Source of the DNA: Bacteroidia bacterium
Lineage (GTDB): Bacteria; Bacteroidota; Bacteroidia; Bacteroidales; VadinHA17
Assembly (NCBI GenBank): GCA_026391215.1
Contig: JAPLDX010000066.1
Coordinates: 1-54,461, forward strand
DNA length: 54,461 nt
Reading direction: 5' to 3'
Part shown: positions 1-54,461 of the stretch, piece after piece
How the letters are laid out: each line of letters begins with the position of its first letter
Position numbering within the stretch: the first letter of the stretch is position 1
Program-made: the position numbers and the translations under genes
Notes under the pieces: generated by a model
Seen by the model: the letters and a program-made list of their open reading frames with translations, nothing else
Told to the model about the DNA's origin: nothing
Database searches by the model: none

Positions 1-471
1 TTCCGGGACAAGACCTTCAAATACGATTTATATGCTGATGAAATAGTACTCTGGGTAAATTCATCCACAATAATTTTCCTGAACAAGGAAATGGTTGATG
101 AGTTTACCATAGATTATTACAAAAATGAATTTCGCGTTTTAAATACTGGGAATGACAGCACCAGTGTCCTCCGGGGATATGTAAATATATATTATGAAGG
201 TCCGACGGCTCTTTATGTGAAATACAGGAAAGAGATTGAATTACTGGCTGTTGAAAATAAATACGATCTTTTCTCCCAGCACCACAAAATTTATATTAGA
301 AAAAACGGTGAGGTTATCCAGGTTTCAGGAAAGCGGCAGTTGTATAAGCTCCTTGCTGATAAAAAAGTTGAACTGAAAGATTTTGTTAAGAAGAACAGGC
401 TCACCATTACAAAAGAAGTACCGCAGAGCTTTGTCCCCTTGTTACAATATTATGATGGCCTTATTCAATAA
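1..471 (+). CDS. Hypothetical protein, 5'-truncated; typical upstream partner of TBDR/DUF4249 modules
   Basis: The frame is open from base 1 (FRDKTFKYDLYADEIVLW...) into ORF 91..471. It ends 12 bp before the TBDR start. Confidence 0.75.
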   Translation, partial: FRDKTFKYDLYADEIVLWVNSSTIIFLNKEMVDEFTIDYYKNEFRVLNTGNDSTSVLRGYVNIYYEGPTALYVKYRKEIELLAVENKYDLFSQHHKIYIRKNGEVIQVSGKRQLYKLLADKKVELKDFVKKNRLTITKEVPQSFVPLLQYYDGLIQ

Positions 472-483
472 GACTGAAGCAAT

Positions 484-3222
484 ATGAAAGTAAAATATCT
501 GATATTCGGTCTTTTGGCTATGGCAATTTCTGCTATGGCAGGTGCTCAGGAGAGATACCCCGTTAAGTGGGATTATAAAGGGCAAAGTTTTACCGAGTTT
601 GTTTCCAAATGCGAAGTGAGCTTCCCTGTCAGATTTTTTTATAATGAAGAGTGGATCAGGGATTATAAGCTGGGTGATTATGAAGGGGAGCTTACAGTGA
701 CTGATATTCTTGACAGTCTTTTCCTTGGGAAATCAATGTATTATTATGCTGATGATCACCAGAATATAGTTATAACAAAAGGCTTTGCAATTAAAAAATC
801 GGAAAAAGCAGCTGCGGAGCAGGAAAAATATATACCTGGGAATGATTATACAGGAACATCTGAAGAGAACAAGATAGCCGGCAACGTGGTGGTTGACATT
901 GGAAATCCTTCCGACAAAAATAAACCGGGAAATGTTGTTATCTCGGGTTATATTACAAATACCGATACACATGAGGCTATTGCAGGAGCGACTGTCTTTA
1001 TTCCCAGGCTATCTGCAGGGACCATATCAAATGAATATGGCTTCTATAATCTGACCGTTCCCAGGGGAAGCTATTCCCTGCGTTACTCTTTTATCGGAAT
1101 GAAAGAAAGAGTGGTTGATATTAATCTTTATGGAGCAGGTGAGCTTAATATTGAAATGAAAAGCACCCTCGTCCCGCTGAAGGAAACTGTTATCTCGGCG
1201 GACAAAAATGTCACATTGCAGCGTTTTGAAGTAGGTGTTGAAAGGATCAATATAACATCATTCCGCCTCATGCCTACAGCCATGGGTGAGTCAGATATCA
1301 TCAAGAGCATACTTCTTATTCCTGGTGTTCAGTCAGTGGGAGAGGGATCTGCCGGATTCAATGTGCGGGGAGGGTCAGCCGATCAGAACCTGATACTTCT
1401 TTATAGTGCACCTGTGTATAATTCATCACATTTCTTCGGTTTCTTCTCAGCAGTCAATTCTGATATTATCAAGGACGTCACTCTTTACAAGGGAGGCATC
1501 CCAAGCAGATACGGAGGGAGGTTATCATCCGTACTCGATATCATTCCAAGAGAGGGAAACAAAAGAGAATTCATAGGAAATGCAGGTATAAGCCCTATAA
1601 CAACCCATGTGGTGGTTGAAGGCCCTATTAAGAAAGATACTATTTCATACATACTGGCCGGCAGGACAACCTATTCTAACTGGATCTTTGGACTGATTGA
1701 GAATCCTGCATTAAGAAATAGCATGGCATCGTTTTATGATATTAATGCCAGGGTAGCATACGATATAGACAAAAAAAACAAAGCTGATCTATCAGCATAC
1801 CATAGTCACGACGCATTCAGGTTTAATTCTGATACAACCTATAAGTATGAAAATAATATTGTCACACTTAGGTGGCGTCATTTTTTCAGCAGCAGGTTCT
1901 TTTCAGGAATCAGCCTGAACAATAGTTCCTATAAATATGATATTTCAAGCGAAAGGGTACCTCAGGAATCATTTATACTATCTCATAAAATAAACAGTAC
2001 CAACCTGAAAGCAGATTTAAACTGGTATCCCGGAAGCAGAAATGAAATAAACTTTGGAGCTGACCTTAGCAGGTATGAAGTGCTGCCGGGAAGCTTCGTT
2101 CCGAAGGGCGATTCCTCAATTGTTCAGAGTGATGTCATTGCACGTCAAAGGGCTCTTGAACCGGCTTTGTATATCGAGGATAAGTTTATTGTAACTGATT
2201 ACTTATCAGTGAATGCAGGATTGAGACTATCATCCTACTTCGCATTTGGCCCCCAGTCGATACTGATATACGATCCGTCCTATACGAAAAGCGTTTCATC
2301 TGTTATTGACACATTAAATTTCGGTAAATTAGATAATTATAAGACTTATGCAGGTCCTGAATTCAGGCTGTCGGCTAATTTAAGACTTAATGACAACAGC
2401 TCATTCAAGGTAAATTATAACCGTACAAGACAGTACCTCCATCTTCTGTCAAACACTATCTCCATTTCGCCCAGCGATACATGGAAGCTGAGCGATTATA
2501 ACCTAAAACCGCAGGTTGGTGATCAGTTCGCAGCCGGTTATTACAGGATGCTGAATAAGAATAAGATAGAGGCTTCTGCTGAAATATATTTTAAAGAGAT
2601 TAAAAATCTGGTTGACTTCAAAGGCGGTACCGACCTTATCATGAATACTAATATTGAAAGAGACCTGGTAAACGTGGAAGGGAAAGCATATGGGGTGGAG
2701 TTCCTGTTAAAGAAACCGGAAGGACGTTTACGCTGGAGCGTTGGGTACACTTATTCACGGACACTAATAAAAAGCACAAGCAGCTTCAGTGAAGAAAGGA
2801 TTAATGGAGGGAAATGGTTCCCTGCTAATTATGATAAGCCGCACGATCTGATCCTGACCCTGAATTACCTGTATTCACGACGTATCAGCTTTTCTGCTAA
2901 TTATACCTACAGTTCAGGACGTCCTGTAACTTATCCGGTTGCATCATATAAGATCGGGGATATTGTCCTGACTCATTATTCCGAAAGGAATGAATACAGA
3001 TTACCATATTATTCAAGGCTTGACCTTTCCCTGAAGCTGAGCGGAAACCTGAAATCCAAAAAAATAGCTCATCCGCACTGGATTTTCTCATTATACAATG
3101 CCCTGGGGCGGGAGAATGTTTACTCAGTTTATTTCAAGAATGAAAAGAATGTAATAAAAGGATATATGTTATCTGTTTTTGGAAGGCCGATTCCTTCAGT
3201 CTCATTCAACTTTGATTTTTAA
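484..3222 (+). CDS. TonB-dependent receptor with carboxypeptidase-regulatory-like domain and an extra N-terminal domain
   Basis: Signal peptide; ISGYITNTDTHEAIAGATV (CarboxypepD_reg-like); plug motifs PGVQSVGEGSAGFNVRGGSADQNLIL and KGGIPSRYGGRLSSV; C-terminal SFNFDF. Confidence 0.93.
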   Translation: MKVKYLIFGLLAMAISAMAGAQERYPVKWDYKGQSFTEFVSKCEVSFPVRFFYNEEWIRDYKLGDYEGELTVTDILDSLFLGKSMYYYADDHQNIVITKGFAIKKSEKAAAEQEKYIPGNDYTGTSEENKIAGNVVVDIGNPSDKNKPGNVVISGYITNTDTHEAIAGATVFIPRLSAGTISNEYGFYNLTVPRGSYSLRYSFIGMKERVVDINLYGAGELNIEMKSTLVPLKETVISADKNVTLQRFEVGVERINITSFRLMPTAMGESDIIKSILLIPGVQSVGEGSAGFNVRGGSADQNLILLYSAPVYNSSHFFGFFSAVNSDIIKDVTLYKGGIPSRYGGRLSSVLDIIPREGNKREFIGNAGISPITTHVVVEGPIKKDTISYILAGRTTYSNWIFGLIENPALRNSMASFYDINARVAYDIDKKNKADLSAYHSHDAFRFNSDTTYKYENNIVTLRWRHFFSSRFFSGISLNNSSYKYDISSERVPQESFILSHKINSTNLKADLNWYPGSRNEINFGADLSRYEVLPGSFVPKGDSSIVQSDVIARQRALEPALYIEDKFIVTDYLSVNAGLRLSSYFAFGPQSILIYDPSYTKSVSSVIDTLNFGKLDNYKTYAGPEFRLSANLRLNDNSSFKVNYNRTRQYLHLLSNTISISPSDTWKLSDYNLKPQVGDQFAAGYYRMLNKNKIEASAEIYFKEIKNLVDFKGGTDLIMNTNIERDLVNVEGKAYGVEFLLKKPEGRLRWSVGYTYSRTLIKSTSSFSEERINGGKWFPANYDKPHDLILTLNYLYSRRISFSANYTYSSGRPVTYPVASYKIGDIVLTHYSERNEYRLPYYSRLDLSLKLSGNLKSKKIAHPHWIFSLYNALGRENVYSVYFKNEKNVIKGYMLSVFGRPIPSVSFNFDF

Positions 3223-3228
3223 TTATCC

Positions 3229-4350
3229 ATGAAACACAAATACCTGATCATATTAGTTATTGCTCTTTCAATAATTGCCGGGTGCATAACAGAGTTCATC
3301 CCGGAGACTGATGAGGCTACAAACCTCCTTGTAGTGGAAGGAGTGATTACCGATCAGTACCGCACAAATATGATAAAGGTATCGAGATCCCTGCCTCTTG
3401 GTAAATTTGTCTCTCCAAAACCTTTAAAAGGATGCCAGGTAACAATTACTGATGAGAACAATATTGTGTATACTCTGAAAGAAAGCCCCACGGGAACATA
3501 CCGTACTGATTCTACCAGGTTTTGCGGACATATAGGAGGCAAATATACTCTGAAGATAGTTACAGGAAACCTGACATATGTTTCATCTCCCATGGAGATG
3601 GTTCCTGTTCCTCCGGTGGACTCTCTCTTTTATGAGAAGGTTGTTATAATAGAAGAAAACGAATATGGCAGACCGGAGGAAGGATGTAAGATATATCTTA
3701 ACACATACGATCCGGAACAGAAGTGCCTGTTCTACAGGTGGGAATTCACAGAAACATGGGAATTCCGGCTTCCATTTGCTGTTCCGAACGCTGTATGCTG
3801 GATCACAAAACCCTCTCAAGAGATCTTTATCAGGAACACAAGTATTTATGACCAGTCACGTGTGACAAAACTTCCCCTTATTTATATAACTAATGAAACC
3901 GACAGGCTGAAGGCTATATACAGCTTACTGGTAAAACAGTATTCAATGACCCAGGATGAATATAATTACTGGGAGAAGCTTCAGAATGTTTCACAAAATG
4001 TAGGGGGGCTGTATGATGTCACCCCAATGACCATTTCAAGCAATATACGTAACCTTAATGATCCTGATGAGCTTATTCTTGGATATTTCAGTGTATCAGC
4101 AGTATCCGAGAAAAGGCTTTTTATTAAGGACAAATTCCAGGGTGTACCCAACTTTTATTACAATTGTCCGGGCGATACTGTTTTTGGAGGGTCATTTGTT
4201 CATATTGAAGGCCTTGGTTCATATGTCTGGGTTATTGAGGATAACACGGGTTCTATTTCAAATCCTTTCAGGGTTGTAACATATAGCAAAGAGTGTGCTG
4301 ATTGTACCACCCGGGGTACTACAACAAGACCTTCTTACTGGATTGAATAA
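3229..4350 (+). CDS. DUF4249-family lipoprotein, copy 1
   Basis: Lipobox IAGC; LVVEGVIT, YYWEKL-like segment, SNI and LGYFSVSAVS motifs; C-terminal CADCTTRGT..RPS.W. Confidence 0.85.
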   Translation: MKHKYLIILVIALSIIAGCITEFIPETDEATNLLVVEGVITDQYRTNMIKVSRSLPLGKFVSPKPLKGCQVTITDENNIVYTLKESPTGTYRTDSTRFCGHIGGKYTLKIVTGNLTYVSSPMEMVPVPPVDSLFYEKVVIIEENEYGRPEEGCKIYLNTYDPEQKCLFYRWEFTETWEFRLPFAVPNAVCWITKPSQEIFIRNTSIYDQSRVTKLPLIYITNETDRLKAIYSLLVKQYSMTQDEYNYWEKLQNVSQNVGGLYDVTPMTISSNIRNLNDPDELILGYFSVSAVSEKRLFIKDKFQGVPNFYYNCPGDTVFGGSFVHIEGLGSYVWVIEDNTGSISNPFRVVTYSKECADCTTRGTTTRPSYWIE

Positions 4351-4371
4351 TGATGATGTAACTAAGAATTA

Positions 4372-5478
4372 ATGGCTATTTATTCCGGACCGGTTGTTCT
4401 TTCTCTGCTTTTGCTGGTCTCAGCCTGTGTCACAAATTTTATACCTGAAACCAACGAGGATAATAATATACTCGTGGTTGAAGGTCTTATCACAGATCAG
4501 TACAGAACCAACGTGATAAAAATATCGACATCGTTTCCTCTCGGAAAACCTATGGGCGCTAAACCATTAAAGGGATGCCAGGTTACAATTACTGATGAAA
4601 ACAATATTTCATATAATCTTAAAGAATCATTTTTTGGAAGATATATTACAGATTCTACTGAATTCCGCGGACATGTAGGTGGTACGTATACTTTGAGAAT
4701 CGTCGCAGGTAATCTTACGTATGTTTCGTCACCTATGGAAATGCTGCCCGTTCCTCCTGTCGATTCACTCTTTTATGAAAAGGAAGTAATCGTCGAATCT
4801 AATGAGTGGGGCAGACCAGAGGAAGGATGCCAGATTTATCTCAGTACTTATGATCAGTTGAATAACTGCCTTTATTATAGATGGGATTTCACTGAGACAT
4901 GGGAATTTCAGATTCCTTATCCTGTCCCCAACTCTAGATGCTGGATTACAGAACATTCTGATAATATCTATATTAAGAATACAAGCGTTTATAGCCAGGC
5001 GAAGGTGACGGACTTCCCGCTTCATTTTGTTTCAAACGCAACCGACAGACTGAATGTAAAATACAGTATACTGGTTAACCAGTATTCTTTAAGCGAAGAT
5101 GAATATAATTTCTGGGAGAAAGTTCAAAACGTCTTGGAAAACGTAGGAGGACTTTATGATGTGACTCCTGTAACTATTTCAAGTAATATTCATTGTCTTA
5201 CTAATCCTGAAGAGATTGTTCTCGGTTATTTCAGTGTGTCGGCAGTATCTCAGAAAAGATTGTTTATAAAGGACAGTTTTTCAGGTTTACCTGTTTTGTA
5301 TCGATACAATAGATGTTTTGGAGACACAATTTGGGGAAATGCAGATATCCCTGGTCTTAATGTATATGCCTGGGTAATTGAGGATTATATTACTTACAAG
5401 ATTATAACATGGGAAAAAGATTGTGCTGACTGTACTACAAGGGGAACTCTTGTCAGGCCATCTTTCTGGGATCAATGA
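4372..5478 (+). CDS. DUF4249-family lipoprotein, copy 2 (tandem paralog)
   Basis: Lipobox VSAC; collinear similarity to 3229..4350 (KPLKGCQVTITDENNI, PVPPVDSLFYEK, CADCTTRGT). Confidence 0.85.
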   Translation: MAIYSGPVVLSLLLLVSACVTNFIPETNEDNNILVVEGLITDQYRTNVIKISTSFPLGKPMGAKPLKGCQVTITDENNISYNLKESFFGRYITDSTEFRGHVGGTYTLRIVAGNLTYVSSPMEMLPVPPVDSLFYEKEVIVESNEWGRPEEGCQIYLSTYDQLNNCLYYRWDFTETWEFQIPYPVPNSRCWITEHSDNIYIKNTSVYSQAKVTDFPLHFVSNATDRLNVKYSILVNQYSLSEDEYNFWEKVQNVLENVGGLYDVTPVTISSNIHCLTNPEEIVLGYFSVSAVSQKRLFIKDSFSGLPVLYRYNRCFGDTIWGNADIPGLNVYAWVIEDYITYKIITWEKDCADCTTRGTLVRPSFWDQ

Positions 5479-5496
5479 ATTTTTTAAAACTGAATA

Positions 5497-7881
5497 ATGA
5501 TAAAATATTTTAAACTGATCGTTTCTTTTCTTATACTGTTGTTCTTATTAGCAGAATACCAGTTAATTGCTCAGACCAGAACTGGTGAAGATATAAGAAC
5601 CCGGTTAGAAGAATACTGCCGGGATATCCCATGGGAAGAAATATTTATTCACACTGACCGGGATATTTATGTTGCAGGTGAAGAGATGTGGTTTAATTCA
5701 TATCTTTTCGACAGGCAGACAGGTAAACTATCCTCACGAAGCAAGGTAGCATATTTTGAGCTCTTAAATCCTGATAATGTTCCTGTTGTTCAGAAACGTC
5801 TTTTGATAACCGATGGAAGATGTCCGGGGAATGCTCATATTCCTGATACGCTTACTACCGGTACATATACCTTCAGGATCTATACAAACTGGATGAAGAA
5901 TTTCCTGCCGGAGAACGCTGCCATGAAAAGCATAAATATTGTCAACCCGTTCAGAAATTCCGGATTTAAAAGAAAAATAATATTTGAGAAACATCTTCCT
6001 TCAAAATTAAATATTGCTTTCTATCCGGAGGGTGGTGTGTTGTTGAACAGCATACGCGGCAAGGTAGCTGTAAAAGCATCAGATGAATATCAGAGAGGAG
6101 TGGTCTTTAATGGAATCGTCAGAGACAGCAAGGGAGATTCAGTTGCATCCTTTACAACTGACAGATATGGATTGGCATCATTTGAATTAACGCCGGCAAA
6201 TGGAAACAGCTATTATGTTCTTTATGCCGGTTCAGTCACTTATCTGCCGCTGGCATCAGATGAAGGCTGTTCTTTAAGAGCAGACTACCTGGGGAGAGAC
6301 CTGATGACGATTAGCTTAAACCGGACAGGAACATCAGTGAACCAGAATTATTCCCTTCTTATTCAGGCACATGGGAACACAAGCTATTTTGAAACCTTCA
6401 GCATATATGGTAACAATAAGACGATCGTTCTTCCATTATCCGGACTTTCTCCCGGGATCAATCAGATAACATTATTTAATCAGAACCGGAAGCCTGTGTG
6501 TGAAAGACTCGTTTTAATCAGCTCTGAGAATAATGCCGGCGTGCCTGGCTTAAAAACAGCTGATAAGTACGGGAAAAGAGAAAAAGTGATAGTGGATCTT
6601 GAAAAGGGACAAGAATCCGTAATAAATTCAACTTTTAGCATATCAGTGACTCCCAGGCAATTTAAAACGAATTATTCCGGGATAAGTGATTACCTGGTTT
6701 TTGGAACCGAATTTGGATACCTGCCATGGAATGAACCTGATGAACAGGCTGGTGAGGTTACTGTAAATGATTTTGATAATTTTCTGATTGGTGCTAAAAG
6801 CAGGTGGATCTCGTGGGAAAAGGTATTCTCGGATAATGTAGCTTCCCTGGATTTCATGATGGAAGAAAATGCACATTTGCTTTCAGGATTGATAAATGAG
6901 AGGGATAAATCGGTTTCTGAAAAGGACAAAGTTCTCACTCTTTCCATACCCGGAAAAGTAGCCTCCTATTACTATGCAAAGGCAAGCAGCTCAGGACAAT
7001 TTGAGTTCATGCTGCCTGTTGATCAGATACAGAAAAACCTTATTATCCAGCCCGGATCAACAGATGAAAATATATCTATTGAGATTCTGCCTTCATATTC
7101 GCGGATTACATCCGAATCCGTAAGCTTTAATGATTCTGTGACAGGAGTCATTTCTGCCGCATTTTCTGATCTTAGCGCCCGTCACCAGGTGAACAGGATC
7201 TTTGAGGCAGCAGTAAAGGAGGAGGTTCAGCCAGATCAATCGTTTGTTCAATCTGAAAAACGTTTCTATGGTAAGCCGGAAACACAAATTTTAATGGCTG
7301 ATTTCATCAGCCTGCCGGTTATGCAGGAGATCTTTTTTGAGCTTGCTCCGGGAGTACGCCTGAGAGAGAGAAAATCTGGTTACGATATGAGGATATTGAA
7401 TCCCTTTTCAAATGAATATTATAATGACCCTTCAACTGTGCTTATTGATGGTGTCATAATAAATGACCTGACAATATTGGCAAACCTTGACCCGGAACTT
7501 GTTGAAGAGATTGACATTGTGAAAACTCCTTATCTTACAGGCGACATAGTGCACAATGGTATCGTCCACGTAATTACAAAATCCGGTAAATTCAATAATC
7601 TCTCATTACCTGAGTATGCTGTTAAATTGCCATACAGGGTCACTGAACCTGTTCCTCTGTTCACTTTTCCTGATTATTCAGATGCTGAGAAAAAGAAAAG
7701 CAGGATACCTGATTTCAGAAATACTCTTTTCTGGAATCCACAGGTGAAATCTGAAAACGGCAATAAAATATTTATTGAATTCTGGTCTTCCGACCTGGCA
7801 GGCGATTATCTTATTGATATACACGGGATTACTTCGGATGGGAAGCCGGTTTCATTTATGAAAGTAATTACGATCTATTAA
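5497..7881 (+). CDS. Secreted MG2 (macroglobulin-like) domain protein with a TonB plug-like domain
   Basis: Signal peptide; IFIHTDRDIYVAGEEMWF (MG2-like); FYPEGG; VLIDGV...IDIVK plug-like segment; PDFRNTLFWNP C-terminal motif. Confidence 0.75.
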   Translation: MIKYFKLIVSFLILLFLLAEYQLIAQTRTGEDIRTRLEEYCRDIPWEEIFIHTDRDIYVAGEEMWFNSYLFDRQTGKLSSRSKVAYFELLNPDNVPVVQKRLLITDGRCPGNAHIPDTLTTGTYTFRIYTNWMKNFLPENAAMKSINIVNPFRNSGFKRKIIFEKHLPSKLNIAFYPEGGVLLNSIRGKVAVKASDEYQRGVVFNGIVRDSKGDSVASFTTDRYGLASFELTPANGNSYYVLYAGSVTYLPLASDEGCSLRADYLGRDLMTISLNRTGTSVNQNYSLLIQAHGNTSYFETFSIYGNNKTIVLPLSGLSPGINQITLFNQNRKPVCERLVLISSENNAGVPGLKTADKYGKREKVIVDLEKGQESVINSTFSISVTPRQFKTNYSGISDYLVFGTEFGYLPWNEPDEQAGEVTVNDFDNFLIGAKSRWISWEKVFSDNVASLDFMMEENAHLLSGLINERDKSVSEKDKVLTLSIPGKVASYYYAKASSSGQFEFMLPVDQIQKNLIIQPGSTDENISIEILPSYSRITSESVSFNDSVTGVISAAFSDLSARHQVNRIFEAAVKEEVQPDQSFVQSEKRFYGKPETQILMADFISLPVMQEIFFELAPGVRLRERKSGYDMRILNPFSNEYYNDPSTVLIDGVIINDLTILANLDPELVEEIDIVKTPYLTGDIVHNGIVHVITKSGKFNNLSLPEYAVKLPYRVTEPVPLFTFPDYSDAEKKKSRIPDFRNTLFWNPQVKSENGNKIFIEFWSSDLAGDYLIDIHGITSDGKPVSFMKVITIY

Positions 7882-8048
7882 TCTCAAGGGTCCGTTATCT
7901 GCTTTCCGGAAATTATATTTTTTAATTCTGAATTGTGATGTATTTTAATATTTACCCAGGTGCAAACACCGTGAATTGCTTATTTTTGAAATTGTATTTC
8001 TTCAATTAATTCATTAGCTTATCACCGTCTAAACGAGGCAGTCTGCAA

Positions 8049-10562
8049 ATGAAAAAGAAGCCTGAGATAAAAAAAGAAACTGGGGTTGATCTATCAGAGA
8101 ACCAGACTTTTGCCAGGATGAACACGGCGCTGGTCGAAAGTGAATTAAGCTACAGGAGCATCTTCGAAAATGCAACCGATGCAATATATGTACAGGATAA
8201 GGATGGTGTTTTTCTTGATGTAAATCCGGCAGCAATAAGAATGTATGGTTACAAGAGGGAGGAGATGGTCGGATTTACACCTGAGAAACTCGGGGCTCCG
8301 GGACGAAATGACCTTAAAAAGACACTTGAACACGTCAGGAAAGCTTTTAGGGGTGAGCCGCAAAGGTTTGAATGGTGGGGTAGACGTAAGAATGGTGAGA
8401 TATTCCCTAAAGAGATTGTTTTAAATAAGGGAATGTATCTCGGCAGGGAGTTGGTTTTTGCCATGGCGAGGGATATTACCGAAAGATACAGGGTTCTGGA
8501 AGCATTAAAGGAAAGTGAAGACAAATACAGATCACTTACCGACCAGATACCAGTCGGAGTATACAGGACCAGTACTGACGGACAATTGATTTACTCAAAT
8601 CCTGCACTGGTAAAAATACTGAATTATACCTCTGCTGAAGAGCTTCTTACGCTGAACGTCAGCCAGTTATATGCAAATCCGGCCGACCGCGAAATGCAGT
8701 TAAAGAAATCCCGAAAGACCTCTTCTGTTACACAAAGCGAATTCCAGCTTAAGAAAAAAACAGGAGAACTTATATGGGTAAGAGATAACAGTCGCCTTTT
8801 GTTTGATAAAAATGGCGATCCATTATATTTCGACGGAATACTTGAAGATATCACCGAGAAAAAAGTTTCAGAGATACACCTTCATTATCTGTCTGATATA
8901 CGTAGTCTCCTTATCGACCTTTCAACAGGTTTTATTAATCTTCCGATCAAAGAGATAGAACCTGCTGTCAACCAGTCGCTTATTAAAATCGGGGAGTTTG
9001 TAGGCGCTGACAGGGCATATGTATTTGAATATGACTTTATAAAAAATACCGGAACAAACACTTTTGAATGGTGCAGGCAGGGAACTGAACCTCAAATTGA
9101 GAAATTACAGGCGGTACCGCTTGAGGGATTCAGTGAATGGACAACTACGCACAGGAAAAGAGAGGTTGTCAAAGTAGATGATGCTACTGAATTACCTCAC
9201 GACAATCTTCGGAAATTTCTTGAAGATCAGCATGTTCTGAGCGTACTTACTATCCCCCTTATTCAGGATAATGAATGTATCGGGTTTGTAGGATTTGATT
9301 CTGTAAAGAAGAAACACAGTTATACTGAATATGAAGAGCAGCTTCTTAAAGTATATGCCCAGACACTCGTAAATGTGAAGGAACGGCTGAAAAAAGAGCA
9401 GCGGCTAATCAGCGCCAAGGAGAAAGCTGAAGAGAGTGACCGTCTGAAGTCTGCATTCCTGGCAAATATGAGTCACGAGATCCGTACGCCTATGAACGGA
9501 ATTATAGGCTTCCTGGATCTTCTTAAAGAACCTGATCTCTCTGAGGAAAACAAGAACGCTTATATAGACATTGTAACTCAGAGCAGTCACAGACTTCTTG
9601 ATACTATCAACGATATTATCGAAATTTCAAGGATCGAAACAGGTGAACTCAAGGTTCATATGTCACTGGTAAATATTTCAGAGCTGATGGCATACTATCA
9701 TGGATTTTTCAAGCAGCAGACCGACCAGAAAGGATTGAAATATTTTGTTACAAACAGACTGCCTGAAGAGATCAAATTTTTTATGACCGACAGGAACAAG
9801 CTTGAAAGCATTATTTCAAACCTTATAAAAAATGCGATAAAATTCACTTATGAAGGCTCTATAGAATTCGGATGTAATTATGAATCCGGCAATCTGATTT
9901 TTTTCGTCATGGACACCGGCATAGGGATTTCCTACGAAAGCCAGAATCAGGTTTTTGAAAGGTTTGTGCAGGGAGATATATCACTTTCGCGTCCGCAGGA
10001 AGGTTCGGGACTTGGATTATCGATTGTTAAGGCTTATGTCGGATTGCTTAAGGGAAAGATATGGCTTCAGTCTGAACCCGGTGAAGGAAGCACCTTCAGG
10101 TTTTCAGTACCTTATTACCCGTCAGAAGAGGAAAAAACGGAAAGTGAACCGCACGAAACTCTTCCGGAAATATCAGCAGAGAACCATACTTTTCTGATCG
10201 CAGAAGATGATTATGCAAGTTACCTTTACCTGGAACGCCTGCTTGCCGGACCGGGAATTACCTTTATCCATACAACAAACGGAAATGACACCGTCAGAGC
10301 TGCCAGGGACAATCCTGATTTGTCACTGATATTGATGGATTTGAGAATGCCGGGACTGACAGGGCTGGATGCAACAAAGCAGATAAGGGAATTCAATAAA
10401 ACTATTCCTATCATTGCCCAGACAGCATATGCTCTTATGGGAGACAGGGAAACGGCACTTCAGTCAGGTTGTAATGATTACATATCCAAGCCATTGAATC
10501 ATAATCAATTACATAAAATTATTTCCCGTTACACCAGTCAGAAAAAGAATATAAAGTGGTAA
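8049..10562 (+). CDS. Cytoplasmic hybrid sensor histidine kinase (PAS-PAS-GAF-HisKA-HATPase-REC)
   Basis: PAS ends RDITER and EDITEK; GADRAYVF (GAF); FLANMSHEIRTPMNGI; NAIKFT; GSGLGL; LMDLRMP receiver. No TM helices seen. Confidence 0.95.
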   Translation: MKKKPEIKKETGVDLSENQTFARMNTALVESELSYRSIFENATDAIYVQDKDGVFLDVNPAAIRMYGYKREEMVGFTPEKLGAPGRNDLKKTLEHVRKAFRGEPQRFEWWGRRKNGEIFPKEIVLNKGMYLGRELVFAMARDITERYRVLEALKESEDKYRSLTDQIPVGVYRTSTDGQLIYSNPALVKILNYTSAEELLTLNVSQLYANPADREMQLKKSRKTSSVTQSEFQLKKKTGELIWVRDNSRLLFDKNGDPLYFDGILEDITEKKVSEIHLHYLSDIRSLLIDLSTGFINLPIKEIEPAVNQSLIKIGEFVGADRAYVFEYDFIKNTGTNTFEWCRQGTEPQIEKLQAVPLEGFSEWTTTHRKREVVKVDDATELPHDNLRKFLEDQHVLSVLTIPLIQDNECIGFVGFDSVKKKHSYTEYEEQLLKVYAQTLVNVKERLKKEQRLISAKEKAEESDRLKSAFLANMSHEIRTPMNGIIGFLDLLKEPDLSEENKNAYIDIVTQSSHRLLDTINDIIEISRIETGELKVHMSLVNISELMAYYHGFFKQQTDQKGLKYFVTNRLPEEIKFFMTDRNKLESIISNLIKNAIKFTYEGSIEFGCNYESGNLIFFVMDTGIGISYESQNQVFERFVQGDISLSRPQEGSGLGLSIVKAYVGLLKGKIWLQSEPGEGSTFRFSVPYYPSEEEKTESEPHETLPEISAENHTFLIAEDDYASYLYLERLLAGPGITFIHTTNGNDTVRAARDNPDLSLILMDLRMPGLTGLDATKQIREFNKTIPIIAQTAYALMGDRETALQSGCNDYISKPLNHNQLHKIISRYTSQKKNIKW

Positions 10563-10589
10563 AACAAGATATTCTAAATTAATAGTCGG

Positions 10590-12182
10590 ATGAGTAATAA
10601 ATCAAAAGAGTACATGAACCGGATATACCGGTGGTCAGTTACAATTATCAGGATAGCAATTGGCTGGCATTTTCTCTACGAAGGACTTTCGAAAATTATT
10701 GCAGGCGGCTGGAGCTCAGCGCCTTATCTTGCAGGATCACGGTGGATCTTTGCCCCGTTGTTTCACTGGATGGCCGATAGCGTTGCAATAACCTCGTTTG
10801 TTGATTTCCTGAATATTTGGGGTCTCATCTTCGTTGGACTGGCTCTTATCATAGGCGCCTTTACCCGCCTGGCAAGCGGAGTAGGGGCATTGATGCTTTT
10901 CTTTTATTTCGTTGCTTATCCTCCAATACCGGGATTCATGGTAAGCGTTCCTGTTGAGGGAAGCTACCTTTGGGTAAACAAAACACTTATCGAATTTTTT
11001 GTTCTGCTTGCATTCATTTTCATTTCCAGCGATTTACAATATAGCCTTGACAGGCTGATCAGGAGATGGAAAGATGAAAAGGCACGCAAACCGGTTCCTG
11101 ACATCCCTTCAGATGAAGGAAAATCAAAAGGGAGACGGGAAGCAATAAAAGATCTTATTTCAGTCCCGGCATTGGGCGCCTTTGCATATGCCTTATACAG
11201 AAAAGGGAAATGGGATAGCTTTGAAGAAAAACTATTAAAGGTTGAAGGAATTGACGCAAACTCCGGGGCAACGCTTCTGCAGTTCAATTATGCTACTATT
11301 AAGGAACTGAAAGGAGAGGTGCCTAAAACCGTAATCAATTATACGGATAAAAACGGACAACCTGCGAAGTTTGAACTGAGCCGGCTTATTATGGGCGGCA
11401 ATCTTATTGGAGGCTGGGCTCATGCCCGTGACCTTATTTATGTTTCAAAGCTGGTAAAGACATATCATTCTGATGAAAAAGTAATGCAGACCCTGGGTCT
11501 GGCTGAAAAGTGCGGAATAAATGCCATAATTACCAATCCTCAGCTTGGAAGGATACATAAGAAATATAAACATGAATTCAAAGGCAAAATGAAGTTCATA
11601 AGCGATTGCGGCATAGCTCTCGATTTTCAGAAAGGCATTGCAATGTCCCTCGCAGTTGATTCCGATGCACTTTATTGCCAGGGAGAGATAACCGACCGAT
11701 GGACTGAAGAGAACTGGAACGATCCTGTTCCGGGAAGAACCTTTGAACAGCGCATGGAACTGATACGCAAAGGACTGGAGGAGATACGCAGTAATGGTAA
11801 ACCTGCCGGTATCGGCGCACATAGAATTGAGGCCATCAGGAAATGTGTTGAATATGGTCTTAAACCTGATTTCTGGGTAAAGACCTGTCATAGTCACAAC
11901 TACTGGTCCGCCCAGCCTGATTCCCCATGGCAGGATAACATGTTTGACTACGATCCGGAAGAGACCATAAGATTTATGGGGACTCTTAAGGAACCATGGA
12001 TAGCTTTCAAGGTCCTGGCTGCCGGAGCAATAAAGCCTGAAGATGGTCTGAAATATGCTTTTAGCAACGGGGCCGATTTCGTTTGCCTGGGGATGTATGA
12101 TTTTCAGATTGTTGAGGATGTGAATATAGCTCTTGAGGCAATTGCCGGGGCTAAAGAAAGAACAAGACCATGGATGGCTTAG
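10590..12182 (+). CDS. DoxX-family membrane domain fused to an aldo/keto-reductase-like soluble domain
   Basis: IIRIAIGWHFLYEGLSK (DoxX) with about 4 TM helices; internal GRREAIK followed by a hydrophobic stretch; SRLIMGGN and PWIAFKVLAAG resemble AKR-like barrels. Confidence 0.7.
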   Translation: MSNKSKEYMNRIYRWSVTIIRIAIGWHFLYEGLSKIIAGGWSSAPYLAGSRWIFAPLFHWMADSVAITSFVDFLNIWGLIFVGLALIIGAFTRLASGVGALMLFFYFVAYPPIPGFMVSVPVEGSYLWVNKTLIEFFVLLAFIFISSDLQYSLDRLIRRWKDEKARKPVPDIPSDEGKSKGRREAIKDLISVPALGAFAYALYRKGKWDSFEEKLLKVEGIDANSGATLLQFNYATIKELKGEVPKTVINYTDKNGQPAKFELSRLIMGGNLIGGWAHARDLIYVSKLVKTYHSDEKVMQTLGLAEKCGINAIITNPQLGRIHKKYKHEFKGKMKFISDCGIALDFQKGIAMSLAVDSDALYCQGEITDRWTEENWNDPVPGRTFEQRMELIRKGLEEIRSNGKPAGIGAHRIEAIRKCVEYGLKPDFWVKTCHSHNYWSAQPDSPWQDNMFDYDPEETIRFMGTLKEPWIAFKVLAAGAIKPEDGLKYAFSNGADFVCLGMYDFQIVEDVNIALEAIAGAKERTRPWMA

Positions 12183-12187
12183 AAGAC

Positions 12188-14344
12188 ATGAAAAGGATAA
12201 TATTTATACTGATTATTCCATTTGCTTTTCAGATTCTGAATGCTCAGAATTACCCTTTTCAGGATCCGAATATCCCTGAAGAGGAACGCATTAATAACCT
12301 CATTTCTCTCATGACCCTGGATGAGAAGATCATCTGCCTTTCAACAAGGATTTCAATTCCAAGGCTGGGAGTTAATGGTACCAGAACAGTTGAGGGATTG
12401 CATGGCCTTGCATACAGCGGTCCGGCTAACTGGTCTGTAAAAGGTCCAAAAGCTTCTCCTACAACCACATTCCCGCAGGCAATCGGACTGGCTCAAACAT
12501 GGGATCCCGTATTATTACAGGAGGTTGCTGACTGGGAAGCTACTGAATGCCGTTACCTGGCTCAGAATCAAAAGTTTGGCACTGCAGGATTAATTGTATT
12601 TGCTCCAAATGCCGATATGGGACGAGATATCAGATGGGGGAGAACGGAGGAGTGTTTTGGCGAAGATCCTTTTCTGAACGGATCACTGGTGACTGCTTTT
12701 ATCAAAGGTCTTCAAGGTAATGACCCGGTATATTGGAAAACAGCATCACTGATGAAACACTTCCTGGCAAACAGCAATGAGAACAACAGGACATATAACA
12801 GTTCAGATTTTGATGACAGGCTGTTCCGTGAATATTACTCCTATGCATTTTATAAGGGAGTAACCGATGGAGGCGCACAGTGCTTCATGACCGCATATAA
12901 TAAATATAACGGCATTCCATGTGCGGTTCATCCTGTCCTGAGAGCCGTTACCATGAGAGGCTGGGGTCTGAGAGGTATTATCTGTACGGATGGAGGGGGA
13001 TTTCGTCAATTACTGACCACTCATGCATATTACTCTTCCCTCGATACAGCAGCCGCTGAATGTATAAAAGCAGGTATAACAGTTTTCCTTGATAATTACA
13101 TAGCTCCGTTGAAGGAAGCACTGGGTAAAGGCCTTGTGACGGAAAAAGAGATTGAAGAAGCTATTTATGGGAACCTGAAAATACTCTTAAAACTCGGACT
13201 CCTGGATAATTCCAATAAGAATCCGTATACAGAAATTGGTATTAAGGATACTGTTCCCCCATGGACAAAACAGGAAGCAAGGGATCTTGCAAGATCAGTA
13301 ACCCAAAAATCGATAGTACTTCTTAAAAATGAAGGCTCTCTCCTTCCTCTTAAACAGGATAAAATAAAGTCAATAGCTGTTATTGGTCCCTCGGCAAACA
13401 AAGTTATATCTGACTGGTATTCAGGTACTCCTCCTTATAGTATTAATATCCGAAAAGGAATTGAAAGTGCCATTGGCAAAGATGTGGTATTCAGGTTTGC
13501 TATGAGCAACAAGGCAGATTCAGCCGTAATTGCCGCAAGACAGAGTGATGTGGCAATAGTCTGCATAGGTAACCATCCTCTGAGTTACGGACTTGGCTGG
13601 GGTCAAAACCAGGTTGCCAGTGATGGTCGCGAAGACGTTGACCGGCAGGCTATTTCACTTGAGCAGGAGGACCTGGTGAAGCTTGTTCTGGCTGCAAATC
13701 CCAAAACGATACTGGTATTGGTTTCAAGCTTCCCATATGCTATAAACTGGTCTAAGGAACATGTACCGGCAATATTGCATATAAGTCAGTCGAGCCAGGA
13801 AACAGGCACTGCAATAGCTGACGTTATTTTTGGTAAGGTGAGCCCTGCAGGGCGCACAGTTCAGACCTGGATATCTTCAATTGATCAGCTGCCTCCTATC
13901 CTTGATTATAATATAAGGAACGGAAGGACATATATGTACTCTGAAAATGAGCCTCTCTTCCCATTCGGGTATGGTCTTACATACACAAGCTTTGATTATT
14001 CGGGATTAAAACCAGATAAAAAAGCTCTCACCGGCAGCCAGGTAATGAACGTTAGTTTTAAAATCAGGAATACCGGCAATTATGACAGCGATGAGGTGGC
14101 ACAGCTATATGTGAACTTCCCGGAGTCAAAAGTCGATCGTCCTGCCATCGCGCTTAAAGGTTTCAAAAGAGTCTTTATTCCGTCAGGAGAGACTTTGAAA
14201 GTATCCATTCCTTTAAAAGCTGATGATCTGCGTTACTGGGATGCCAGCCAGCAGAAGTGGATACTGGAGCCCGGGAAAGTAATTATTTCAGTTGGATCAT
14301 CTTCTTCTGATATAAAACTCACAGAGGAGATAACAGCCGGTTAA
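12188..14344 (+). CDS. GH3 beta-glucosidase/beta-xylosidase with Fn3-like C-terminus
   Basis: MTLDEKI, RWGRTEECFGEDP, KHF, nucleophile in ICTDGG, SIVLLKN, FPFGYGLTY. Start set at ATG 12188 (signal peptide MKRIIFILII) rather than 12170. Confidence 0.95.
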   Translation: MKRIIFILIIPFAFQILNAQNYPFQDPNIPEEERINNLISLMTLDEKIICLSTRISIPRLGVNGTRTVEGLHGLAYSGPANWSVKGPKASPTTTFPQAIGLAQTWDPVLLQEVADWEATECRYLAQNQKFGTAGLIVFAPNADMGRDIRWGRTEECFGEDPFLNGSLVTAFIKGLQGNDPVYWKTASLMKHFLANSNENNRTYNSSDFDDRLFREYYSYAFYKGVTDGGAQCFMTAYNKYNGIPCAVHPVLRAVTMRGWGLRGIICTDGGGFRQLLTTHAYYSSLDTAAAECIKAGITVFLDNYIAPLKEALGKGLVTEKEIEEAIYGNLKILLKLGLLDNSNKNPYTEIGIKDTVPPWTKQEARDLARSVTQKSIVLLKNEGSLLPLKQDKIKSIAVIGPSANKVISDWYSGTPPYSINIRKGIESAIGKDVVFRFAMSNKADSAVIAARQSDVAIVCIGNHPLSYGLGWGQNQVASDGREDVDRQAISLEQEDLVKLVLAANPKTILVLVSSFPYAINWSKEHVPAILHISQSSQETGTAIADVIFGKVSPAGRTVQTWISSIDQLPPILDYNIRNGRTYMYSENEPLFPFGYGLTYTSFDYSGLKPDKKALTGSQVMNVSFKIRNTGNYDSDEVAQLYVNFPESKVDRPAIALKGFKRVFIPSGETLKVSIPLKADDLRYWDASQQKWILEPGKVIISVGSSSSDIKLTEEITAG

Positions 14345-14366
14345 TAAGTAATTTGAGAGTACTTCC

Positions 14367-15365
14367 TTAAGCTCCGGCGAAAACCAGTAGCGCCAGACCT
14401 GCCAGGTATGCCAGGAACATTAATAATATGAGCCAGTAAACCTGTTTGGATGCTCCCCTGAACTCTTTCCAGATAAATACACCCCAGAGGGCTGCAATCA
14501 GCGTAGCACCCTGACCAAGCCCGTAAGAAATCGCAAATCCTGCTTTTCCTGAGGCAAGGATGCTCAACGACATGCCTGTACACCAGATCACGCCCCCAAG
14601 TATCCCTGTTAGATGAACGGAGGCACTGCCTTTTGTATAATCGCTGAGAGAAAGAGGAGCTCCTTCAAATGGTTTCTTCATTATCAGGTAGTTAAACAGG
14701 AAGTTGCTAATCAGCACCCCTATGGAAAAGAAGAAAACGGCAGAGTAGGGGGTAAGCTTGCCGGGATCAGGAGAAACAAAATCAGAAGCCATTGAGCTTG
14801 CCACAAACCTGTAGAACAGAGCCATCAGAATTCCAGCAGAAACTGAAAGCATGATGCCTTTTTTTGAAACTTTCTGCTGGGATGAACTGTGCTTTTTATA
14901 TGCAAGCGCATCTATGATTATTGCAGCTACAACCAGCGCTACACCGGTGAAAAGGATAACAGGATCACCCTTCGGGGCAAAAATATAATTGATAATGACC
15001 CCAAGGGCAAGTGCTATTCCAACCCCAACCGGGAAAGCTACTGCCATGCCAGCTATTGCCATAGCAGCAACAAGCAGAATATTCGAAGCATTGAATATTA
15101 CTCCGCCAAGCATGGAGCTGAGAATATTCTTCGCATCAGCCTGTGCAATATCATCTGAAAAGCTGCGTCCGTTTTCTCCGAAGCTGCCAAGCGTAAAAGC
15201 TAGCAGAAGCGCGAAGAGAACTATCCCTGTCACATAGTCCCAGTAGAAAAGTTCAAATCGCCACGATTTGCCTGCAAGCTTCTGGGTGTTACCCCATGAA
15301 CCCCAGCAGATCATGGTAATTATGCAGAGAATGACTGCCAGTGAATAACTTTGTGGTATGAACAT
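14367..15365 (-). CDS. DMT-superfamily (GRP/ureide permease-like) sugar transporter, probable ribose permease
   Basis: About 10 TM helices; MICWGSWGNTQKLA and RFELFYWDY motifs; in an operon with ribokinase. Confidence 0.8.
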   Translation of the reverse strand: MFIPQSYSLAVILCIITMICWGSWGNTQKLAGKSWRFELFYWDYVTGIVLFALLLAFTLGSFGENGRSFSDDIAQADAKNILSSMLGGVIFNASNILLVAAMAIAGMAVAFPVGVGIALALGVIINYIFAPKGDPVILFTGVALVVAAIIIDALAYKKHSSSQQKVSKKGIMLSVSAGILMALFYRFVASSMASDFVSPDPGKLTPYSAVFFFSIGVLISNFLFNYLIMKKPFEGAPLSLSDYTKGSASVHLTGILGGVIWCTGMSLSILASGKAGFAISYGLGQGATLIAALWGVFIWKEFRGASKQVYWLILLMFLAYLAGLALLVFAGA

Positions 15366-15371
15366 ATTAAA

Positions 15372-16988
15372 TTATTTTTCAAATGAAAATTTAAAGTTAT
15401 CGCTTTTCTTCGGAGCTGTTTTAAAAATCGTGGCACCAGTTATATATACTCTTGTCCCTTCCGATTCAGGACGTTTTTCACCGCTGACAACTAGTTTTAC
15501 TTTATGCTCACCAGGCTGAAGATTAGTCACATGCCATATAGTTTCTACATGCTGCTGTCCGGCAAAATAATAATAGGTATCTATATTGCGATGGAGCGCT
15601 CCATCTACAAATACATCTGCTTTACCGCCATCCCTGAACCAGTTTCCCGTCAAGGAAATGCCCGTTCCGTCAAAAACAATCTCAATTTCATCACCTGTAC
15701 TCTGAGCATATATTGATTGCTTTATTACCTGCCCTTTTCCGTCATTGGATTCAAGGTTTTTCCACTCTCCCTTGAATGACCACGATTCTTTATCAAATAC
15801 TGATATTCTTTTATCAAATACGAGATTCGGAAATGCAACTTCAGGAGCAGGAGTAGCCGGACTCTGTGATTTTATCCTGATTTTGTTGCCTGTGATGATA
15901 CCTCCGTATTTTGTTATCAGGTCAAGTGCATATTTAAAAGTACTGGCTACTGCAGTATTAAAAGAATAAGTCGTATGGATGAATAATGAATCGCCCATTG
16001 ACTTTACTCCTTCCTGCATATCAACAGGTAATCCGCTGAATCCTTTCATAACCCCAAGCACGGCAAGTGCATTGGATGGATTACAGTCAGAATCCTGGCC
16101 GCAGCGTGTAGATATTTCAAGGGTTTTTAACGGATCGCCTTCTCCATAAAGCAATCCCATAACAATATATGCGCCGTTCAGCTTTGCATCAATATTAAAA
16201 GTAGAACCCGCGCCGCAGATATCTACATCGCCCCACTTATCTTCAAGCTCCTTCCAGGCTGCCCTCCAGTCGCCGGGATAGTGTTCGTGAAGCCTGATGA
16301 CATCTTTCACTATCTTATGATAATCGCTTTCAGCCGGTATGGATAGTAATGCCTTTTCAATAATAAGATTAATATCACTTTCAAAATACGCCTCCGCATA
16401 AAGTGCTGCTATGAAAATGCCTCCATATACACCGTCCCCGTAATTCATTATATGTCCGATCTTATCAGCTATTGCAGAGGAAGTCTGCGGCATCCCCGGA
16501 CACATGAATCCTATATAGTCAGCCTCAATCTGGAAATCGATATCATCAGCATGGATATTATATTCCGGGGTTCCTGAAAGCGGTGCAAAAATACTGTCGA
16601 AATAATTCTTCCGGGCCTGCATGTTCGCATGCCATAAGGGATACCCGGCTTTAGCAAACATTTCCTGGTATAATTTTGAAGGGGCATCAATGCCATATTT
16701 ATCCATTGACATCAGGAATGTAAGCTGTACATAAATATCGTCCTGCCACATGCTCCCTCTAATATCAGATGGTTTCCAGGTAACAGGATCCTCGTATATC
16801 ATGCCCTGTGCCCTGAATTCCGTCGGGGCGCCGTATGTAACACCAATCATTTTCCCTGCCCAGCCTCCGGCGATCTTATCTTTCAGTACTTCAGGCTTGA
16901 TTGTCCTGTCTTCACTTTGGTTGTTATTGCATGAAACCAGCAACAGAAATGATGACAGAAGGATTAAAATGGGATAAACTTTATTCAT
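15372..16988 (-). CDS. ADP-ribosylglycohydrolase-family lipoprotein with C-terminal beta-sandwich domain
   Basis: Lipobox LVSC; LKDKIAGGWAGKMIG..YGAPTE, QDDIY and GQDSDCN metal-binding motifs. Confidence 0.85.
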   Translation of the reverse strand: MNKVYPILILLSSFLLLVSCNNNQSEDRTIKPEVLKDKIAGGWAGKMIGVTYGAPTEFRAQGMIYEDPVTWKPSDIRGSMWQDDIYVQLTFLMSMDKYGIDAPSKLYQEMFAKAGYPLWHANMQARKNYFDSIFAPLSGTPEYNIHADDIDFQIEADYIGFMCPGMPQTSSAIADKIGHIMNYGDGVYGGIFIAALYAEAYFESDINLIIEKALLSIPAESDYHKIVKDVIRLHEHYPGDWRAAWKELEDKWGDVDICGAGSTFNIDAKLNGAYIVMGLLYGEGDPLKTLEISTRCGQDSDCNPSNALAVLGVMKGFSGLPVDMQEGVKSMGDSLFIHTTYSFNTAVASTFKYALDLITKYGGIITGNKIRIKSQSPATPAPEVAFPNLVFDKRISVFDKESWSFKGEWKNLESNDGKGQVIKQSIYAQSTGDEIEIVFDGTGISLTGNWFRDGGKADVFVDGALHRNIDTYYYFAGQQHVETIWHVTNLQPGEHKVKLVVSGEKRPESEGTRVYITGATIFKTAPKKSDNFKFSFEK

Positions 16989-17026
16989 ATAATATATTGA
17001 TAATGTTTTTGTTACACATTCAGATT

Positions 17027-17058
17027 ACCCCCCAACCCCCCTGAAGGGGGGCTATAAA
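17027..17058. repeat. REP-like C6/G6 palindrome, copy A
   Basis: ACCCCCC-AA-CCCCCC-TGAA-GGGGGG-CTATAAA; nearly identical to the reverse complement of 23402..23435. Confidence 0.85.
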
Positions 17059-17076
17059 GCCATATTATACTTAATC

Positions 17077-18078
17077 TTATCCTGTATTGGGCAGGGGGGC
17101 AACAGGTATATGCATCATCCTGTCTTCAATGAAACGTGCTATATCGGGCACAGGCATCTTTTGAATTACATACTGATGCTTCCCCTCCGGGTCATCTTCC
17201 CATGCATTGCTGCCATCAGGATATACAATTATCTTCCCCCTGGCTGTATTAAAAAAACCTTCTGTTCCGTAAACGCCGATCAGAACTGCTGTTTCATCCC
17301 AGCTCATACGTCCATATTTGTCCTCTTCTGATAACGGAATACTTATTCTGAATACATCTTTCACGGGGCTGCCTGTAACAGGAGACTTTATCAGCCGGAG
17401 ACCTGTTCTTATTTCCCATCCTATTTCAAATCCTGTAAAAATGATCTCTCCCGGCCAGTTTTCATAAACATATTTCGATGAAGCTGAATCAACGTAAATA
17501 TTGAATTCCTTTCCTTCGGGAAATTTCCCGGCCATTGAAACCAGCAGCTTCACCTTTTTTGAAACAAGGTCCCCTCCGTTAAGAGGACTGCTATCATCCG
17601 GACCTGACTTCAGAAGGTTGCCCAGGTTTGTCAGAAATCCGACTGTAACAATTGTTACACTATTGTCAGGCTGATTGCTCAGGATTTTACGGTAAATAGC
17701 AACAGCATCCGGAACTTCAGAAGTTGAATTTATTTTATGCGGATATTTTGCCACTATCGAATCAGCCCAGTGCTGGAACCCGCCCATACTGGCACCTTCA
17801 CTCTTTGGTGCTCCGATCTCAATATCGGATCTCCCGAAGTAGGTATTGATGACTTCGATTGATGGTGCAACCAGCTCATGCTTGTTGGATGAAATGGTGG
17901 CAAGGATCTCCACCTTCCCGCTGTCTGCCATTGAATGCAGGAATGCAAGAGCTCCGACGTCATCATAATCAGGACCAAGATCAGTATCGAAAATAATTTT
18001 AACCTTTGGCTCTTCAGGAGCAGAACAGCCGGAAACTAAAATTGCTGCTATTGCAACGGCAATTATGAGATATTTCAT
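17077..18078 (-). CDS. Nucleoside hydrolase (IU-NH family) lipoprotein
   Basis: IFDTDLGPDYDDVGA aspartate motif; TVGFLTNL. Start set at ATG 18078 (MKYLIIAVAIAAILVSGC lipobox) because the longer ORF overlaps rbsK. Confidence 0.9.
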   Translation of the reverse strand: MKYLIIAVAIAAILVSGCSAPEEPKVKIIFDTDLGPDYDDVGALAFLHSMADSGKVEILATISSNKHELVAPSIEVINTYFGRSDIEIGAPKSEGASMGGFQHWADSIVAKYPHKINSTSEVPDAVAIYRKILSNQPDNSVTIVTVGFLTNLGNLLKSGPDDSSPLNGGDLVSKKVKLLVSMAGKFPEGKEFNIYVDSASSKYVYENWPGEIIFTGFEIGWEIRTGLRLIKSPVTGSPVKDVFRISIPLSEEDKYGRMSWDETAVLIGVYGTEGFFNTARGKIIVYPDGSNAWEDDPEGKHQYVIQKMPVPDIARFIEDRMMHIPVAPLPNTG

Positions 18079-18097
18079 TTGATTCAGCAACAAGAAA

Positions 18098-19000
18098 TTA
18101 ATCTTTAATTTCATTTCTATAGGGAGCTGAAGCCTGTGCCCCAAGGCGGGTAACAGAGAGCCCTGCAGCCTTGTTTGCAAAGAATACAGCTTCTTCAAGA
18201 GTTTTACCTTCAGAAAGAGCAACAGCAACTGCACCATTGAAGACATCTCCTGCTGCCGTCGTATCAACAGCTTCCACACTGATCCCGGGGATTATTCCGG
18301 TGAATTCATCAGATTTTACGAATGCACCTTTTTCACTGAGAGTGATAATCACGTTTTTAACACCTTTCTTCTTTAAAATTGTTGCCGCCGCTTCAGCAGA
18401 TGATTCATTGGTGACTTTTATTCCTGTAATTATTTCAGCTTCAGTCTGATCAGGTGTAATCAGCCAGATATGCTTAAGGAGATAGTCGTGCAATTTTTGC
18501 GCAGGGGCAGGATTTAATATCACTTTAATTCCATTTTCAGCTGCAGTCAGGGCAGCATATTCCACAGTCATAACGGGAATTTCAAGCTGAAGAAGCAGAA
18601 TTTCGTATTTATCTCCCGAAAAATGATTACCGGAAATATCACCGGGCTGAAGAGTTCCGTTTGCCCCGGGGGCTACTACGATATTGTTCTCCCCGACGGA
18701 ATTGACAGTAATCAGTGCAACACCTGAAGGGGAGTCTTCATCTTTAACAATGTTCTTTGTGTCAATTCCTTCTTTTTTCAGAATGCCAATGGTTTGACTT
18801 CCAAACAAGTCATTCCCGACTTTGGTGATAAAAGTAACCTTCCCTCCAAGCCGAGCAGCAGCAACAGCCTGGTTAGCTCCCTTACCTCCGGGATTCATGA
18901 AAAATGTTCCGCCAAGGACTGTTTCTCCAGGTGCAGGAAGCTTATCAGTCTTAATTACCATATCGGTATTAGAACTACCAATAACCAGTATTTTTTTCAT
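18098..19000 (-). CDS. rbsK: Ribokinase
   Basis: GSSNTD, PAPGETV, GGKGANQAVAAARLG, LQLEIP, LNPAP, DTTAAGDVFNG. Confidence 0.95.
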   Translation of the reverse strand: MKKILVIGSSNTDMVIKTDKLPAPGETVLGGTFFMNPGGKGANQAVAAARLGGKVTFITKVGNDLFGSQTIGILKKEGIDTKNIVKDEDSPSGVALITVNSVGENNIVVAPGANGTLQPGDISGNHFSGDKYEILLLQLEIPVMTVEYAALTAAENGIKVILNPAPAQKLHDYLLKHIWLITPDQTEAEIITGIKVTNESSAEAAATILKKKGVKNVIITLSEKGAFVKSDEFTGIIPGISVEAVDTTAAGDVFNGAVAVALSEGKTLEEAVFFANKAAGLSVTRLGAQASAPYRNEIKD

Positions 19001-19161
19001 AGTTTTTAATAATATGCTAAGTATTTACCATACGAACCAAGATAAGCAAGAATTCTTTAATTTCTAAAGCAATTGGTCATGAGATAAAAATCAGCCTGCC
19101 TCATGCGCTTATTTTTTTATTTTTAACTTTAAGCTTGTAATCCGGATTTAATGATCACACC

Positions 19162-20199
19162 ATGACAAGTAAAATTGTAACTTTTGGAGAGATTATGCTC
19201 CGTCTCGCAACACCTGAGCATCAGCGGTTTTCACAGGTGACCTCCTATTGCGCTTCATTTGGAGGAGGAGAAGCCAATGTTGCAGTCTCCCTGGCTAATT
19301 TCGGCCTGAACGCAGAATTTGTGACTCGTCTTCCCGATAACGATCTTGGCAATTCAGTCATAATGGACCTGAGGAAACATGGAGTCGGAACGAATTATAT
19401 TATGAGGGGAGGTAAAAGACTTGGGATCTATTTTCTTGAGACCGGATCTGTATCAAGGCCAAGCAAGGTAATTTATGACAGGGCTCATTCATCAATTGCA
19501 GATATTATTCCCGGTATGATTGACTGGGATAATGTCTTTAAAGAAACACACTGGTTTCACTGGACAGGCATCACTCCTGCAATTTCAAAGGGTGCAGCTG
19601 CAGTTTGTCAGGAAGCAATAGTTGCAGCTAAAAAGCATGGCATTATTATTTCCTGCGACCTTAACTACAGGAAAAACCTGTGGAAATGGGGGAAAAGCGC
19701 TTCCGATGTGATGCCGGCGATGGTGAAGGAATGCGACATTATTCTTGGCAATGAAGAAGATGCCGAAAAAGTATTTGGAATTAAACCGGAAGGCGCTGAT
19801 GTCTTCCGCGGAGATGTGAAAGCAGCAAGTTATGAATCAGTCTGCAGGAAGCTTAAAAAACAATTTCCCCAGGCAAAGAAAATAATCATTACCCTGCGCG
19901 GCTCTATAAGCGCTGACCATAACACCTGGTCGGGTGTGCTTTATGACGGGAAGGAACTCCTTGAAGCTCCTGTTTACCAGATCACCCATATTGTTGACAG
20001 GGTAGGCGGGGGCGACTCATTCATGGCAGGACTGATCTATGGATTGTTAGCCTATCCTGATGATGATCAGAAAACCCTTAATTTTGCCGTCGCAGCCTCA
20101 TGCCTTAAACATACCATTCATGGCGATTTCAACCTTGTAACCGTGCAGGAGGTTGAACAGCTGATGAAAGGCGACACATCGGGAAGAGTAATGCGTTGA
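19162..20199 (+). CDS. kdgK: 2-keto-3-deoxygluconate kinase (PfkB family)
   Basis: TFGEIMLRL, FGGGEANVAVSLA, VIYDRAHS, DLNYRKNLW, VDRVGGGDSF. Confidence 0.88.
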   Translation: MTSKIVTFGEIMLRLATPEHQRFSQVTSYCASFGGGEANVAVSLANFGLNAEFVTRLPDNDLGNSVIMDLRKHGVGTNYIMRGGKRLGIYFLETGSVSRPSKVIYDRAHSSIADIIPGMIDWDNVFKETHWFHWTGITPAISKGAAAVCQEAIVAAKKHGIIISCDLNYRKNLWKWGKSASDVMPAMVKECDIILGNEEDAEKVFGIKPEGADVFRGDVKAASYESVCRKLKKQFPQAKKIIITLRGSISADHNTWSGVLYDGKELLEAPVYQITHIVDRVGGGDSFMAGLIYGLLAYPDDDQKTLNFAVAASCLKHTIHGDFNLVTVQEVEQLMKGDTSGRVMR

Positions 20200-20209
20200 T
20201 ACTTACCAG

Positions 20210-21397
20210 ATGAAAAAATCCATATTAATACCGGCCATCTTATGCATGATTGCTTTTCCATCATGCAGAAAGCAGGAGCCAATTGAAAAGATTATTGATG
20301 AATCGCTCGCTTTCTCTGTAAAGCAATACACCCTGATGACTGAGGTTATGAAGGATATGCCTGACCTTCTGCCAAGGACAATTGATTCAGCAGGTGCCCT
20401 TGTAACTGCCGGATCAGGATGGTGGACCTCAGGATTTTTCCCGGGAAGTTTGTGGTACCTGTACGAGTACTCAAATGATGAAAAGATAAAAGATGCCGCT
20501 ATGCTGATGACATCAAGAATAGAAAAAGAGAAAGACAACACCGGCACACATGATCTTGGATTTATGCTTTACAACAGCTTTGGTAACGGGTTCAGGCTCA
20601 CTGGCAATGAGAGTTATGAAGAAATACTGCTTGCCGGTGCAAAGGCATTATCAACACGTTACCGCCCGGTCATCGGATGTATCCAGTCATGGGGAACCAG
20701 CAGGAACTGGCAATGCCCGGTGATAATTGATAACATGATGAACCTCGAATTCCTGATGTGGGCATTTAGTATTTCAGGTGATTCCAGCTACTATAAGATC
20801 TGTGTCTCTCATGCAGACACGACATTAAAAAACCATTTCCGGTCTGATTATAGTTCTTATCATGTGGTTTCATATGACACTATTACAGGAAAAGTGCAGG
20901 TAAAGCAGACAGCCCAGGGTGCGGCTGATGAATCTGTATGGTCCCGCGGACAGGCCTGGGGTCTTTATGGATACACTGTAATGTACAGGGAGACAGGTCT
21001 GGACAGGTATCTCAACCAGGCAGTGCATATCGCCGATTTTATGATCAGCCACCCGAATATGCCCGAAGATATGATACCGTACTGGGATTTTAACGCTCCT
21101 GAAATTCCGGATGCAAAGAGAGATGCATCTGCAGGTGCCATAATGGCCTCAGCTCTTATTGAACTGAGCAGAATGACCGACACTGTATCCGGAAGGAAAT
21201 ACCTCCAGGTTGCTGAAAAACAGCTGAGGACCCTTGCCTCATCCGCATACCGCGCAGAATATGGAGAAAATGGCAATTTTATCCTGAAACATAGTGTTGG
21301 TTCAATCCCGGGAAAGAGTGAAGTGGATGTCCCTCTGACTTATGCTGACTACTATTTTATAGAGGCTCTGGGGAGATACAGGAATCTGCTGAATTAG
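20210..21397 (+). CDS. GH88 unsaturated glucuronyl hydrolase, lipoprotein
   Basis: WTSGFFPG, HDLGFM, IIDNMMNLE, WSRGQAWG, DASAGAI, YADYYFIEAL; lipobox FPSC. Confidence 0.93.
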   Translation: MKKSILIPAILCMIAFPSCRKQEPIEKIIDESLAFSVKQYTLMTEVMKDMPDLLPRTIDSAGALVTAGSGWWTSGFFPGSLWYLYEYSNDEKIKDAAMLMTSRIEKEKDNTGTHDLGFMLYNSFGNGFRLTGNESYEEILLAGAKALSTRYRPVIGCIQSWGTSRNWQCPVIIDNMMNLEFLMWAFSISGDSSYYKICVSHADTTLKNHFRSDYSSYHVVSYDTITGKVQVKQTAQGAADESVWSRGQAWGLYGYTVMYRETGLDRYLNQAVHIADFMISHPNMPEDMIPYWDFNAPEIPDAKRDASAGAIMASALIELSRMTDTVSGRKYLQVAEKQLRTLASSAYRAEYGENGNFILKHSVGSIPGKSEVDVPLTYADYYFIEALGRYRNLLN

Positions 21398-22428
21398 AAA
21401 TCTATCATCGCCTTCATAACTCCGTTGCTGTATCCGGCTACAAGGTCGAACGCCTCTTTTGTGAGGACGAACGGGAAACGGTGAGTTATCATGCTGCTTA
21501 TATTGATCTTTCCTTCTTTCATCATTTCGAGAGCTGGCCCGACGCAATCCACTTCGCGTCTTACAAAGAATACTGATATTTCCTTTCGGCGGGTGCTGTC
21601 AGCACCTAATGTCCATCGATCGGTTTCCGGAATACCGACAACTATCAGCTTTCCTCCCGGTTTCAGGATATCTACTGCCTGGTCGAGTGCCTCCTGCTGA
21701 CCGCAGCATTCAAATACGGCATCAAGGCCAAGGGGCTCTTCCTTCTTTATCCATTCAGCAATATTCTTCTTCAGCGGATTCCCGGTAAAAGTCATGCTTT
21801 CCTTACCGGCTATAACAAGACGTTCATCTATCTTATCGGTAACATAAATATTTTTAACGCTCTGGGCTTTTGCTGCAAGGAGAACACTCATCCCTATCGG
21901 ACCGAATCCAAGTATAGCGATCCGGGCTCTTCTTATATCACCTGCTTTTTTTACGGAATAGATCCCGATGGAAAGCGGTTCTGAAATGGATCCGTGATCC
22001 TTGGTAAGCCCTCCTGTGAGAGGGAAACAACTCTCTTCAGGCATCACAATATATTCCGACAGGCAGCCTTCAGCCTGCCCCGGACATCCTAAAAATCTGA
22101 GTTTCCTGCATGTATGAGGTCTTCCTGCAAGACACTGATCGCATTCATGACATGATATTGCCGGTTCAATTGCTACTGAATCGCCCGGCTTCACCCTCTT
22201 TACCCCGGAACCTGTCTCCACCACAACACCTGCGCCTTCGTGACCGACTGTAAATGGATACCTGACAACCTGAGATCCGATATTTCCCCGGGTATAATAA
22301 TGAATGTCCGATCCGCATACCCCGACCACCGATATCCTTATTTTCACGTCCATCTGATTCGAAATAACCGGATCCGGAACCTCTTTCATCTCCATTTGCC
22401 GTATCCCTGTAAGCATCATCGCTTTCAT
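21394..22428 (-). CDS. Zn-dependent sorbitol/L-iditol-type dehydrogenase
   Basis: CGSDIHYY, GHE, structural-Zn CHECDQC..C, GFGPIG. Confidence 0.9.
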   Translation of the reverse strand: MKAMMLTGIRQMEMKEVPDPVISNQMDVKIRISVVGVCGSDIHYYTRGNIGSQVVRYPFTVGHEGAGVVVETGSGVKRVKPGDSVAIEPAISCHECDQCLAGRPHTCRKLRFLGCPGQAEGCLSEYIVMPEESCFPLTGGLTKDHGSISEPLSIGIYSVKKAGDIRRARIAILGFGPIGMSVLLAAKAQSVKNIYVTDKIDERLVIAGKESMTFTGNPLKKNIAEWIKKEEPLGLDAVFECCGQQEALDQAVDILKPGGKLIVVGIPETDRWTLGADSTRRKEISVFFVRREVDCVGPALEMMKEGKINISSMITHRFPFVLTKEAFDLVAGYSNGVMKAMIDF

Positions 22429-22492
22429 CTCTTCAGCATTAGTTTTTACAAATGTAGCGAAATCACTATATTATTTAATAAAAACAATCGCA

Positions 22493-22548
22493 GTTGCACC
22501 TTTGTACCGTTGCACCTTTGTACCGTTATGCCGTTGCACCTTTGTACC
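22493..22548. repeat. Tandem repeat with 8-bp period (GTTGCACCTTTGTACC x3, interrupted by GTTATGCC)
   Basis: Read directly: units at 22493, 22509 and 22533, in the divergent intergenic region. Confidence 0.9.
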
Positions 22549-22588
22549 TTTCAAAAAATTATGTATATTCACGATTGAATAGAATATT

Positions 22589-23323
22589 ATGAGAAATATC
22601 TACGGCATAGGAGAAACCCTTCTTGATATAATCTTTAAGAACAGTCAGCCTCAGGCAGCCAAGCCCGGAGGGGCAATGCTAAACAGCACTGTTTCGCTGG
22701 GACGTATAGCATTGCCCGTTTATCTTATCAGCGAATATGCCGATGATGACGTAGGAAGCATGATTGACAAGTTTTTGCATGAAAACGGTGTGGGGACAAC
22801 CTATGTGGATCATTACAAGGATGGCAAGACGGCGCTGGCGATAGCTGTACTTAATGAAAAGAATGATGCCAGCTACACATTTTATAAAAACTATCCGTCA
22901 AAGAGACTCGAAATGACTTTCCCTGTGATAAGGAAGGATGATATAGTATTATGCGGATCTATTTATGCCATAACCACAGAAATCGCACACACACCTGACG
23001 AAGCCTGGAAAATAGTCAGCAAATACTGTCCCTGCCTGGTTTATACTGCCAGCTCAGAGAGTGTCCATGTCAGGACTGTCTCTTTCTCGGGCAGATTCCC
23101 TGTAAAGAAAATAAAGGCAGTAAGCACAATAGGTGCCGGAGATAATTTCAATGCCGGGATGATCAAGGCAGTTTACCGCAACCACATCACCAGGGACCAG
23201 CTTGTTAAAATAGGAGAGGAGGAGTGGTCAAAGATCGTTGCTTCCGGGGTTGATTTTGCAAGTGATGTCTGCATGAGTTATGAAAACTATATATCTCAGG
23301 AATTTGCCAGAAAAGTTAAGTAG
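22589..23323 (+). pseudogene. PfkB-family (fructokinase-like) kinase with an apparent in-frame internal deletion
   Basis: GIGETLLD, PGGAMLN and STIGAGDNF are present, but the protein is only 244 aa and lacks the central D-P-N-x-R and K-x-S/N-x-E segment. Confidence 0.6.
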
Positions 23324-23340
23324 TTTTTCTCTTCCTGAAT

Positions 23341-23435
23341 ACCCCCCAAGCCCCCCTAAAGGGGGGTTGAAACCCATTGACATCTAAATCATTATTTTAT
23401 TGGTTTATAGCCCCCCTTCAGGGGGGATGGGGGGT
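23341..23435. repeat. Inverted pair of REP-like palindromes (copies B and C), BIME/REPIN-like
   Basis: 23341..23374 ACCCCCCAAGCCCCCCTAAAGGGGGGTTGAAACC and 23402..23435 GGTTTATAGCCCCCCTTCAGGGGGGATGGGGGGT, lying between convergent genes. Confidence 0.88.
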
Positions 23436-24697
23436 CAGATAGGTTTTGCGTTTGCCAGCAAGTATCTCTCTGCTTCAACCGACCAGATGTAGCCGTTTTT
23501 TGAAACAATTTTATGCAATTCTGCGTATAATATATTATGGGCTCCCATTTCCCCGAGCTTATAGAGCGAAATCAACGGCATTGAGATATTTGTATAAATA
23601 AGCTTTTTACCTCCTGGGATATGAGGCAGGTTAAGCGTCGTATCTGCCACAGCATCAAGCCCGCCTATATGAGTTATCATTACAGCCGGATTTATCCTGC
23701 CTTCACCCATAAGCTTCAGCGATTCACGCATATCATCAGTATTTCCTCCCGATGTTCCTGTAATATGGGTAAATGCATAATGGACATTATAGAAATTAAA
23801 TTCTGCCCTGAACTCAGGATTTGTTGGTCCGGCAAAGAAATTCAGACACCCGTCAAATCCGAGGATGGCATCACCCTGTTCCACAACCTGCTTGACCGGG
23901 GCAAAGATAAAAACATCATCAAATCCGCTTCCGCCTGTAAGATCACGCAGATGCTTCACGGGATCAGTCACCTTTGAAGTATTTATATAGATCAGCTTAA
24001 TGCCTTCTTTTTCAGCCCGTTCAGGAGGGAAAAGACAGGCTGCCCTTGAGAGCCGGTTGTTATCAATATCTGTAACTGCGATCATAGAAGGCTTACGGTC
24101 CTGGTGAATGGCATAATCTATAGCTCCGAGTCCCATGGGTCCCACACCCGCAAGTATTGCCATTCTGCCTCCCCGCCTGATGCCCATCTCGTGCTTATAT
24201 GTTCCGGGCGGTACATGGTAGCTGGCATGAAAAGCGCCGACAATACATGACATGGGTTCAGAAAGCGAGGCCGGGAACCATCCTTCTCCATCATATGGTA
24301 AAAGGCAATCGGCTTCCATTACGATATCCGATATGATTATGTGTGTTGCATCTCCGCCGATGTAGCGGTATGAATAACCTGGCGCATTAAGGGTTCCGGT
24401 GTGGGCCATTGCAGGCTGAATAGTGAATTTCTGTCCTTCACGGAACTTATGTTTCCATTTGCTTCCCACGTTTAGTAATACTCCGGCAAATTCATGACCG
24501 ATGATTGTCGGATTGATATTTATATCATCAGGAATACGCTTATGTTCAGCGCCCTGCAGGGCTGCCTTGTACGATGACATGCAGATGCTGTCGGAGATAA
24601 CCCGGGCCAGGATCTCATCTTCCTTCATCTCCGGAAGATCAAACTCCTCAAGTCTCAGGTCTTTCTTCCCGTATATTCTTACTGCTTTTGTCTTCAT
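23435..24697 (-). CDS. Zn-binding dehydrogenase, L-sorbose-1-phosphate reductase (SorE)-like
   Basis: MKTKAVRIYGKKDLRLEEFDLP, SDSICMSSYK, GHEFAG, GVGPMG, NFYNVHY, HIGGLDA. Start set at ATG 24697. Confidence 0.85.
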   Translation of the reverse strand: MKTKAVRIYGKKDLRLEEFDLPEMKEDEILARVISDSICMSSYKAALQGAEHKRIPDDININPTIIGHEFAGVLLNVGSKWKHKFREGQKFTIQPAMAHTGTLNAPGYSYRYIGGDATHIIISDIVMEADCLLPYDGEGWFPASLSEPMSCIVGAFHASYHVPPGTYKHEMGIRRGGRMAILAGVGPMGLGAIDYAIHQDRKPSMIAVTDIDNNRLSRAACLFPPERAEKEGIKLIYINTSKVTDPVKHLRDLTGGSGFDDVFIFAPVKQVVEQGDAILGFDGCLNFFAGPTNPEFRAEFNFYNVHYAFTHITGTSGGNTDDMRESLKLMGEGRINPAVMITHIGGLDAVADTTLNLPHIPGGKKLIYTNISMPLISLYKLGEMGAHNILYAELHKIVSKNGYIWSVEAERYLLANAKPI

Positions 24698-24707
24698 TTC
24701 ATTTCTT

Positions 24708-24743
24708 TTTCTCCCTTTCTCCCCCTCACGCCCTCTCCCCCTC
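24708..24743. repeat. Degenerate pyrimidine-rich 8-mer tandem repeat
   Basis: TTTCTCCC TTTCTCCC CCTCACGC CCTCTCCC CCTC, in the intercistronic gap. Confidence 0.55.
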
Positions 24744-24750
24744 CATTTTC

Positions 24751-26730
24751 TCATCCCAACATCACCTGTCCCCCTGTCACCGGAACTGCCTGCCCTGTTT
24801 CGTATTCCTGGTCAATGATATAAAGAAGAGCTTTCACTACATCATCAAGTCTGCAGCCACGTTTCATTGGTACCTGTTCTTCATAATATTTTCTTACATC
24901 TTCAATCGTTTTGGCACCAGGAACCTTCCCAGTATTCAGATACTGGACAAACAATCCGTTTTGTGGATCAGACCACAGCGGCCCTTCATAGAAATTTCCC
25001 GGGCATATGGAATTGACTTTTATTCTGTAGGGAGCCAGCTCCATGGCAAAGGACTGAGTGAGCCCTATGCCCCCGAACTTTGCTCCGGAATAGGCAAAGT
25101 TGCGGTTGCTGCCGCGAAGCCCCGATTTGGAATTGATCTGGATGATGTCGGTAAAATAACCCTGTTTCTCAAGGTTCTGAAGCTTCATAACCTCAGACGC
25201 ATACTTTGTACAATAATAATAACCGTTGTAATTAATGCCTGTGACCTTCGAAAATACGTCCGGTTCCATCTCATCCAGACCACCAGCTTTCAAAATACCC
25301 GCATTGCTGATCATGATATCAAGGCCTCCGAATTCGCTTACTGTCGAAGCTATCATCTCCCTGACCGATTCAGGATCTGAAACGTCAGTCCTGACAAAGA
25401 TTGCCTTGCCTGATGATTTTTCAGTCATCAGTCTGGATACCAGGTTATTTCCTGCCTCCTCGTTCAGATCAGCGATCACAACATTGATGCTTAGCCTGCA
25501 GAGAGCTTCAGCTATTCCTGCGCCAAATCCCTGTGCTCCTCCTGTAACGATGGCAATTTTATTTGCATGTCTGTTGTTGCTGTTATCCTGGGTTGTGATC
25601 TTTCTCCTGTAATTCTCAACCTCCCACTGATCAATAAAAGCAACCTGCTCGGGTGAAAGGAATTTTATACCCCCGCACTGCAAGGCATAATGGCAAATCC
25701 TGATAAGATCTTCATAAACATCAAGGGTAGTCTCTGCTGCTGAGCAGGTCTCGCCGATGGCAAAGACGCCCATATCCTTTATTATAACTACTTTGGGAAG
25801 ATACCCGTACTCATTCATGAAGCGAGGGAGCTGATTTTTAAAAGAATCTATGATCTTTTCAGCAGTTGATGAATGCTCAATATATAGAAATCTTGACTTA
25901 CAGTAGACAATTATATCCGGAATAAGAGGAAGTGAGATTTTGTGGAATTCCTGCTGATTAGTATAGTACTTGGAAATCAATGTATTATGCCTGTATCTTA
26001 TAACTGTGGACTTCCCGTCAGAAAGCAGGATACGGATTACCGGCAGCACCTTATGCAGCAATGGATTATATGGAAGCTGTTCGTTATCTGAAATTGGTGT
26101 GATCTGTTTTTCGATGGTTGAAATAATTTCCTTATAAATGTCTTTGATCTCTGATGTTGAATCTGCTCCGGCGAAAACACCATGGTTCTCAAGGAAGATG
26201 ATCCTGGGATCGCCCTGGAATTTTTCCCTGTAAATCAATATCTCCTTTTCAAGCTTTTTGAAAAGAGTATAACCCGGATCAGTATATTGAACAAAAAGTA
26301 CCTTTTCACCGAAATGCTGGTTAATGAAGCTCTTTGCACTCCTGCTGCACAGGACACCATTGACAAGCGAAGGATGGAGGTGAACAACAAATTTGTATCG
26401 TATCAGTTCATGCAAGGAAGTCTCAACCGATGGACGTATGTTCTGAGATGGATCAATGATACATTTAAAGAGATCTATTTTTACCTGTTCTTCTCTTTTT
26501 ACCTGGTCTTCGTCATAGCTTTTTGCTGCTATCACATGCAGTTTTTCCCTGTTTAAGGCAACCAGTCCCGCTTCTGTCAGTTCTGCCAGAGGGTATCCGC
26601 TTGCCTTTATCCAGATGGTACTGTTATCCTTGAAAGATGTATTCCCTCCTCCGGCAATCACGAAATCTTTTTTACTGCCATAAAACCTTGATATTTCAAT
26701 CAGATCTTTAATTTCCTGATTCATAGTCAC
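24751..26730 (-). CDS. Bifunctional class II aldolase-like / SDR (sorbitol-6-phosphate dehydrogenase SrlD-like) fusion
   Basis: N-half: GGGNTSFK, RPSVETSLH, HLHP, LENHG. C-half: VTGGAQGFG, NAG, INSKSG, YSGAKFGGIGLTQS. Confidence 0.88.
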   Translation of the reverse strand: MTMNQEIKDLIEISRFYGSKKDFVIAGGGNTSFKDNSTIWIKASGYPLAELTEAGLVALNREKLHVIAAKSYDEDQVKREEQVKIDLFKCIIDPSQNIRPSVETSLHELIRYKFVVHLHPSLVNGVLCSRSAKSFINQHFGEKVLFVQYTDPGYTLFKKLEKEILIYREKFQGDPRIIFLENHGVFAGADSTSEIKDIYKEIISTIEKQITPISDNEQLPYNPLLHKVLPVIRILLSDGKSTVIRYRHNTLISKYYTNQQEFHKISLPLIPDIIVYCKSRFLYIEHSSTAEKIIDSFKNQLPRFMNEYGYLPKVVIIKDMGVFAIGETCSAAETTLDVYEDLIRICHYALQCGGIKFLSPEQVAFIDQWEVENYRRKITTQDNSNNRHANKIAIVTGGAQGFGAGIAEALCRLSINVVIADLNEEAGNNLVSRLMTEKSSGKAIFVRTDVSDPESVREMIASTVSEFGGLDIMISNAGILKAGGLDEMEPDVFSKVTGINYNGYYYCTKYASEVMKLQNLEKQGYFTDIIQINSKSGLRGSNRNFAYSGAKFGGIGLTQSFAMELAPYRIKVNSICPGNFYEGPLWSDPQNGLFVQYLNTGKVPGAKTIEDVRKYYEEQVPMKRGCRLDDVVKALLYIIDQEYETGQAVPVTGGQVMLG

Positions 26731-27964
26731 TTCTGTTTAAAAAGTACTCAATTACCATCCGTCCAAGCTTTGCCAGCCCGTTTTTTTGATCCAGGCTCAG
26801 GGTACCATCGTCAAGAACATACCCCTGCCGGCTTTGCGCCCTCAGGTACTGGTGCGCAGCAATAATGCAGATCCCTTCCCATGCAATTTTCTTAAGTGAT
26901 TCATCAAGCGGTACAGAACCTCTTGATGAAACAGTCAAAGGGATAAGCTCGGGTGTATTGTGCTCTGTGCCGAATGTTATTACAAAACCTTTTTTATGAA
27001 AGAACTCAACAAAATCTTTCAGAATAGCCTGGTCATTTCTGCCGGGTATCAGCTCAATACAGCCTATCCCAAGTGAAGACAGGGAGGAATAAAGCTTTTC
27101 GGCATCATTTTCAAATTCAGTAAATTTTCCAGACGGATCATCAAGAAGAACAGGATAACAGGGTATTCCTCCTGTATTGACAATTATCCTGATGATCTTT
27201 TTCAGGTTCAGGAAAGAGTTTTCGTCTTCCTTGACAAATGCTGCACCGCCGGCTTTTAAAAGGTTTGACCGGATCTCGTTTTCAAGGGCAGCCGGATTGC
27301 TCAGACCTGTTTTTGTCTTTTTCACTCCATAAAGAGTCTCAATAAATCCGATCTGTTCCTCATCTGTACTGAAATTCTTCATAGCAATGACCCTGACAGC
27401 TTTAGCCAGATGACGCTCACGAACCAGCTCACGGGCATATTTATTTTTTATCTCTTCAAAAGTGAATGTAAGCGAAGGATTTACAGGCTCAATGAGGTTG
27501 TTGAGATTATCAATCATTGTCCTGACCTGGTTCTGGCTCTCATTAATTACTTTATTCAGACGTCTTCTATCCCGCCACCCTGGTTTGAAGGGATAGTCCA
27601 GTCCTTTGCCGCAGAAGTATATCCTTCCCGGATTATTAGGGTCATTGATTCTTATACCTGCCTTTTGTTCTTTCTTCAGCAAGCCTATGAATTCAATATT
27701 GAATAGTGGAAAAATATTGTTATTGAGGCACCCAAAGTAAAATGGATCATAACCATCGGTCACAAAAAAATCGTTTATGCCCAGGGCTGCTATTCCTTCA
27801 TCTTTTGCCATGGAGAAAACAGCCTCAAGATTTTCAAAGGAGCTGAATGAATATGGAGTATGAATATGTCCGTTGGCTTCCCTGTAAACCGGAACTTTGG
27901 CGCCATTCATAGTTTTGATCAGCTCCTCATAAGATGGAAAACCGGCAAGGAAGTATTTTGTCAT
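26708..27964 (-). CDS. PHP-domain metallo-phosphoesterase-like protein
   Basis: NGHIHTPYS (HxH), GINDF, NIEF, FGTEHN; overlaps the start of the downstream gene. Confidence 0.78.
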   Translation of the reverse strand: MTKYFLAGFPSYEELIKTMNGAKVPVYREANGHIHTPYSFSSFENLEAVFSMAKDEGIAALGINDFFVTDGYDPFYFGCLNNNIFPLFNIEFIGLLKKEQKAGIRINDPNNPGRIYFCGKGLDYPFKPGWRDRRRLNKVINESQNQVRTMIDNLNNLIEPVNPSLTFTFEEIKNKYARELVRERHLAKAVRVIAMKNFSTDEEQIGFIETLYGVKKTKTGLSNPAALENEIRSNLLKAGGAAFVKEDENSFLNLKKIIRIIVNTGGIPCYPVLLDDPSGKFTEFENDAEKLYSSLSSLGIGCIELIPGRNDQAILKDFVEFFHKKGFVITFGTEHNTPELIPLTVSSRGSVPLDESLKKIAWEGICIIAAHQYLRAQSRQGYVLDDGTLSLDQKNGLAKLGRMVIEYFLNRSDYESGN

Positions 27965-27982
27965 CGAATAAGATTTGGTTTA

Positions 27983-28621
27983 TTACCTGAATAGCCTATC
28001 AATTTCGCGTATTCTTGAAGGACTAAGCATGCTTTTCTTCCCTTTCATCTCAACAACCAATGTCATTTTTGCTGCATTTTCAAGGACTTCCAGTTTATCA
28101 AATGCTTTTAACAGATCCGTACCGGTAGTGAGTATGCCATGGTTTTCAAGCAGAAGGATATCGGCGTCTTTTGAATTTTCAGCAGCAACATCAGCAAGTT
28201 CCTGCGATCCCATTAACTCATAGGGTACGAACCTCGGTGTTCCGCATATTGCCCTGGCTTCAGCTGTAAGACTGGTATTGATTTCGCATTTCATTGCTGT
28301 GAACGATGATGCAAATACCGGGTGGGCATGGACGATGGCAGATACATCGCTTCTCTTTTTATAAATGTTAAGATGAAGGGTAAATTCAATTGACGGCTTA
28401 AGGTCAGGAGTCAGGTTTTCACCAAGAATTGACATTATACCAACCTCCTTCCATTTCATGCATCCTTTGTCAGTTGCAGATGGAGTTATCACAATTCTAT
28501 CTTCAGATACCCGGAGACTAATATTTCCGCCAGAGGTAGTCGTAAGCCCCAGGCGATAAAGACGTTTCATAAAGCGGGCAACCTCTTTCCGCTGCTTTTT
28601 AAATTTCTGATTCTTCTTCAT
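27983..28621 (-). CDS. Class II aldolase/adducin-family protein (FucA-like)
   Basis: SGGNIS, ITPS, KPSIE, HAHP, LLENHG. Confidence 0.92.
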   Translation of the reverse strand: MKKNQKFKKQRKEVARFMKRLYRLGLTTTSGGNISLRVSEDRIVITPSATDKGCMKWKEVGIMSILGENLTPDLKPSIEFTLHLNIYKKRSDVSAIVHAHPVFASSFTAMKCEINTSLTAEARAICGTPRFVPYELMGSQELADVAAENSKDADILLLENHGILTTGTDLLKAFDKLEVLENAAKMTLVVEMKGKKSMLSPSRIREIDRLFR

Positions 28622-28688
28622 GTACTTAATTATATGTAAAGATATTAAAAGGAAGATTGGATTTCATATGTTATTAATCTTCGTAAAA

Positions 28689-31157
28689 CTATACTCCCTC
28701 TTTATTTAGCTTTATAATTTTATCATCCGAGAAGTCGCGTTTTGGCTCATGCCCCTTAAGCGGAACGATCTTTTCATGAATTGCATCCAGTATCCAATCA
28801 GGCTGAGGGAAGAAATACTCTTCCATTTCAAAAGCAGGAATGATCCAGTTCCGTGAGCCGACGACCACAGGAGGAGCGTCAAGATAGTCGAAAGCCAGTT
28901 CGGTGATTGTCTGGGCCATCTCTTTCAGGAATGATCCCCTGGATGAGGCATCACTGGCAAGGATGATCCTCCCGGTCTTCTTAACTGATTCAATGACAGG
29001 CTGATAATTGAACGGTACCAGTGTCCTGGCATCAATCACCTCTGCATTCAGACCATAAACCTGCTTAAGAGTATCAGCAGCTTTAATTGCCGGGTATAAC
29101 GTAGCGCCTATTGTAAGTATTGTTATATCATTTCCTGAACGTTTAATATCTGGTTCGCCAATAGGTATCTCATAATATCCTTCAGGTACGCCCTCTGAAT
29201 GGAACATCTCTCCGACATCATAAATCCTCTGGCTCTCAAAGAAGATAACCGGGTCAGTTCCCTGTAATGCTGCATTCATCAATCCTTTGGCATCATAGGG
29301 TGTTGCCGGGAATACGACTTTCAATCCAGGTATATGAGCAGTCAGTGACGACCAGTCCTGTGAATGCTGGGCGCCATATTTTGAACCGACTGAAACCCTT
29401 ATTACCACCGGCATCTTTATTAAATTACCGCTCATAGCCTGCCACTTGGGGAGCTGGTTGAAGACTTCATCTCCTGATCTTCCAAGAAAATCGCAGTACA
29501 TGATCTCAGCAATAACTCTTCCGCCGCACATCCCGTAACCGATGGCAGTCCCTACTATTGCACCTTCAGAAATAGGGGAATTGAACAGGCGGTGATAGGG
29601 GAGAGCTTCTGTCAGTCCGCGGTATACTGCAAATGCTCCGCCCCAATCGCGGTTCTCCTCACCCCAGGCAGCAAGAGTGGGATCTTTGTAGAAACGGTCA
29701 ATGACAGCTTCAAAGATCCCGTCACGAAGCTGGAATAATTTTGCTTTGGAAACGGGCTTTCCATCTTTATCCTTAAAGAATCTCTCCTTATTCTTTATTG
29801 ATTTTACCCGGGGATTCTCTTCAAGAGGCAAAAGTACTTCAGGAATGGCTTCTTCCATTTTGATGGCCGATCCGTTTGAGAACATCATTTTACCAATAGC
29901 GTCAGGATCAATGTCAAGATCCAGCCGGGGTGAAATATGATCATCGACTGTAAGCTTCAGAATATGTGAAATCAGTTCAGCAATGTCATGTCTTATATCG
30001 TCAAGATGGTCCTGCTTTTCTATTCCTGCGCTGACCAGTGAATTACCAAATGAAATTATTGAATCCTCCTTTTGCCAGGCCTCTATTTCTTCCTTCGATC
30101 TGTACGATGAAGCATCGGATGGTGAATGCCCGCTAATTCTGTAAGTAAGTGTATCAAGAAGGACAGGTCCTTTCTTTTCGCTGAGAAGCTTCTTCTTGCG
30201 TTTGAATGCATCAATGACAGCAAGAGGGTTGTATCCGTCAACACGTTCTGCATGCATCATTTCGGGATTGACACCTGCCCCTATGCGTGCCAGAATATTA
30301 AAGCCCATGGTCTCGCCCATAGTCTGTCCGCCCATGCCATACAGGTTATTCATAAAGTTGAATATCAAAGGCAATCCGCCTCTGTATTCACCATCCCAGA
30401 GTGTTTTGTATTGATCCATGGTTGCAAAGCAAATACCCTCCCATACCGGGCCGCAACCCAGGGAGGCGTCGCCGATATTACATACCACAATACCAGGCTT
30501 CCTGTTTATTTTCTTATACAGTGCGGCACCGACTGAAATATCTCCTGATCCGCCTACAATAGCATTATTGGGATAAATTCCAAAAGGAGTGAAGAAGGCA
30601 TGCATTGAACCGCCCAAACCTTTATTAAAACCGTTTTCCCTGGCAAAGATCTCAGCCAGGGCTCCATATAACAGGAAATTTATTGCCAGTTCGCTGATAT
30701 TTCCCTGGAATCCTTTTTCGACAACTTTGAGGGTGCTTCCGCTGAAGTAATTGCTCATTATTGAATAGAGATCGTCATCGTTCAGCTTGTTGATTGCCGA
30801 TAATCCCTTTGCCAGTATCTCTCCATGACTCCGGTGTGATCCGAAGATATAATCGTCCACATCAAGATTATAAGCCATCCCTACTGCAGAGGCTTCCTGT
30901 CCGATTGAAAGATGAGCCGGTCCGGGATGATTATATTTTATCCCGTTATATTCATTTGTTGTTTTAATAAGGTTGAGCATGGTCTCAAATTCCCGGATAA
31001 TTGCCATGTCACGGAATATTCTCAGGAGATCATCATTGCTGAAATTCTTCTTTTCATCAGCGATGGATTTATTGTACTGATTTACAGGTATTTTCCCGAA
31101 TTCAATGAATTGCGCTTTCCGTACAATTTTTGGGTTAATGTTTTGACATTTTGGCAT
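28689..31157 (-). CDS. ThDP-dependent 2-oxoacid/acetoin dehydrogenase-type E1, fused alpha+beta
   Basis: HLSIGQEA, SHRSHG, GGSMH, GDA...NN ThDP motif, RISGHSPSD; beta part has NSPISE, EIMYCDF, GAQHSQ. Confidence 0.93.
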   Translation of the reverse strand: MPKCQNINPKIVRKAQFIEFGKIPVNQYNKSIADEKKNFSNDDLLRIFRDMAIIREFETMLNLIKTTNEYNGIKYNHPGPAHLSIGQEASAVGMAYNLDVDDYIFGSHRSHGEILAKGLSAINKLNDDDLYSIMSNYFSGSTLKVVEKGFQGNISELAINFLLYGALAEIFARENGFNKGLGGSMHAFFTPFGIYPNNAIVGGSGDISVGAALYKKINRKPGIVVCNIGDASLGCGPVWEGICFATMDQYKTLWDGEYRGGLPLIFNFMNNLYGMGGQTMGETMGFNILARIGAGVNPEMMHAERVDGYNPLAVIDAFKRKKKLLSEKKGPVLLDTLTYRISGHSPSDASSYRSKEEIEAWQKEDSIISFGNSLVSAGIEKQDHLDDIRHDIAELISHILKLTVDDHISPRLDLDIDPDAIGKMMFSNGSAIKMEEAIPEVLLPLEENPRVKSIKNKERFFKDKDGKPVSKAKLFQLRDGIFEAVIDRFYKDPTLAAWGEENRDWGGAFAVYRGLTEALPYHRLFNSPISEGAIVGTAIGYGMCGGRVIAEIMYCDFLGRSGDEVFNQLPKWQAMSGNLIKMPVVIRVSVGSKYGAQHSQDWSSLTAHIPGLKVVFPATPYDAKGLMNAALQGTDPVIFFESQRIYDVGEMFHSEGVPEGYYEIPIGEPDIKRSGNDITILTIGATLYPAIKAADTLKQVYGLNAEVIDARTLVPFNYQPVIESVKKTGRIILASDASSRGSFLKEMAQTITELAFDYLDAPPVVVGSRNWIIPAFEMEEYFFPQPDWILDAIHEKIVPLKGHEPKRDFSDDKIIKLNKEGV

Positions 31158-31209
31158 ATGAAATTATCTTATAGTCAGTAGTTTATATTGTCTTTTTTCC
31201 TTTTCTGAT

Positions 31210-31236
31210 AACCCCCCTTCAGGGGGGGTGGGGGGT
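31210..31236. repeat. REP-like C6/G6 palindrome, copy D
   Basis: AACCCCCCTTCAGGGGGGGTGGGGGGT, abutting the E2 stop codon. Confidence 0.85.
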
Positions 31237-32462
31237 CATTTATATTCAAATTTCTCTATCTGCTCTTTTATCTCTCTCAGGAACAACGTTGCCGGACCTC
31301 CGTCGATAGCCCTGTGGTCATAAGTGAGCGACAATCCCATATATGGTACAAATCCAAACGTGTTGTTGCCCAGATCGATAGGCCTGTTAATAATAGAACA
31401 GACTCCAAGGATAGCTACCTGCGGCAGGTTGATAACCGGTGTGAACATTTCCACGCCGTAGTTTCCAAGATTAGATACTGTGAATGATGCCGCCGTGCTT
31501 TTGATAAGTTCAGGATCTATATTGCCCTTGCGGCATGAATCTGCAGTTGATTTCAGCTCCCGGGACAATTGTACAAGGTCCATTTCTCCCGCATTCCTTA
31601 CCGCCGGTACCATGAGTCCGCGCGGAGTATCCACAGCTAATCCAAGATGAACTTTATTGAATGTTCTGATTGATTCACCCTGGAAATGGCTGTTGGCTTC
31701 AGGGAATTTCTCCAGGGCCCGTATCACGCACCAGCAGATCATATCGTTAAGCTTAATATCCTGCCTTGCATTTCCGGAGGCCAACCCTTCCTTGATTTTA
31801 CGTCTTGCTTCAAGAAGCTTGCGGACGTCAGCGCTCATATGATGTGTCAGCTGGGCTGAGCTTTGAAGTGAAGTATGCATGGCTTTTGCTATCAGCCTGC
31901 GGACATTGCTCAAAGGCAGTTCTGAATAATTCTTACCGTCTGAAGAGACCATTTTATCAAATTGAACAGCTCCGGATGAAGCTTTTTCAATATCGGTTAG
32001 TACAATCCTCCCGTTTGGTCCTGATCCCTGGAGATTGGTATAATTTATTCCTTTTCCCTTTGCAAGAATCCTGGCCCTTGGGGATATCCTGATCCTTGAA
32101 TCTGAAGGGGAGGCAGCTATCAGTACCTTTCCGGTTTCATGTCCGGAACCCTGTTCAGGTTTTGTTGCCGGACCGGATTCTTTTACCAGGGTGCTTCCCG
32201 GGTACAGGGATTTGATGTCTTCTCCGGGCTGGCCGATGGCTGCAACGTTTATAAGTACGGGTACTTCAGCACCTTCATCGAAGAATGTATCAAGGAGGAT
32301 GCCTTCACCCGGAGATTCCATTTCGAATGCTGCCTTATCGGTTTCATAAGAAAAGAGAATGTCTCCTGTGGAAACCTTGTCTCCCTTGTTTTTAAACCAT
32401 CGGGTGATGATGCAGGTTTCTACGGACTGTCCCTGCTTTGGCATTGTAACTGGAATGGCCAT
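31236..32462 (-). CDS. Dihydrolipoamide acyltransferase (E2)
   Basis: Lipoyl motif ETDKA; subunit-binding domain ISPRAR...GSGPNGRI; catalytic TVSNLG and DHRAIDG. Confidence 0.95.
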   Translation of the reverse strand: MAIPVTMPKQGQSVETCIITRWFKNKGDKVSTGDILFSYETDKAAFEMESPGEGILLDTFFDEGAEVPVLINVAAIGQPGEDIKSLYPGSTLVKESGPATKPEQGSGHETGKVLIAASPSDSRIRISPRARILAKGKGINYTNLQGSGPNGRIVLTDIEKASSGAVQFDKMVSSDGKNYSELPLSNVRRLIAKAMHTSLQSSAQLTHHMSADVRKLLEARRKIKEGLASGNARQDIKLNDMICWCVIRALEKFPEANSHFQGESIRTFNKVHLGLAVDTPRGLMVPAVRNAGEMDLVQLSRELKSTADSCRKGNIDPELIKSTAASFTVSNLGNYGVEMFTPVINLPQVAILGVCSIINRPIDLGNNTFGFVPYMGLSLTYDHRAIDGGPATLFLREIKEQIEKFEYK

Positions 32463-32463
32463 G

Positions 32464-32533
32464 TTAGTGGTTAGTGGTTGGTGGTTGGTGGTTGGTGGTT
32501 GGTGGTTGGTGGTTGGTGGTTGGTGGTTGGTGG
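32464..32533. repeat. Heptamer tandem repeat (TTAGTGG)2(TTGGTGG)8
   Basis: Ten units counted directly, ending 1 bp upstream of the E2 start codon. Confidence 0.97.
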
Positions 32534-32602
32534 TTTACTTGTTATTATATGTAGAATGGAATTTATTTCATAGAAAGATATCTTATTGTAAATCAGGAAT
32601 TA

Positions 32603-32610
32603 CAAAAATA
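32603..32610 (-). promoter_or_regulatory. Bacteroidota -7 promoter element for the E2/E1 operon
   Basis: The minus strand reads TATTTTTG, matching TAnnTTTG. Confidence 0.55.
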
Positions 32611-32618
32611 AAATAAAA

Positions 32619-32636
32619 TACTTGTATTTACAAGTA
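32619..32636. promoter_or_regulatory. Candidate GntR/HutC operator palindrome
   Basis: TACTTGTA-TT-TACAAGTA has perfect 8-bp arms and is close to the HutC-subfamily GT-N-TA-N-AC core. A weaker copy lies at 32536..32553. Confidence 0.7.
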
Positions 32637-32670
32637 AAATATGATATATTTACAAAAAATATTTCCTGTC

Positions 32671-33387
32671 ATGACGCCATCAAGGAATTTGCCTCAGCAC
32701 AGAAGGCTATACGAGATTCTCAGGAAGCATATTACTGAAGGGATCTACAAAGAAGGCGACCTGCTTCCATCTGAAAATGAATTGTGTCAGCTATACGGTA
32801 TGACAAGGCCGACAGTGAGGCAGTCTCTAAGCACACTGGCCAATGACGGATATATAACGAAACACCAGGGCAAGGGCAGCATAGTGCATCATCTTCCGCG
32901 GGAAATAGGTATCCTGTCTGTATCGGGAACCACATCTGCAGTCGGGAACAGGAACCTTAAAACACGGATAATCGTTAAGCCTGTTCTCATTTCATGGAAC
33001 AATGACTTCATGTTTCCCCTGTCTCAACTGGAGAAGGAGTCCGGATGCATATACATGGAGAGACTCCGCCTGCTCGACGACATTCCAATATTTTATGATA
33101 TAAGCTATATTGCCAATATCAATCTCCCAAGAATAACATCAAGGCAGTTTGAAAACAGATCGTTATTCAAGATTCTCAGGGAACATTATCATATCGAAAT
33201 AAAAGGAGGGGAGCAGAGAATAAAAGCCATACCCGCATCTTTAAAAACAAGCTCTCTCCTTCATCTTAAGAAAAACCAGCCTGTACTGCATCTTGAAAGA
33301 AAGATGGTTACTAATGTCAATGGTCTGTTCCTGTATTCGTCAATATATTGCAATACTGAGAAATATTCAATTTTCGGAAGATTCTGA
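32671..33387 (+). CDS. GntR-family regulator, HutC/UTRA type
   Basis: LLPSENELCQLYGMTRPTVRQSL..L..G HTH plus UTRA-like C-terminus. ATG 32671 preferred; alternative start 32641. Confidence 0.93.
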   Translation: MTPSRNLPQHRRLYEILRKHITEGIYKEGDLLPSENELCQLYGMTRPTVRQSLSTLANDGYITKHQGKGSIVHHLPREIGILSVSGTTSAVGNRNLKTRIIVKPVLISWNNDFMFPLSQLEKESGCIYMERLRLLDDIPIFYDISYIANINLPRITSRQFENRSLFKILREHYHIEIKGGEQRIKAIPASLKTSSLLHLKKNQPVLHLERKMVTNVNGLFLYSSIYCNTEKYSIFGRF

Positions 33388-33506
33388 AAAAATCGTCCAT
33401 AATCTTATTCTCATTGTATATTAATTATTGAAAAAAACTTAATTTTATAACTCCTGCGATTTTGCAAGATCTTATAAATTAACAAATCATTAATACACAG
33501 AGTAGT

Positions 33507-34835
33507 ATGAACAAACAGAAAAAGTTATGGTCACGACGCCAGTTCCTGACCGCTGCAGCAGCAGGTGCGGCTGGCGTAGCAATTCTCCCCGGTCTTACCG
33601 GTTGCAAGGCAAAACCAAAAGACGACGACATCATTCGCCTGGGATTCATTGGTCCGGGACAACAGTCAATGTTCTTGCTCAATGGATTTATGCAGGTAAA
33701 GGGAGTCCAGGCAATCGCCGGATGTGATGTCTACGGGATCAAAAGGAAACGTTTTGAGAAACGGGTAAATGCTTTTTATGCCAAGACAGGAACAAAAGCA
33801 AGCGTTACAACTTTCGAAAAGTATCAGGATCTTTTAGCAATAGAGGAAATTGATGCTGTTGTCATTGCTGTTCCCGATCATTCACATGCCATGATTGCCA
33901 TTGCAGCATTAAAGGCAGGCAAGGATGTTTACCTCGAAAAACCTATGACGCTCACCATCAGGGAAGGACAGGAGCTTAAAAAAGTTGTCCGTGAAACAGG
34001 AAGGGTATTTGGTCTGGGAAGCCAGCAGCGTTCCAGCGCTGAATTCCAGCATGCTGTTAAACTGGTACAATCAGGTTCTCTTGGGAAGATTACCCTGGTA
34101 AATGCTTATGTTGGAGCACCACCTATACCATATAACCTGCCCGAAGAACCAATACCTGCTGATCTTAACTGGGATCTGTGGCTTGGCCCGCTTCCGGCTA
34201 CGATTCATTACAACAGTCAGCTTGATCCTCCAATAACTCTGGATCCCGAGCAAAATGAACAATTCTGGGGAGGATGGAGATGGTATAAGCCTATGGGCGG
34301 AGGATTTACAACTGACTGGGGTGCCCACATGTTTGATATTGCACAGTGGGGACTTGGCATGGATAAGAGCGGACCGGTGGAAATTTCTCCTATCGGAGAT
34401 GGTACTGAGTTTATTATGTGGAAATATGCAAATGGTGTTGTAATGACATCAGAACCATTCAATGAAGAGAAGACAAAAGGTGTGAAATTCATCGGGGAAA
34501 ATGGCTGGATTGAGGTATCAAGAGGCTTCTTTAACGCTTCTGATCCGAAATTCATGCCTGCCGAACCAATAGCAGAAGATCCGAATGTGCCTTATGAAAC
34601 GAGAATACCTCACCAGGTTAACTTCATTGAGGCTGTAAGATCGCGCCTGGACCCTGTCGTCCCTGTTGAGGTTGGTCATAGCAGCTGTACTGTTTGTACG
34701 CTTGGGAATATTGCCTGCGAACTGAAGAGAACCATTAAATGGGATCCGGCAACCGAGACTTTTGTTGATGATACCGATGGTGCAGCAACAAAACTTCTTC
34801 AATATGAATACCGTGCACCCTGGAAACTGATCTGA
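33507..34835 (+). CDS. Tat-exported Gfo/Idh/MocA oxidoreductase, probable lipoprotein
   Basis: SRRQFL Tat motif, LTGC, DAVVIAVPDH, YLEKP, GSQQRS, WDLWLGP, DWGAHMFD. Confidence 0.92.
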   Translation: MNKQKKLWSRRQFLTAAAAGAAGVAILPGLTGCKAKPKDDDIIRLGFIGPGQQSMFLLNGFMQVKGVQAIAGCDVYGIKRKRFEKRVNAFYAKTGTKASVTTFEKYQDLLAIEEIDAVVIAVPDHSHAMIAIAALKAGKDVYLEKPMTLTIREGQELKKVVRETGRVFGLGSQQRSSAEFQHAVKLVQSGSLGKITLVNAYVGAPPIPYNLPEEPIPADLNWDLWLGPLPATIHYNSQLDPPITLDPEQNEQFWGGWRWYKPMGGGFTTDWGAHMFDIAQWGLGMDKSGPVEISPIGDGTEFIMWKYANGVVMTSEPFNEEKTKGVKFIGENGWIEVSRGFFNASDPKFMPAEPIAEDPNVPYETRIPHQVNFIEAVRSRLDPVVPVEVGHSSCTVCTLGNIACELKRTIKWDPATETFVDDTDGAATKLLQYEYRAPWKLI

Positions 34836-34848
34836 CAGATTTAGGGGC

Positions 34849-34882
34849 AAAAAAGAGGCTGTAATATTTTTACAGCCTCTTT
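34849..34882. terminator. Bidirectional intrinsic terminator
   Basis: Stem AAAGAGGCTGTAA / TTACAGCCTCTTT with A/T flanks, between convergent genes. Confidence 0.85.
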
Positions 34883-34904
34883 ATTATTGATCCCGGTAAG
34901 AAGA

Positions 34905-35102
34905 TTATTCAGCTTTTTTTACCTTAATGGCCACAGGCCCTTTTTCTCTCTGTTCAATTTCAAATTCAACAGTCTGGCCTGCTTCAAGCTCAGATTGAGG
35001 AACCTCCAGACCAGAACGATGAACGAAGATATCTTTATTATCTTCAGTCTGAAGGAAACCATAACCTTTCACTCTGTCATACCATTTAACAGTGCCTTTC
35101 AT
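34905..35102 (-). CDS. Cold-shock domain protein
   Basis: MKGTVKWY..KGYGFL (RNP1), DIFVHRS (RNP2), GQTVEFEI..KGPVA. Confidence 0.95.
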   Translation of the reverse strand: MKGTVKWYDRVKGYGFLQTEDNKDIFVHRSGLEVPQSELEAGQTVEFEIEQREKGPVAIKVKKAE

Positions 35103-35125
35103 AGTTTCTAAATTTTTTTAATGAT

Positions 35126-35440
35126 TTAGTTATCCCTTCTGTCTCCGCCAGGACCTCTGCGGTCGGGATTACCACCTCTGAAATCTCTTTTTCTGTCAGC
35201 TCTTTCAATGGATTCGTTAACAATGATCTTTCTGCCCTGAATTTCATTACCATTAAGTTCTTCAATGGCTTTTTTAGCTTCAGCTTCATTGGGCATTTCA
35301 ACGAAACCAAATCCTTTGCTTTTCCCAGAGTATTTGTCAAAAATGATCTTTGCAGATGCTACTTCGCCATACTCTTCAAATAGTTCTCTTAATTCTGCTT
35401 CATTCATTTTAAAATGAAGACTTCCAACGTAAATGTTCAT
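35126..35440 (-). CDS. RRM RNA-binding protein with RG-rich tail
   Basis: NIYVGSL (RNP2), KGFGFVEM (RNP1). Confidence 0.95.
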   Translation of the reverse strand: MNIYVGSLHFKMNEAELRELFEEYGEVASAKIIFDKYSGKSKGFGFVEMPNEAEAKKAIEELNGNEIQGRKIIVNESIERADRKRDFRGGNPDRRGPGGDRRDN

Positions 35441-35586
35441 AATTCAAATATTAAATATGTTATTAAAACAGTGTCAAAGGTCTGTTTTTTTTTTGGAAAC
35501 AAAAAATATTATGGCATAATATATTGGAATTAAGTTACTTTTTGGAGGATTTTTGTGTGATTTGGATTGGAAAAGCTTATAAAGTG

Positions 35587-37155
35587 TTATTTTTCAATCA
35601 GATCGTATATAATTCTTACCTCTACTCTTCTGTTTAGAACTCTGTGTCTTTCTTCAGTATTATTAAGAAGAGGACGACTCTTTCCATATCCGGAATAACT
35701 TAATCTCATAGAATCTATACCTTTATTAATTAGCCAATTACAAACAGCCTTTGCTCGATTAATTGATAATTCAAGGTTGTAATCATCTGTCCCAATATCA
35801 TCAGTGTGACCTTCAATATTAATCCTGATACCGGGATTATTATTTAAATATTGCAGCAAGGAATTAAGGATATCTTCTGAACTATATAATATCTTGTAAC
35901 TGTCAAACTCGAAGTTTACATTTTTAAGTACAACCGGAATACCCTGATTGAGTTTGTTTAAATCAGTCTCATATATTTCTTCTGGATTTGTAATAAGTGA
36001 ATCAGAAGGAAGGATTTTATTTATACAATAACATTCGTTAGTATCCTGTATTTCAAAGAGCTCAATATTATCAACCAAATAATATGCGGCTTTTTCAAGT
36101 CCGAATGCACTCTGAGGAATATTATCTCTTTTGTTAAGGATTAAATCTTCGGATTTAGAAAATCTTCCTGCTGTTATTATCTGTTCTCCACCATCAGCAA
36201 TGAAGTAATTGCACATAGTTTTAAAATGTTTGGTATCAACTGGCAATTCAGTGAAAGTTATTTGAGGCGAAAATGTACTTTCATTTTTACTATCCACCAA
36301 AACCGGGGAAGCTGATAAAGTAAAAGCAAGTCTGTTTGCCGTAAATTTAGAATATGAACAAAGATTCACAGATGTACGCAAACAATACTTTTTACCTCCA
36401 GTTAATGGGGAAATAAGTTTGCCTTGTATATATTCTGAATAATCTTCAGATTCCTTGTAAAGTGCAATTCCAACATATTGGAATTTATCAGGCAAAGGCA
36501 TATCAAACAGGTAGAAATAACTAATTGCATCAATATATCTTAAGCTACTGATGAAATCAGGAGTATATTCACCCGGAGTAACCCAAAATGGCATCCATTC
36601 TTCAATCTTGCTCTTACCTTCATAAGTTATAAGTTCAGGCTTATAATAGAAGAAATCAAAATCAGGATTTAAAATCAGGTTATTTCCCTTGTTAAATGGC
36701 AAATACAGAGTTGTATCACTGATTCCATAATTAAGGGATACTTTACCTGCTAACTGATTGTCGTTATAAATTTCCCTTGTTGAACTGATCAGAACGCCGT
36801 TGGAATATGTTTCCTCATTGTACTTTGTTCCTGATTCATTGAAATATATCCATTCTCCATCAGGAAGGTCATAATAATTCTTGTCAATAACCAGTTTATA
36901 ATTTTCAACTCTGCTTAATTGCCCGCTCCGGTACCAGTATTTCCATTGTTTCTCCTTTTTTTGTATTTCATATAGGATCCTCCATTTCTTGGGAATGGTT
37001 TTGTTATCAAGATATATAGGATAAGTATAAACTGAACCTTTAGATTCTAATTTCCCATCTTCATAATAGGTTCTTACCTTTTGCCGCTGAGCATTAGTGC
37101 ATATACTTAAAGTTAGAAGGAAGCTTAAAATAAGGTATCTGTTTAATCGAGACAT
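35587..37155 (-). CDS. OmpA-family peptidoglycan-binding protein with N-terminal MORN-variant repeats
   Basis: Signal peptide; repeats YYEDGKL, WKYWYRSGQL, GEWIYFNESG; C-terminal NVNFEFD, IEGHTD, LSINRA, GYGKSRP, NRRVE. Confidence 0.85.
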   Translation of the reverse strand: MSRLNRYLILSFLLTLSICTNAQRQKVRTYYEDGKLESKGSVYTYPIYLDNKTIPKKWRILYEIQKKEKQWKYWYRSGQLSRVENYKLVIDKNYYDLPDGEWIYFNESGTKYNEETYSNGVLISSTREIYNDNQLAGKVSLNYGISDTTLYLPFNKGNNLILNPDFDFFYYKPELITYEGKSKIEEWMPFWVTPGEYTPDFISSLRYIDAISYFYLFDMPLPDKFQYVGIALYKESEDYSEYIQGKLISPLTGGKKYCLRTSVNLCSYSKFTANRLAFTLSASPVLVDSKNESTFSPQITFTELPVDTKHFKTMCNYFIADGGEQIITAGRFSKSEDLILNKRDNIPQSAFGLEKAAYYLVDNIELFEIQDTNECYCINKILPSDSLITNPEEIYETDLNKLNQGIPVVLKNVNFEFDSYKILYSSEDILNSLLQYLNNNPGIRINIEGHTDDIGTDDYNLELSINRAKAVCNWLINKGIDSMRLSYSGYGKSRPLLNNTEERHRVLNRRVEVRIIYDLIEK

Positions 37156-37259
37156 TAAAAGATATATTCATTTTTTATGCCTGACTATCATAACTTCCGC
37201 TTAATAATAACCAACCACAAATAACTAATAACTATTCAGTTATAATCACAAAACTAAAA

Positions 37260-38027
37260 TCACTTTCTGTTCCTTATATAGATGTGTTTTATATTATTCT
37301 GTCCGGAGTCTCGCTCATCAATTTCGAAATCGAAGGATTTTATTAAAGGTGTAAGTTTGGTAAATCCGAAATTCCTGGGATCAAAGTCAGGCTGCTTTTT
37401 AAGGATCAGGTTGCCGACGTCCCCGAGATAAGCCCATCCGTTTTCATCAGCAAGGTCGGTGATCGAAGCAGAAATAAGCTGTTTCGTCTTTCTTGCCTGG
37501 ATCTGCTGTTCGGTTTCCTTGTTTTTAGTTACCTGCCTCACAGGCTTTCCGCCTTTCTTCTTTGAAGGATATTGTTCCTGCGAGGATGAGCTTAAGATTT
37601 CAATATAAATGAATTTATCACATGCAATAATGAAGGGGGAAGGTGTTTTACGCTCACCGAGACCTATCACTTTCATCCCTGCCTCTCTCAGCCTGGTGGC
37701 AAGCCTGGTAAAGTCACTATCGCTTGAAACAATGCAAAAACCGTCAACTTTGCCTGAATAAAGTATATCCATTGCATCAATTATCATTGCCGAGTCAGTG
37801 GCGTTTTTGCCCTGCGTGTAGCTGTACTGCTGAACCGGTGTTATTGCGTTTTCAAGCAGGACGGACTTCCATCCTGCAACCGTCGGCTTGGTCCAGTCTC
37901 CGTAAATCCTTTTAAATGTTGGAGTTCCATACTTGGCTATCTCTCCCATCATTCCTTTAACATTGCTGAAAGGGATATTATCAGCATCTATCAGAACGGC
38001 CAGTCTTAAATCCTGTAATGTTGGCAT
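37260..38027 (-). CDS. NYN (LabA/DUF88) PIN-like ribonuclease with OST-HTH/LOTUS domain
   Basis: AVLIDADN, RIYGDW, GKNATD, VSSDSDF, FDPRNFGF.KL. Confidence 0.92.
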   Translation of the reverse strand: MPTLQDLRLAVLIDADNIPFSNVKGMMGEIAKYGTPTFKRIYGDWTKPTVAGWKSVLLENAITPVQQYSYTQGKNATDSAMIIDAMDILYSGKVDGFCIVSSDSDFTRLATRLREAGMKVIGLGERKTPSPFIIACDKFIYIEILSSSSQEQYPSKKKGGKPVRQVTKNKETEQQIQARKTKQLISASITDLADENGWAYLGDVGNLILKKQPDFDPRNFGFTKLTPLIKSFDFEIDERDSGQNNIKHIYIRNRK

Positions 38028-38096
38028 GCTATATTATTTTAGCTGCAAGTTACTATAAATATTCGACCTTGTTTTCCTTTTGTTTGATGATATTAT

Positions 38097-38104
38097 TAAC
38101 TTTG
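38097..38104 (+). promoter_or_regulatory. Bacteroidota -7 promoter element upstream of the THX gene
   Basis: TAACTTTG, 46 bp before the ATG. Confidence 0.65.
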
Positions 38105-38150
38105 CCGGCACCATTCAAGGAATAATTAAAATCTAATAAAACGAAATAAT

Positions 38151-38783
38151 ATGGGAAAAGGTGATAAAAAAACCAGAAGAGGAAAAATCATTATGGGATC
38201 CTATGGAATAAGACGCCCCAGGAAGAAAAAAAATAAACCAGCCATCAAACTTGCAGCACCGGTTAGAGAGATTGAACTGAAGGATAAGAAGCTATCAAAG
38301 GAGAAAAAGGAGACCAAACCTGTAAAGGAGATAAAGGAAGTTGTCGAAGTTCCTGTAGTAAAGGAAGCAGCACTCGTTGAAGAAAAGAAACACGAACATA
38401 AGCCCGCTAAAGAAATGAAAGGAGCTAAGGAACATAAGCCAGCCAAAGAGGCAAAAGACGTAAAAGAGCATAAACCGGAAAAGGAAGTTAAAGAGACTAA
38501 GGCTGAGAAACCCGTGAAAGAGGTTAAGAAGGAAAAAGCAGTCAAGGAAGTCAATAAAGCTCCGGCTGAGAAAAAAACAGCCAAACCTGTAAAGGCTGAA
38601 AAAGAAAAGAAGACAGTCACGGAATCAAAGCCGGCAAAAGGAAAGAAACCAGCTGAAAAGAAACCAGCTGAAAAGAAACCAGCTGAAAAGAAACCAGCTG
38701 AAAAGAAACCAGCCGAAAAGAAACCAGCCGAAAAGAAACCAGCTGAAAAGAAACCGGTGAAGGCTGCAAAACCAAAGAAATAA
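38151..38783 (+). CDS. thx: 30S ribosomal protein THX (bTHX/S31) with a long Lys/Glu/Pro/Ala-rich C-terminal extension
   Basis: N-terminus MGKGDKKTRRGKIIMGSYGIRRPRKKK matches the THX family. The remaining ~180 aa are low complexity. Confidence 0.88.
   Translation: MGKGDKKTRRGKIIMGSYGIRRPRKKKNKPAIKLAAPVREIELKDKKLSKEKKETKPVKEIKEVVEVPVVKEAALVEEKKHEHKPAKEMKGAKEHKPAKEAKDVKEHKPEKEVKETKAEKPVKEVKKEKAVKEVNKAPAEKKTAKPVKAEKEKKTVTESKPAKGKKPAEKKPAEKKPAEKKPAEKKPAEKKPAEKKPAEKKPVKAAKPKK
38643..38747 (+). repeat. In-frame 15-bp tandem repeat x7 encoding (KKPAE)7
   Basis: AAGAAACCAGCYGAA, seven units read directly. Confidence 0.97.
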
Positions 38784-38818
38784 TTTTGAGTTATAACTGC
38801 AGGCTACAGTGTTTGATT

Positions 38819-38883
38819 CCACCGCGGCAGGCTGGCTCCTTCGCTAAATTTGCCCACAGGGCAAATTTTTGACGCTCGGCCCC
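38819..38883 (-). ncRNA. Structured RNA or repeat element candidate (possibly Flavo-1-like)
   Basis: Perfect AAATTTGCCC-ACA-GGGCAAATTT hairpin (38846..38868) in GC-rich flanks that extend the pairing on the minus strand. The family name is from recollection only. Confidence 0.45.
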
Positions 38884-40476
38884 CTATTGTTTAACTACCA
38901 GCCACTTGTAATCATCAGGGTCGATCAATGCATTTATGATCACCGGCTCTTTCATTGAGAGCGCCTGAGCAACAGCTTTACGCATGCTTTCATCTGAATC
39001 AGCTTTAAGAACCCTTGATCCGAGGAATACATCAGAACCGAACAGGTCACCATGATATAGTACAGTTCCATAGGCTGGAAGATCTTTCCACGATTGTTTC
39101 AGTTTTATCAGGTTAAGTTCACCATCAGACAGTACTATGATGATTACGGGCAAGTTATACCTTCTGGCAGTTACTAATTCTCCTGCCGACATGAGGAAAC
39201 CTCCGTCACCTGTTATGCAGGCCACTGTGGATGCTGGTCTTGTAAGCCTGGCAGCAAGGGCTGCCGGAATGCCGAATCCCATTCCTGACCATCCGTTCGA
39301 CATTATGAAATTTCCCTTGCTTCCTGTTTTCCACATCTGACCGGCAAGGTGGACATGCGATCCAACATCAGCAGTAATAATTGAATCATCCGGCAATTCT
39401 TCCTGAAGGATCTTAAGTGCCATAACAGGTCCGAAATGATTTGTAAATCCCTCAAATACTAAGGATATCTCATCACGTATACCCATGACAGCAGCTTGCT
39501 CAAAGATCAAAGAACCTGCATTTAGTCCGGAAAGTATGCTGAACCACTCATCGGGCGGTCCTGTATACTGCAGAACATCATTGCCGGAAGGTAGGTCTGT
39601 TTCAGTTGTGTTAAAGTGGATGAGCGGCACATCAGGCATCCATGATTCATAATTATATTCAACAGGATCATATCCAAGGCCTATAATAAGGTCGGTCTTT
39701 TCAAAAATGTCGCCCAGATAATCACTTAATGCATGAAACAGAACGCCTGTATAAGAGGGGTGCTGCTCGGGTAACACTCCTTTTGCCATCGGGGTTATAA
39801 CGACAGGGATTTTATAAGTTTCAAGGAAAGAAAGCAATTGTGTCCTTATACCAAGCCGCATTGCCGTCAGCCCTATAGCTAGGAGAGGCCTTCGTGATTC
39901 AGCCAGGAGGGAGGCTATCTTCTCTGTATCATTATTGTGTTCCTGCATACTGGAATCAGAAAAAGTGCCTGATAAATCCTCCATCTCAATTCCGGCAATA
40001 TCAGACGGCAATCCTATATGAACCGGACCGGGATATTCTTCCCTGCAGATTTTGAACGCTTTATGCAAAACTTCCCCTGCGTTGCCGGCATTTAATCTGA
40101 AGGTAGCTTTTGTGATCGGTTCAAAGAGCTTCTGATGATTTATGTTCATCTGCGTTGTTCGGCATATCATGCGGTCATTGATCTCACTGGTCATTACAAT
40201 GACAGGAGATCTGTCAAGAAGAGCTCCGCCTATGCCGGTCGCAATATTGGTTGCACCGGGGCCAAAAGTTGCATGACATACACCCGGGAGACCTGAGAGC
40301 CTTGCTGATACATCTGCCATTATTCCTGCCGAAGCTTCATTTGAAGTAAGGATGAATTCAATTCCTGCATTTCTGAAAGCTTCCATATATGGTATAGAGG
40401 GACCTCCCGGTATGCCAAAGACATATTTTATGCCTTCCTTAAATAACTGACTTGCAATATAATCGGCTATTTTCAT
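38884..40476 (-). CDS. ThDP-binding enzyme, acetolactate synthase large-subunit-like
   Basis: VFGIPG, conserved Glu in NEASAG, TFGPGATN, GMGFGIP, GDGGF. Confidence 0.9.
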   Translation of the reverse strand: MKIADYIASQLFKEGIKYVFGIPGGPSIPYMEAFRNAGIEFILTSNEASAGIMADVSARLSGLPGVCHATFGPGATNIATGIGGALLDRSPVIVMTSEINDRMICRTTQMNINHQKLFEPITKATFRLNAGNAGEVLHKAFKICREEYPGPVHIGLPSDIAGIEMEDLSGTFSDSSMQEHNNDTEKIASLLAESRRPLLAIGLTAMRLGIRTQLLSFLETYKIPVVITPMAKGVLPEQHPSYTGVLFHALSDYLGDIFEKTDLIIGLGYDPVEYNYESWMPDVPLIHFNTTETDLPSGNDVLQYTGPPDEWFSILSGLNAGSLIFEQAAVMGIRDEISLVFEGFTNHFGPVMALKILQEELPDDSIITADVGSHVHLAGQMWKTGSKGNFIMSNGWSGMGFGIPAALAARLTRPASTVACITGDGGFLMSAGELVTARRYNLPVIIIVLSDGELNLIKLKQSWKDLPAYGTVLYHGDLFGSDVFLGSRVLKADSDESMRKAVAQALSMKEPVIINALIDPDDYKWLVVKQ

Positions 40477-40594
40477 AATTTGTTAACTCAGGAACAAATC
40501 TATTAAATAAAATCATCAAAACTGCACATCAGAGCAATTGGTATGTTGTGGAAAAACAATTTTTTTTCTGATATTTGCCGCCATATTATAATCA

Positions 40595-41503
40595 GTGGAC
40601 AAGAAAGACAACACAATATTCTGGGCAATAATTGCCTGTCTGTTATGGTCTACAGTATATGCCGGTATTAAGATTGGTCTGCAATATGATACTCCCCTTC
40701 ATTTCGCAGGAATTCGTTTTATCATTTCAGGGCTGATGATCCTGCCTTTCACGGTCAGGCCGGGTATTTATTTCAGGATGATCAAAGAACACTGGAAAAT
40801 TGTTGTCTGGGTTATCCTGCTCCAGATACTGATCAATTATATTCTTTTTTATCTTGGAATGGATCTTGTTCCGGGATCTCTTGGTGCTGTCATTGTAGGA
40901 TCTCAGCCGCTGGTTACAGCCCTCGTTGCTTCAATGATGCATGAAGAAGATCCGCTGACAAAAAGGAAAATGATTACAATCGCATTGGGCATTATCGGAG
41001 TAATACTCATCAGTGCAGGTCGTCAGGCTCTAAAGCTTGGAGGTGCTATCGAGCTCCTTGGCGTATTTATGATCCTTGGAGCTAATATAGCCACTGCTAC
41101 CAGCAATGTAATGGTTTCACTGAAAAGCAAGGGAATGAATCCTCTCGTTCTCAGTTCAGCATCATTTTTTATCGGAGGCATAATAATTTTTCTGATATCA
41201 ATGCCTTTCGAAACAGCGCCACAGACTAAAATGCCTGCTGAATACTGGCTGACACTGATCTGGCTAAGCTTCGTCAGCGCATTTGCCTTTTCGTTGTGGT
41301 TCAAGCTCCTTCAGAGACCTTCTGTGAAAGTATCTGAACTGAACCTCTGGAAATTCATTATTCCGGTTGCAGGTGCAATTCTCAGCTGGATACTGGTCCC
41401 GGGAGAAAAGCCTGAGTGGCTGACTATTGCCGGTATGATAATTATAACCTCTTCGCTGATCGGGTTTTATAAGAATGGCAGTAAACCTTATTTGAGACAA
41501 TGA
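40595..41503 (+). CDS. DMT/EamA-family transporter
   Basis: Ten TM helices in two EamA repeats; GTG start. Confidence 0.9.
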   Translation: MDKKDNTIFWAIIACLLWSTVYAGIKIGLQYDTPLHFAGIRFIISGLMILPFTVRPGIYFRMIKEHWKIVVWVILLQILINYILFYLGMDLVPGSLGAVIVGSQPLVTALVASMMHEEDPLTKRKMITIALGIIGVILISAGRQALKLGGAIELLGVFMILGANIATATSNVMVSLKSKGMNPLVLSSASFFIGGIIIFLISMPFETAPQTKMPAEYWLTLIWLSFVSAFAFSLWFKLLQRPSVKVSELNLWKFIIPVAGAILSWILVPGEKPEWLTIAGMIIITSSLIGFYKNGSKPYLRQ

Positions 41504-43335
41504 AGAAAAGATTCATAGCACTTCTATCTTATTTACTTTTCTGGCTTGTATTCTTCATCATTGCCAGGCTCTTTTTTATTACCACACATTATAGTGAAGC
41601 TTTTCAGTTCAACCTGGGATCCCTGGCTGCAACATTCCTTCATGGGATCAAACTCGATATTTCCGTAACAGGTTACATTCTCATCCTCCCGATGCTCCTC
41701 ATGATCCCCGGTATATACTTCAACGGGACCTGGTTCCGGCGTTTCTTGAAATGGTATACCTGTCTGATAATTCTGATCTCCTCAATTATTGTTGTTTCTG
41801 ACACTTTACTGTACAAATACTGGGGCTTCCGGATGGATTACACAGCATTGCAGTACCTGAATACTCCGAAAGAGGTTGTGGCAAATGTCACTGCTTTTCA
41901 GATTGCTATGGTAGCTCTTACAGTGATGCTGATCTCATTTATTTTTATTTGGTTGTATATAAAACTTATAGACAGGTTGTTTGACGGTTTTGACCGGGCT
42001 AGGATATGGCCTGTTGCCATGTTGATCTTTACCATCCTCTTTTGTGCTCTTATAATCCCCATCAGGGGAGGCGTTGGTATAGCCCCTATAAACGCAGGTA
42101 CTGTGTATTTCAGTGATGACATGTTCCTCAATCACACGGCAATCAATGTGACATGGAATGTCGGAAGCTCGGTTATCAATAAGAAACCTGTCGACAATCC
42201 TTATAAATATGGTGATCTCAATTCAGCAAAGGAACTTGTGGACTCGCTGACGGTAAAAAGCGGGACAACTGTGAAGATACTTAGCAATAACAGGCCTAAT
42301 ATTCTCTTCATTGTCCTTGAAAGTTTCGGAAGCGCTCTGGTTGGTCCGCTGGGCGGAGATTCACTCACTACCCCGTGCCTCAACAGGTATATTGATGAAG
42401 GAGTGCTTTTTACAAATTTCTATGCTTCAGGCAATCGTACCGATAAGGCTATGCCGGCAATCCTGAATGGTTATCCGGCTCAGCCTTCTGTCTCAATAAT
42501 GAAAGAACCGAAAAAGACACAGGCACTTCCCGGAATAGTCAAAATGATGAACGGACTGGGCTATCAAAGCGAATTCTGGTATGGAGGGGATATCAATTTT
42601 GCGAACTTCAATTCATTTATCATCAGTTCCGGTTTCAGCAGCATAATTACTAAAGACAATTTCAACCCGGAAGACTATAATTCCAAATGGGGAGTTCATG
42701 ACAATGTTCTCATTAAAACCCTTACAGATTCAATGAAGAGTGTAAGGGAACCATTCCTGAAAGTAGTTCTTACACTTTCAAGCCATGAGCCTTTTGAAGT
42801 ACCTATGGACCCTGTCTTTAAAGGTAATGATGACCTGACAAAATTCAGAAACTCAGTATATTACACGGATAAGACAATCGGTTCGTTCCTCGACTGGGCA
42901 AAAGGAACGGACTGGTGGAAAAACACCCTGGTTATTCTTGTCGCGGATCACTGCCGCAGGAATTCAGTTGAAGTGCTGGCTTATTCTGAGGATATATTCA
43001 GGATACCAATGCTCTGGCTGGGAGGCGCTCTGGCAACACATGATATTGAAATAGAAAAATTCGGGAGCCAGGTCGATATACCGCTGACATTATTGCATCA
43101 GCTTGATCTGGATGACAATTATCCGTTTGGAAAGGACCTTTTATCCCGGGAATCAAACTCATTTGCGTTTTATACATTCAATGAGGGATTTGCATTTATT
43201 ACCGACAGCTCAAAATATTTCTACGATCATAAGCTCGGTGCTCCTGTTGCCGAAGAGGGTGAAGATCCGGCATCAGCAGGCATGCTGGGTAAAGCTTACC
43301 TTCAGGTCCTGTACGATGATTTCCTGAATAGATAA
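41500..43335 (+). CDS. LTA-synthase/MdoB-family phosphoglycerol transferase-like protein (sulfatase fold)
   Basis: About 5 N-terminal TM helices; PNILFIVLESF, catalytic Thr in GNRTD, TLSSHEPF, VADH. Confidence 0.9.
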   Translation: MKKRFIALLSYLLFWLVFFIIARLFFITTHYSEAFQFNLGSLAATFLHGIKLDISVTGYILILPMLLMIPGIYFNGTWFRRFLKWYTCLIILISSIIVVSDTLLYKYWGFRMDYTALQYLNTPKEVVANVTAFQIAMVALTVMLISFIFIWLYIKLIDRLFDGFDRARIWPVAMLIFTILFCALIIPIRGGVGIAPINAGTVYFSDDMFLNHTAINVTWNVGSSVINKKPVDNPYKYGDLNSAKELVDSLTVKSGTTVKILSNNRPNILFIVLESFGSALVGPLGGDSLTTPCLNRYIDEGVLFTNFYASGNRTDKAMPAILNGYPAQPSVSIMKEPKKTQALPGIVKMMNGLGYQSEFWYGGDINFANFNSFIISSGFSSIITKDNFNPEDYNSKWGVHDNVLIKTLTDSMKSVREPFLKVVLTLSSHEPFEVPMDPVFKGNDDLTKFRNSVYYTDKTIGSFLDWAKGTDWWKNTLVILVADHCRRNSVEVLAYSEDIFRIPMLWLGGALATHDIEIEKFGSQVDIPLTLLHQLDLDDNYPFGKDLLSRESNSFAFYTFNEGFAFITDSSKYFYDHKLGAPVAEEGEDPASAGMLGKAYLQVLYDDFLNR

Positions 43336-43366
43336 GAAAGACCGAACACAGCACGCAGTTTTTTCT

Positions 43367-43374
43367 TAAATTTG
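43367..43374 (+). promoter_or_regulatory. -7 promoter element directly before a start codon (possible leaderless mRNA)
   Basis: TAAATTTG ends 4 bp before ATG 43379. Confidence 0.5.
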
Positions 43375-43378
43375 TTAC

Positions 43379-44686
43379 ATGGAGCCTCTTGAGGTTAAAA
43401 TATTTACCAGGCAGAGTACATCCCGGCTGAGATATATTGCAGGAATAGTCCTGGATGACATACTTGGACTGAAATGGGAGGTCGTGACCGATAAGCGTAA
43501 GCTGGGCAAGCATCCTGTAATTAACTATTCATCTGAAGCTATAACCGGCTCTTTCAGGATCGTTCCTGATCCGCTGTTATTTGAGACAGGTGTAAGTCAA
43601 AGGGAGATAACTGTGAGCGAATGGAAGAGCTTGCCGGTATTCTTTCAGACTGACCCCCTGTCGGATCTGCCATTTGATATATTCGCCGCATCATTCTATA
43701 TGGTAACCCGGTATGAAGAATACCTTGAATTTCAGCCTGATGACCATGGACGTTTCAAGGCATCATCTTCCCTGGCTTTTAAAAACGGATTTCTTGGAAT
43801 CCCGATTGTTGACCTCTGGGCTAAGGAATTTGCAAAAACATTATTAAGGAAATTTCGAACAATTGCATTCAGGCGCAATGAGTTTAAGTCACTTCTTACG
43901 GTTGATATAGACATTCCGTTTGCATATCTGGGACGGAACCTCTTCAGAAGCTTCGGAGGGCTTGTCCGCGACTTTACCATGAAGAAAGGCAATGCAGCTG
44001 ACCGTTATCAGGTAGTATCAAAAGAGAAGAAAGATCCATATGAGGTATTTGATTATATCGTTGAAAAAATTGAAACCAGTAATACAGATGTCAGATTTTT
44101 CTTATCGGTGGGCGATTATTCAAAATACGACAAGAATCCATCCTGGAAAAATAATGAATACAGGGAGCTTATAAAAAAGATTGCCGCCAAATTCAATATC
44201 GGACTGCATCCCTCATATTATGCAGCAGGGAAATATTCAATGCTGGAAGAAGAGATGGCACACTTAAAGACGATCCTTGCCAGGGAAGTAATTGCGAGCC
44301 GCTTCCATTTTTTACGGCTGTTCACTCCTGGTTCATATAGGAACCTGCTAAAAGCCGGGATCAAAGAGGATTATTCAATGTGCTATCATGATGAACCAGG
44401 TTTCAGGGCAGGGATAGCGAGACCATATATGTTTTATGATGTTATTGAAGAGAAGCAGACGGACTTTAAGATCGTGCCTTTCCAGGTGATGGACGTCACG
44501 CTTTACGAGTATAAAAACCTTGATCCGGCTGCTTCAAAGGAGTTGATTTTCAAACTGATAAATGAAACCAGGAAAGTCGGGGGATTGTTCGTGAGTCTAT
44601 GGCACAATACCTCATTGCTTGAAAGCCCTGAATGGAAGGGGTGGAGAGAAACGTTTGAATCAATGTTACACGAACAACAGGCATGA
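43379..44686 (+). CDS. Polysaccharide deacetylase-like protein
   Basis: FDIFAASFY..RYEEY, TVDID, IGLHPSY, SRFHFLR, GFRAG, LWHN. Confidence 0.8.
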   Translation: MEPLEVKIFTRQSTSRLRYIAGIVLDDILGLKWEVVTDKRKLGKHPVINYSSEAITGSFRIVPDPLLFETGVSQREITVSEWKSLPVFFQTDPLSDLPFDIFAASFYMVTRYEEYLEFQPDDHGRFKASSSLAFKNGFLGIPIVDLWAKEFAKTLLRKFRTIAFRRNEFKSLLTVDIDIPFAYLGRNLFRSFGGLVRDFTMKKGNAADRYQVVSKEKKDPYEVFDYIVEKIETSNTDVRFFLSVGDYSKYDKNPSWKNNEYRELIKKIAAKFNIGLHPSYYAAGKYSMLEEEMAHLKTILAREVIASRFHFLRLFTPGSYRNLLKAGIKEDYSMCYHDEPGFRAGIARPYMFYDVIEEKQTDFKIVPFQVMDVTLYEYKNLDPAASKELIFKLINETRKVGGLFVSLWHNTSLLESPEWKGWRETFESMLHEQQA

Positions 44687-45588
44687 TCGTCCATTTGAAA
44701 CACGATGAAATAGACAGGGAGAAATGGGATAATTGCGTCAGTAATTCTCCCGGAACAAAACCCTATGGCTATTCATGGTATCTCGATATCATGACGCCGG
44801 ACTGGGAAGCGCTTGTTGATGATGACTATGTTTCAGTTTTCCCATTACCTGTGTTTAAAAAATATGGAATACGTTACATTACCACACCGGTATTCCTTCA
44901 GCAGCTTGGAGTCTATTCAGGGGATATTCTAACCCCTCAGGCTGTCAATGAATATCTCGAGAAAATACCTGATTCTTACAGGTTTATAGATCTTTGTATT
45001 CGTCAGCAAATTAACCATCCGGGATTTATCACTACTGCCAGGACAGATTACATGCTGGATCTGTCAACTGACTATGAAATTTTGTACAAGAATTTCTCGC
45101 GTAACTGCAAAAGAAACATTACTGCCTCGTTGCAAAATAAACCAGAGCTTGCTAAGGACGTAAAACCAGATGAACTTGTCAGATTGTTCCTTTCAAACAA
45201 AGGGAAAGATATTAAAGATATTAAGCTGTGGCATTATAAACGTCTTGAAAACCTGATGGAATACTGTGTCATGAGCAAACAGGGAAGAATCATCGGTGTC
45301 AGGAATGAATTGAAAGAACTGATATTCGGACTGTTTTTTATCGAGATCAATCTCAGTAAGACCATGATATTCCTGGTGAATACTAATGAGAGCAATAATA
45401 AAAGGATCGGGCACTTTATTTATAATGAATTGATAAAAGAATCTGCGGGATCCGGAGCTTTTTTTGATTTTGCCGGATCATCAATTCCTTCAATAGCACT
45501 TTTCATGGAGTCTTTCGGAAGCAGGAATTTTCCTTATTACAGGATTTACAGGAACAGGCTTCAATGGCCGATCAGGATCTTTAAATAA
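44683..45588 (+). CDS. GNAT/FemAB-like acyltransferase-fold protein
   Basis: IDREKWD, SWYLD, QQLG, FSRNCKRNI, FDFAGSSIPSIA..SFG. Confidence 0.65.
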   Translation: MIVHLKHDEIDREKWDNCVSNSPGTKPYGYSWYLDIMTPDWEALVDDDYVSVFPLPVFKKYGIRYITTPVFLQQLGVYSGDILTPQAVNEYLEKIPDSYRFIDLCIRQQINHPGFITTARTDYMLDLSTDYEILYKNFSRNCKRNITASLQNKPELAKDVKPDELVRLFLSNKGKDIKDIKLWHYKRLENLMEYCVMSKQGRIIGVRNELKELIFGLFFIEINLSKTMIFLVNTNESNNKRIGHFIYNELIKESAGSGAFFDFAGSSIPSIALFMESFGSRNFPYYRIYRNRLQWPIRIFK

Positions 45589-45591
45589 AGT

Positions 45592-46308
45592 TTAGAGTTT
45601 TTCCAGCTCTATTTCCTCATCAAGCTTCACTTCATTGAGCCTCTCATTTTCACACTTGACAGTGCGGGCAGGAAATTTCTTGAGAAGAGTGTAATTATGA
45701 GTGGCAACTACGACAGCTCTCCCGGTCTTGCTTATATCTATCAGAAGCTTTATGATTCCCTCTGAAGTCTCCGGATCCAGATTTCCGGTTGGTTCATCAG
45801 CCAGGATGATATCCGGATCATTAAGAAGTGCCCTTCCGATAACAACTCTCTGCTGCTCACCCCCTGAAAGCTGATGAGGCATTTTATAACCTTTCAGCCC
45901 GAGACCCACCTTTTCAAGAACATCACCAATCCGTGCATTTATTTCATTCTTGTTTTTCCATCCTGTTGACTTAAGAACAAACTCAAGATTGTCATGCACC
46001 GACCTGTCGATCAGAAGCTGGAAGTCCTGGAAAACTATTCCAAGCTTTCTGCGAAGCATCGGAACATCCTTTGTTCTTAGCTTTAAAAGATTAAAGCCTG
46101 CAACAACGCCTGTACCCTCTTTAAGAGGTATCTGGGCATTAATTGTTTTTATGAGGCTTGTTTTTCCGCTTCCAACCCTGCCTACAAGGTACATGAACTC
46201 ACCTTTTCTTACACTTAGACTCACATTTGACAGAACCAGGTGATCATGCTGCCAGATAAGGCAATCTTTCAGATCAATAATCACATCCAAGGGTAGAACC
46301 TCCTGCAT
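45592..46308 (-). CDS. ftsE: Cell-division ABC ATPase FtsE
   Basis: GRVGSGKT, LRRKLGIVFQDFQLL, LSGGEQQR, ILADEPTGNLD. Confidence 0.85.
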   Translation of the reverse strand: MQEVLPLDVIIDLKDCLIWQHDHLVLSNVSLSVRKGEFMYLVGRVGSGKTSLIKTINAQIPLKEGTGVVAGFNLLKLRTKDVPMLRRKLGIVFQDFQLLIDRSVHDNLEFVLKSTGWKNKNEINARIGDVLEKVGLGLKGYKMPHQLSGGEQQRVVIGRALLNDPDIILADEPTGNLDPETSEGIIKLLIDISKTGRAVVVATHNYTLLKKFPARTVKCENERLNEVKLDEEIELEKL

Positions 46309-46534
46309 TTCCGGATTTTTATGTGCAAAATAAAGAAAGAATTGATAAATAACATTTGGATGTTGATAAAATCAATAATAAAGCCCGGTTGCTGGCGTTT
46401 AATAATTGTAATTTTACAACTGATTTTAAAAATATAAATGTGTTATATATGGCTATCTATTAATCTGTTATGAATCAAATAAAATCTCAGGAAACAAAAC
46501 GGATCTAAAAGAGAAAAGCCAAAAGAAACAAGTT

Positions 46535-49500
46535 ATGAACAGAAAAAGATATTTTTTTACTCTCAGCCTTTTCCTTATTATTTTCAGTAATGCCGTATCC
46601 CAGGTCTCTTTTACCGGTAAAGAGGTGAAATCGGATTTTGAGCGGGGGATGGAATTGTTCAATAAGGAAAAGTATCCCGCTGCGATCAGGCTTTTCGATT
46701 CATACATTAAAAACACTGAAAACACTAACCTGCTTACAGTCGCTGAGGCAGAATATTACAGGTCAATTGCTGCACTGAGTCTTTTCAATCCCGATGCTGA
46801 ATTCAGAATGGTATCTTTTATCCGCACCCATCCTGAAAGCCCGAGGATCAATGAAGCATATCTGGCTCTCGGCGATTATTTCTATCAGAATAAAAACTAC
46901 AGGAAGGCAGTAACCTACTATGAAGAAGTAAACAGGCAGGAACTTTCTGCGGAAAAACTGCCGGAATATTTCTTCAGGCTCGGCTATTCTCATTTTGTAC
47001 GGGGCGAAAAACCCAGGGCTCTCCTTATGTTTTCAGAGATAAAGGATATTGATACAGAGTACACTCCACCTGCTGTCTATTATTTTTCTCATATAGCTTA
47101 TGAACAGAAAATGTACCAGACAGCAATGGAAGGTTTTTCCAGGCTGAAGGGTGACGAAACTTTCGGAAGCGTAGTACCCTTTTATATTGTACAGATACTC
47201 TATCTTCAGAAGAATTATGACGAAATACTTAAAATTGCACCTGATCTTATCAGCTCAGCCGGAAAGGACCGGGCTATTGAACTTTACAGGTTTATTGGAG
47301 ACGCTTATTACAACAAGGGGAATTATAAGGAAGCATTGCCGTATCTCGAAAAATTTGCCACCGGCACAATAATAAGCGGCAGGGAGGATAAATACCAGCT
47401 TGCCTACTGCTACTATAAAACGGGAGAGATAGATAAGGCAATAACTATGTTGCGCGAAATAGGTTCAAGGAATGATCTCCTCAGCCAGAATATATGGTTT
47501 ATCCTTGGCGATTGTTATCTTCAGAAGGGAGATAAAAAGCGTGCTCAATTCGGATTTTCGGAAGCCTCAAAGCTTGACTTTGATAAAAAGATAAAGGAAG
47601 ATGCCCTTTTCAATTATGCAAAGATCACCTATGAGACATCATATTCTCCTTTTGGCGAGGCCACTGCCTCCTTTCAGAAATATATTGAAGAATATCCCGG
47701 TTCAGACAGGATAGAGGTAGCTTATAATTATCTGGTGTCTACTTACTTGCAGGCTAAGAACTATAAAGCTGCCCTTGCGTCCCTTGACAGGATCAGAAGT
47801 AAGGATAGCAGACTGGAGGAGGCATATCAGAGAGTGGCATTCTTCAGGGGACTTGAACTTTTTAAGAACATGGAGCTTGAAGCTTCAGTAAATATGTTCG
47901 ATAAATCGCTTAAATATCAAAAATATGACCGTCAGCTGAAAGCCAGGGCGATCTACTGGAGAGGGGAAGCTAACTACAGGCTTGGCAACTTTGAAAATGC
48001 TAAAGCAGACTATTCAGAATTTATGGCAATACCCGGCTCATTGCTCTTAGGTGAATCAGGTCTTGTAAGGTATAATCTCGGCTATGCGCTGTACAACCTC
48101 AGGGATTATCCAAATGCTCTCACTAATCTGAAATCATTTGAATCCAATGTTGCCAGTGCAAGATCAGAAGTAATGGCAGATGCCAGGAACAGGATCGGCG
48201 ATTGCTATTATATAACCACAAGCTATCCGGAGGCAATAAGCTATTACGATAAAGTTATCGATTTCGGCAAGGTGGATGCAGATTATGCGATGTTCCAGAA
48301 AGGATTTTCGCTGGGGCTCATGAGTGATGAACGGGGAAAATCGGAAGTCCTTACATTGCTTGTGTCGAGGTATCCGTCTTCTGCCTATGTTCCGAATGCT
48401 ATCTTTGAAAGGGGCAGGGCATACCTTGTTCTGAATGAATTTTCAAAAGGCGAAGCGGACTTCAATACTATCATAACATCTTACCAGTCAACACCTTTTG
48501 TTCCAAGGGCAATTGTTCAGCTCGGACTCCTTTATTATAACCTGGGAGAAAATGAAAAAGCTATTGCCCAGTATAAGAAAGTAATAGAAAATTATAAATC
48601 AACTCCCGAAGCGCGTTATGCATTGACAGGCCTTAAGAATGCTTATGTTGAAATAAATGATGTTGATGCCTATTTCGCATATCTTAAAACCCTGCAGGGA
48701 TATGGCGATGTAAACCTGGCTCAGAAGGATTCTCTTCTTTATACCTCGGGCGAAAATCTGTATATCAATGGTAAATATGACAGGGCAACAGAGATATTCA
48801 GGAATTATCTGAATGAGTTTCCAAACGGGAGCTTCCTTCAAAATGCACAGTTTTACCTTGCCGAATGCCTCAGGTCGACAGGGAAGAACGAAGAAGCCGT
48901 TAAACTGTATACTGCTGTTACAGATGCACCAAACAACCAGTTTACTGAACAGGCGCTAATGGCAGCTGCAGGAATTTATTACGATATGGAGGATTTTGCT
49001 TCGTCACTGAAGAATTATGAGATACTTGAAAAAGTGGCAGGAAATTCCGAGAACAAGATAATTTCGCTGAGAGGAGGGCTCAGATCTGCTTACCAGCTTG
49101 GCGATGCACAGAAAACCATTTCAGTTGCAGATAAGATAAATGGCACAGTAAATGTCCCGGAAGAACTGATGAGGGAATCTGTATTCATGAGGGCGAAAGC
49201 AAATTACAGTCTTAATAATTTTGATGAGGCTCTTAGCGATTTCAGGAAAACCGCGACTGAAGTTGCAAGCATTGAAGGTGCAGAGTCAAAATACAGGGTT
49301 GCCGAACTGCTCTTCAGAAAGGAACAGGTAATAGAATCCGAGAAAGTTGTTAATGAGTTTATTGATCAGAATACTCCGCACCAGTACTGGATGGCAAGAA
49401 TGTTCATCCTTCTTTCAGACATAAGTGTTAAAAAGGGAGATACTCTTCAGGCAAGAGCAACTCTTCAGAGCCTTAAAGACTACTATACCATCGATAATGA

Positions 49501-49555
49501 CGGGATCCTTGATGAAGTAAAGTCGAAGCTTGATGCCCTGAGCCAAAATAACTGA
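46535..49555 (+). CDS. Large secreted tetratricopeptide-repeat protein
   Basis: Signal peptide; many TPR units (LGDYFY, IGDAYY, LGYALY, P.S linkers) over 1006 aa. Confidence 0.92.
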   Translation: MNRKRYFFTLSLFLIIFSNAVSQVSFTGKEVKSDFERGMELFNKEKYPAAIRLFDSYIKNTENTNLLTVAEAEYYRSIAALSLFNPDAEFRMVSFIRTHPESPRINEAYLALGDYFYQNKNYRKAVTYYEEVNRQELSAEKLPEYFFRLGYSHFVRGEKPRALLMFSEIKDIDTEYTPPAVYYFSHIAYEQKMYQTAMEGFSRLKGDETFGSVVPFYIVQILYLQKNYDEILKIAPDLISSAGKDRAIELYRFIGDAYYNKGNYKEALPYLEKFATGTIISGREDKYQLAYCYYKTGEIDKAITMLREIGSRNDLLSQNIWFILGDCYLQKGDKKRAQFGFSEASKLDFDKKIKEDALFNYAKITYETSYSPFGEATASFQKYIEEYPGSDRIEVAYNYLVSTYLQAKNYKAALASLDRIRSKDSRLEEAYQRVAFFRGLELFKNMELEASVNMFDKSLKYQKYDRQLKARAIYWRGEANYRLGNFENAKADYSEFMAIPGSLLLGESGLVRYNLGYALYNLRDYPNALTNLKSFESNVASARSEVMADARNRIGDCYYITTSYPEAISYYDKVIDFGKVDADYAMFQKGFSLGLMSDERGKSEVLTLLVSRYPSSAYVPNAIFERGRAYLVLNEFSKGEADFNTIITSYQSTPFVPRAIVQLGLLYYNLGENEKAIAQYKKVIENYKSTPEARYALTGLKNAYVEINDVDAYFAYLKTLQGYGDVNLAQKDSLLYTSGENLYINGKYDRATEIFRNYLNEFPNGSFLQNAQFYLAECLRSTGKNEEAVKLYTAVTDAPNNQFTEQALMAAAGIYYDMEDFASSLKNYEILEKVAGNSENKIISLRGGLRSAYQLGDAQKTISVADKINGTVNVPEELMRESVFMRAKANYSLNNFDEALSDFRKTATEVASIEGAESKYRVAELLFRKEQVIESEKVVNEFIDQNTPHQYWMARMFILLSDISVKKGDTLQARATLQSLKDYYTIDNDGILDEVKSKLDALSQNN

Positions 49556-49576
49556 TAATTAAAAAACTAATTTCTG

Positions 49577-51295
49577 ATGAAACGAATCCTCATAATACAA
49601 CTCCTGATACTTCTGATTCTCGTGCCTGTTTCTGCACAGACCGGCCAGCAGGATCTGAAACGGGAGGTGACTCTATATAATCCTTACAAACCTTCCCTTT
49701 CCCCCGCTAAGAAGAGAAGCTTCTTTCCCAATATGGAAGACACCACAAGACTTAATCCCGGCTTTAAATATGACATCACCATTAAGCCGTTTATGCCGGA
49801 ATATACTATCAGCCCCATAAAAGCTGCATCGCTTGTGCCCGATCCTCTTCCAAAGCTGTATAAAAGCTGGGTAAAAATAGGATTCGGCAATTATATCACA
49901 CCCCTTGCAGAGGTCAGTATTTCAAATGAACGTTCAAAAAAAGGAGCTGTCGGCTTCTATGCACGGCACTTTTCGACAAATGGAAAAGTAAAACTTCAGA
50001 ATGAGGAAAAAGTATATGCCGGATACATGGATAATGATGCTTCCCTTTACGGCAGGAAATTCTTCAGATACAATTACCTGGAGGGCTCTGTTGATTACAG
50101 CCAGAGGGTAAGGTATGCATATGGTTACGATACCAGTATTGCAGGCTATGAAACACCCGCAAATAAGGATATTAAGCTGGGATATAATAACATTGGCGCT
50201 GATATATCAGTTGCCTCCCTGACGCTCGATTCTGCAAAGTTCTCCTATGATTTCGATGCTGATTACGATTTCTTCTTTAGTGCTTCTGAACGCTACCAGC
50301 ATCACGCAGGACTGACCGGAACCATGGCAACATTATATAAAGGTTTCTACGCAGGATCAGGAATTGATTTTGACTTTTATCGTCCGGCAAATGATATTTT
50401 TGACGGATCAAAGTTTATAGTTGCACTTAGCCCGTTCATTAAAAAAAGCACCCAACAGTGGAATTTCAAGGCAGGCATTCAGCTGCTTCTCGATAAAGAT
50501 ACGACAGCCTCGCCAAAATTTTATTTTTACCCTGATGTCCTGTTTGGATTCAGTGTGGTACCTGAGTATGTAAGCTTCTTTGCCGGCCTCAATGGAAAGC
50601 TTGAGATAAATGAACCTCAGAGTGTCATTGAAGAAAATCCTTTTGTCTATGATTTCTGGGGAACTCTTTTCCTTCTTAAGAATACGAGCCATCAGCTTAT
50701 TGTATCAGCAGGACTAAAAGGAAATACCGGAATTGGAGGCAACTACCTTGTATCTGCTTCATATTCATTTATTAATGACATGCTGTTTTTCTCCAACCTG
50801 CTTTCCCCCGGGTTGATACCACCGGGGCCACAGATGGGTAACTACTTTATCCCGCTTACCGACGACGGGGAGCTACTAAAGATACATGGAGAGATGAATG
50901 GCATTATTAATGATGAATTTACCTACAGTGGAAGCGCAAACTGGTATAATTATACCCTTACAAACCAGGAATATCCATGGAATAAGCCCGGATGGGACGG
51001 GCAGATTGGGCTAAAATACAACCTGAGAGACAAAATTATAGCCGGGATTGGAGTAACTGCCCTGGGCAGGCGAAACAATGTTGTATCAAATGTAAATATG
51101 CTTATTGGAACGACCCTGATTAAGTTTGAAGAGCCTGTTCATGTGAACTTTAATATCAATGCAGAGTACAGATTCACAAATATCCTGTCATTCTGGCTCA
51201 GATTGAATAATATCTCATTCAACCGGTACAATGAATGGGCTTATTATCCTTCCCAGAGGTTTATCGGGTTGGTGGGATTTACATATAGTTTATAA
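49577..51295 (+). CDS. Outer-membrane beta-barrel protein, with no evident plug domain
   Basis: Signal peptide, Pro-rich N-terminus, alternating aromatic strands, C-terminal GFTYSL. Confidence 0.75.
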   Translation: MKRILIIQLLILLILVPVSAQTGQQDLKREVTLYNPYKPSLSPAKKRSFFPNMEDTTRLNPGFKYDITIKPFMPEYTISPIKAASLVPDPLPKLYKSWVKIGFGNYITPLAEVSISNERSKKGAVGFYARHFSTNGKVKLQNEEKVYAGYMDNDASLYGRKFFRYNYLEGSVDYSQRVRYAYGYDTSIAGYETPANKDIKLGYNNIGADISVASLTLDSAKFSYDFDADYDFFFSASERYQHHAGLTGTMATLYKGFYAGSGIDFDFYRPANDIFDGSKFIVALSPFIKKSTQQWNFKAGIQLLLDKDTTASPKFYFYPDVLFGFSVVPEYVSFFAGLNGKLEINEPQSVIEENPFVYDFWGTLFLLKNTSHQLIVSAGLKGNTGIGGNYLVSASYSFINDMLFFSNLLSPGLIPPGPQMGNYFIPLTDDGELLKIHGEMNGIINDEFTYSGSANWYNYTLTNQEYPWNKPGWDGQIGLKYNLRDKIIAGIGVTALGRRNNVVSNVNMLIGTTLIKFEEPVHVNFNINAEYRFTNILSFWLRLNNISFNRYNEWAYYPSQRFIGLVGFTYSL

Positions 51296-51304
51296 GAAAA
51301 ATAC

Positions 51305-51467
51305 ATGTACTCACCCCCTATGTTCCCCCTCTCTACTTCGTAAAGAGGAGGAAGTTGTTGTCATACAATATGTTAAGGCCCTCTCTTTGCTTCAGCCCCC
51401 TGCCTTGCGTAAGCAGGGAAGGGGGTTGGGGGAAGGGTACATGTAGTTCAGGAGGGGGTGAGTACAT
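51305..51467. mobile_element. MITE/REPIN-like non-coding element with 15-bp terminal inverted repeats
   Basis: ATGTACTCACCCCCT (51305..51319) and AGGGGGTGAGTACAT (51453..51467), plus internal hairpins. Confidence 0.7.
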
Positions 51468-51548
51468 ATGATTCAGGGACTGTTAATTTCTAAAGAAAAT
51501 TGTGCATAAATTTTAACATTATTTTATGAAAAAACGGTAAAAATTCCG

Positions 51549-51556
51549 TATTTTTG
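51549..51556 (+). promoter_or_regulatory. Candidate -7 promoter element for gyrB
   Basis: TATTTTTG matches TAnnTTTG. Confidence 0.45.
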
Positions 51557-51736
51557 TCGAGTTAATTAAATCACATGGGATCAGTTATTTACAACACGTG
51601 AAGAGAGGAATTTTCTGAGGGCTGGCTTATATTAAAAATATTTACCCCGAAAATCATTTTTATTGTCAGTTATTTAAGAGAAAAAAGATTCTCTTCAGGG
51701 ATTTATAATAGGTTTTTTAAGGTCGAAAAAAGATAA

Positions 51737-53704
<1,968 letters not shown>

Positions 53705-53718
53705 AACAGCACCAAATT

Positions 53719-54461
53719 CTATACACCAAAGAATTTCCTCTGTATTTCAACAGCGTGATGCTGACATACTTCACTGCAACAGAAACACCTGATACATTTT
53801 CTATCGGTCAGAACAACATAATTTTTCTTTTCAGGATGCATGGCTATGGCATTTACCGGGCATATCATTATGCACTCCAGGCATCCGGCACAGTTCCCGT
53901 GAAAAAATACCGGTCTTTTTTCAAGCTTTTTCAGAAACCTCAGCCTGTTCTTCAGAAACTGTAAAGAAATATTTGTATTGCCGGAGACAGGGAGCTTTTT
54001 GAAATCTTTCTTTGTAATTGTACTTAATTCAGGTCCGTCATATATGATTTCCCCCGTATCCTTCAGCCAGAGCTTCTTTAAGATTGCAACAGAAGTTGTT
54101 GGGATATCCATCGGATCATAACCGGCAATACTGCTGGCAATAACATCCAGAGCGACCGGATTCGACGATCCAAGGAGCACTTCTGTATTTACAGGCATTC
54201 CCTGTCCGGGTCCCTGACCTTCCATCCCGATTATGCCATCCATAATAAAGAAGTGAGGCATAACTGTCCTGTTAAGATCGACAAGGAAGCGGGAAAATCT
54301 CTCCCTATCCTGGTATAATGCATGCTGCTTTGCCTTGGTGAACCCCGGTACTAAGCCCAGTGTATTTTTTATTGCACCGGTAAAATAGACCAGCCCATGA
54401 TTTTTAAGCTTTGGCAGTGAGATGATCACATCAACCTCATTGATCACAGACGCTACTTTTA
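53719..54461 (-). CDS. DUF362-domain protein with C-terminal 2x[4Fe-4S] ferredoxin domain, 5'-truncated
   Basis: SLPKLKNH, TGAIKN, DGIIGMEGQGP, CAGCLECIMICP and CIRCFCCSEVC; the frame stays open to the window edge. Confidence 0.9.
   Translation of the reverse strand, partial: KVASVINEVDVIISLPKLKNHGLVYFTGAIKNTLGLVPGFTKAKQHALYQDRERFSRFLVDLNRTVMPHFFIMDGIIGMEGQGPGQGMPVNTEVLLGSSNPVALDVIASSIAGYDPMDIPTTSVAILKKLWLKDTGEIIYDGPELSTITKKDFKKLPVSGNTNISLQFLKNRLRFLKKLEKRPVFFHGNCAGCLECIMICPVNAIAMHPEKKNYVVLTDRKCIRCFCCSEVCQHHAVEIQRKFFGV

What the first reader, a model, noticed from the sequence alone, without database searches (positions are those of the whole stretch)
23435..33387. Candidate undescribed sugar/polyol-phosphate pathway coupled to a dedicated ThDP/lipoyl dehydrogenase complex
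Seen: a single operon of E2, fused E1 alpha-beta, class II aldolase, PHP protein, aldolase-SDR fusion and SorE-like dehydrogenase, divergent from a HutC-type GntR with a palindromic operator. There is no E3, transporter or intact kinase in the operon. Known: SorE and SrlD interconvert ketose phosphates via polyol phosphates, class II aldolases cleave ketose-1-phosphates, and acetoin-dehydrogenase-type E1/E2 cleave ketols to acyl-CoA plus aldehyde. I know of no characterised pathway that combines all of these. Inference: a rare, deoxy or branched sugar is epimerised by redox steps and then cleaved, and the fragment or ketose phosphate is oxidised straight to an acyl-CoA. This is the strongest novel-system candidate in the window.
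Basis: partly seen in the sequence, partly recalled or inferred. Interest (0 to 1): 0.8.

Follow-up and report, generated by a model that had tools for sequence, protein, structure and literature searches.

The report
Deoxy-sugar operon with lipoamide E1/E2 complex
A conserved, repressor-controlled operon of uncultured anaerobic Bacteroidales joins fucose/rhamnose-type sugar-phosphate enzymes to a thiamine- and lipoate-dependent E1/E2 complex, probably to turn the methyl end of these sugars into acetyl-CoA by a route that I could not find described.

Summary
Six tightly packed genes on the minus strand (E2, fused E1 alpha-beta, FucA-like class II aldolase, PHP-fold protein, aldolase-fold/SDR fusion, long Zn-dehydrogenase) face a GntR/HutC regulator across a conserved palindrome.

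One correction. The neighbouring PfkB kinase lacks 61 codons only in this assembly. A contig of the probable source run carries the missing 183 bases, and relatives have it intact.

Gene order is kept in 8 genome loci and 80 metagenome loci. This E1 is not a housekeeping PDH/BCKDH:
- It and the E2 are the only ones in this genome, which also has PFOR.
- Only one of the 300 other Bacteroidota genomes sampled has an orthologue, and that genome also has the PHP gene.
- Its 52-54% identical relatives on Rhizobium and Agrobacterium plasmids sit in sugar/polyol clusters with a split AcoC-type (acetoin) E2.

Context points to L-rhamnose and L-fucose. In genome G181 the module lies inside rhaM-rhaB-rhaA-rhaT, and fucI adjoins it in 4 of 80 loci.

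Best reading: a lower pathway for 6-deoxyhexoses ending in acetoin-type ketol cleavage to acetyl-CoA. The chemistry is inferred, not shown. Nine literature searches found no description. This scan noted the same operon family in eight other genomes.

The parts
31236..32462 (-). E2 dihydrolipoamide acyltransferase (408 aa): one lipoyl domain (K43), an E3-binding domain and a catalytic domain with DHRAIDG
   Evidence: Pfam, motifs. It is the only E2 found in the genome.
28689..31157 (-). Fused E1 alpha-beta ThDP enzyme (822 aa) of a distinct, sugar-linked subfamily
   Evidence: A 75% identical orthologue occurs only in G181. Relatives of 52-54% identity lie on Rhizobium/Agrobacterium plasmids next to a split AcoC.
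27983..28621 (-). Class II aldolase-fold protein (212 aa), FucA-like. It is the only FucA-like gene in this genome.
26708..27964 (-). PHP-fold metal-dependent protein (418 aa) of an unnamed family. It keeps the HxH motif and conserved Glu/His residues, and has a large helical insert.
   Evidence: pLDDT 96.1; TrpH/YciV-type PHP phosphoesterases. Natural fusions are shown.
24751..26730 (-). Fusion of an aldolase-fold domain (RhaE-like) with an SrlD-like short-chain dehydrogenase (659 aa)
   Evidence: It is only 24-25% identical to annotated RhaEW proteins.
23435..24754 (-). Long Zn-dependent MDR dehydrogenase (439 aa) of the polyol/ketose reductase type
   Evidence: Cys and His-Glu zinc ligands align with ketose reductase 1e3j and sorbitol dehydrogenase 1pl6.
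22589..23323 (+). PfkB fructokinase-like kinase. The window copy lacks 61 codons at position 22984.
   Evidence: A run X1 contig has 183 extra bases there. The gene is present in 32 of 32 related loci.
21394..22428 (-). Second Zn-MDR polyol dehydrogenase-like gene (344 aa), usually kept beside the kinase
   Evidence: Present in 21 of 27 related loci.
32620..32635 (.). Palindrome ACTTGTA-TT-TACAAGT, the candidate operator of the GntR/HutC regulator
   Evidence: The core TTGTAAATACAA (or TTGTAATTACAA) is found in 21 of 23 related spacers.
32641..33387 (+). GntR/HutC-type regulator with a UTRA effector domain
   Evidence: Syntenic.
33507..34835 (+). Gfo/Idh/MocA oxidoreductase with a twin-arginine signal, often kept downstream of the regulator
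   Evidence: Found in 13 of 80 metagenome loci at any position and in L009, L011 and L013.
32463..32535 (.). Heptamer tandem repeat (GTTGGTG x 10.4) abutting the E2 start codon
   Evidence: Contigs of runs X1-X3 stop at or resume beside it.

Best explanation
The operon is the GntR-repressed lower part of L-fucose/L-rhamnose (6-deoxyhexose) catabolism in anaerobic Bacteroidales.

The upper enzymes are encoded elsewhere in this genome: fucI-fucK on contig C101 and rhaT-rhaM-rhaA-FGGY kinase on C73. They would deliver 6-deoxy-L-ketohexose 1-phosphates.

The E1/E2 pair works with the unlinked Lpd. It is not a pyruvate or branched-chain complex. It is an acetoin-dehydrogenase-like, ketol-cleaving complex that converts the methyl-bearing end of the sugar into an acyl-CoA, most probably acetyl-CoA.

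The variant I think most likely, at about one chance in three, is pure inference:
1. The long MDR reduces the C2 keto group, as a sorbose-1-phosphate or ketose reductase would.
2. The SrlD-like SDR oxidises C5. The carbonyl now sits next to the methyl group, giving a 1-deoxy-2-ketohexose 6-phosphate, which is a methyl ketol.
3. E1 splits this into hydroxyethyl-ThDP and a tetrose 4-phosphate.
4. E2 passes the acetyl group to CoA.

Fucose and rhamnose differ only at C4 once they are ketoses. C4 becomes the aldehyde carbon on cleavage, so both would give the same products.

The PfkB kinase, the second MDR and the aldo-keto reductase found in some loci would form a non-phosphorylated side entry: sugar, then deoxy-hexitol, then 1-deoxyketose, then its 6-phosphate.

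The two aldolase-fold proteins and the PHP protein act on the same sugar phosphates, as epimerase, aldolase or dehydratase and as phosphoesterase or isomerase. Their exact steps are open.
For: **Shown: conservation and operator**
- Gene order is conserved in 8 genome loci and 80 metagenome loci.
- The operator palindrome is conserved in 21 of 23 spacers.

**Shown: E1/E2 is not the housekeeping complex**
- It is the only E1(alpha-beta) and the only E2 in a 98.9% complete genome.
- That genome has PFOR at 1912 bits, GcvH, lipA and one lpd.

**Shown: the E1 is a distinct subfamily**
- No NCBIfam cut-off is reached.
- Among the 300 other genomes of the phylum sampled, a full-length orthologue (75% identity) occurs only in G181; every other match is at most 42% identical and misses residues 1-156.
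- The PHP gene was found in 2 of 401 genomes, the same two.

**Shown: relatives in Alphaproteobacteria**
- Sixteen plasmid records carry a 51-54% identical fused E1.
- In pRL8 and pAt15955 it is followed by a lipoyl protein and an alpha/beta hydrolase. The best NCBIfam hit of both is acetoin-dehydrogenase E2 AcoC.
- These lie among sugar ABC transporters, a fructokinase-like kinase, a FucU-like mutarotase, a psicose-3-epimerase-like gene, a mannitol-dehydrogenase-family gene, xylulokinase and lipA. No aldolase is among the annotated genes of either stretch.

**Shown: the deoxyhexose link**
- In G181 the five-gene module (E2, E1, PHP, SDR, MDR) lies between rhaM and GntR, aldolase-fold gene, rhamnulokinase, RhaA, RhaT and rhamnosidase.
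- fucI lies beside the operon in 4 of 80 loci. A FucK-like FGGY kinase lies beside it in L050, L103 and L110. Fucosidase, GH78, GH28 and pectate-lyase genes occur in single loci.

**Shown: enzyme types**
- The SDR domain is closest to sorbitol-6-phosphate dehydrogenase 5o3z, E 8e-48.
- The MDR keeps polyol-dehydrogenase zinc ligands.
- Natural fusions join PHP to a mannitol-dehydrogenase-family domain and to the RhaE-like domain.

**Inferred:** every chemical step, the substrate and the products.
Against: - No enzyme of the operon or of its relatives has been assayed, and no expression data were available.
- This genome has fucI and fucK but no FucA-like gene other than the one in the operon. 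Both aldolase-fold proteins keep the residues that align with FucA Glu73, His92, His94 and His155. The plain reading is that they are real aldolases, which favours the aldolase-first rival.
- In G181 the aldolase-fold gene is co-oriented with rhaB-rhaA. That again suggests it acts on rhamnulose 1-phosphate directly.
- By my own stereochemical bookkeeping, the carbonyl-shift route gives D-threose or L-erythrose 4-phosphate unless an epimerase intervenes.
- It leaves the PHP protein, and the two HAD phosphatases of most relatives (33 and 27 of 43 loci), without a necessary role.
- The window E2 has the ordinary catalytic domain, not the AcoC hydrolase fold.
- 54% identity between the E1s does not prove the same substrate.
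- The PfkB kinases of Rhizobium and Bacteroidales are only 24% identical.
Confidence: 0.55

Rival explanations
1. Aldolase-first route. The FucA-like protein and the RhaE-like domain cleave fuculose and rhamnulose 1-phosphate to DHAP and L-lactaldehyde. The rest of the operon disposes of this three-carbon aldehyde without making 1,2-propanediol. E1/E2 would oxidise L-lactaldehyde to lactoyl-CoA directly, or the aldehyde would first go to lactate and pyruvate, or to methylglyoxal, and then to acetyl-CoA.
For: - The operon holds the genome's only FucA-like gene, while fucI and fucK lie elsewhere.
- Zinc ligands and the Glu73 equivalent are kept in both aldolase-fold proteins.
- The fusion has the RhaEW architecture. 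RhaEW converts rhamnulose 1-phosphate to DHAP and L-lactate (PMC3870299, passages read). That paper notes lactate dehydrogenase genes in some RhaEW regulons.
- E. coli FucO finds only a weak partial hit in this genome.
- A methylglyoxal-reductase-like AKR is present in 15 of 43 loci.
Against: - It gives no role to the polyol-type MDR, the SrlD-like SDR, the PHP protein, the kinase (32 of 32 loci) or the HAD phosphatases.
- No lactate dehydrogenase is in the operon.
- The genome already has PFOR for pyruvate.
- The alphaproteobacterial E1 relatives sit in clusters in which no aldolase is annotated.
- The fusion is only 24-25% identical to annotated RhaEW and scores 240 bits against a cut-off of 567.75.
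- I know of no ThDP/lipoamide-dependent aldehyde oxidation as a physiological reaction (recalled).
Confidence: 0.25
2. Dehydratase/diketone route modelled on methionine salvage. An aldolase-fold protein dehydrates the 6-deoxyketohexose 1-phosphate to a 2,3-diketo-4-deoxy phosphate, which also erases the C4 difference between fucose and rhamnose. The adjacent phosphatase (PHP or HAD) removes the phosphate. E1/E2 then cleaves the diketone or ketol to a four-carbon acyl-CoA, such as 3-hydroxybutyryl-CoA, plus a two-carbon piece.
For: - Each aldolase-fold gene sits next to a phosphoesterase gene. PHP and the RhaE-like fusion are adjacent in 48 of 48 loci, and are fused in P0322.
- The FucA-like gene is followed by HAD-IA in 27 of 43 loci, with overlapping stop and start in L013.
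- The FucA-like protein also hits MtnB models, at 81 and 75 bits over its N-terminal half only.
- Fusion of an MtnB-type dehydratase with an enolase-phosphatase is known from methionine salvage (recalled, not checked here).
Against: - FucA models score higher than MtnB models.
- Nothing in the sequence distinguishes a dehydratase from an aldolase here.
- The roles of the SDR and the MDR stay vague.
- It is pure analogy.
Confidence: 0.1
3. The complex is simply this organism's ordinary pyruvate or branched-chain 2-oxoacid dehydrogenase, and sits in a sugar operon by accident of gene order.
For: - It is the only E1/E2 in the genome.
- The E2 has the canonical domains.
- JGI names relatives '2-oxoisovalerate dehydrogenase E1 component'.
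Against: - The operon is regulated by a sugar-type GntR/UTRA repressor with a conserved operator.
- The E1 is strictly linked to the PHP gene.
- No equivalog cut-off is reached.
- PFOR is present.
- Rhizobium and Agrobacterium carry relatives of this E1 on accessory plasmids with an AcoC-type E2.
Confidence: 0.04
4. The substrate is another pectin-derived or rare sugar or polyol, not a 6-deoxyhexose. E1/E2 would cleave an ordinary ketose phosphate to glycolyl-CoA plus an aldose phosphate.
For: - In the Bacteroidales loci no rha gene lies within 10 kb (0 of 80), and fucI lies there in only 4 of 80.
- Neighbours include a GH88/105-like gene, KDG kinase, an RraA-like aldolase, an enolase-family dehydratase and an apiosidase-like gene.
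- The Agrobacterium cluster has a D-arabinitol-dehydrogenase-like gene and xylulokinase.
Against: - The only loci with recognisable upper-pathway genes next to the module are for rhamnose (G181) and fucose (the L103 group).
- A methyl ketol gives the same hydroxyethyl-ThDP as acetoin and pyruvate. Glycolyl transfer by such a complex has no precedent that I know of (recalled).
Confidence: 0.06

Closest known systems
Acetoin dehydrogenase enzyme system AcoA/AcoB/AcoC/AcoL
   Same: - A ThDP E1 (alpha-beta) with a lipoyl carrier, proposed to cleave a methyl ketol to acetyl-CoA plus an aldehyde.
- The 52-54% identical E1 relatives on Rhizobium and Agrobacterium plasmids are followed by a split AcoC, a lipoyl protein plus an alpha/beta hydrolase.
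   Different: - Here E1 alpha and beta are fused and carry an N-terminal stretch of about 165 residues that ordinary E1 alpha profiles do not cover.
- The E2 has the ordinary 2-oxoacid_dh catalytic domain.
- No E3, AcoX or AcoR is in the operon.
- The context is sugar phosphate metabolism, not butanediol/acetoin.
RhaEW (YuxG), bifunctional L-rhamnulose-1-phosphate aldolase / L-lactaldehyde dehydrogenase (PMC3870299, passages read)
   Same: - The same two-domain architecture: a class II aldolase fold followed by an SDR.
- The G181 homologue of the N-domain lies in a rha locus.
   Different: - 24-25% identity to annotated RhaEW.
- 240 bits against a cut-off of 567.75 for TIGR02632.
- Always coupled to PHP, a long MDR and E1/E2, which RhaEW loci are not reported to have.
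L-sorbose and galactitol routes: ketose-1-phosphate reductase SorE with sorbitol-6-phosphate dehydrogenase SorD/SrlD, and GatD (recalled from the literature, not tested by a model here)
   Same: A Zn-MDR and an SrlD-like SDR together could move a carbonyl from C2 to C5 of a hexose phosphate through a hexitol phosphate.
   Different: - Neither enzyme reaches an equivalog cut-off. SrlD scores 234 against 307. The MDR's best hit is a 63-bit N-terminal match to IolM.
- The product would be a 1-deoxyketose phosphate, which cannot enter glycolysis through a bisphosphate aldolase.
TrpH/YciV-type PHP phosphoesterases (Cv1693 3',5'-bisphosphonucleotide phosphatase 2yb1, RNase AM 9etk, BAD_1165 3e0f)
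   Same: The same PHP barrel with a helical insert: Foldseek probability 1.0, TM about 0.7 on the target. The HxH motif is kept.
   Different: - 12-13% identity, and no sequence match in the PDB.
- A larger insert and fewer conserved histidines.
- Fused in nature to polyol-dehydrogenase-family or aldolase-fold domains, so the substrate is probably a sugar or polyol phosphate, not a nucleotide.
Pyruvate and branched-chain 2-oxoacid dehydrogenase complexes
   Same: The same domain families. The E2 has lipoyl, PSBD and catalytic domains. E1 has a ThDP motif and the YRxxGHSxSD-type motif.
   Different: - Below all NCBIfam cut-offs: E1 beta 226 against 321, E1 alpha 180 against 394, E2 254 against 445.
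- At most 42% identity to the other E1s of the phylum.
- Sugar-operon context.

Membership tests
Acetoin dehydrogenase system (AcoABCL) | ThDP-dependent E1 of the alpha/beta type | tested here: met
   E1_dh, Transket_pyr and Transketolase_C domains are present. No Aco-specific E1 model was among the NCBIfam hits, so an assignment specific to the Aco subfamily could not be tested.
Acetoin dehydrogenase system (AcoABCL) | E2 (AcoC) made of a lipoyl domain plus an alpha/beta-hydrolase fold | tested here: not met
   The window E2 has the 2-oxoacid_dh catalytic domain. The AcoC model NF011457 matches only its lipoyl part, at 64 bits against a cut-off of 307. The feature is met, in split form, next to the E1 relatives of pRL8 and pAt15955.
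Acetoin dehydrogenase system (AcoABCL) | Acetoin as substrate, giving acetyl-CoA and acetaldehyde | not testable with these tools
   This needs an enzyme assay.
Pyruvate / branched-chain 2-oxoacid dehydrogenase complex | E1 and E2 reach the curated equivalog scores | tested here: not met
   PDH E1 beta 226.5 against 321. PDH E1 alpha 179.6 against 393.85. PDH E2 254.4 against 445. SucB 219 against 449.
Pyruvate / branched-chain 2-oxoacid dehydrogenase complex | E2 with lipoyl-lysine, E3-binding domain and catalytic DHRxxDG | tested here: met
Pyruvate / branched-chain 2-oxoacid dehydrogenase complex | E3 available | tested here: met
   One lipoamide dehydrogenase scores above the cut-off on C38, unlinked to the operon. 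It is presumably shared with the glycine cleavage system, since GcvH is present.
RhaEW | Reaches TIGR02632 or a PRK08324 equivalog score | tested here: not met
   The best scores are 246.9 against 931 and 240.1 against 567.75. Identity to annotated plasmid RhaEW proteins is 24-25%.
RhaEW | Aldolase-fold N-domain with a zinc site, fused to an SDR | tested here: met
   Domains. The columns of FucA His92, His94, His155 and Glu73 are invariant in alignment A4. The residue roles are recalled.
RhaEW | Encoded in a rha locus | tested here: inconclusive
   Not in the window, and not in any of the 80 metagenome loci. It does hold for the separate N-domain gene of G181.
L-fuculose-phosphate aldolase FucA | Equivalog score and catalytic residues | tested here: inconclusive
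   The best FucA models score 123.6 against 250 and 118.2 against 264. None of the 14 control genomes passes NF005302 either. The zinc ligands and the Glu73 column are kept, but the Tyr113 column is not.
PHP domain family (PF02811) | Pfam gathering score | tested here: inconclusive
   The window protein scores 26.2 bits against a cut-off of 26.4. Of 62 aligned family members, 41 match PHP at E up to 0.01.
PHP domain family (PF02811) | PHP barrel fold with an N-terminal HxH metal motif | tested here: met
   The model has pLDDT 96.1. The top Foldseek matches are PHP phosphoesterases at probability 1.0. H33 and H35 are nearly invariant.
GntR family, HutC subfamily | GntR winged helix plus a UTRA effector domain | tested here: met
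   PF00392 scores 63 bits and PF07702 85 bits.
Sorbitol-6-phosphate dehydrogenase SrlD | Equivalog score NF009050 | tested here: not met
   234 bits against 307 for residues 390-657. The closest solved structure is SrlD 5o3z, E 8e-48.

The most novel reading that the evidence does not exclude
Bacteria split 6-deoxyhexose phosphates without an aldolase. A redox carbonyl shift makes a 1-deoxy-2-ketohexose 6-phosphate. A lipoamide-dependent, acetoin-dehydrogenase-like E1/E2 complex then cuts off the methyl end as acetyl-CoA and leaves a tetrose 4-phosphate. This would be a further mode of sugar carbon-carbon cleavage beside aldolases, transketolase and phosphoketolase. It would let anaerobes gain ATP from the part of fucose and rhamnose that is otherwise excreted as 1,2-propanediol. 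A related E1/AcoC version would serve polyol or deoxy-sugar use on rhizobial plasmids.
Probability: 0.3. Interest if true: 0.85.

Novelty: new variant of a known kind. Interest (0 to 1): 0.7.

Why it matters
**Carbon flow.** Fucose and rhamnose are major sugars of pectin, mucus and algal polymers. In the textbook anaerobic route half of their carbon leaves as 1,2-propanediol.

**What a new route would change.** A route that turns the methyl end into acetyl-CoA would alter the predicted fermentation balances of wetland, sediment and digester Bacteroidales: acetate and ATP yield, and propanediol cross-feeding.

**Annotation.**
- It would give a function to a PHP-fold family of at least 480 sequence clusters.
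- It would correct the routine annotation '2-oxoisovalerate dehydrogenase' given to hundreds of metagenome proteins.
- It would extend the substrate range of lipoamide complexes from 2-oxoacids and acetoin to sugar phosphates.

**Testability.** The operon is compact, has a clear regulator and operator, and its parts can be expressed in E. coli.

Tried and rejected
**Literature.** Nine searches found no paper describing the operon, the E1 subfamily or the PHP family. One search failed on a short term.
- The pRL8 transcriptome paper PMC3333776 (passages searched) does not mention the E1 cluster.
- Supplements were not opened. Figure S6 of PMC3870299 (RhaEW orthologues in Bacteroidetes) and the bioRxiv supplements might bear on the RhaEW comparison.

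**Expression.** No RNA holder is listed for the operon. All four runs laid were DNA contigs.

**Earlier notes.** The search of earlier findings by place returned nothing. The search by words failed on too many words.

**Searches that had to be narrowed.** The search for related loci with the 62-row PHP alignment had no conserved stretch. The 11-row alignment A2 worked, but the best 80 loci kept are all 59-79% identical, so distant PHP contexts were not sampled.

**PHP.** There is no sequence match in the PDB and no match in 72,556 plasmids.

**Kinase.** I tested whether the Rhizobium and Bacteroidales PfkB kinases are specific orthologues. They are only 24% identical, so the idea was dropped.

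**Promoters and terminators.** The sigma-70 and terminator scan gave nothing usable. Bacteroidota promoters are not covered, and no convincing minus-strand terminator lies inside the operon.

**Rejected context.**
- A sulfoquinovose reading. The ThDP enzyme at 38884-40476 is acetolactate-synthase-like (320 bits against a cut-off of 509), and its sulfoacetaldehyde acetyltransferase hit is weaker, at 169 bits.
- An inositol-pathway reading. Only weak IolM and IolC-like hits appear.

**Not done.** No phylogeny of E1 with characterised AcoA/B, PdhA/B and BkdA, because no labelled reference sequences were at hand. No complex prediction was sent.

Full report
**What is in the window**

Six open frames lie head to tail on the minus strand between 23435 and 32462. 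Pfam and NCBIfam give them as follows.
- An E2 of 408 aa with lipoyl, E3-binding and 2-oxoacid_dh catalytic domains.
- An 822-aa fusion of E1 alpha (E1_dh) and E1 beta (Transket_pyr, Transketolase_C).
- A 212-aa class II aldolase.
- A 418-aa protein with a marginal PHP hit, 26.2 bits against a cut-off of 26.4.
- A 659-aa fusion of a class II aldolase fold with a short-chain dehydrogenase.
- A 439-aa zinc-type medium-chain dehydrogenase.

The gaps are 78, 67 and 18 nt, then overlaps of 23 and 4 nt. The E2 has the lipoyl-lysine motif at K43 and DHRAIDG at 382-388.

A GntR + UTRA regulator (32641-33387) is divergent, and a TAT-signal Gfo/Idh/MocA oxidoreductase follows it. The spacer holds the perfect palindrome ACTTGTA-TT-TACAAGT at 32620-32635. 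Its core occurs in 21 of 23 GntR-E2 spacers of related loci.

**One correction: the kinase**

The PfkB gene next to the operon (22589-23323) lacks 61 residues in frame when compared with relatives. I laid Logan contigs of four DNA runs on the region. One 1198-base contig of run X1, the probable source sample, carries 183 extra bases exactly at position 22984 (record 2). The kinase is present in 32 of 32 related loci that reach that position. The gap is therefore most likely an assembly or strain artefact, and a kinase belongs to the system.

**Conservation**

A scan of species-representative genomes gave 8 loci from Rikenellaceae and Bacteroidales MAGs with the same order. A metagenome scan gave 80 more at 59-79% PHP identity. 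Counting only loci with enough DNA on the relevant side:
- E1 in 35 of 37.
- FucA-like aldolase in 52 of 55.
- Aldolase/SDR fusion in 48 of 48.
- Long MDR in 36 of 36.
- PfkB in 32 of 32.
- Second MDR in 21 of 27.

Accessory genes that the window lacks are a HAD-IIA phosphatase (33 of 43), a HAD-IA phosphatase (27 of 43) and a YdjG-like aldo-keto reductase (15 of 43). An RND efflux pump is inserted after E1 in 10 to 13 of the 80 loci.

**Is the E1 an ordinary PDH or BCKDH? No, as far as sequence and context can tell**

- In this 98.9% complete genome the operon's E1 and E2 are the only matches to themselves.
- The genome also has one lipoamide dehydrogenase on another contig, a PFOR at 1912 bits, GcvH, lipA and a lipoyl transferase. 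Pyruvate oxidation therefore does not need this complex.
- No NCBIfam equivalog cut-off is reached.
- In 301 genomes sampled across the phylum, 234 have some E1 match. Besides the window's own genome, only G181 has a full-length orthologue, at 75% identity. All other matches are at most 42% identical and do not cover the first 156 residues.
- The PHP protein was found in 2 of 401 sampled genomes, the same two.

**Relatives in Alphaproteobacteria**

A tblastn search of 72,556 plasmids found 16 listed records with a fused E1 that is 51-54% identical over 96-100% of its length. The next best hits are at most 35% identical.

On Rhizobium johnstonii pRL8 this E1 is followed by a 78-aa lipoyl protein and an alpha/beta hydrolase. 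On Agrobacterium pAt15955 the lipoyl protein is 77 aa, and the hydrolase again follows. The best NCBIfam match of each is the acetoin-dehydrogenase E2 AcoC: hydrolase part 153 and 159 bits, lipoyl part 63 and 70 bits. They fall below the cut-off of 307 because the protein is split.

The surrounding genes are these.
- Sugar ABC transporters.
- A fructokinase-like PfkB.
- A FucU-like mutarotase.
- A psicose-3-epimerase-like gene.
- SorC/DeoR regulators.
- In Agrobacterium, also lipA, a D-arabinitol-dehydrogenase-like gene and xylulokinase.

No aldolase is annotated in either stretch. So this E1 subfamily is tied to sugar or polyol use in two phyla, and in one of them it has an acetoin-type E2.

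**Which sugar?**

In G181 the five genes E2, E1, PHP, SDR and long MDR form one operon. It is flanked by rhaM on one side. On the other side lie GntR, a separate aldolase-fold gene (41.5% identical to residues 1-378 of the window fusion), rhamnulokinase (540.6 bits against a cut-off of 527.95), L-rhamnose isomerase, RhaT and an alpha-L-rhamnosidase.

In the Bacteroidales loci no rha gene lies within 10 kb (0 of 80). L-fucose isomerase adjoins the operon in 4 of 80. A FucK-like FGGY kinase lies beside the regulator in L050, L103 and L110. Single loci carry alpha-L-fucosidase, GH78 rhamnosidase, GH28, pectate lyase and an apiosidase-like gene.

The window's own genome keeps rhaT-rhaM-rhaA-FGGY kinase and a rhamnosidase on C73. 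It keeps fucI-fucK on C101, divergent from lipA-lipB. Neither locus has an aldolase. The genome's other clear class II aldolase-fold gene, on C1, is AraD (346.9 bits against a cut-off of 257); a weaker, unassigned Aldolase_II match lies on C70. The best FucA-like gene is the one in the operon. E. coli FucO finds only a weak partial match.

**The other enzymes**

- The SDR domain is closest to sorbitol-6-phosphate dehydrogenase: 5o3z at E 8e-48, and NF009050 at 234 bits against 307.
- The long MDR aligns with ketose reductase and sorbitol dehydrogenase and keeps their Cys and His-Glu zinc ligands. It is a polyol/ketose oxidoreductase, not a lactate dehydrogenase.
- Both aldolase-fold proteins keep the columns of FucA Asn29, Ser71, Glu73, His92, His94 and His155, but not Tyr113 (residue roles recalled).
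- The fusion is only 24-25% identical to annotated RhaEW proteins.
- RhaEW itself converts rhamnulose 1-phosphate to DHAP and L-lactate, and needed NAD+ even for DHAP release (PMC3870299, passages read).

**The PHP protein**

It belongs to an unnamed family.
- At least 4594 proteins match at E up to 0.001 in the word-indexed search, all listed as hypothetical proteins apart from one stray 'regulator of replication initiation timing' label.
- 480 clusters at 50% identity match.
- Members occur in Poribacteria and Chitinispirillaceae. Look-alike clusters are commonest in Planctomycetota and Chloroflexota.

The AlphaFold model is confident (pLDDT 96.1). Its nearest solved folds are TrpH/YciV-type PHP phosphoesterases: 3e0f, 9etk and 2yb1, with TM about 0.7 on the target and 12-13% identity. 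H33 and H35 (the HxH motif), E91, H185, E246, E285, E304, H335 and H371 are nearly invariant.

Two natural fusions tie the protein to sugar chemistry. P0321 joins a mannitol-dehydrogenase-family domain to PHP. P0322 joins PHP to a RhaE-like aldolase fold, 29% identical over 388 residues to the window fusion.

**How it most likely works**

The shown facts are the co-conservation, the regulator, the distinct E1 clade with Aco-type partners elsewhere, the polyol-type dehydrogenases and the fucose/rhamnose neighbourhoods. Everything chemical is inference.

A lipoamide-dependent E1 needs a 2-oxoacid, an alpha-ketol or diketone, or an aldehyde as substrate.

I favour a carbonyl shift, at about one chance in three.
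1. The MDR reduces C2 of fuculose or rhamnulose 1-phosphate.
2. The SrlD-like SDR oxidises C5, giving a 1-deoxy-2-ketohexose 6-phosphate.
3. E1/E2/Lpd cleaves this like acetoin, to acetyl-CoA and a tetrose 4-phosphate.

Three points speak for this route.
- It uses the two dehydrogenases as their families suggest.
- It explains why one module serves both sugars. They differ only at C4 as ketoses, and C4 becomes the aldehyde carbon.
- It fits the alphaproteobacterial clusters, which show no annotated aldolase.

Its weak points:
- Both aldolase-fold proteins look catalytically intact, and they are this genome's only candidates for the fucose and rhamnose aldolase steps.
- The tetrose would have the wrong configuration unless it is epimerised.
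- The PHP and HAD phosphatases have no necessary role.

The main rival, at about one in four, is aldolase first, with L-lactaldehyde then oxidised to an acyl-CoA. It leaves the MDR, SDR, PHP and kinase unexplained.

A third idea is modelled on methionine salvage: an aldolase-fold dehydratase, then a phosphatase, then diketone cleavage. It rests on the repeated pairing of an aldolase-fold gene with a phosphoesterase gene.

**Novelty and earlier notes**

Nine full-text searches found no description. The look-up by sequence shows that this scan has met the same operon family in eight other genomes, and that earlier agents proposed similar readings. Those are unchecked AI notes and do not count as support.

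I confirmed the following independently.
- The fucose and rhamnose links.
- The RhaEW likeness.
- The SrlD-type SDR.
- An Aco-type link, shown here for the first time through split AcoC partners on rhizobial plasmids.

I did not check their reports of an E3-containing variant, an Actinomycetota copy, or a transaldolase/transketolase neighbourhood.

I class the finding as a new variant of known kinds: a lipoamide complex recruited into a deoxy-sugar operon. It has a fair chance of hiding a new mode of sugar cleavage.

Noticed in passing
window 32463-32535: A 7-nt tandem repeat (GTTGGTG, 10.4 copies, 98% matches) runs right up to the E2 start codon. Contigs of runs X1-X3 stop at or resume beside it, and summed word depth there jumps to 31-153 against about 6-14 beside it, so the repeat occurs on many contigs. 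Shorter tandem repeats of other units lie upstream of E2 in 4 of 25 related loci.
   Followed up: partly
window 23341-23436: The spacer between the PfkB gene and the end of the operon behaves like a dispersed repeat. Depth is 43-113 against about 4-20 in the bins beside it, and there are many loose ends and joints in all four runs.
   Followed up: no
G000 contig C101, 26166-31800 (L116 8143-13797): fucK, DUF5362 and fucI are divergent from lipA and a LipB/LplA-type lipoyl transferase. The lipoylation genes therefore sit beside the fucose genes, and lipA also sits in the Agrobacterium E1/AcoC cluster. This may be coincidence.
   Followed up: partly
window 14367-19000 (minus strand): A separate operon: sugar/ureide-type permease, ADP-ribosylglycohydrolase-family protein, inosine-uridine nucleoside hydrolase-like protein and a ribokinase-like PfkB. 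Parts of it are syntenic with the deoxy-sugar operon in L011, L034, L048, L087 and L111.
   Followed up: no
window 19162-21397: A KDG-kinase-like PfkB (509 bits to the kinase part of a KHG/KDPG aldolase-kinase fusion model) and a GH88/GH105-like protein with a DUF4995 N-terminus. This suggests use of unsaturated uronates from pectin or rhamnogalacturonan next to the operon.
   Followed up: no
L012 1599-6840, L007 3749-8997 and 10-13 of the 80 metagenome loci: A three-gene RND efflux system (outer-membrane factor, HlyD-type adaptor, AcrB-type pump) is inserted inside the operon, between E1 and the HAD-IIA phosphatase.
   Followed up: no
L012 16920-20687 and 8-11 of the 80 metagenome loci: An RraA-like aldolase, a long enolase-superfamily dehydratase and an MFS transporter follow the second MDR. 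This may be a non-phosphorylative sugar-acid branch feeding the same system.
   Followed up: no
window 37260-38027: A NYN-domain/OST-HTH (LOTUS) protein is kept near the regulator side of the operon in L033, L048, L088, L106 and L108.
   Followed up: no
G000 contig C73 (L032 5925-8458): Downstream of the rhamnose genes lie VTC-domain, DUF4956 and DUF2490 proteins of unknown role.
   Followed up: no
window 484-7881: A TonB-dependent receptor-like protein with a CarboxypepD_reg domain, two DUF4249 proteins and an MG2-domain protein form a separate outer-membrane cluster.
   Followed up: no
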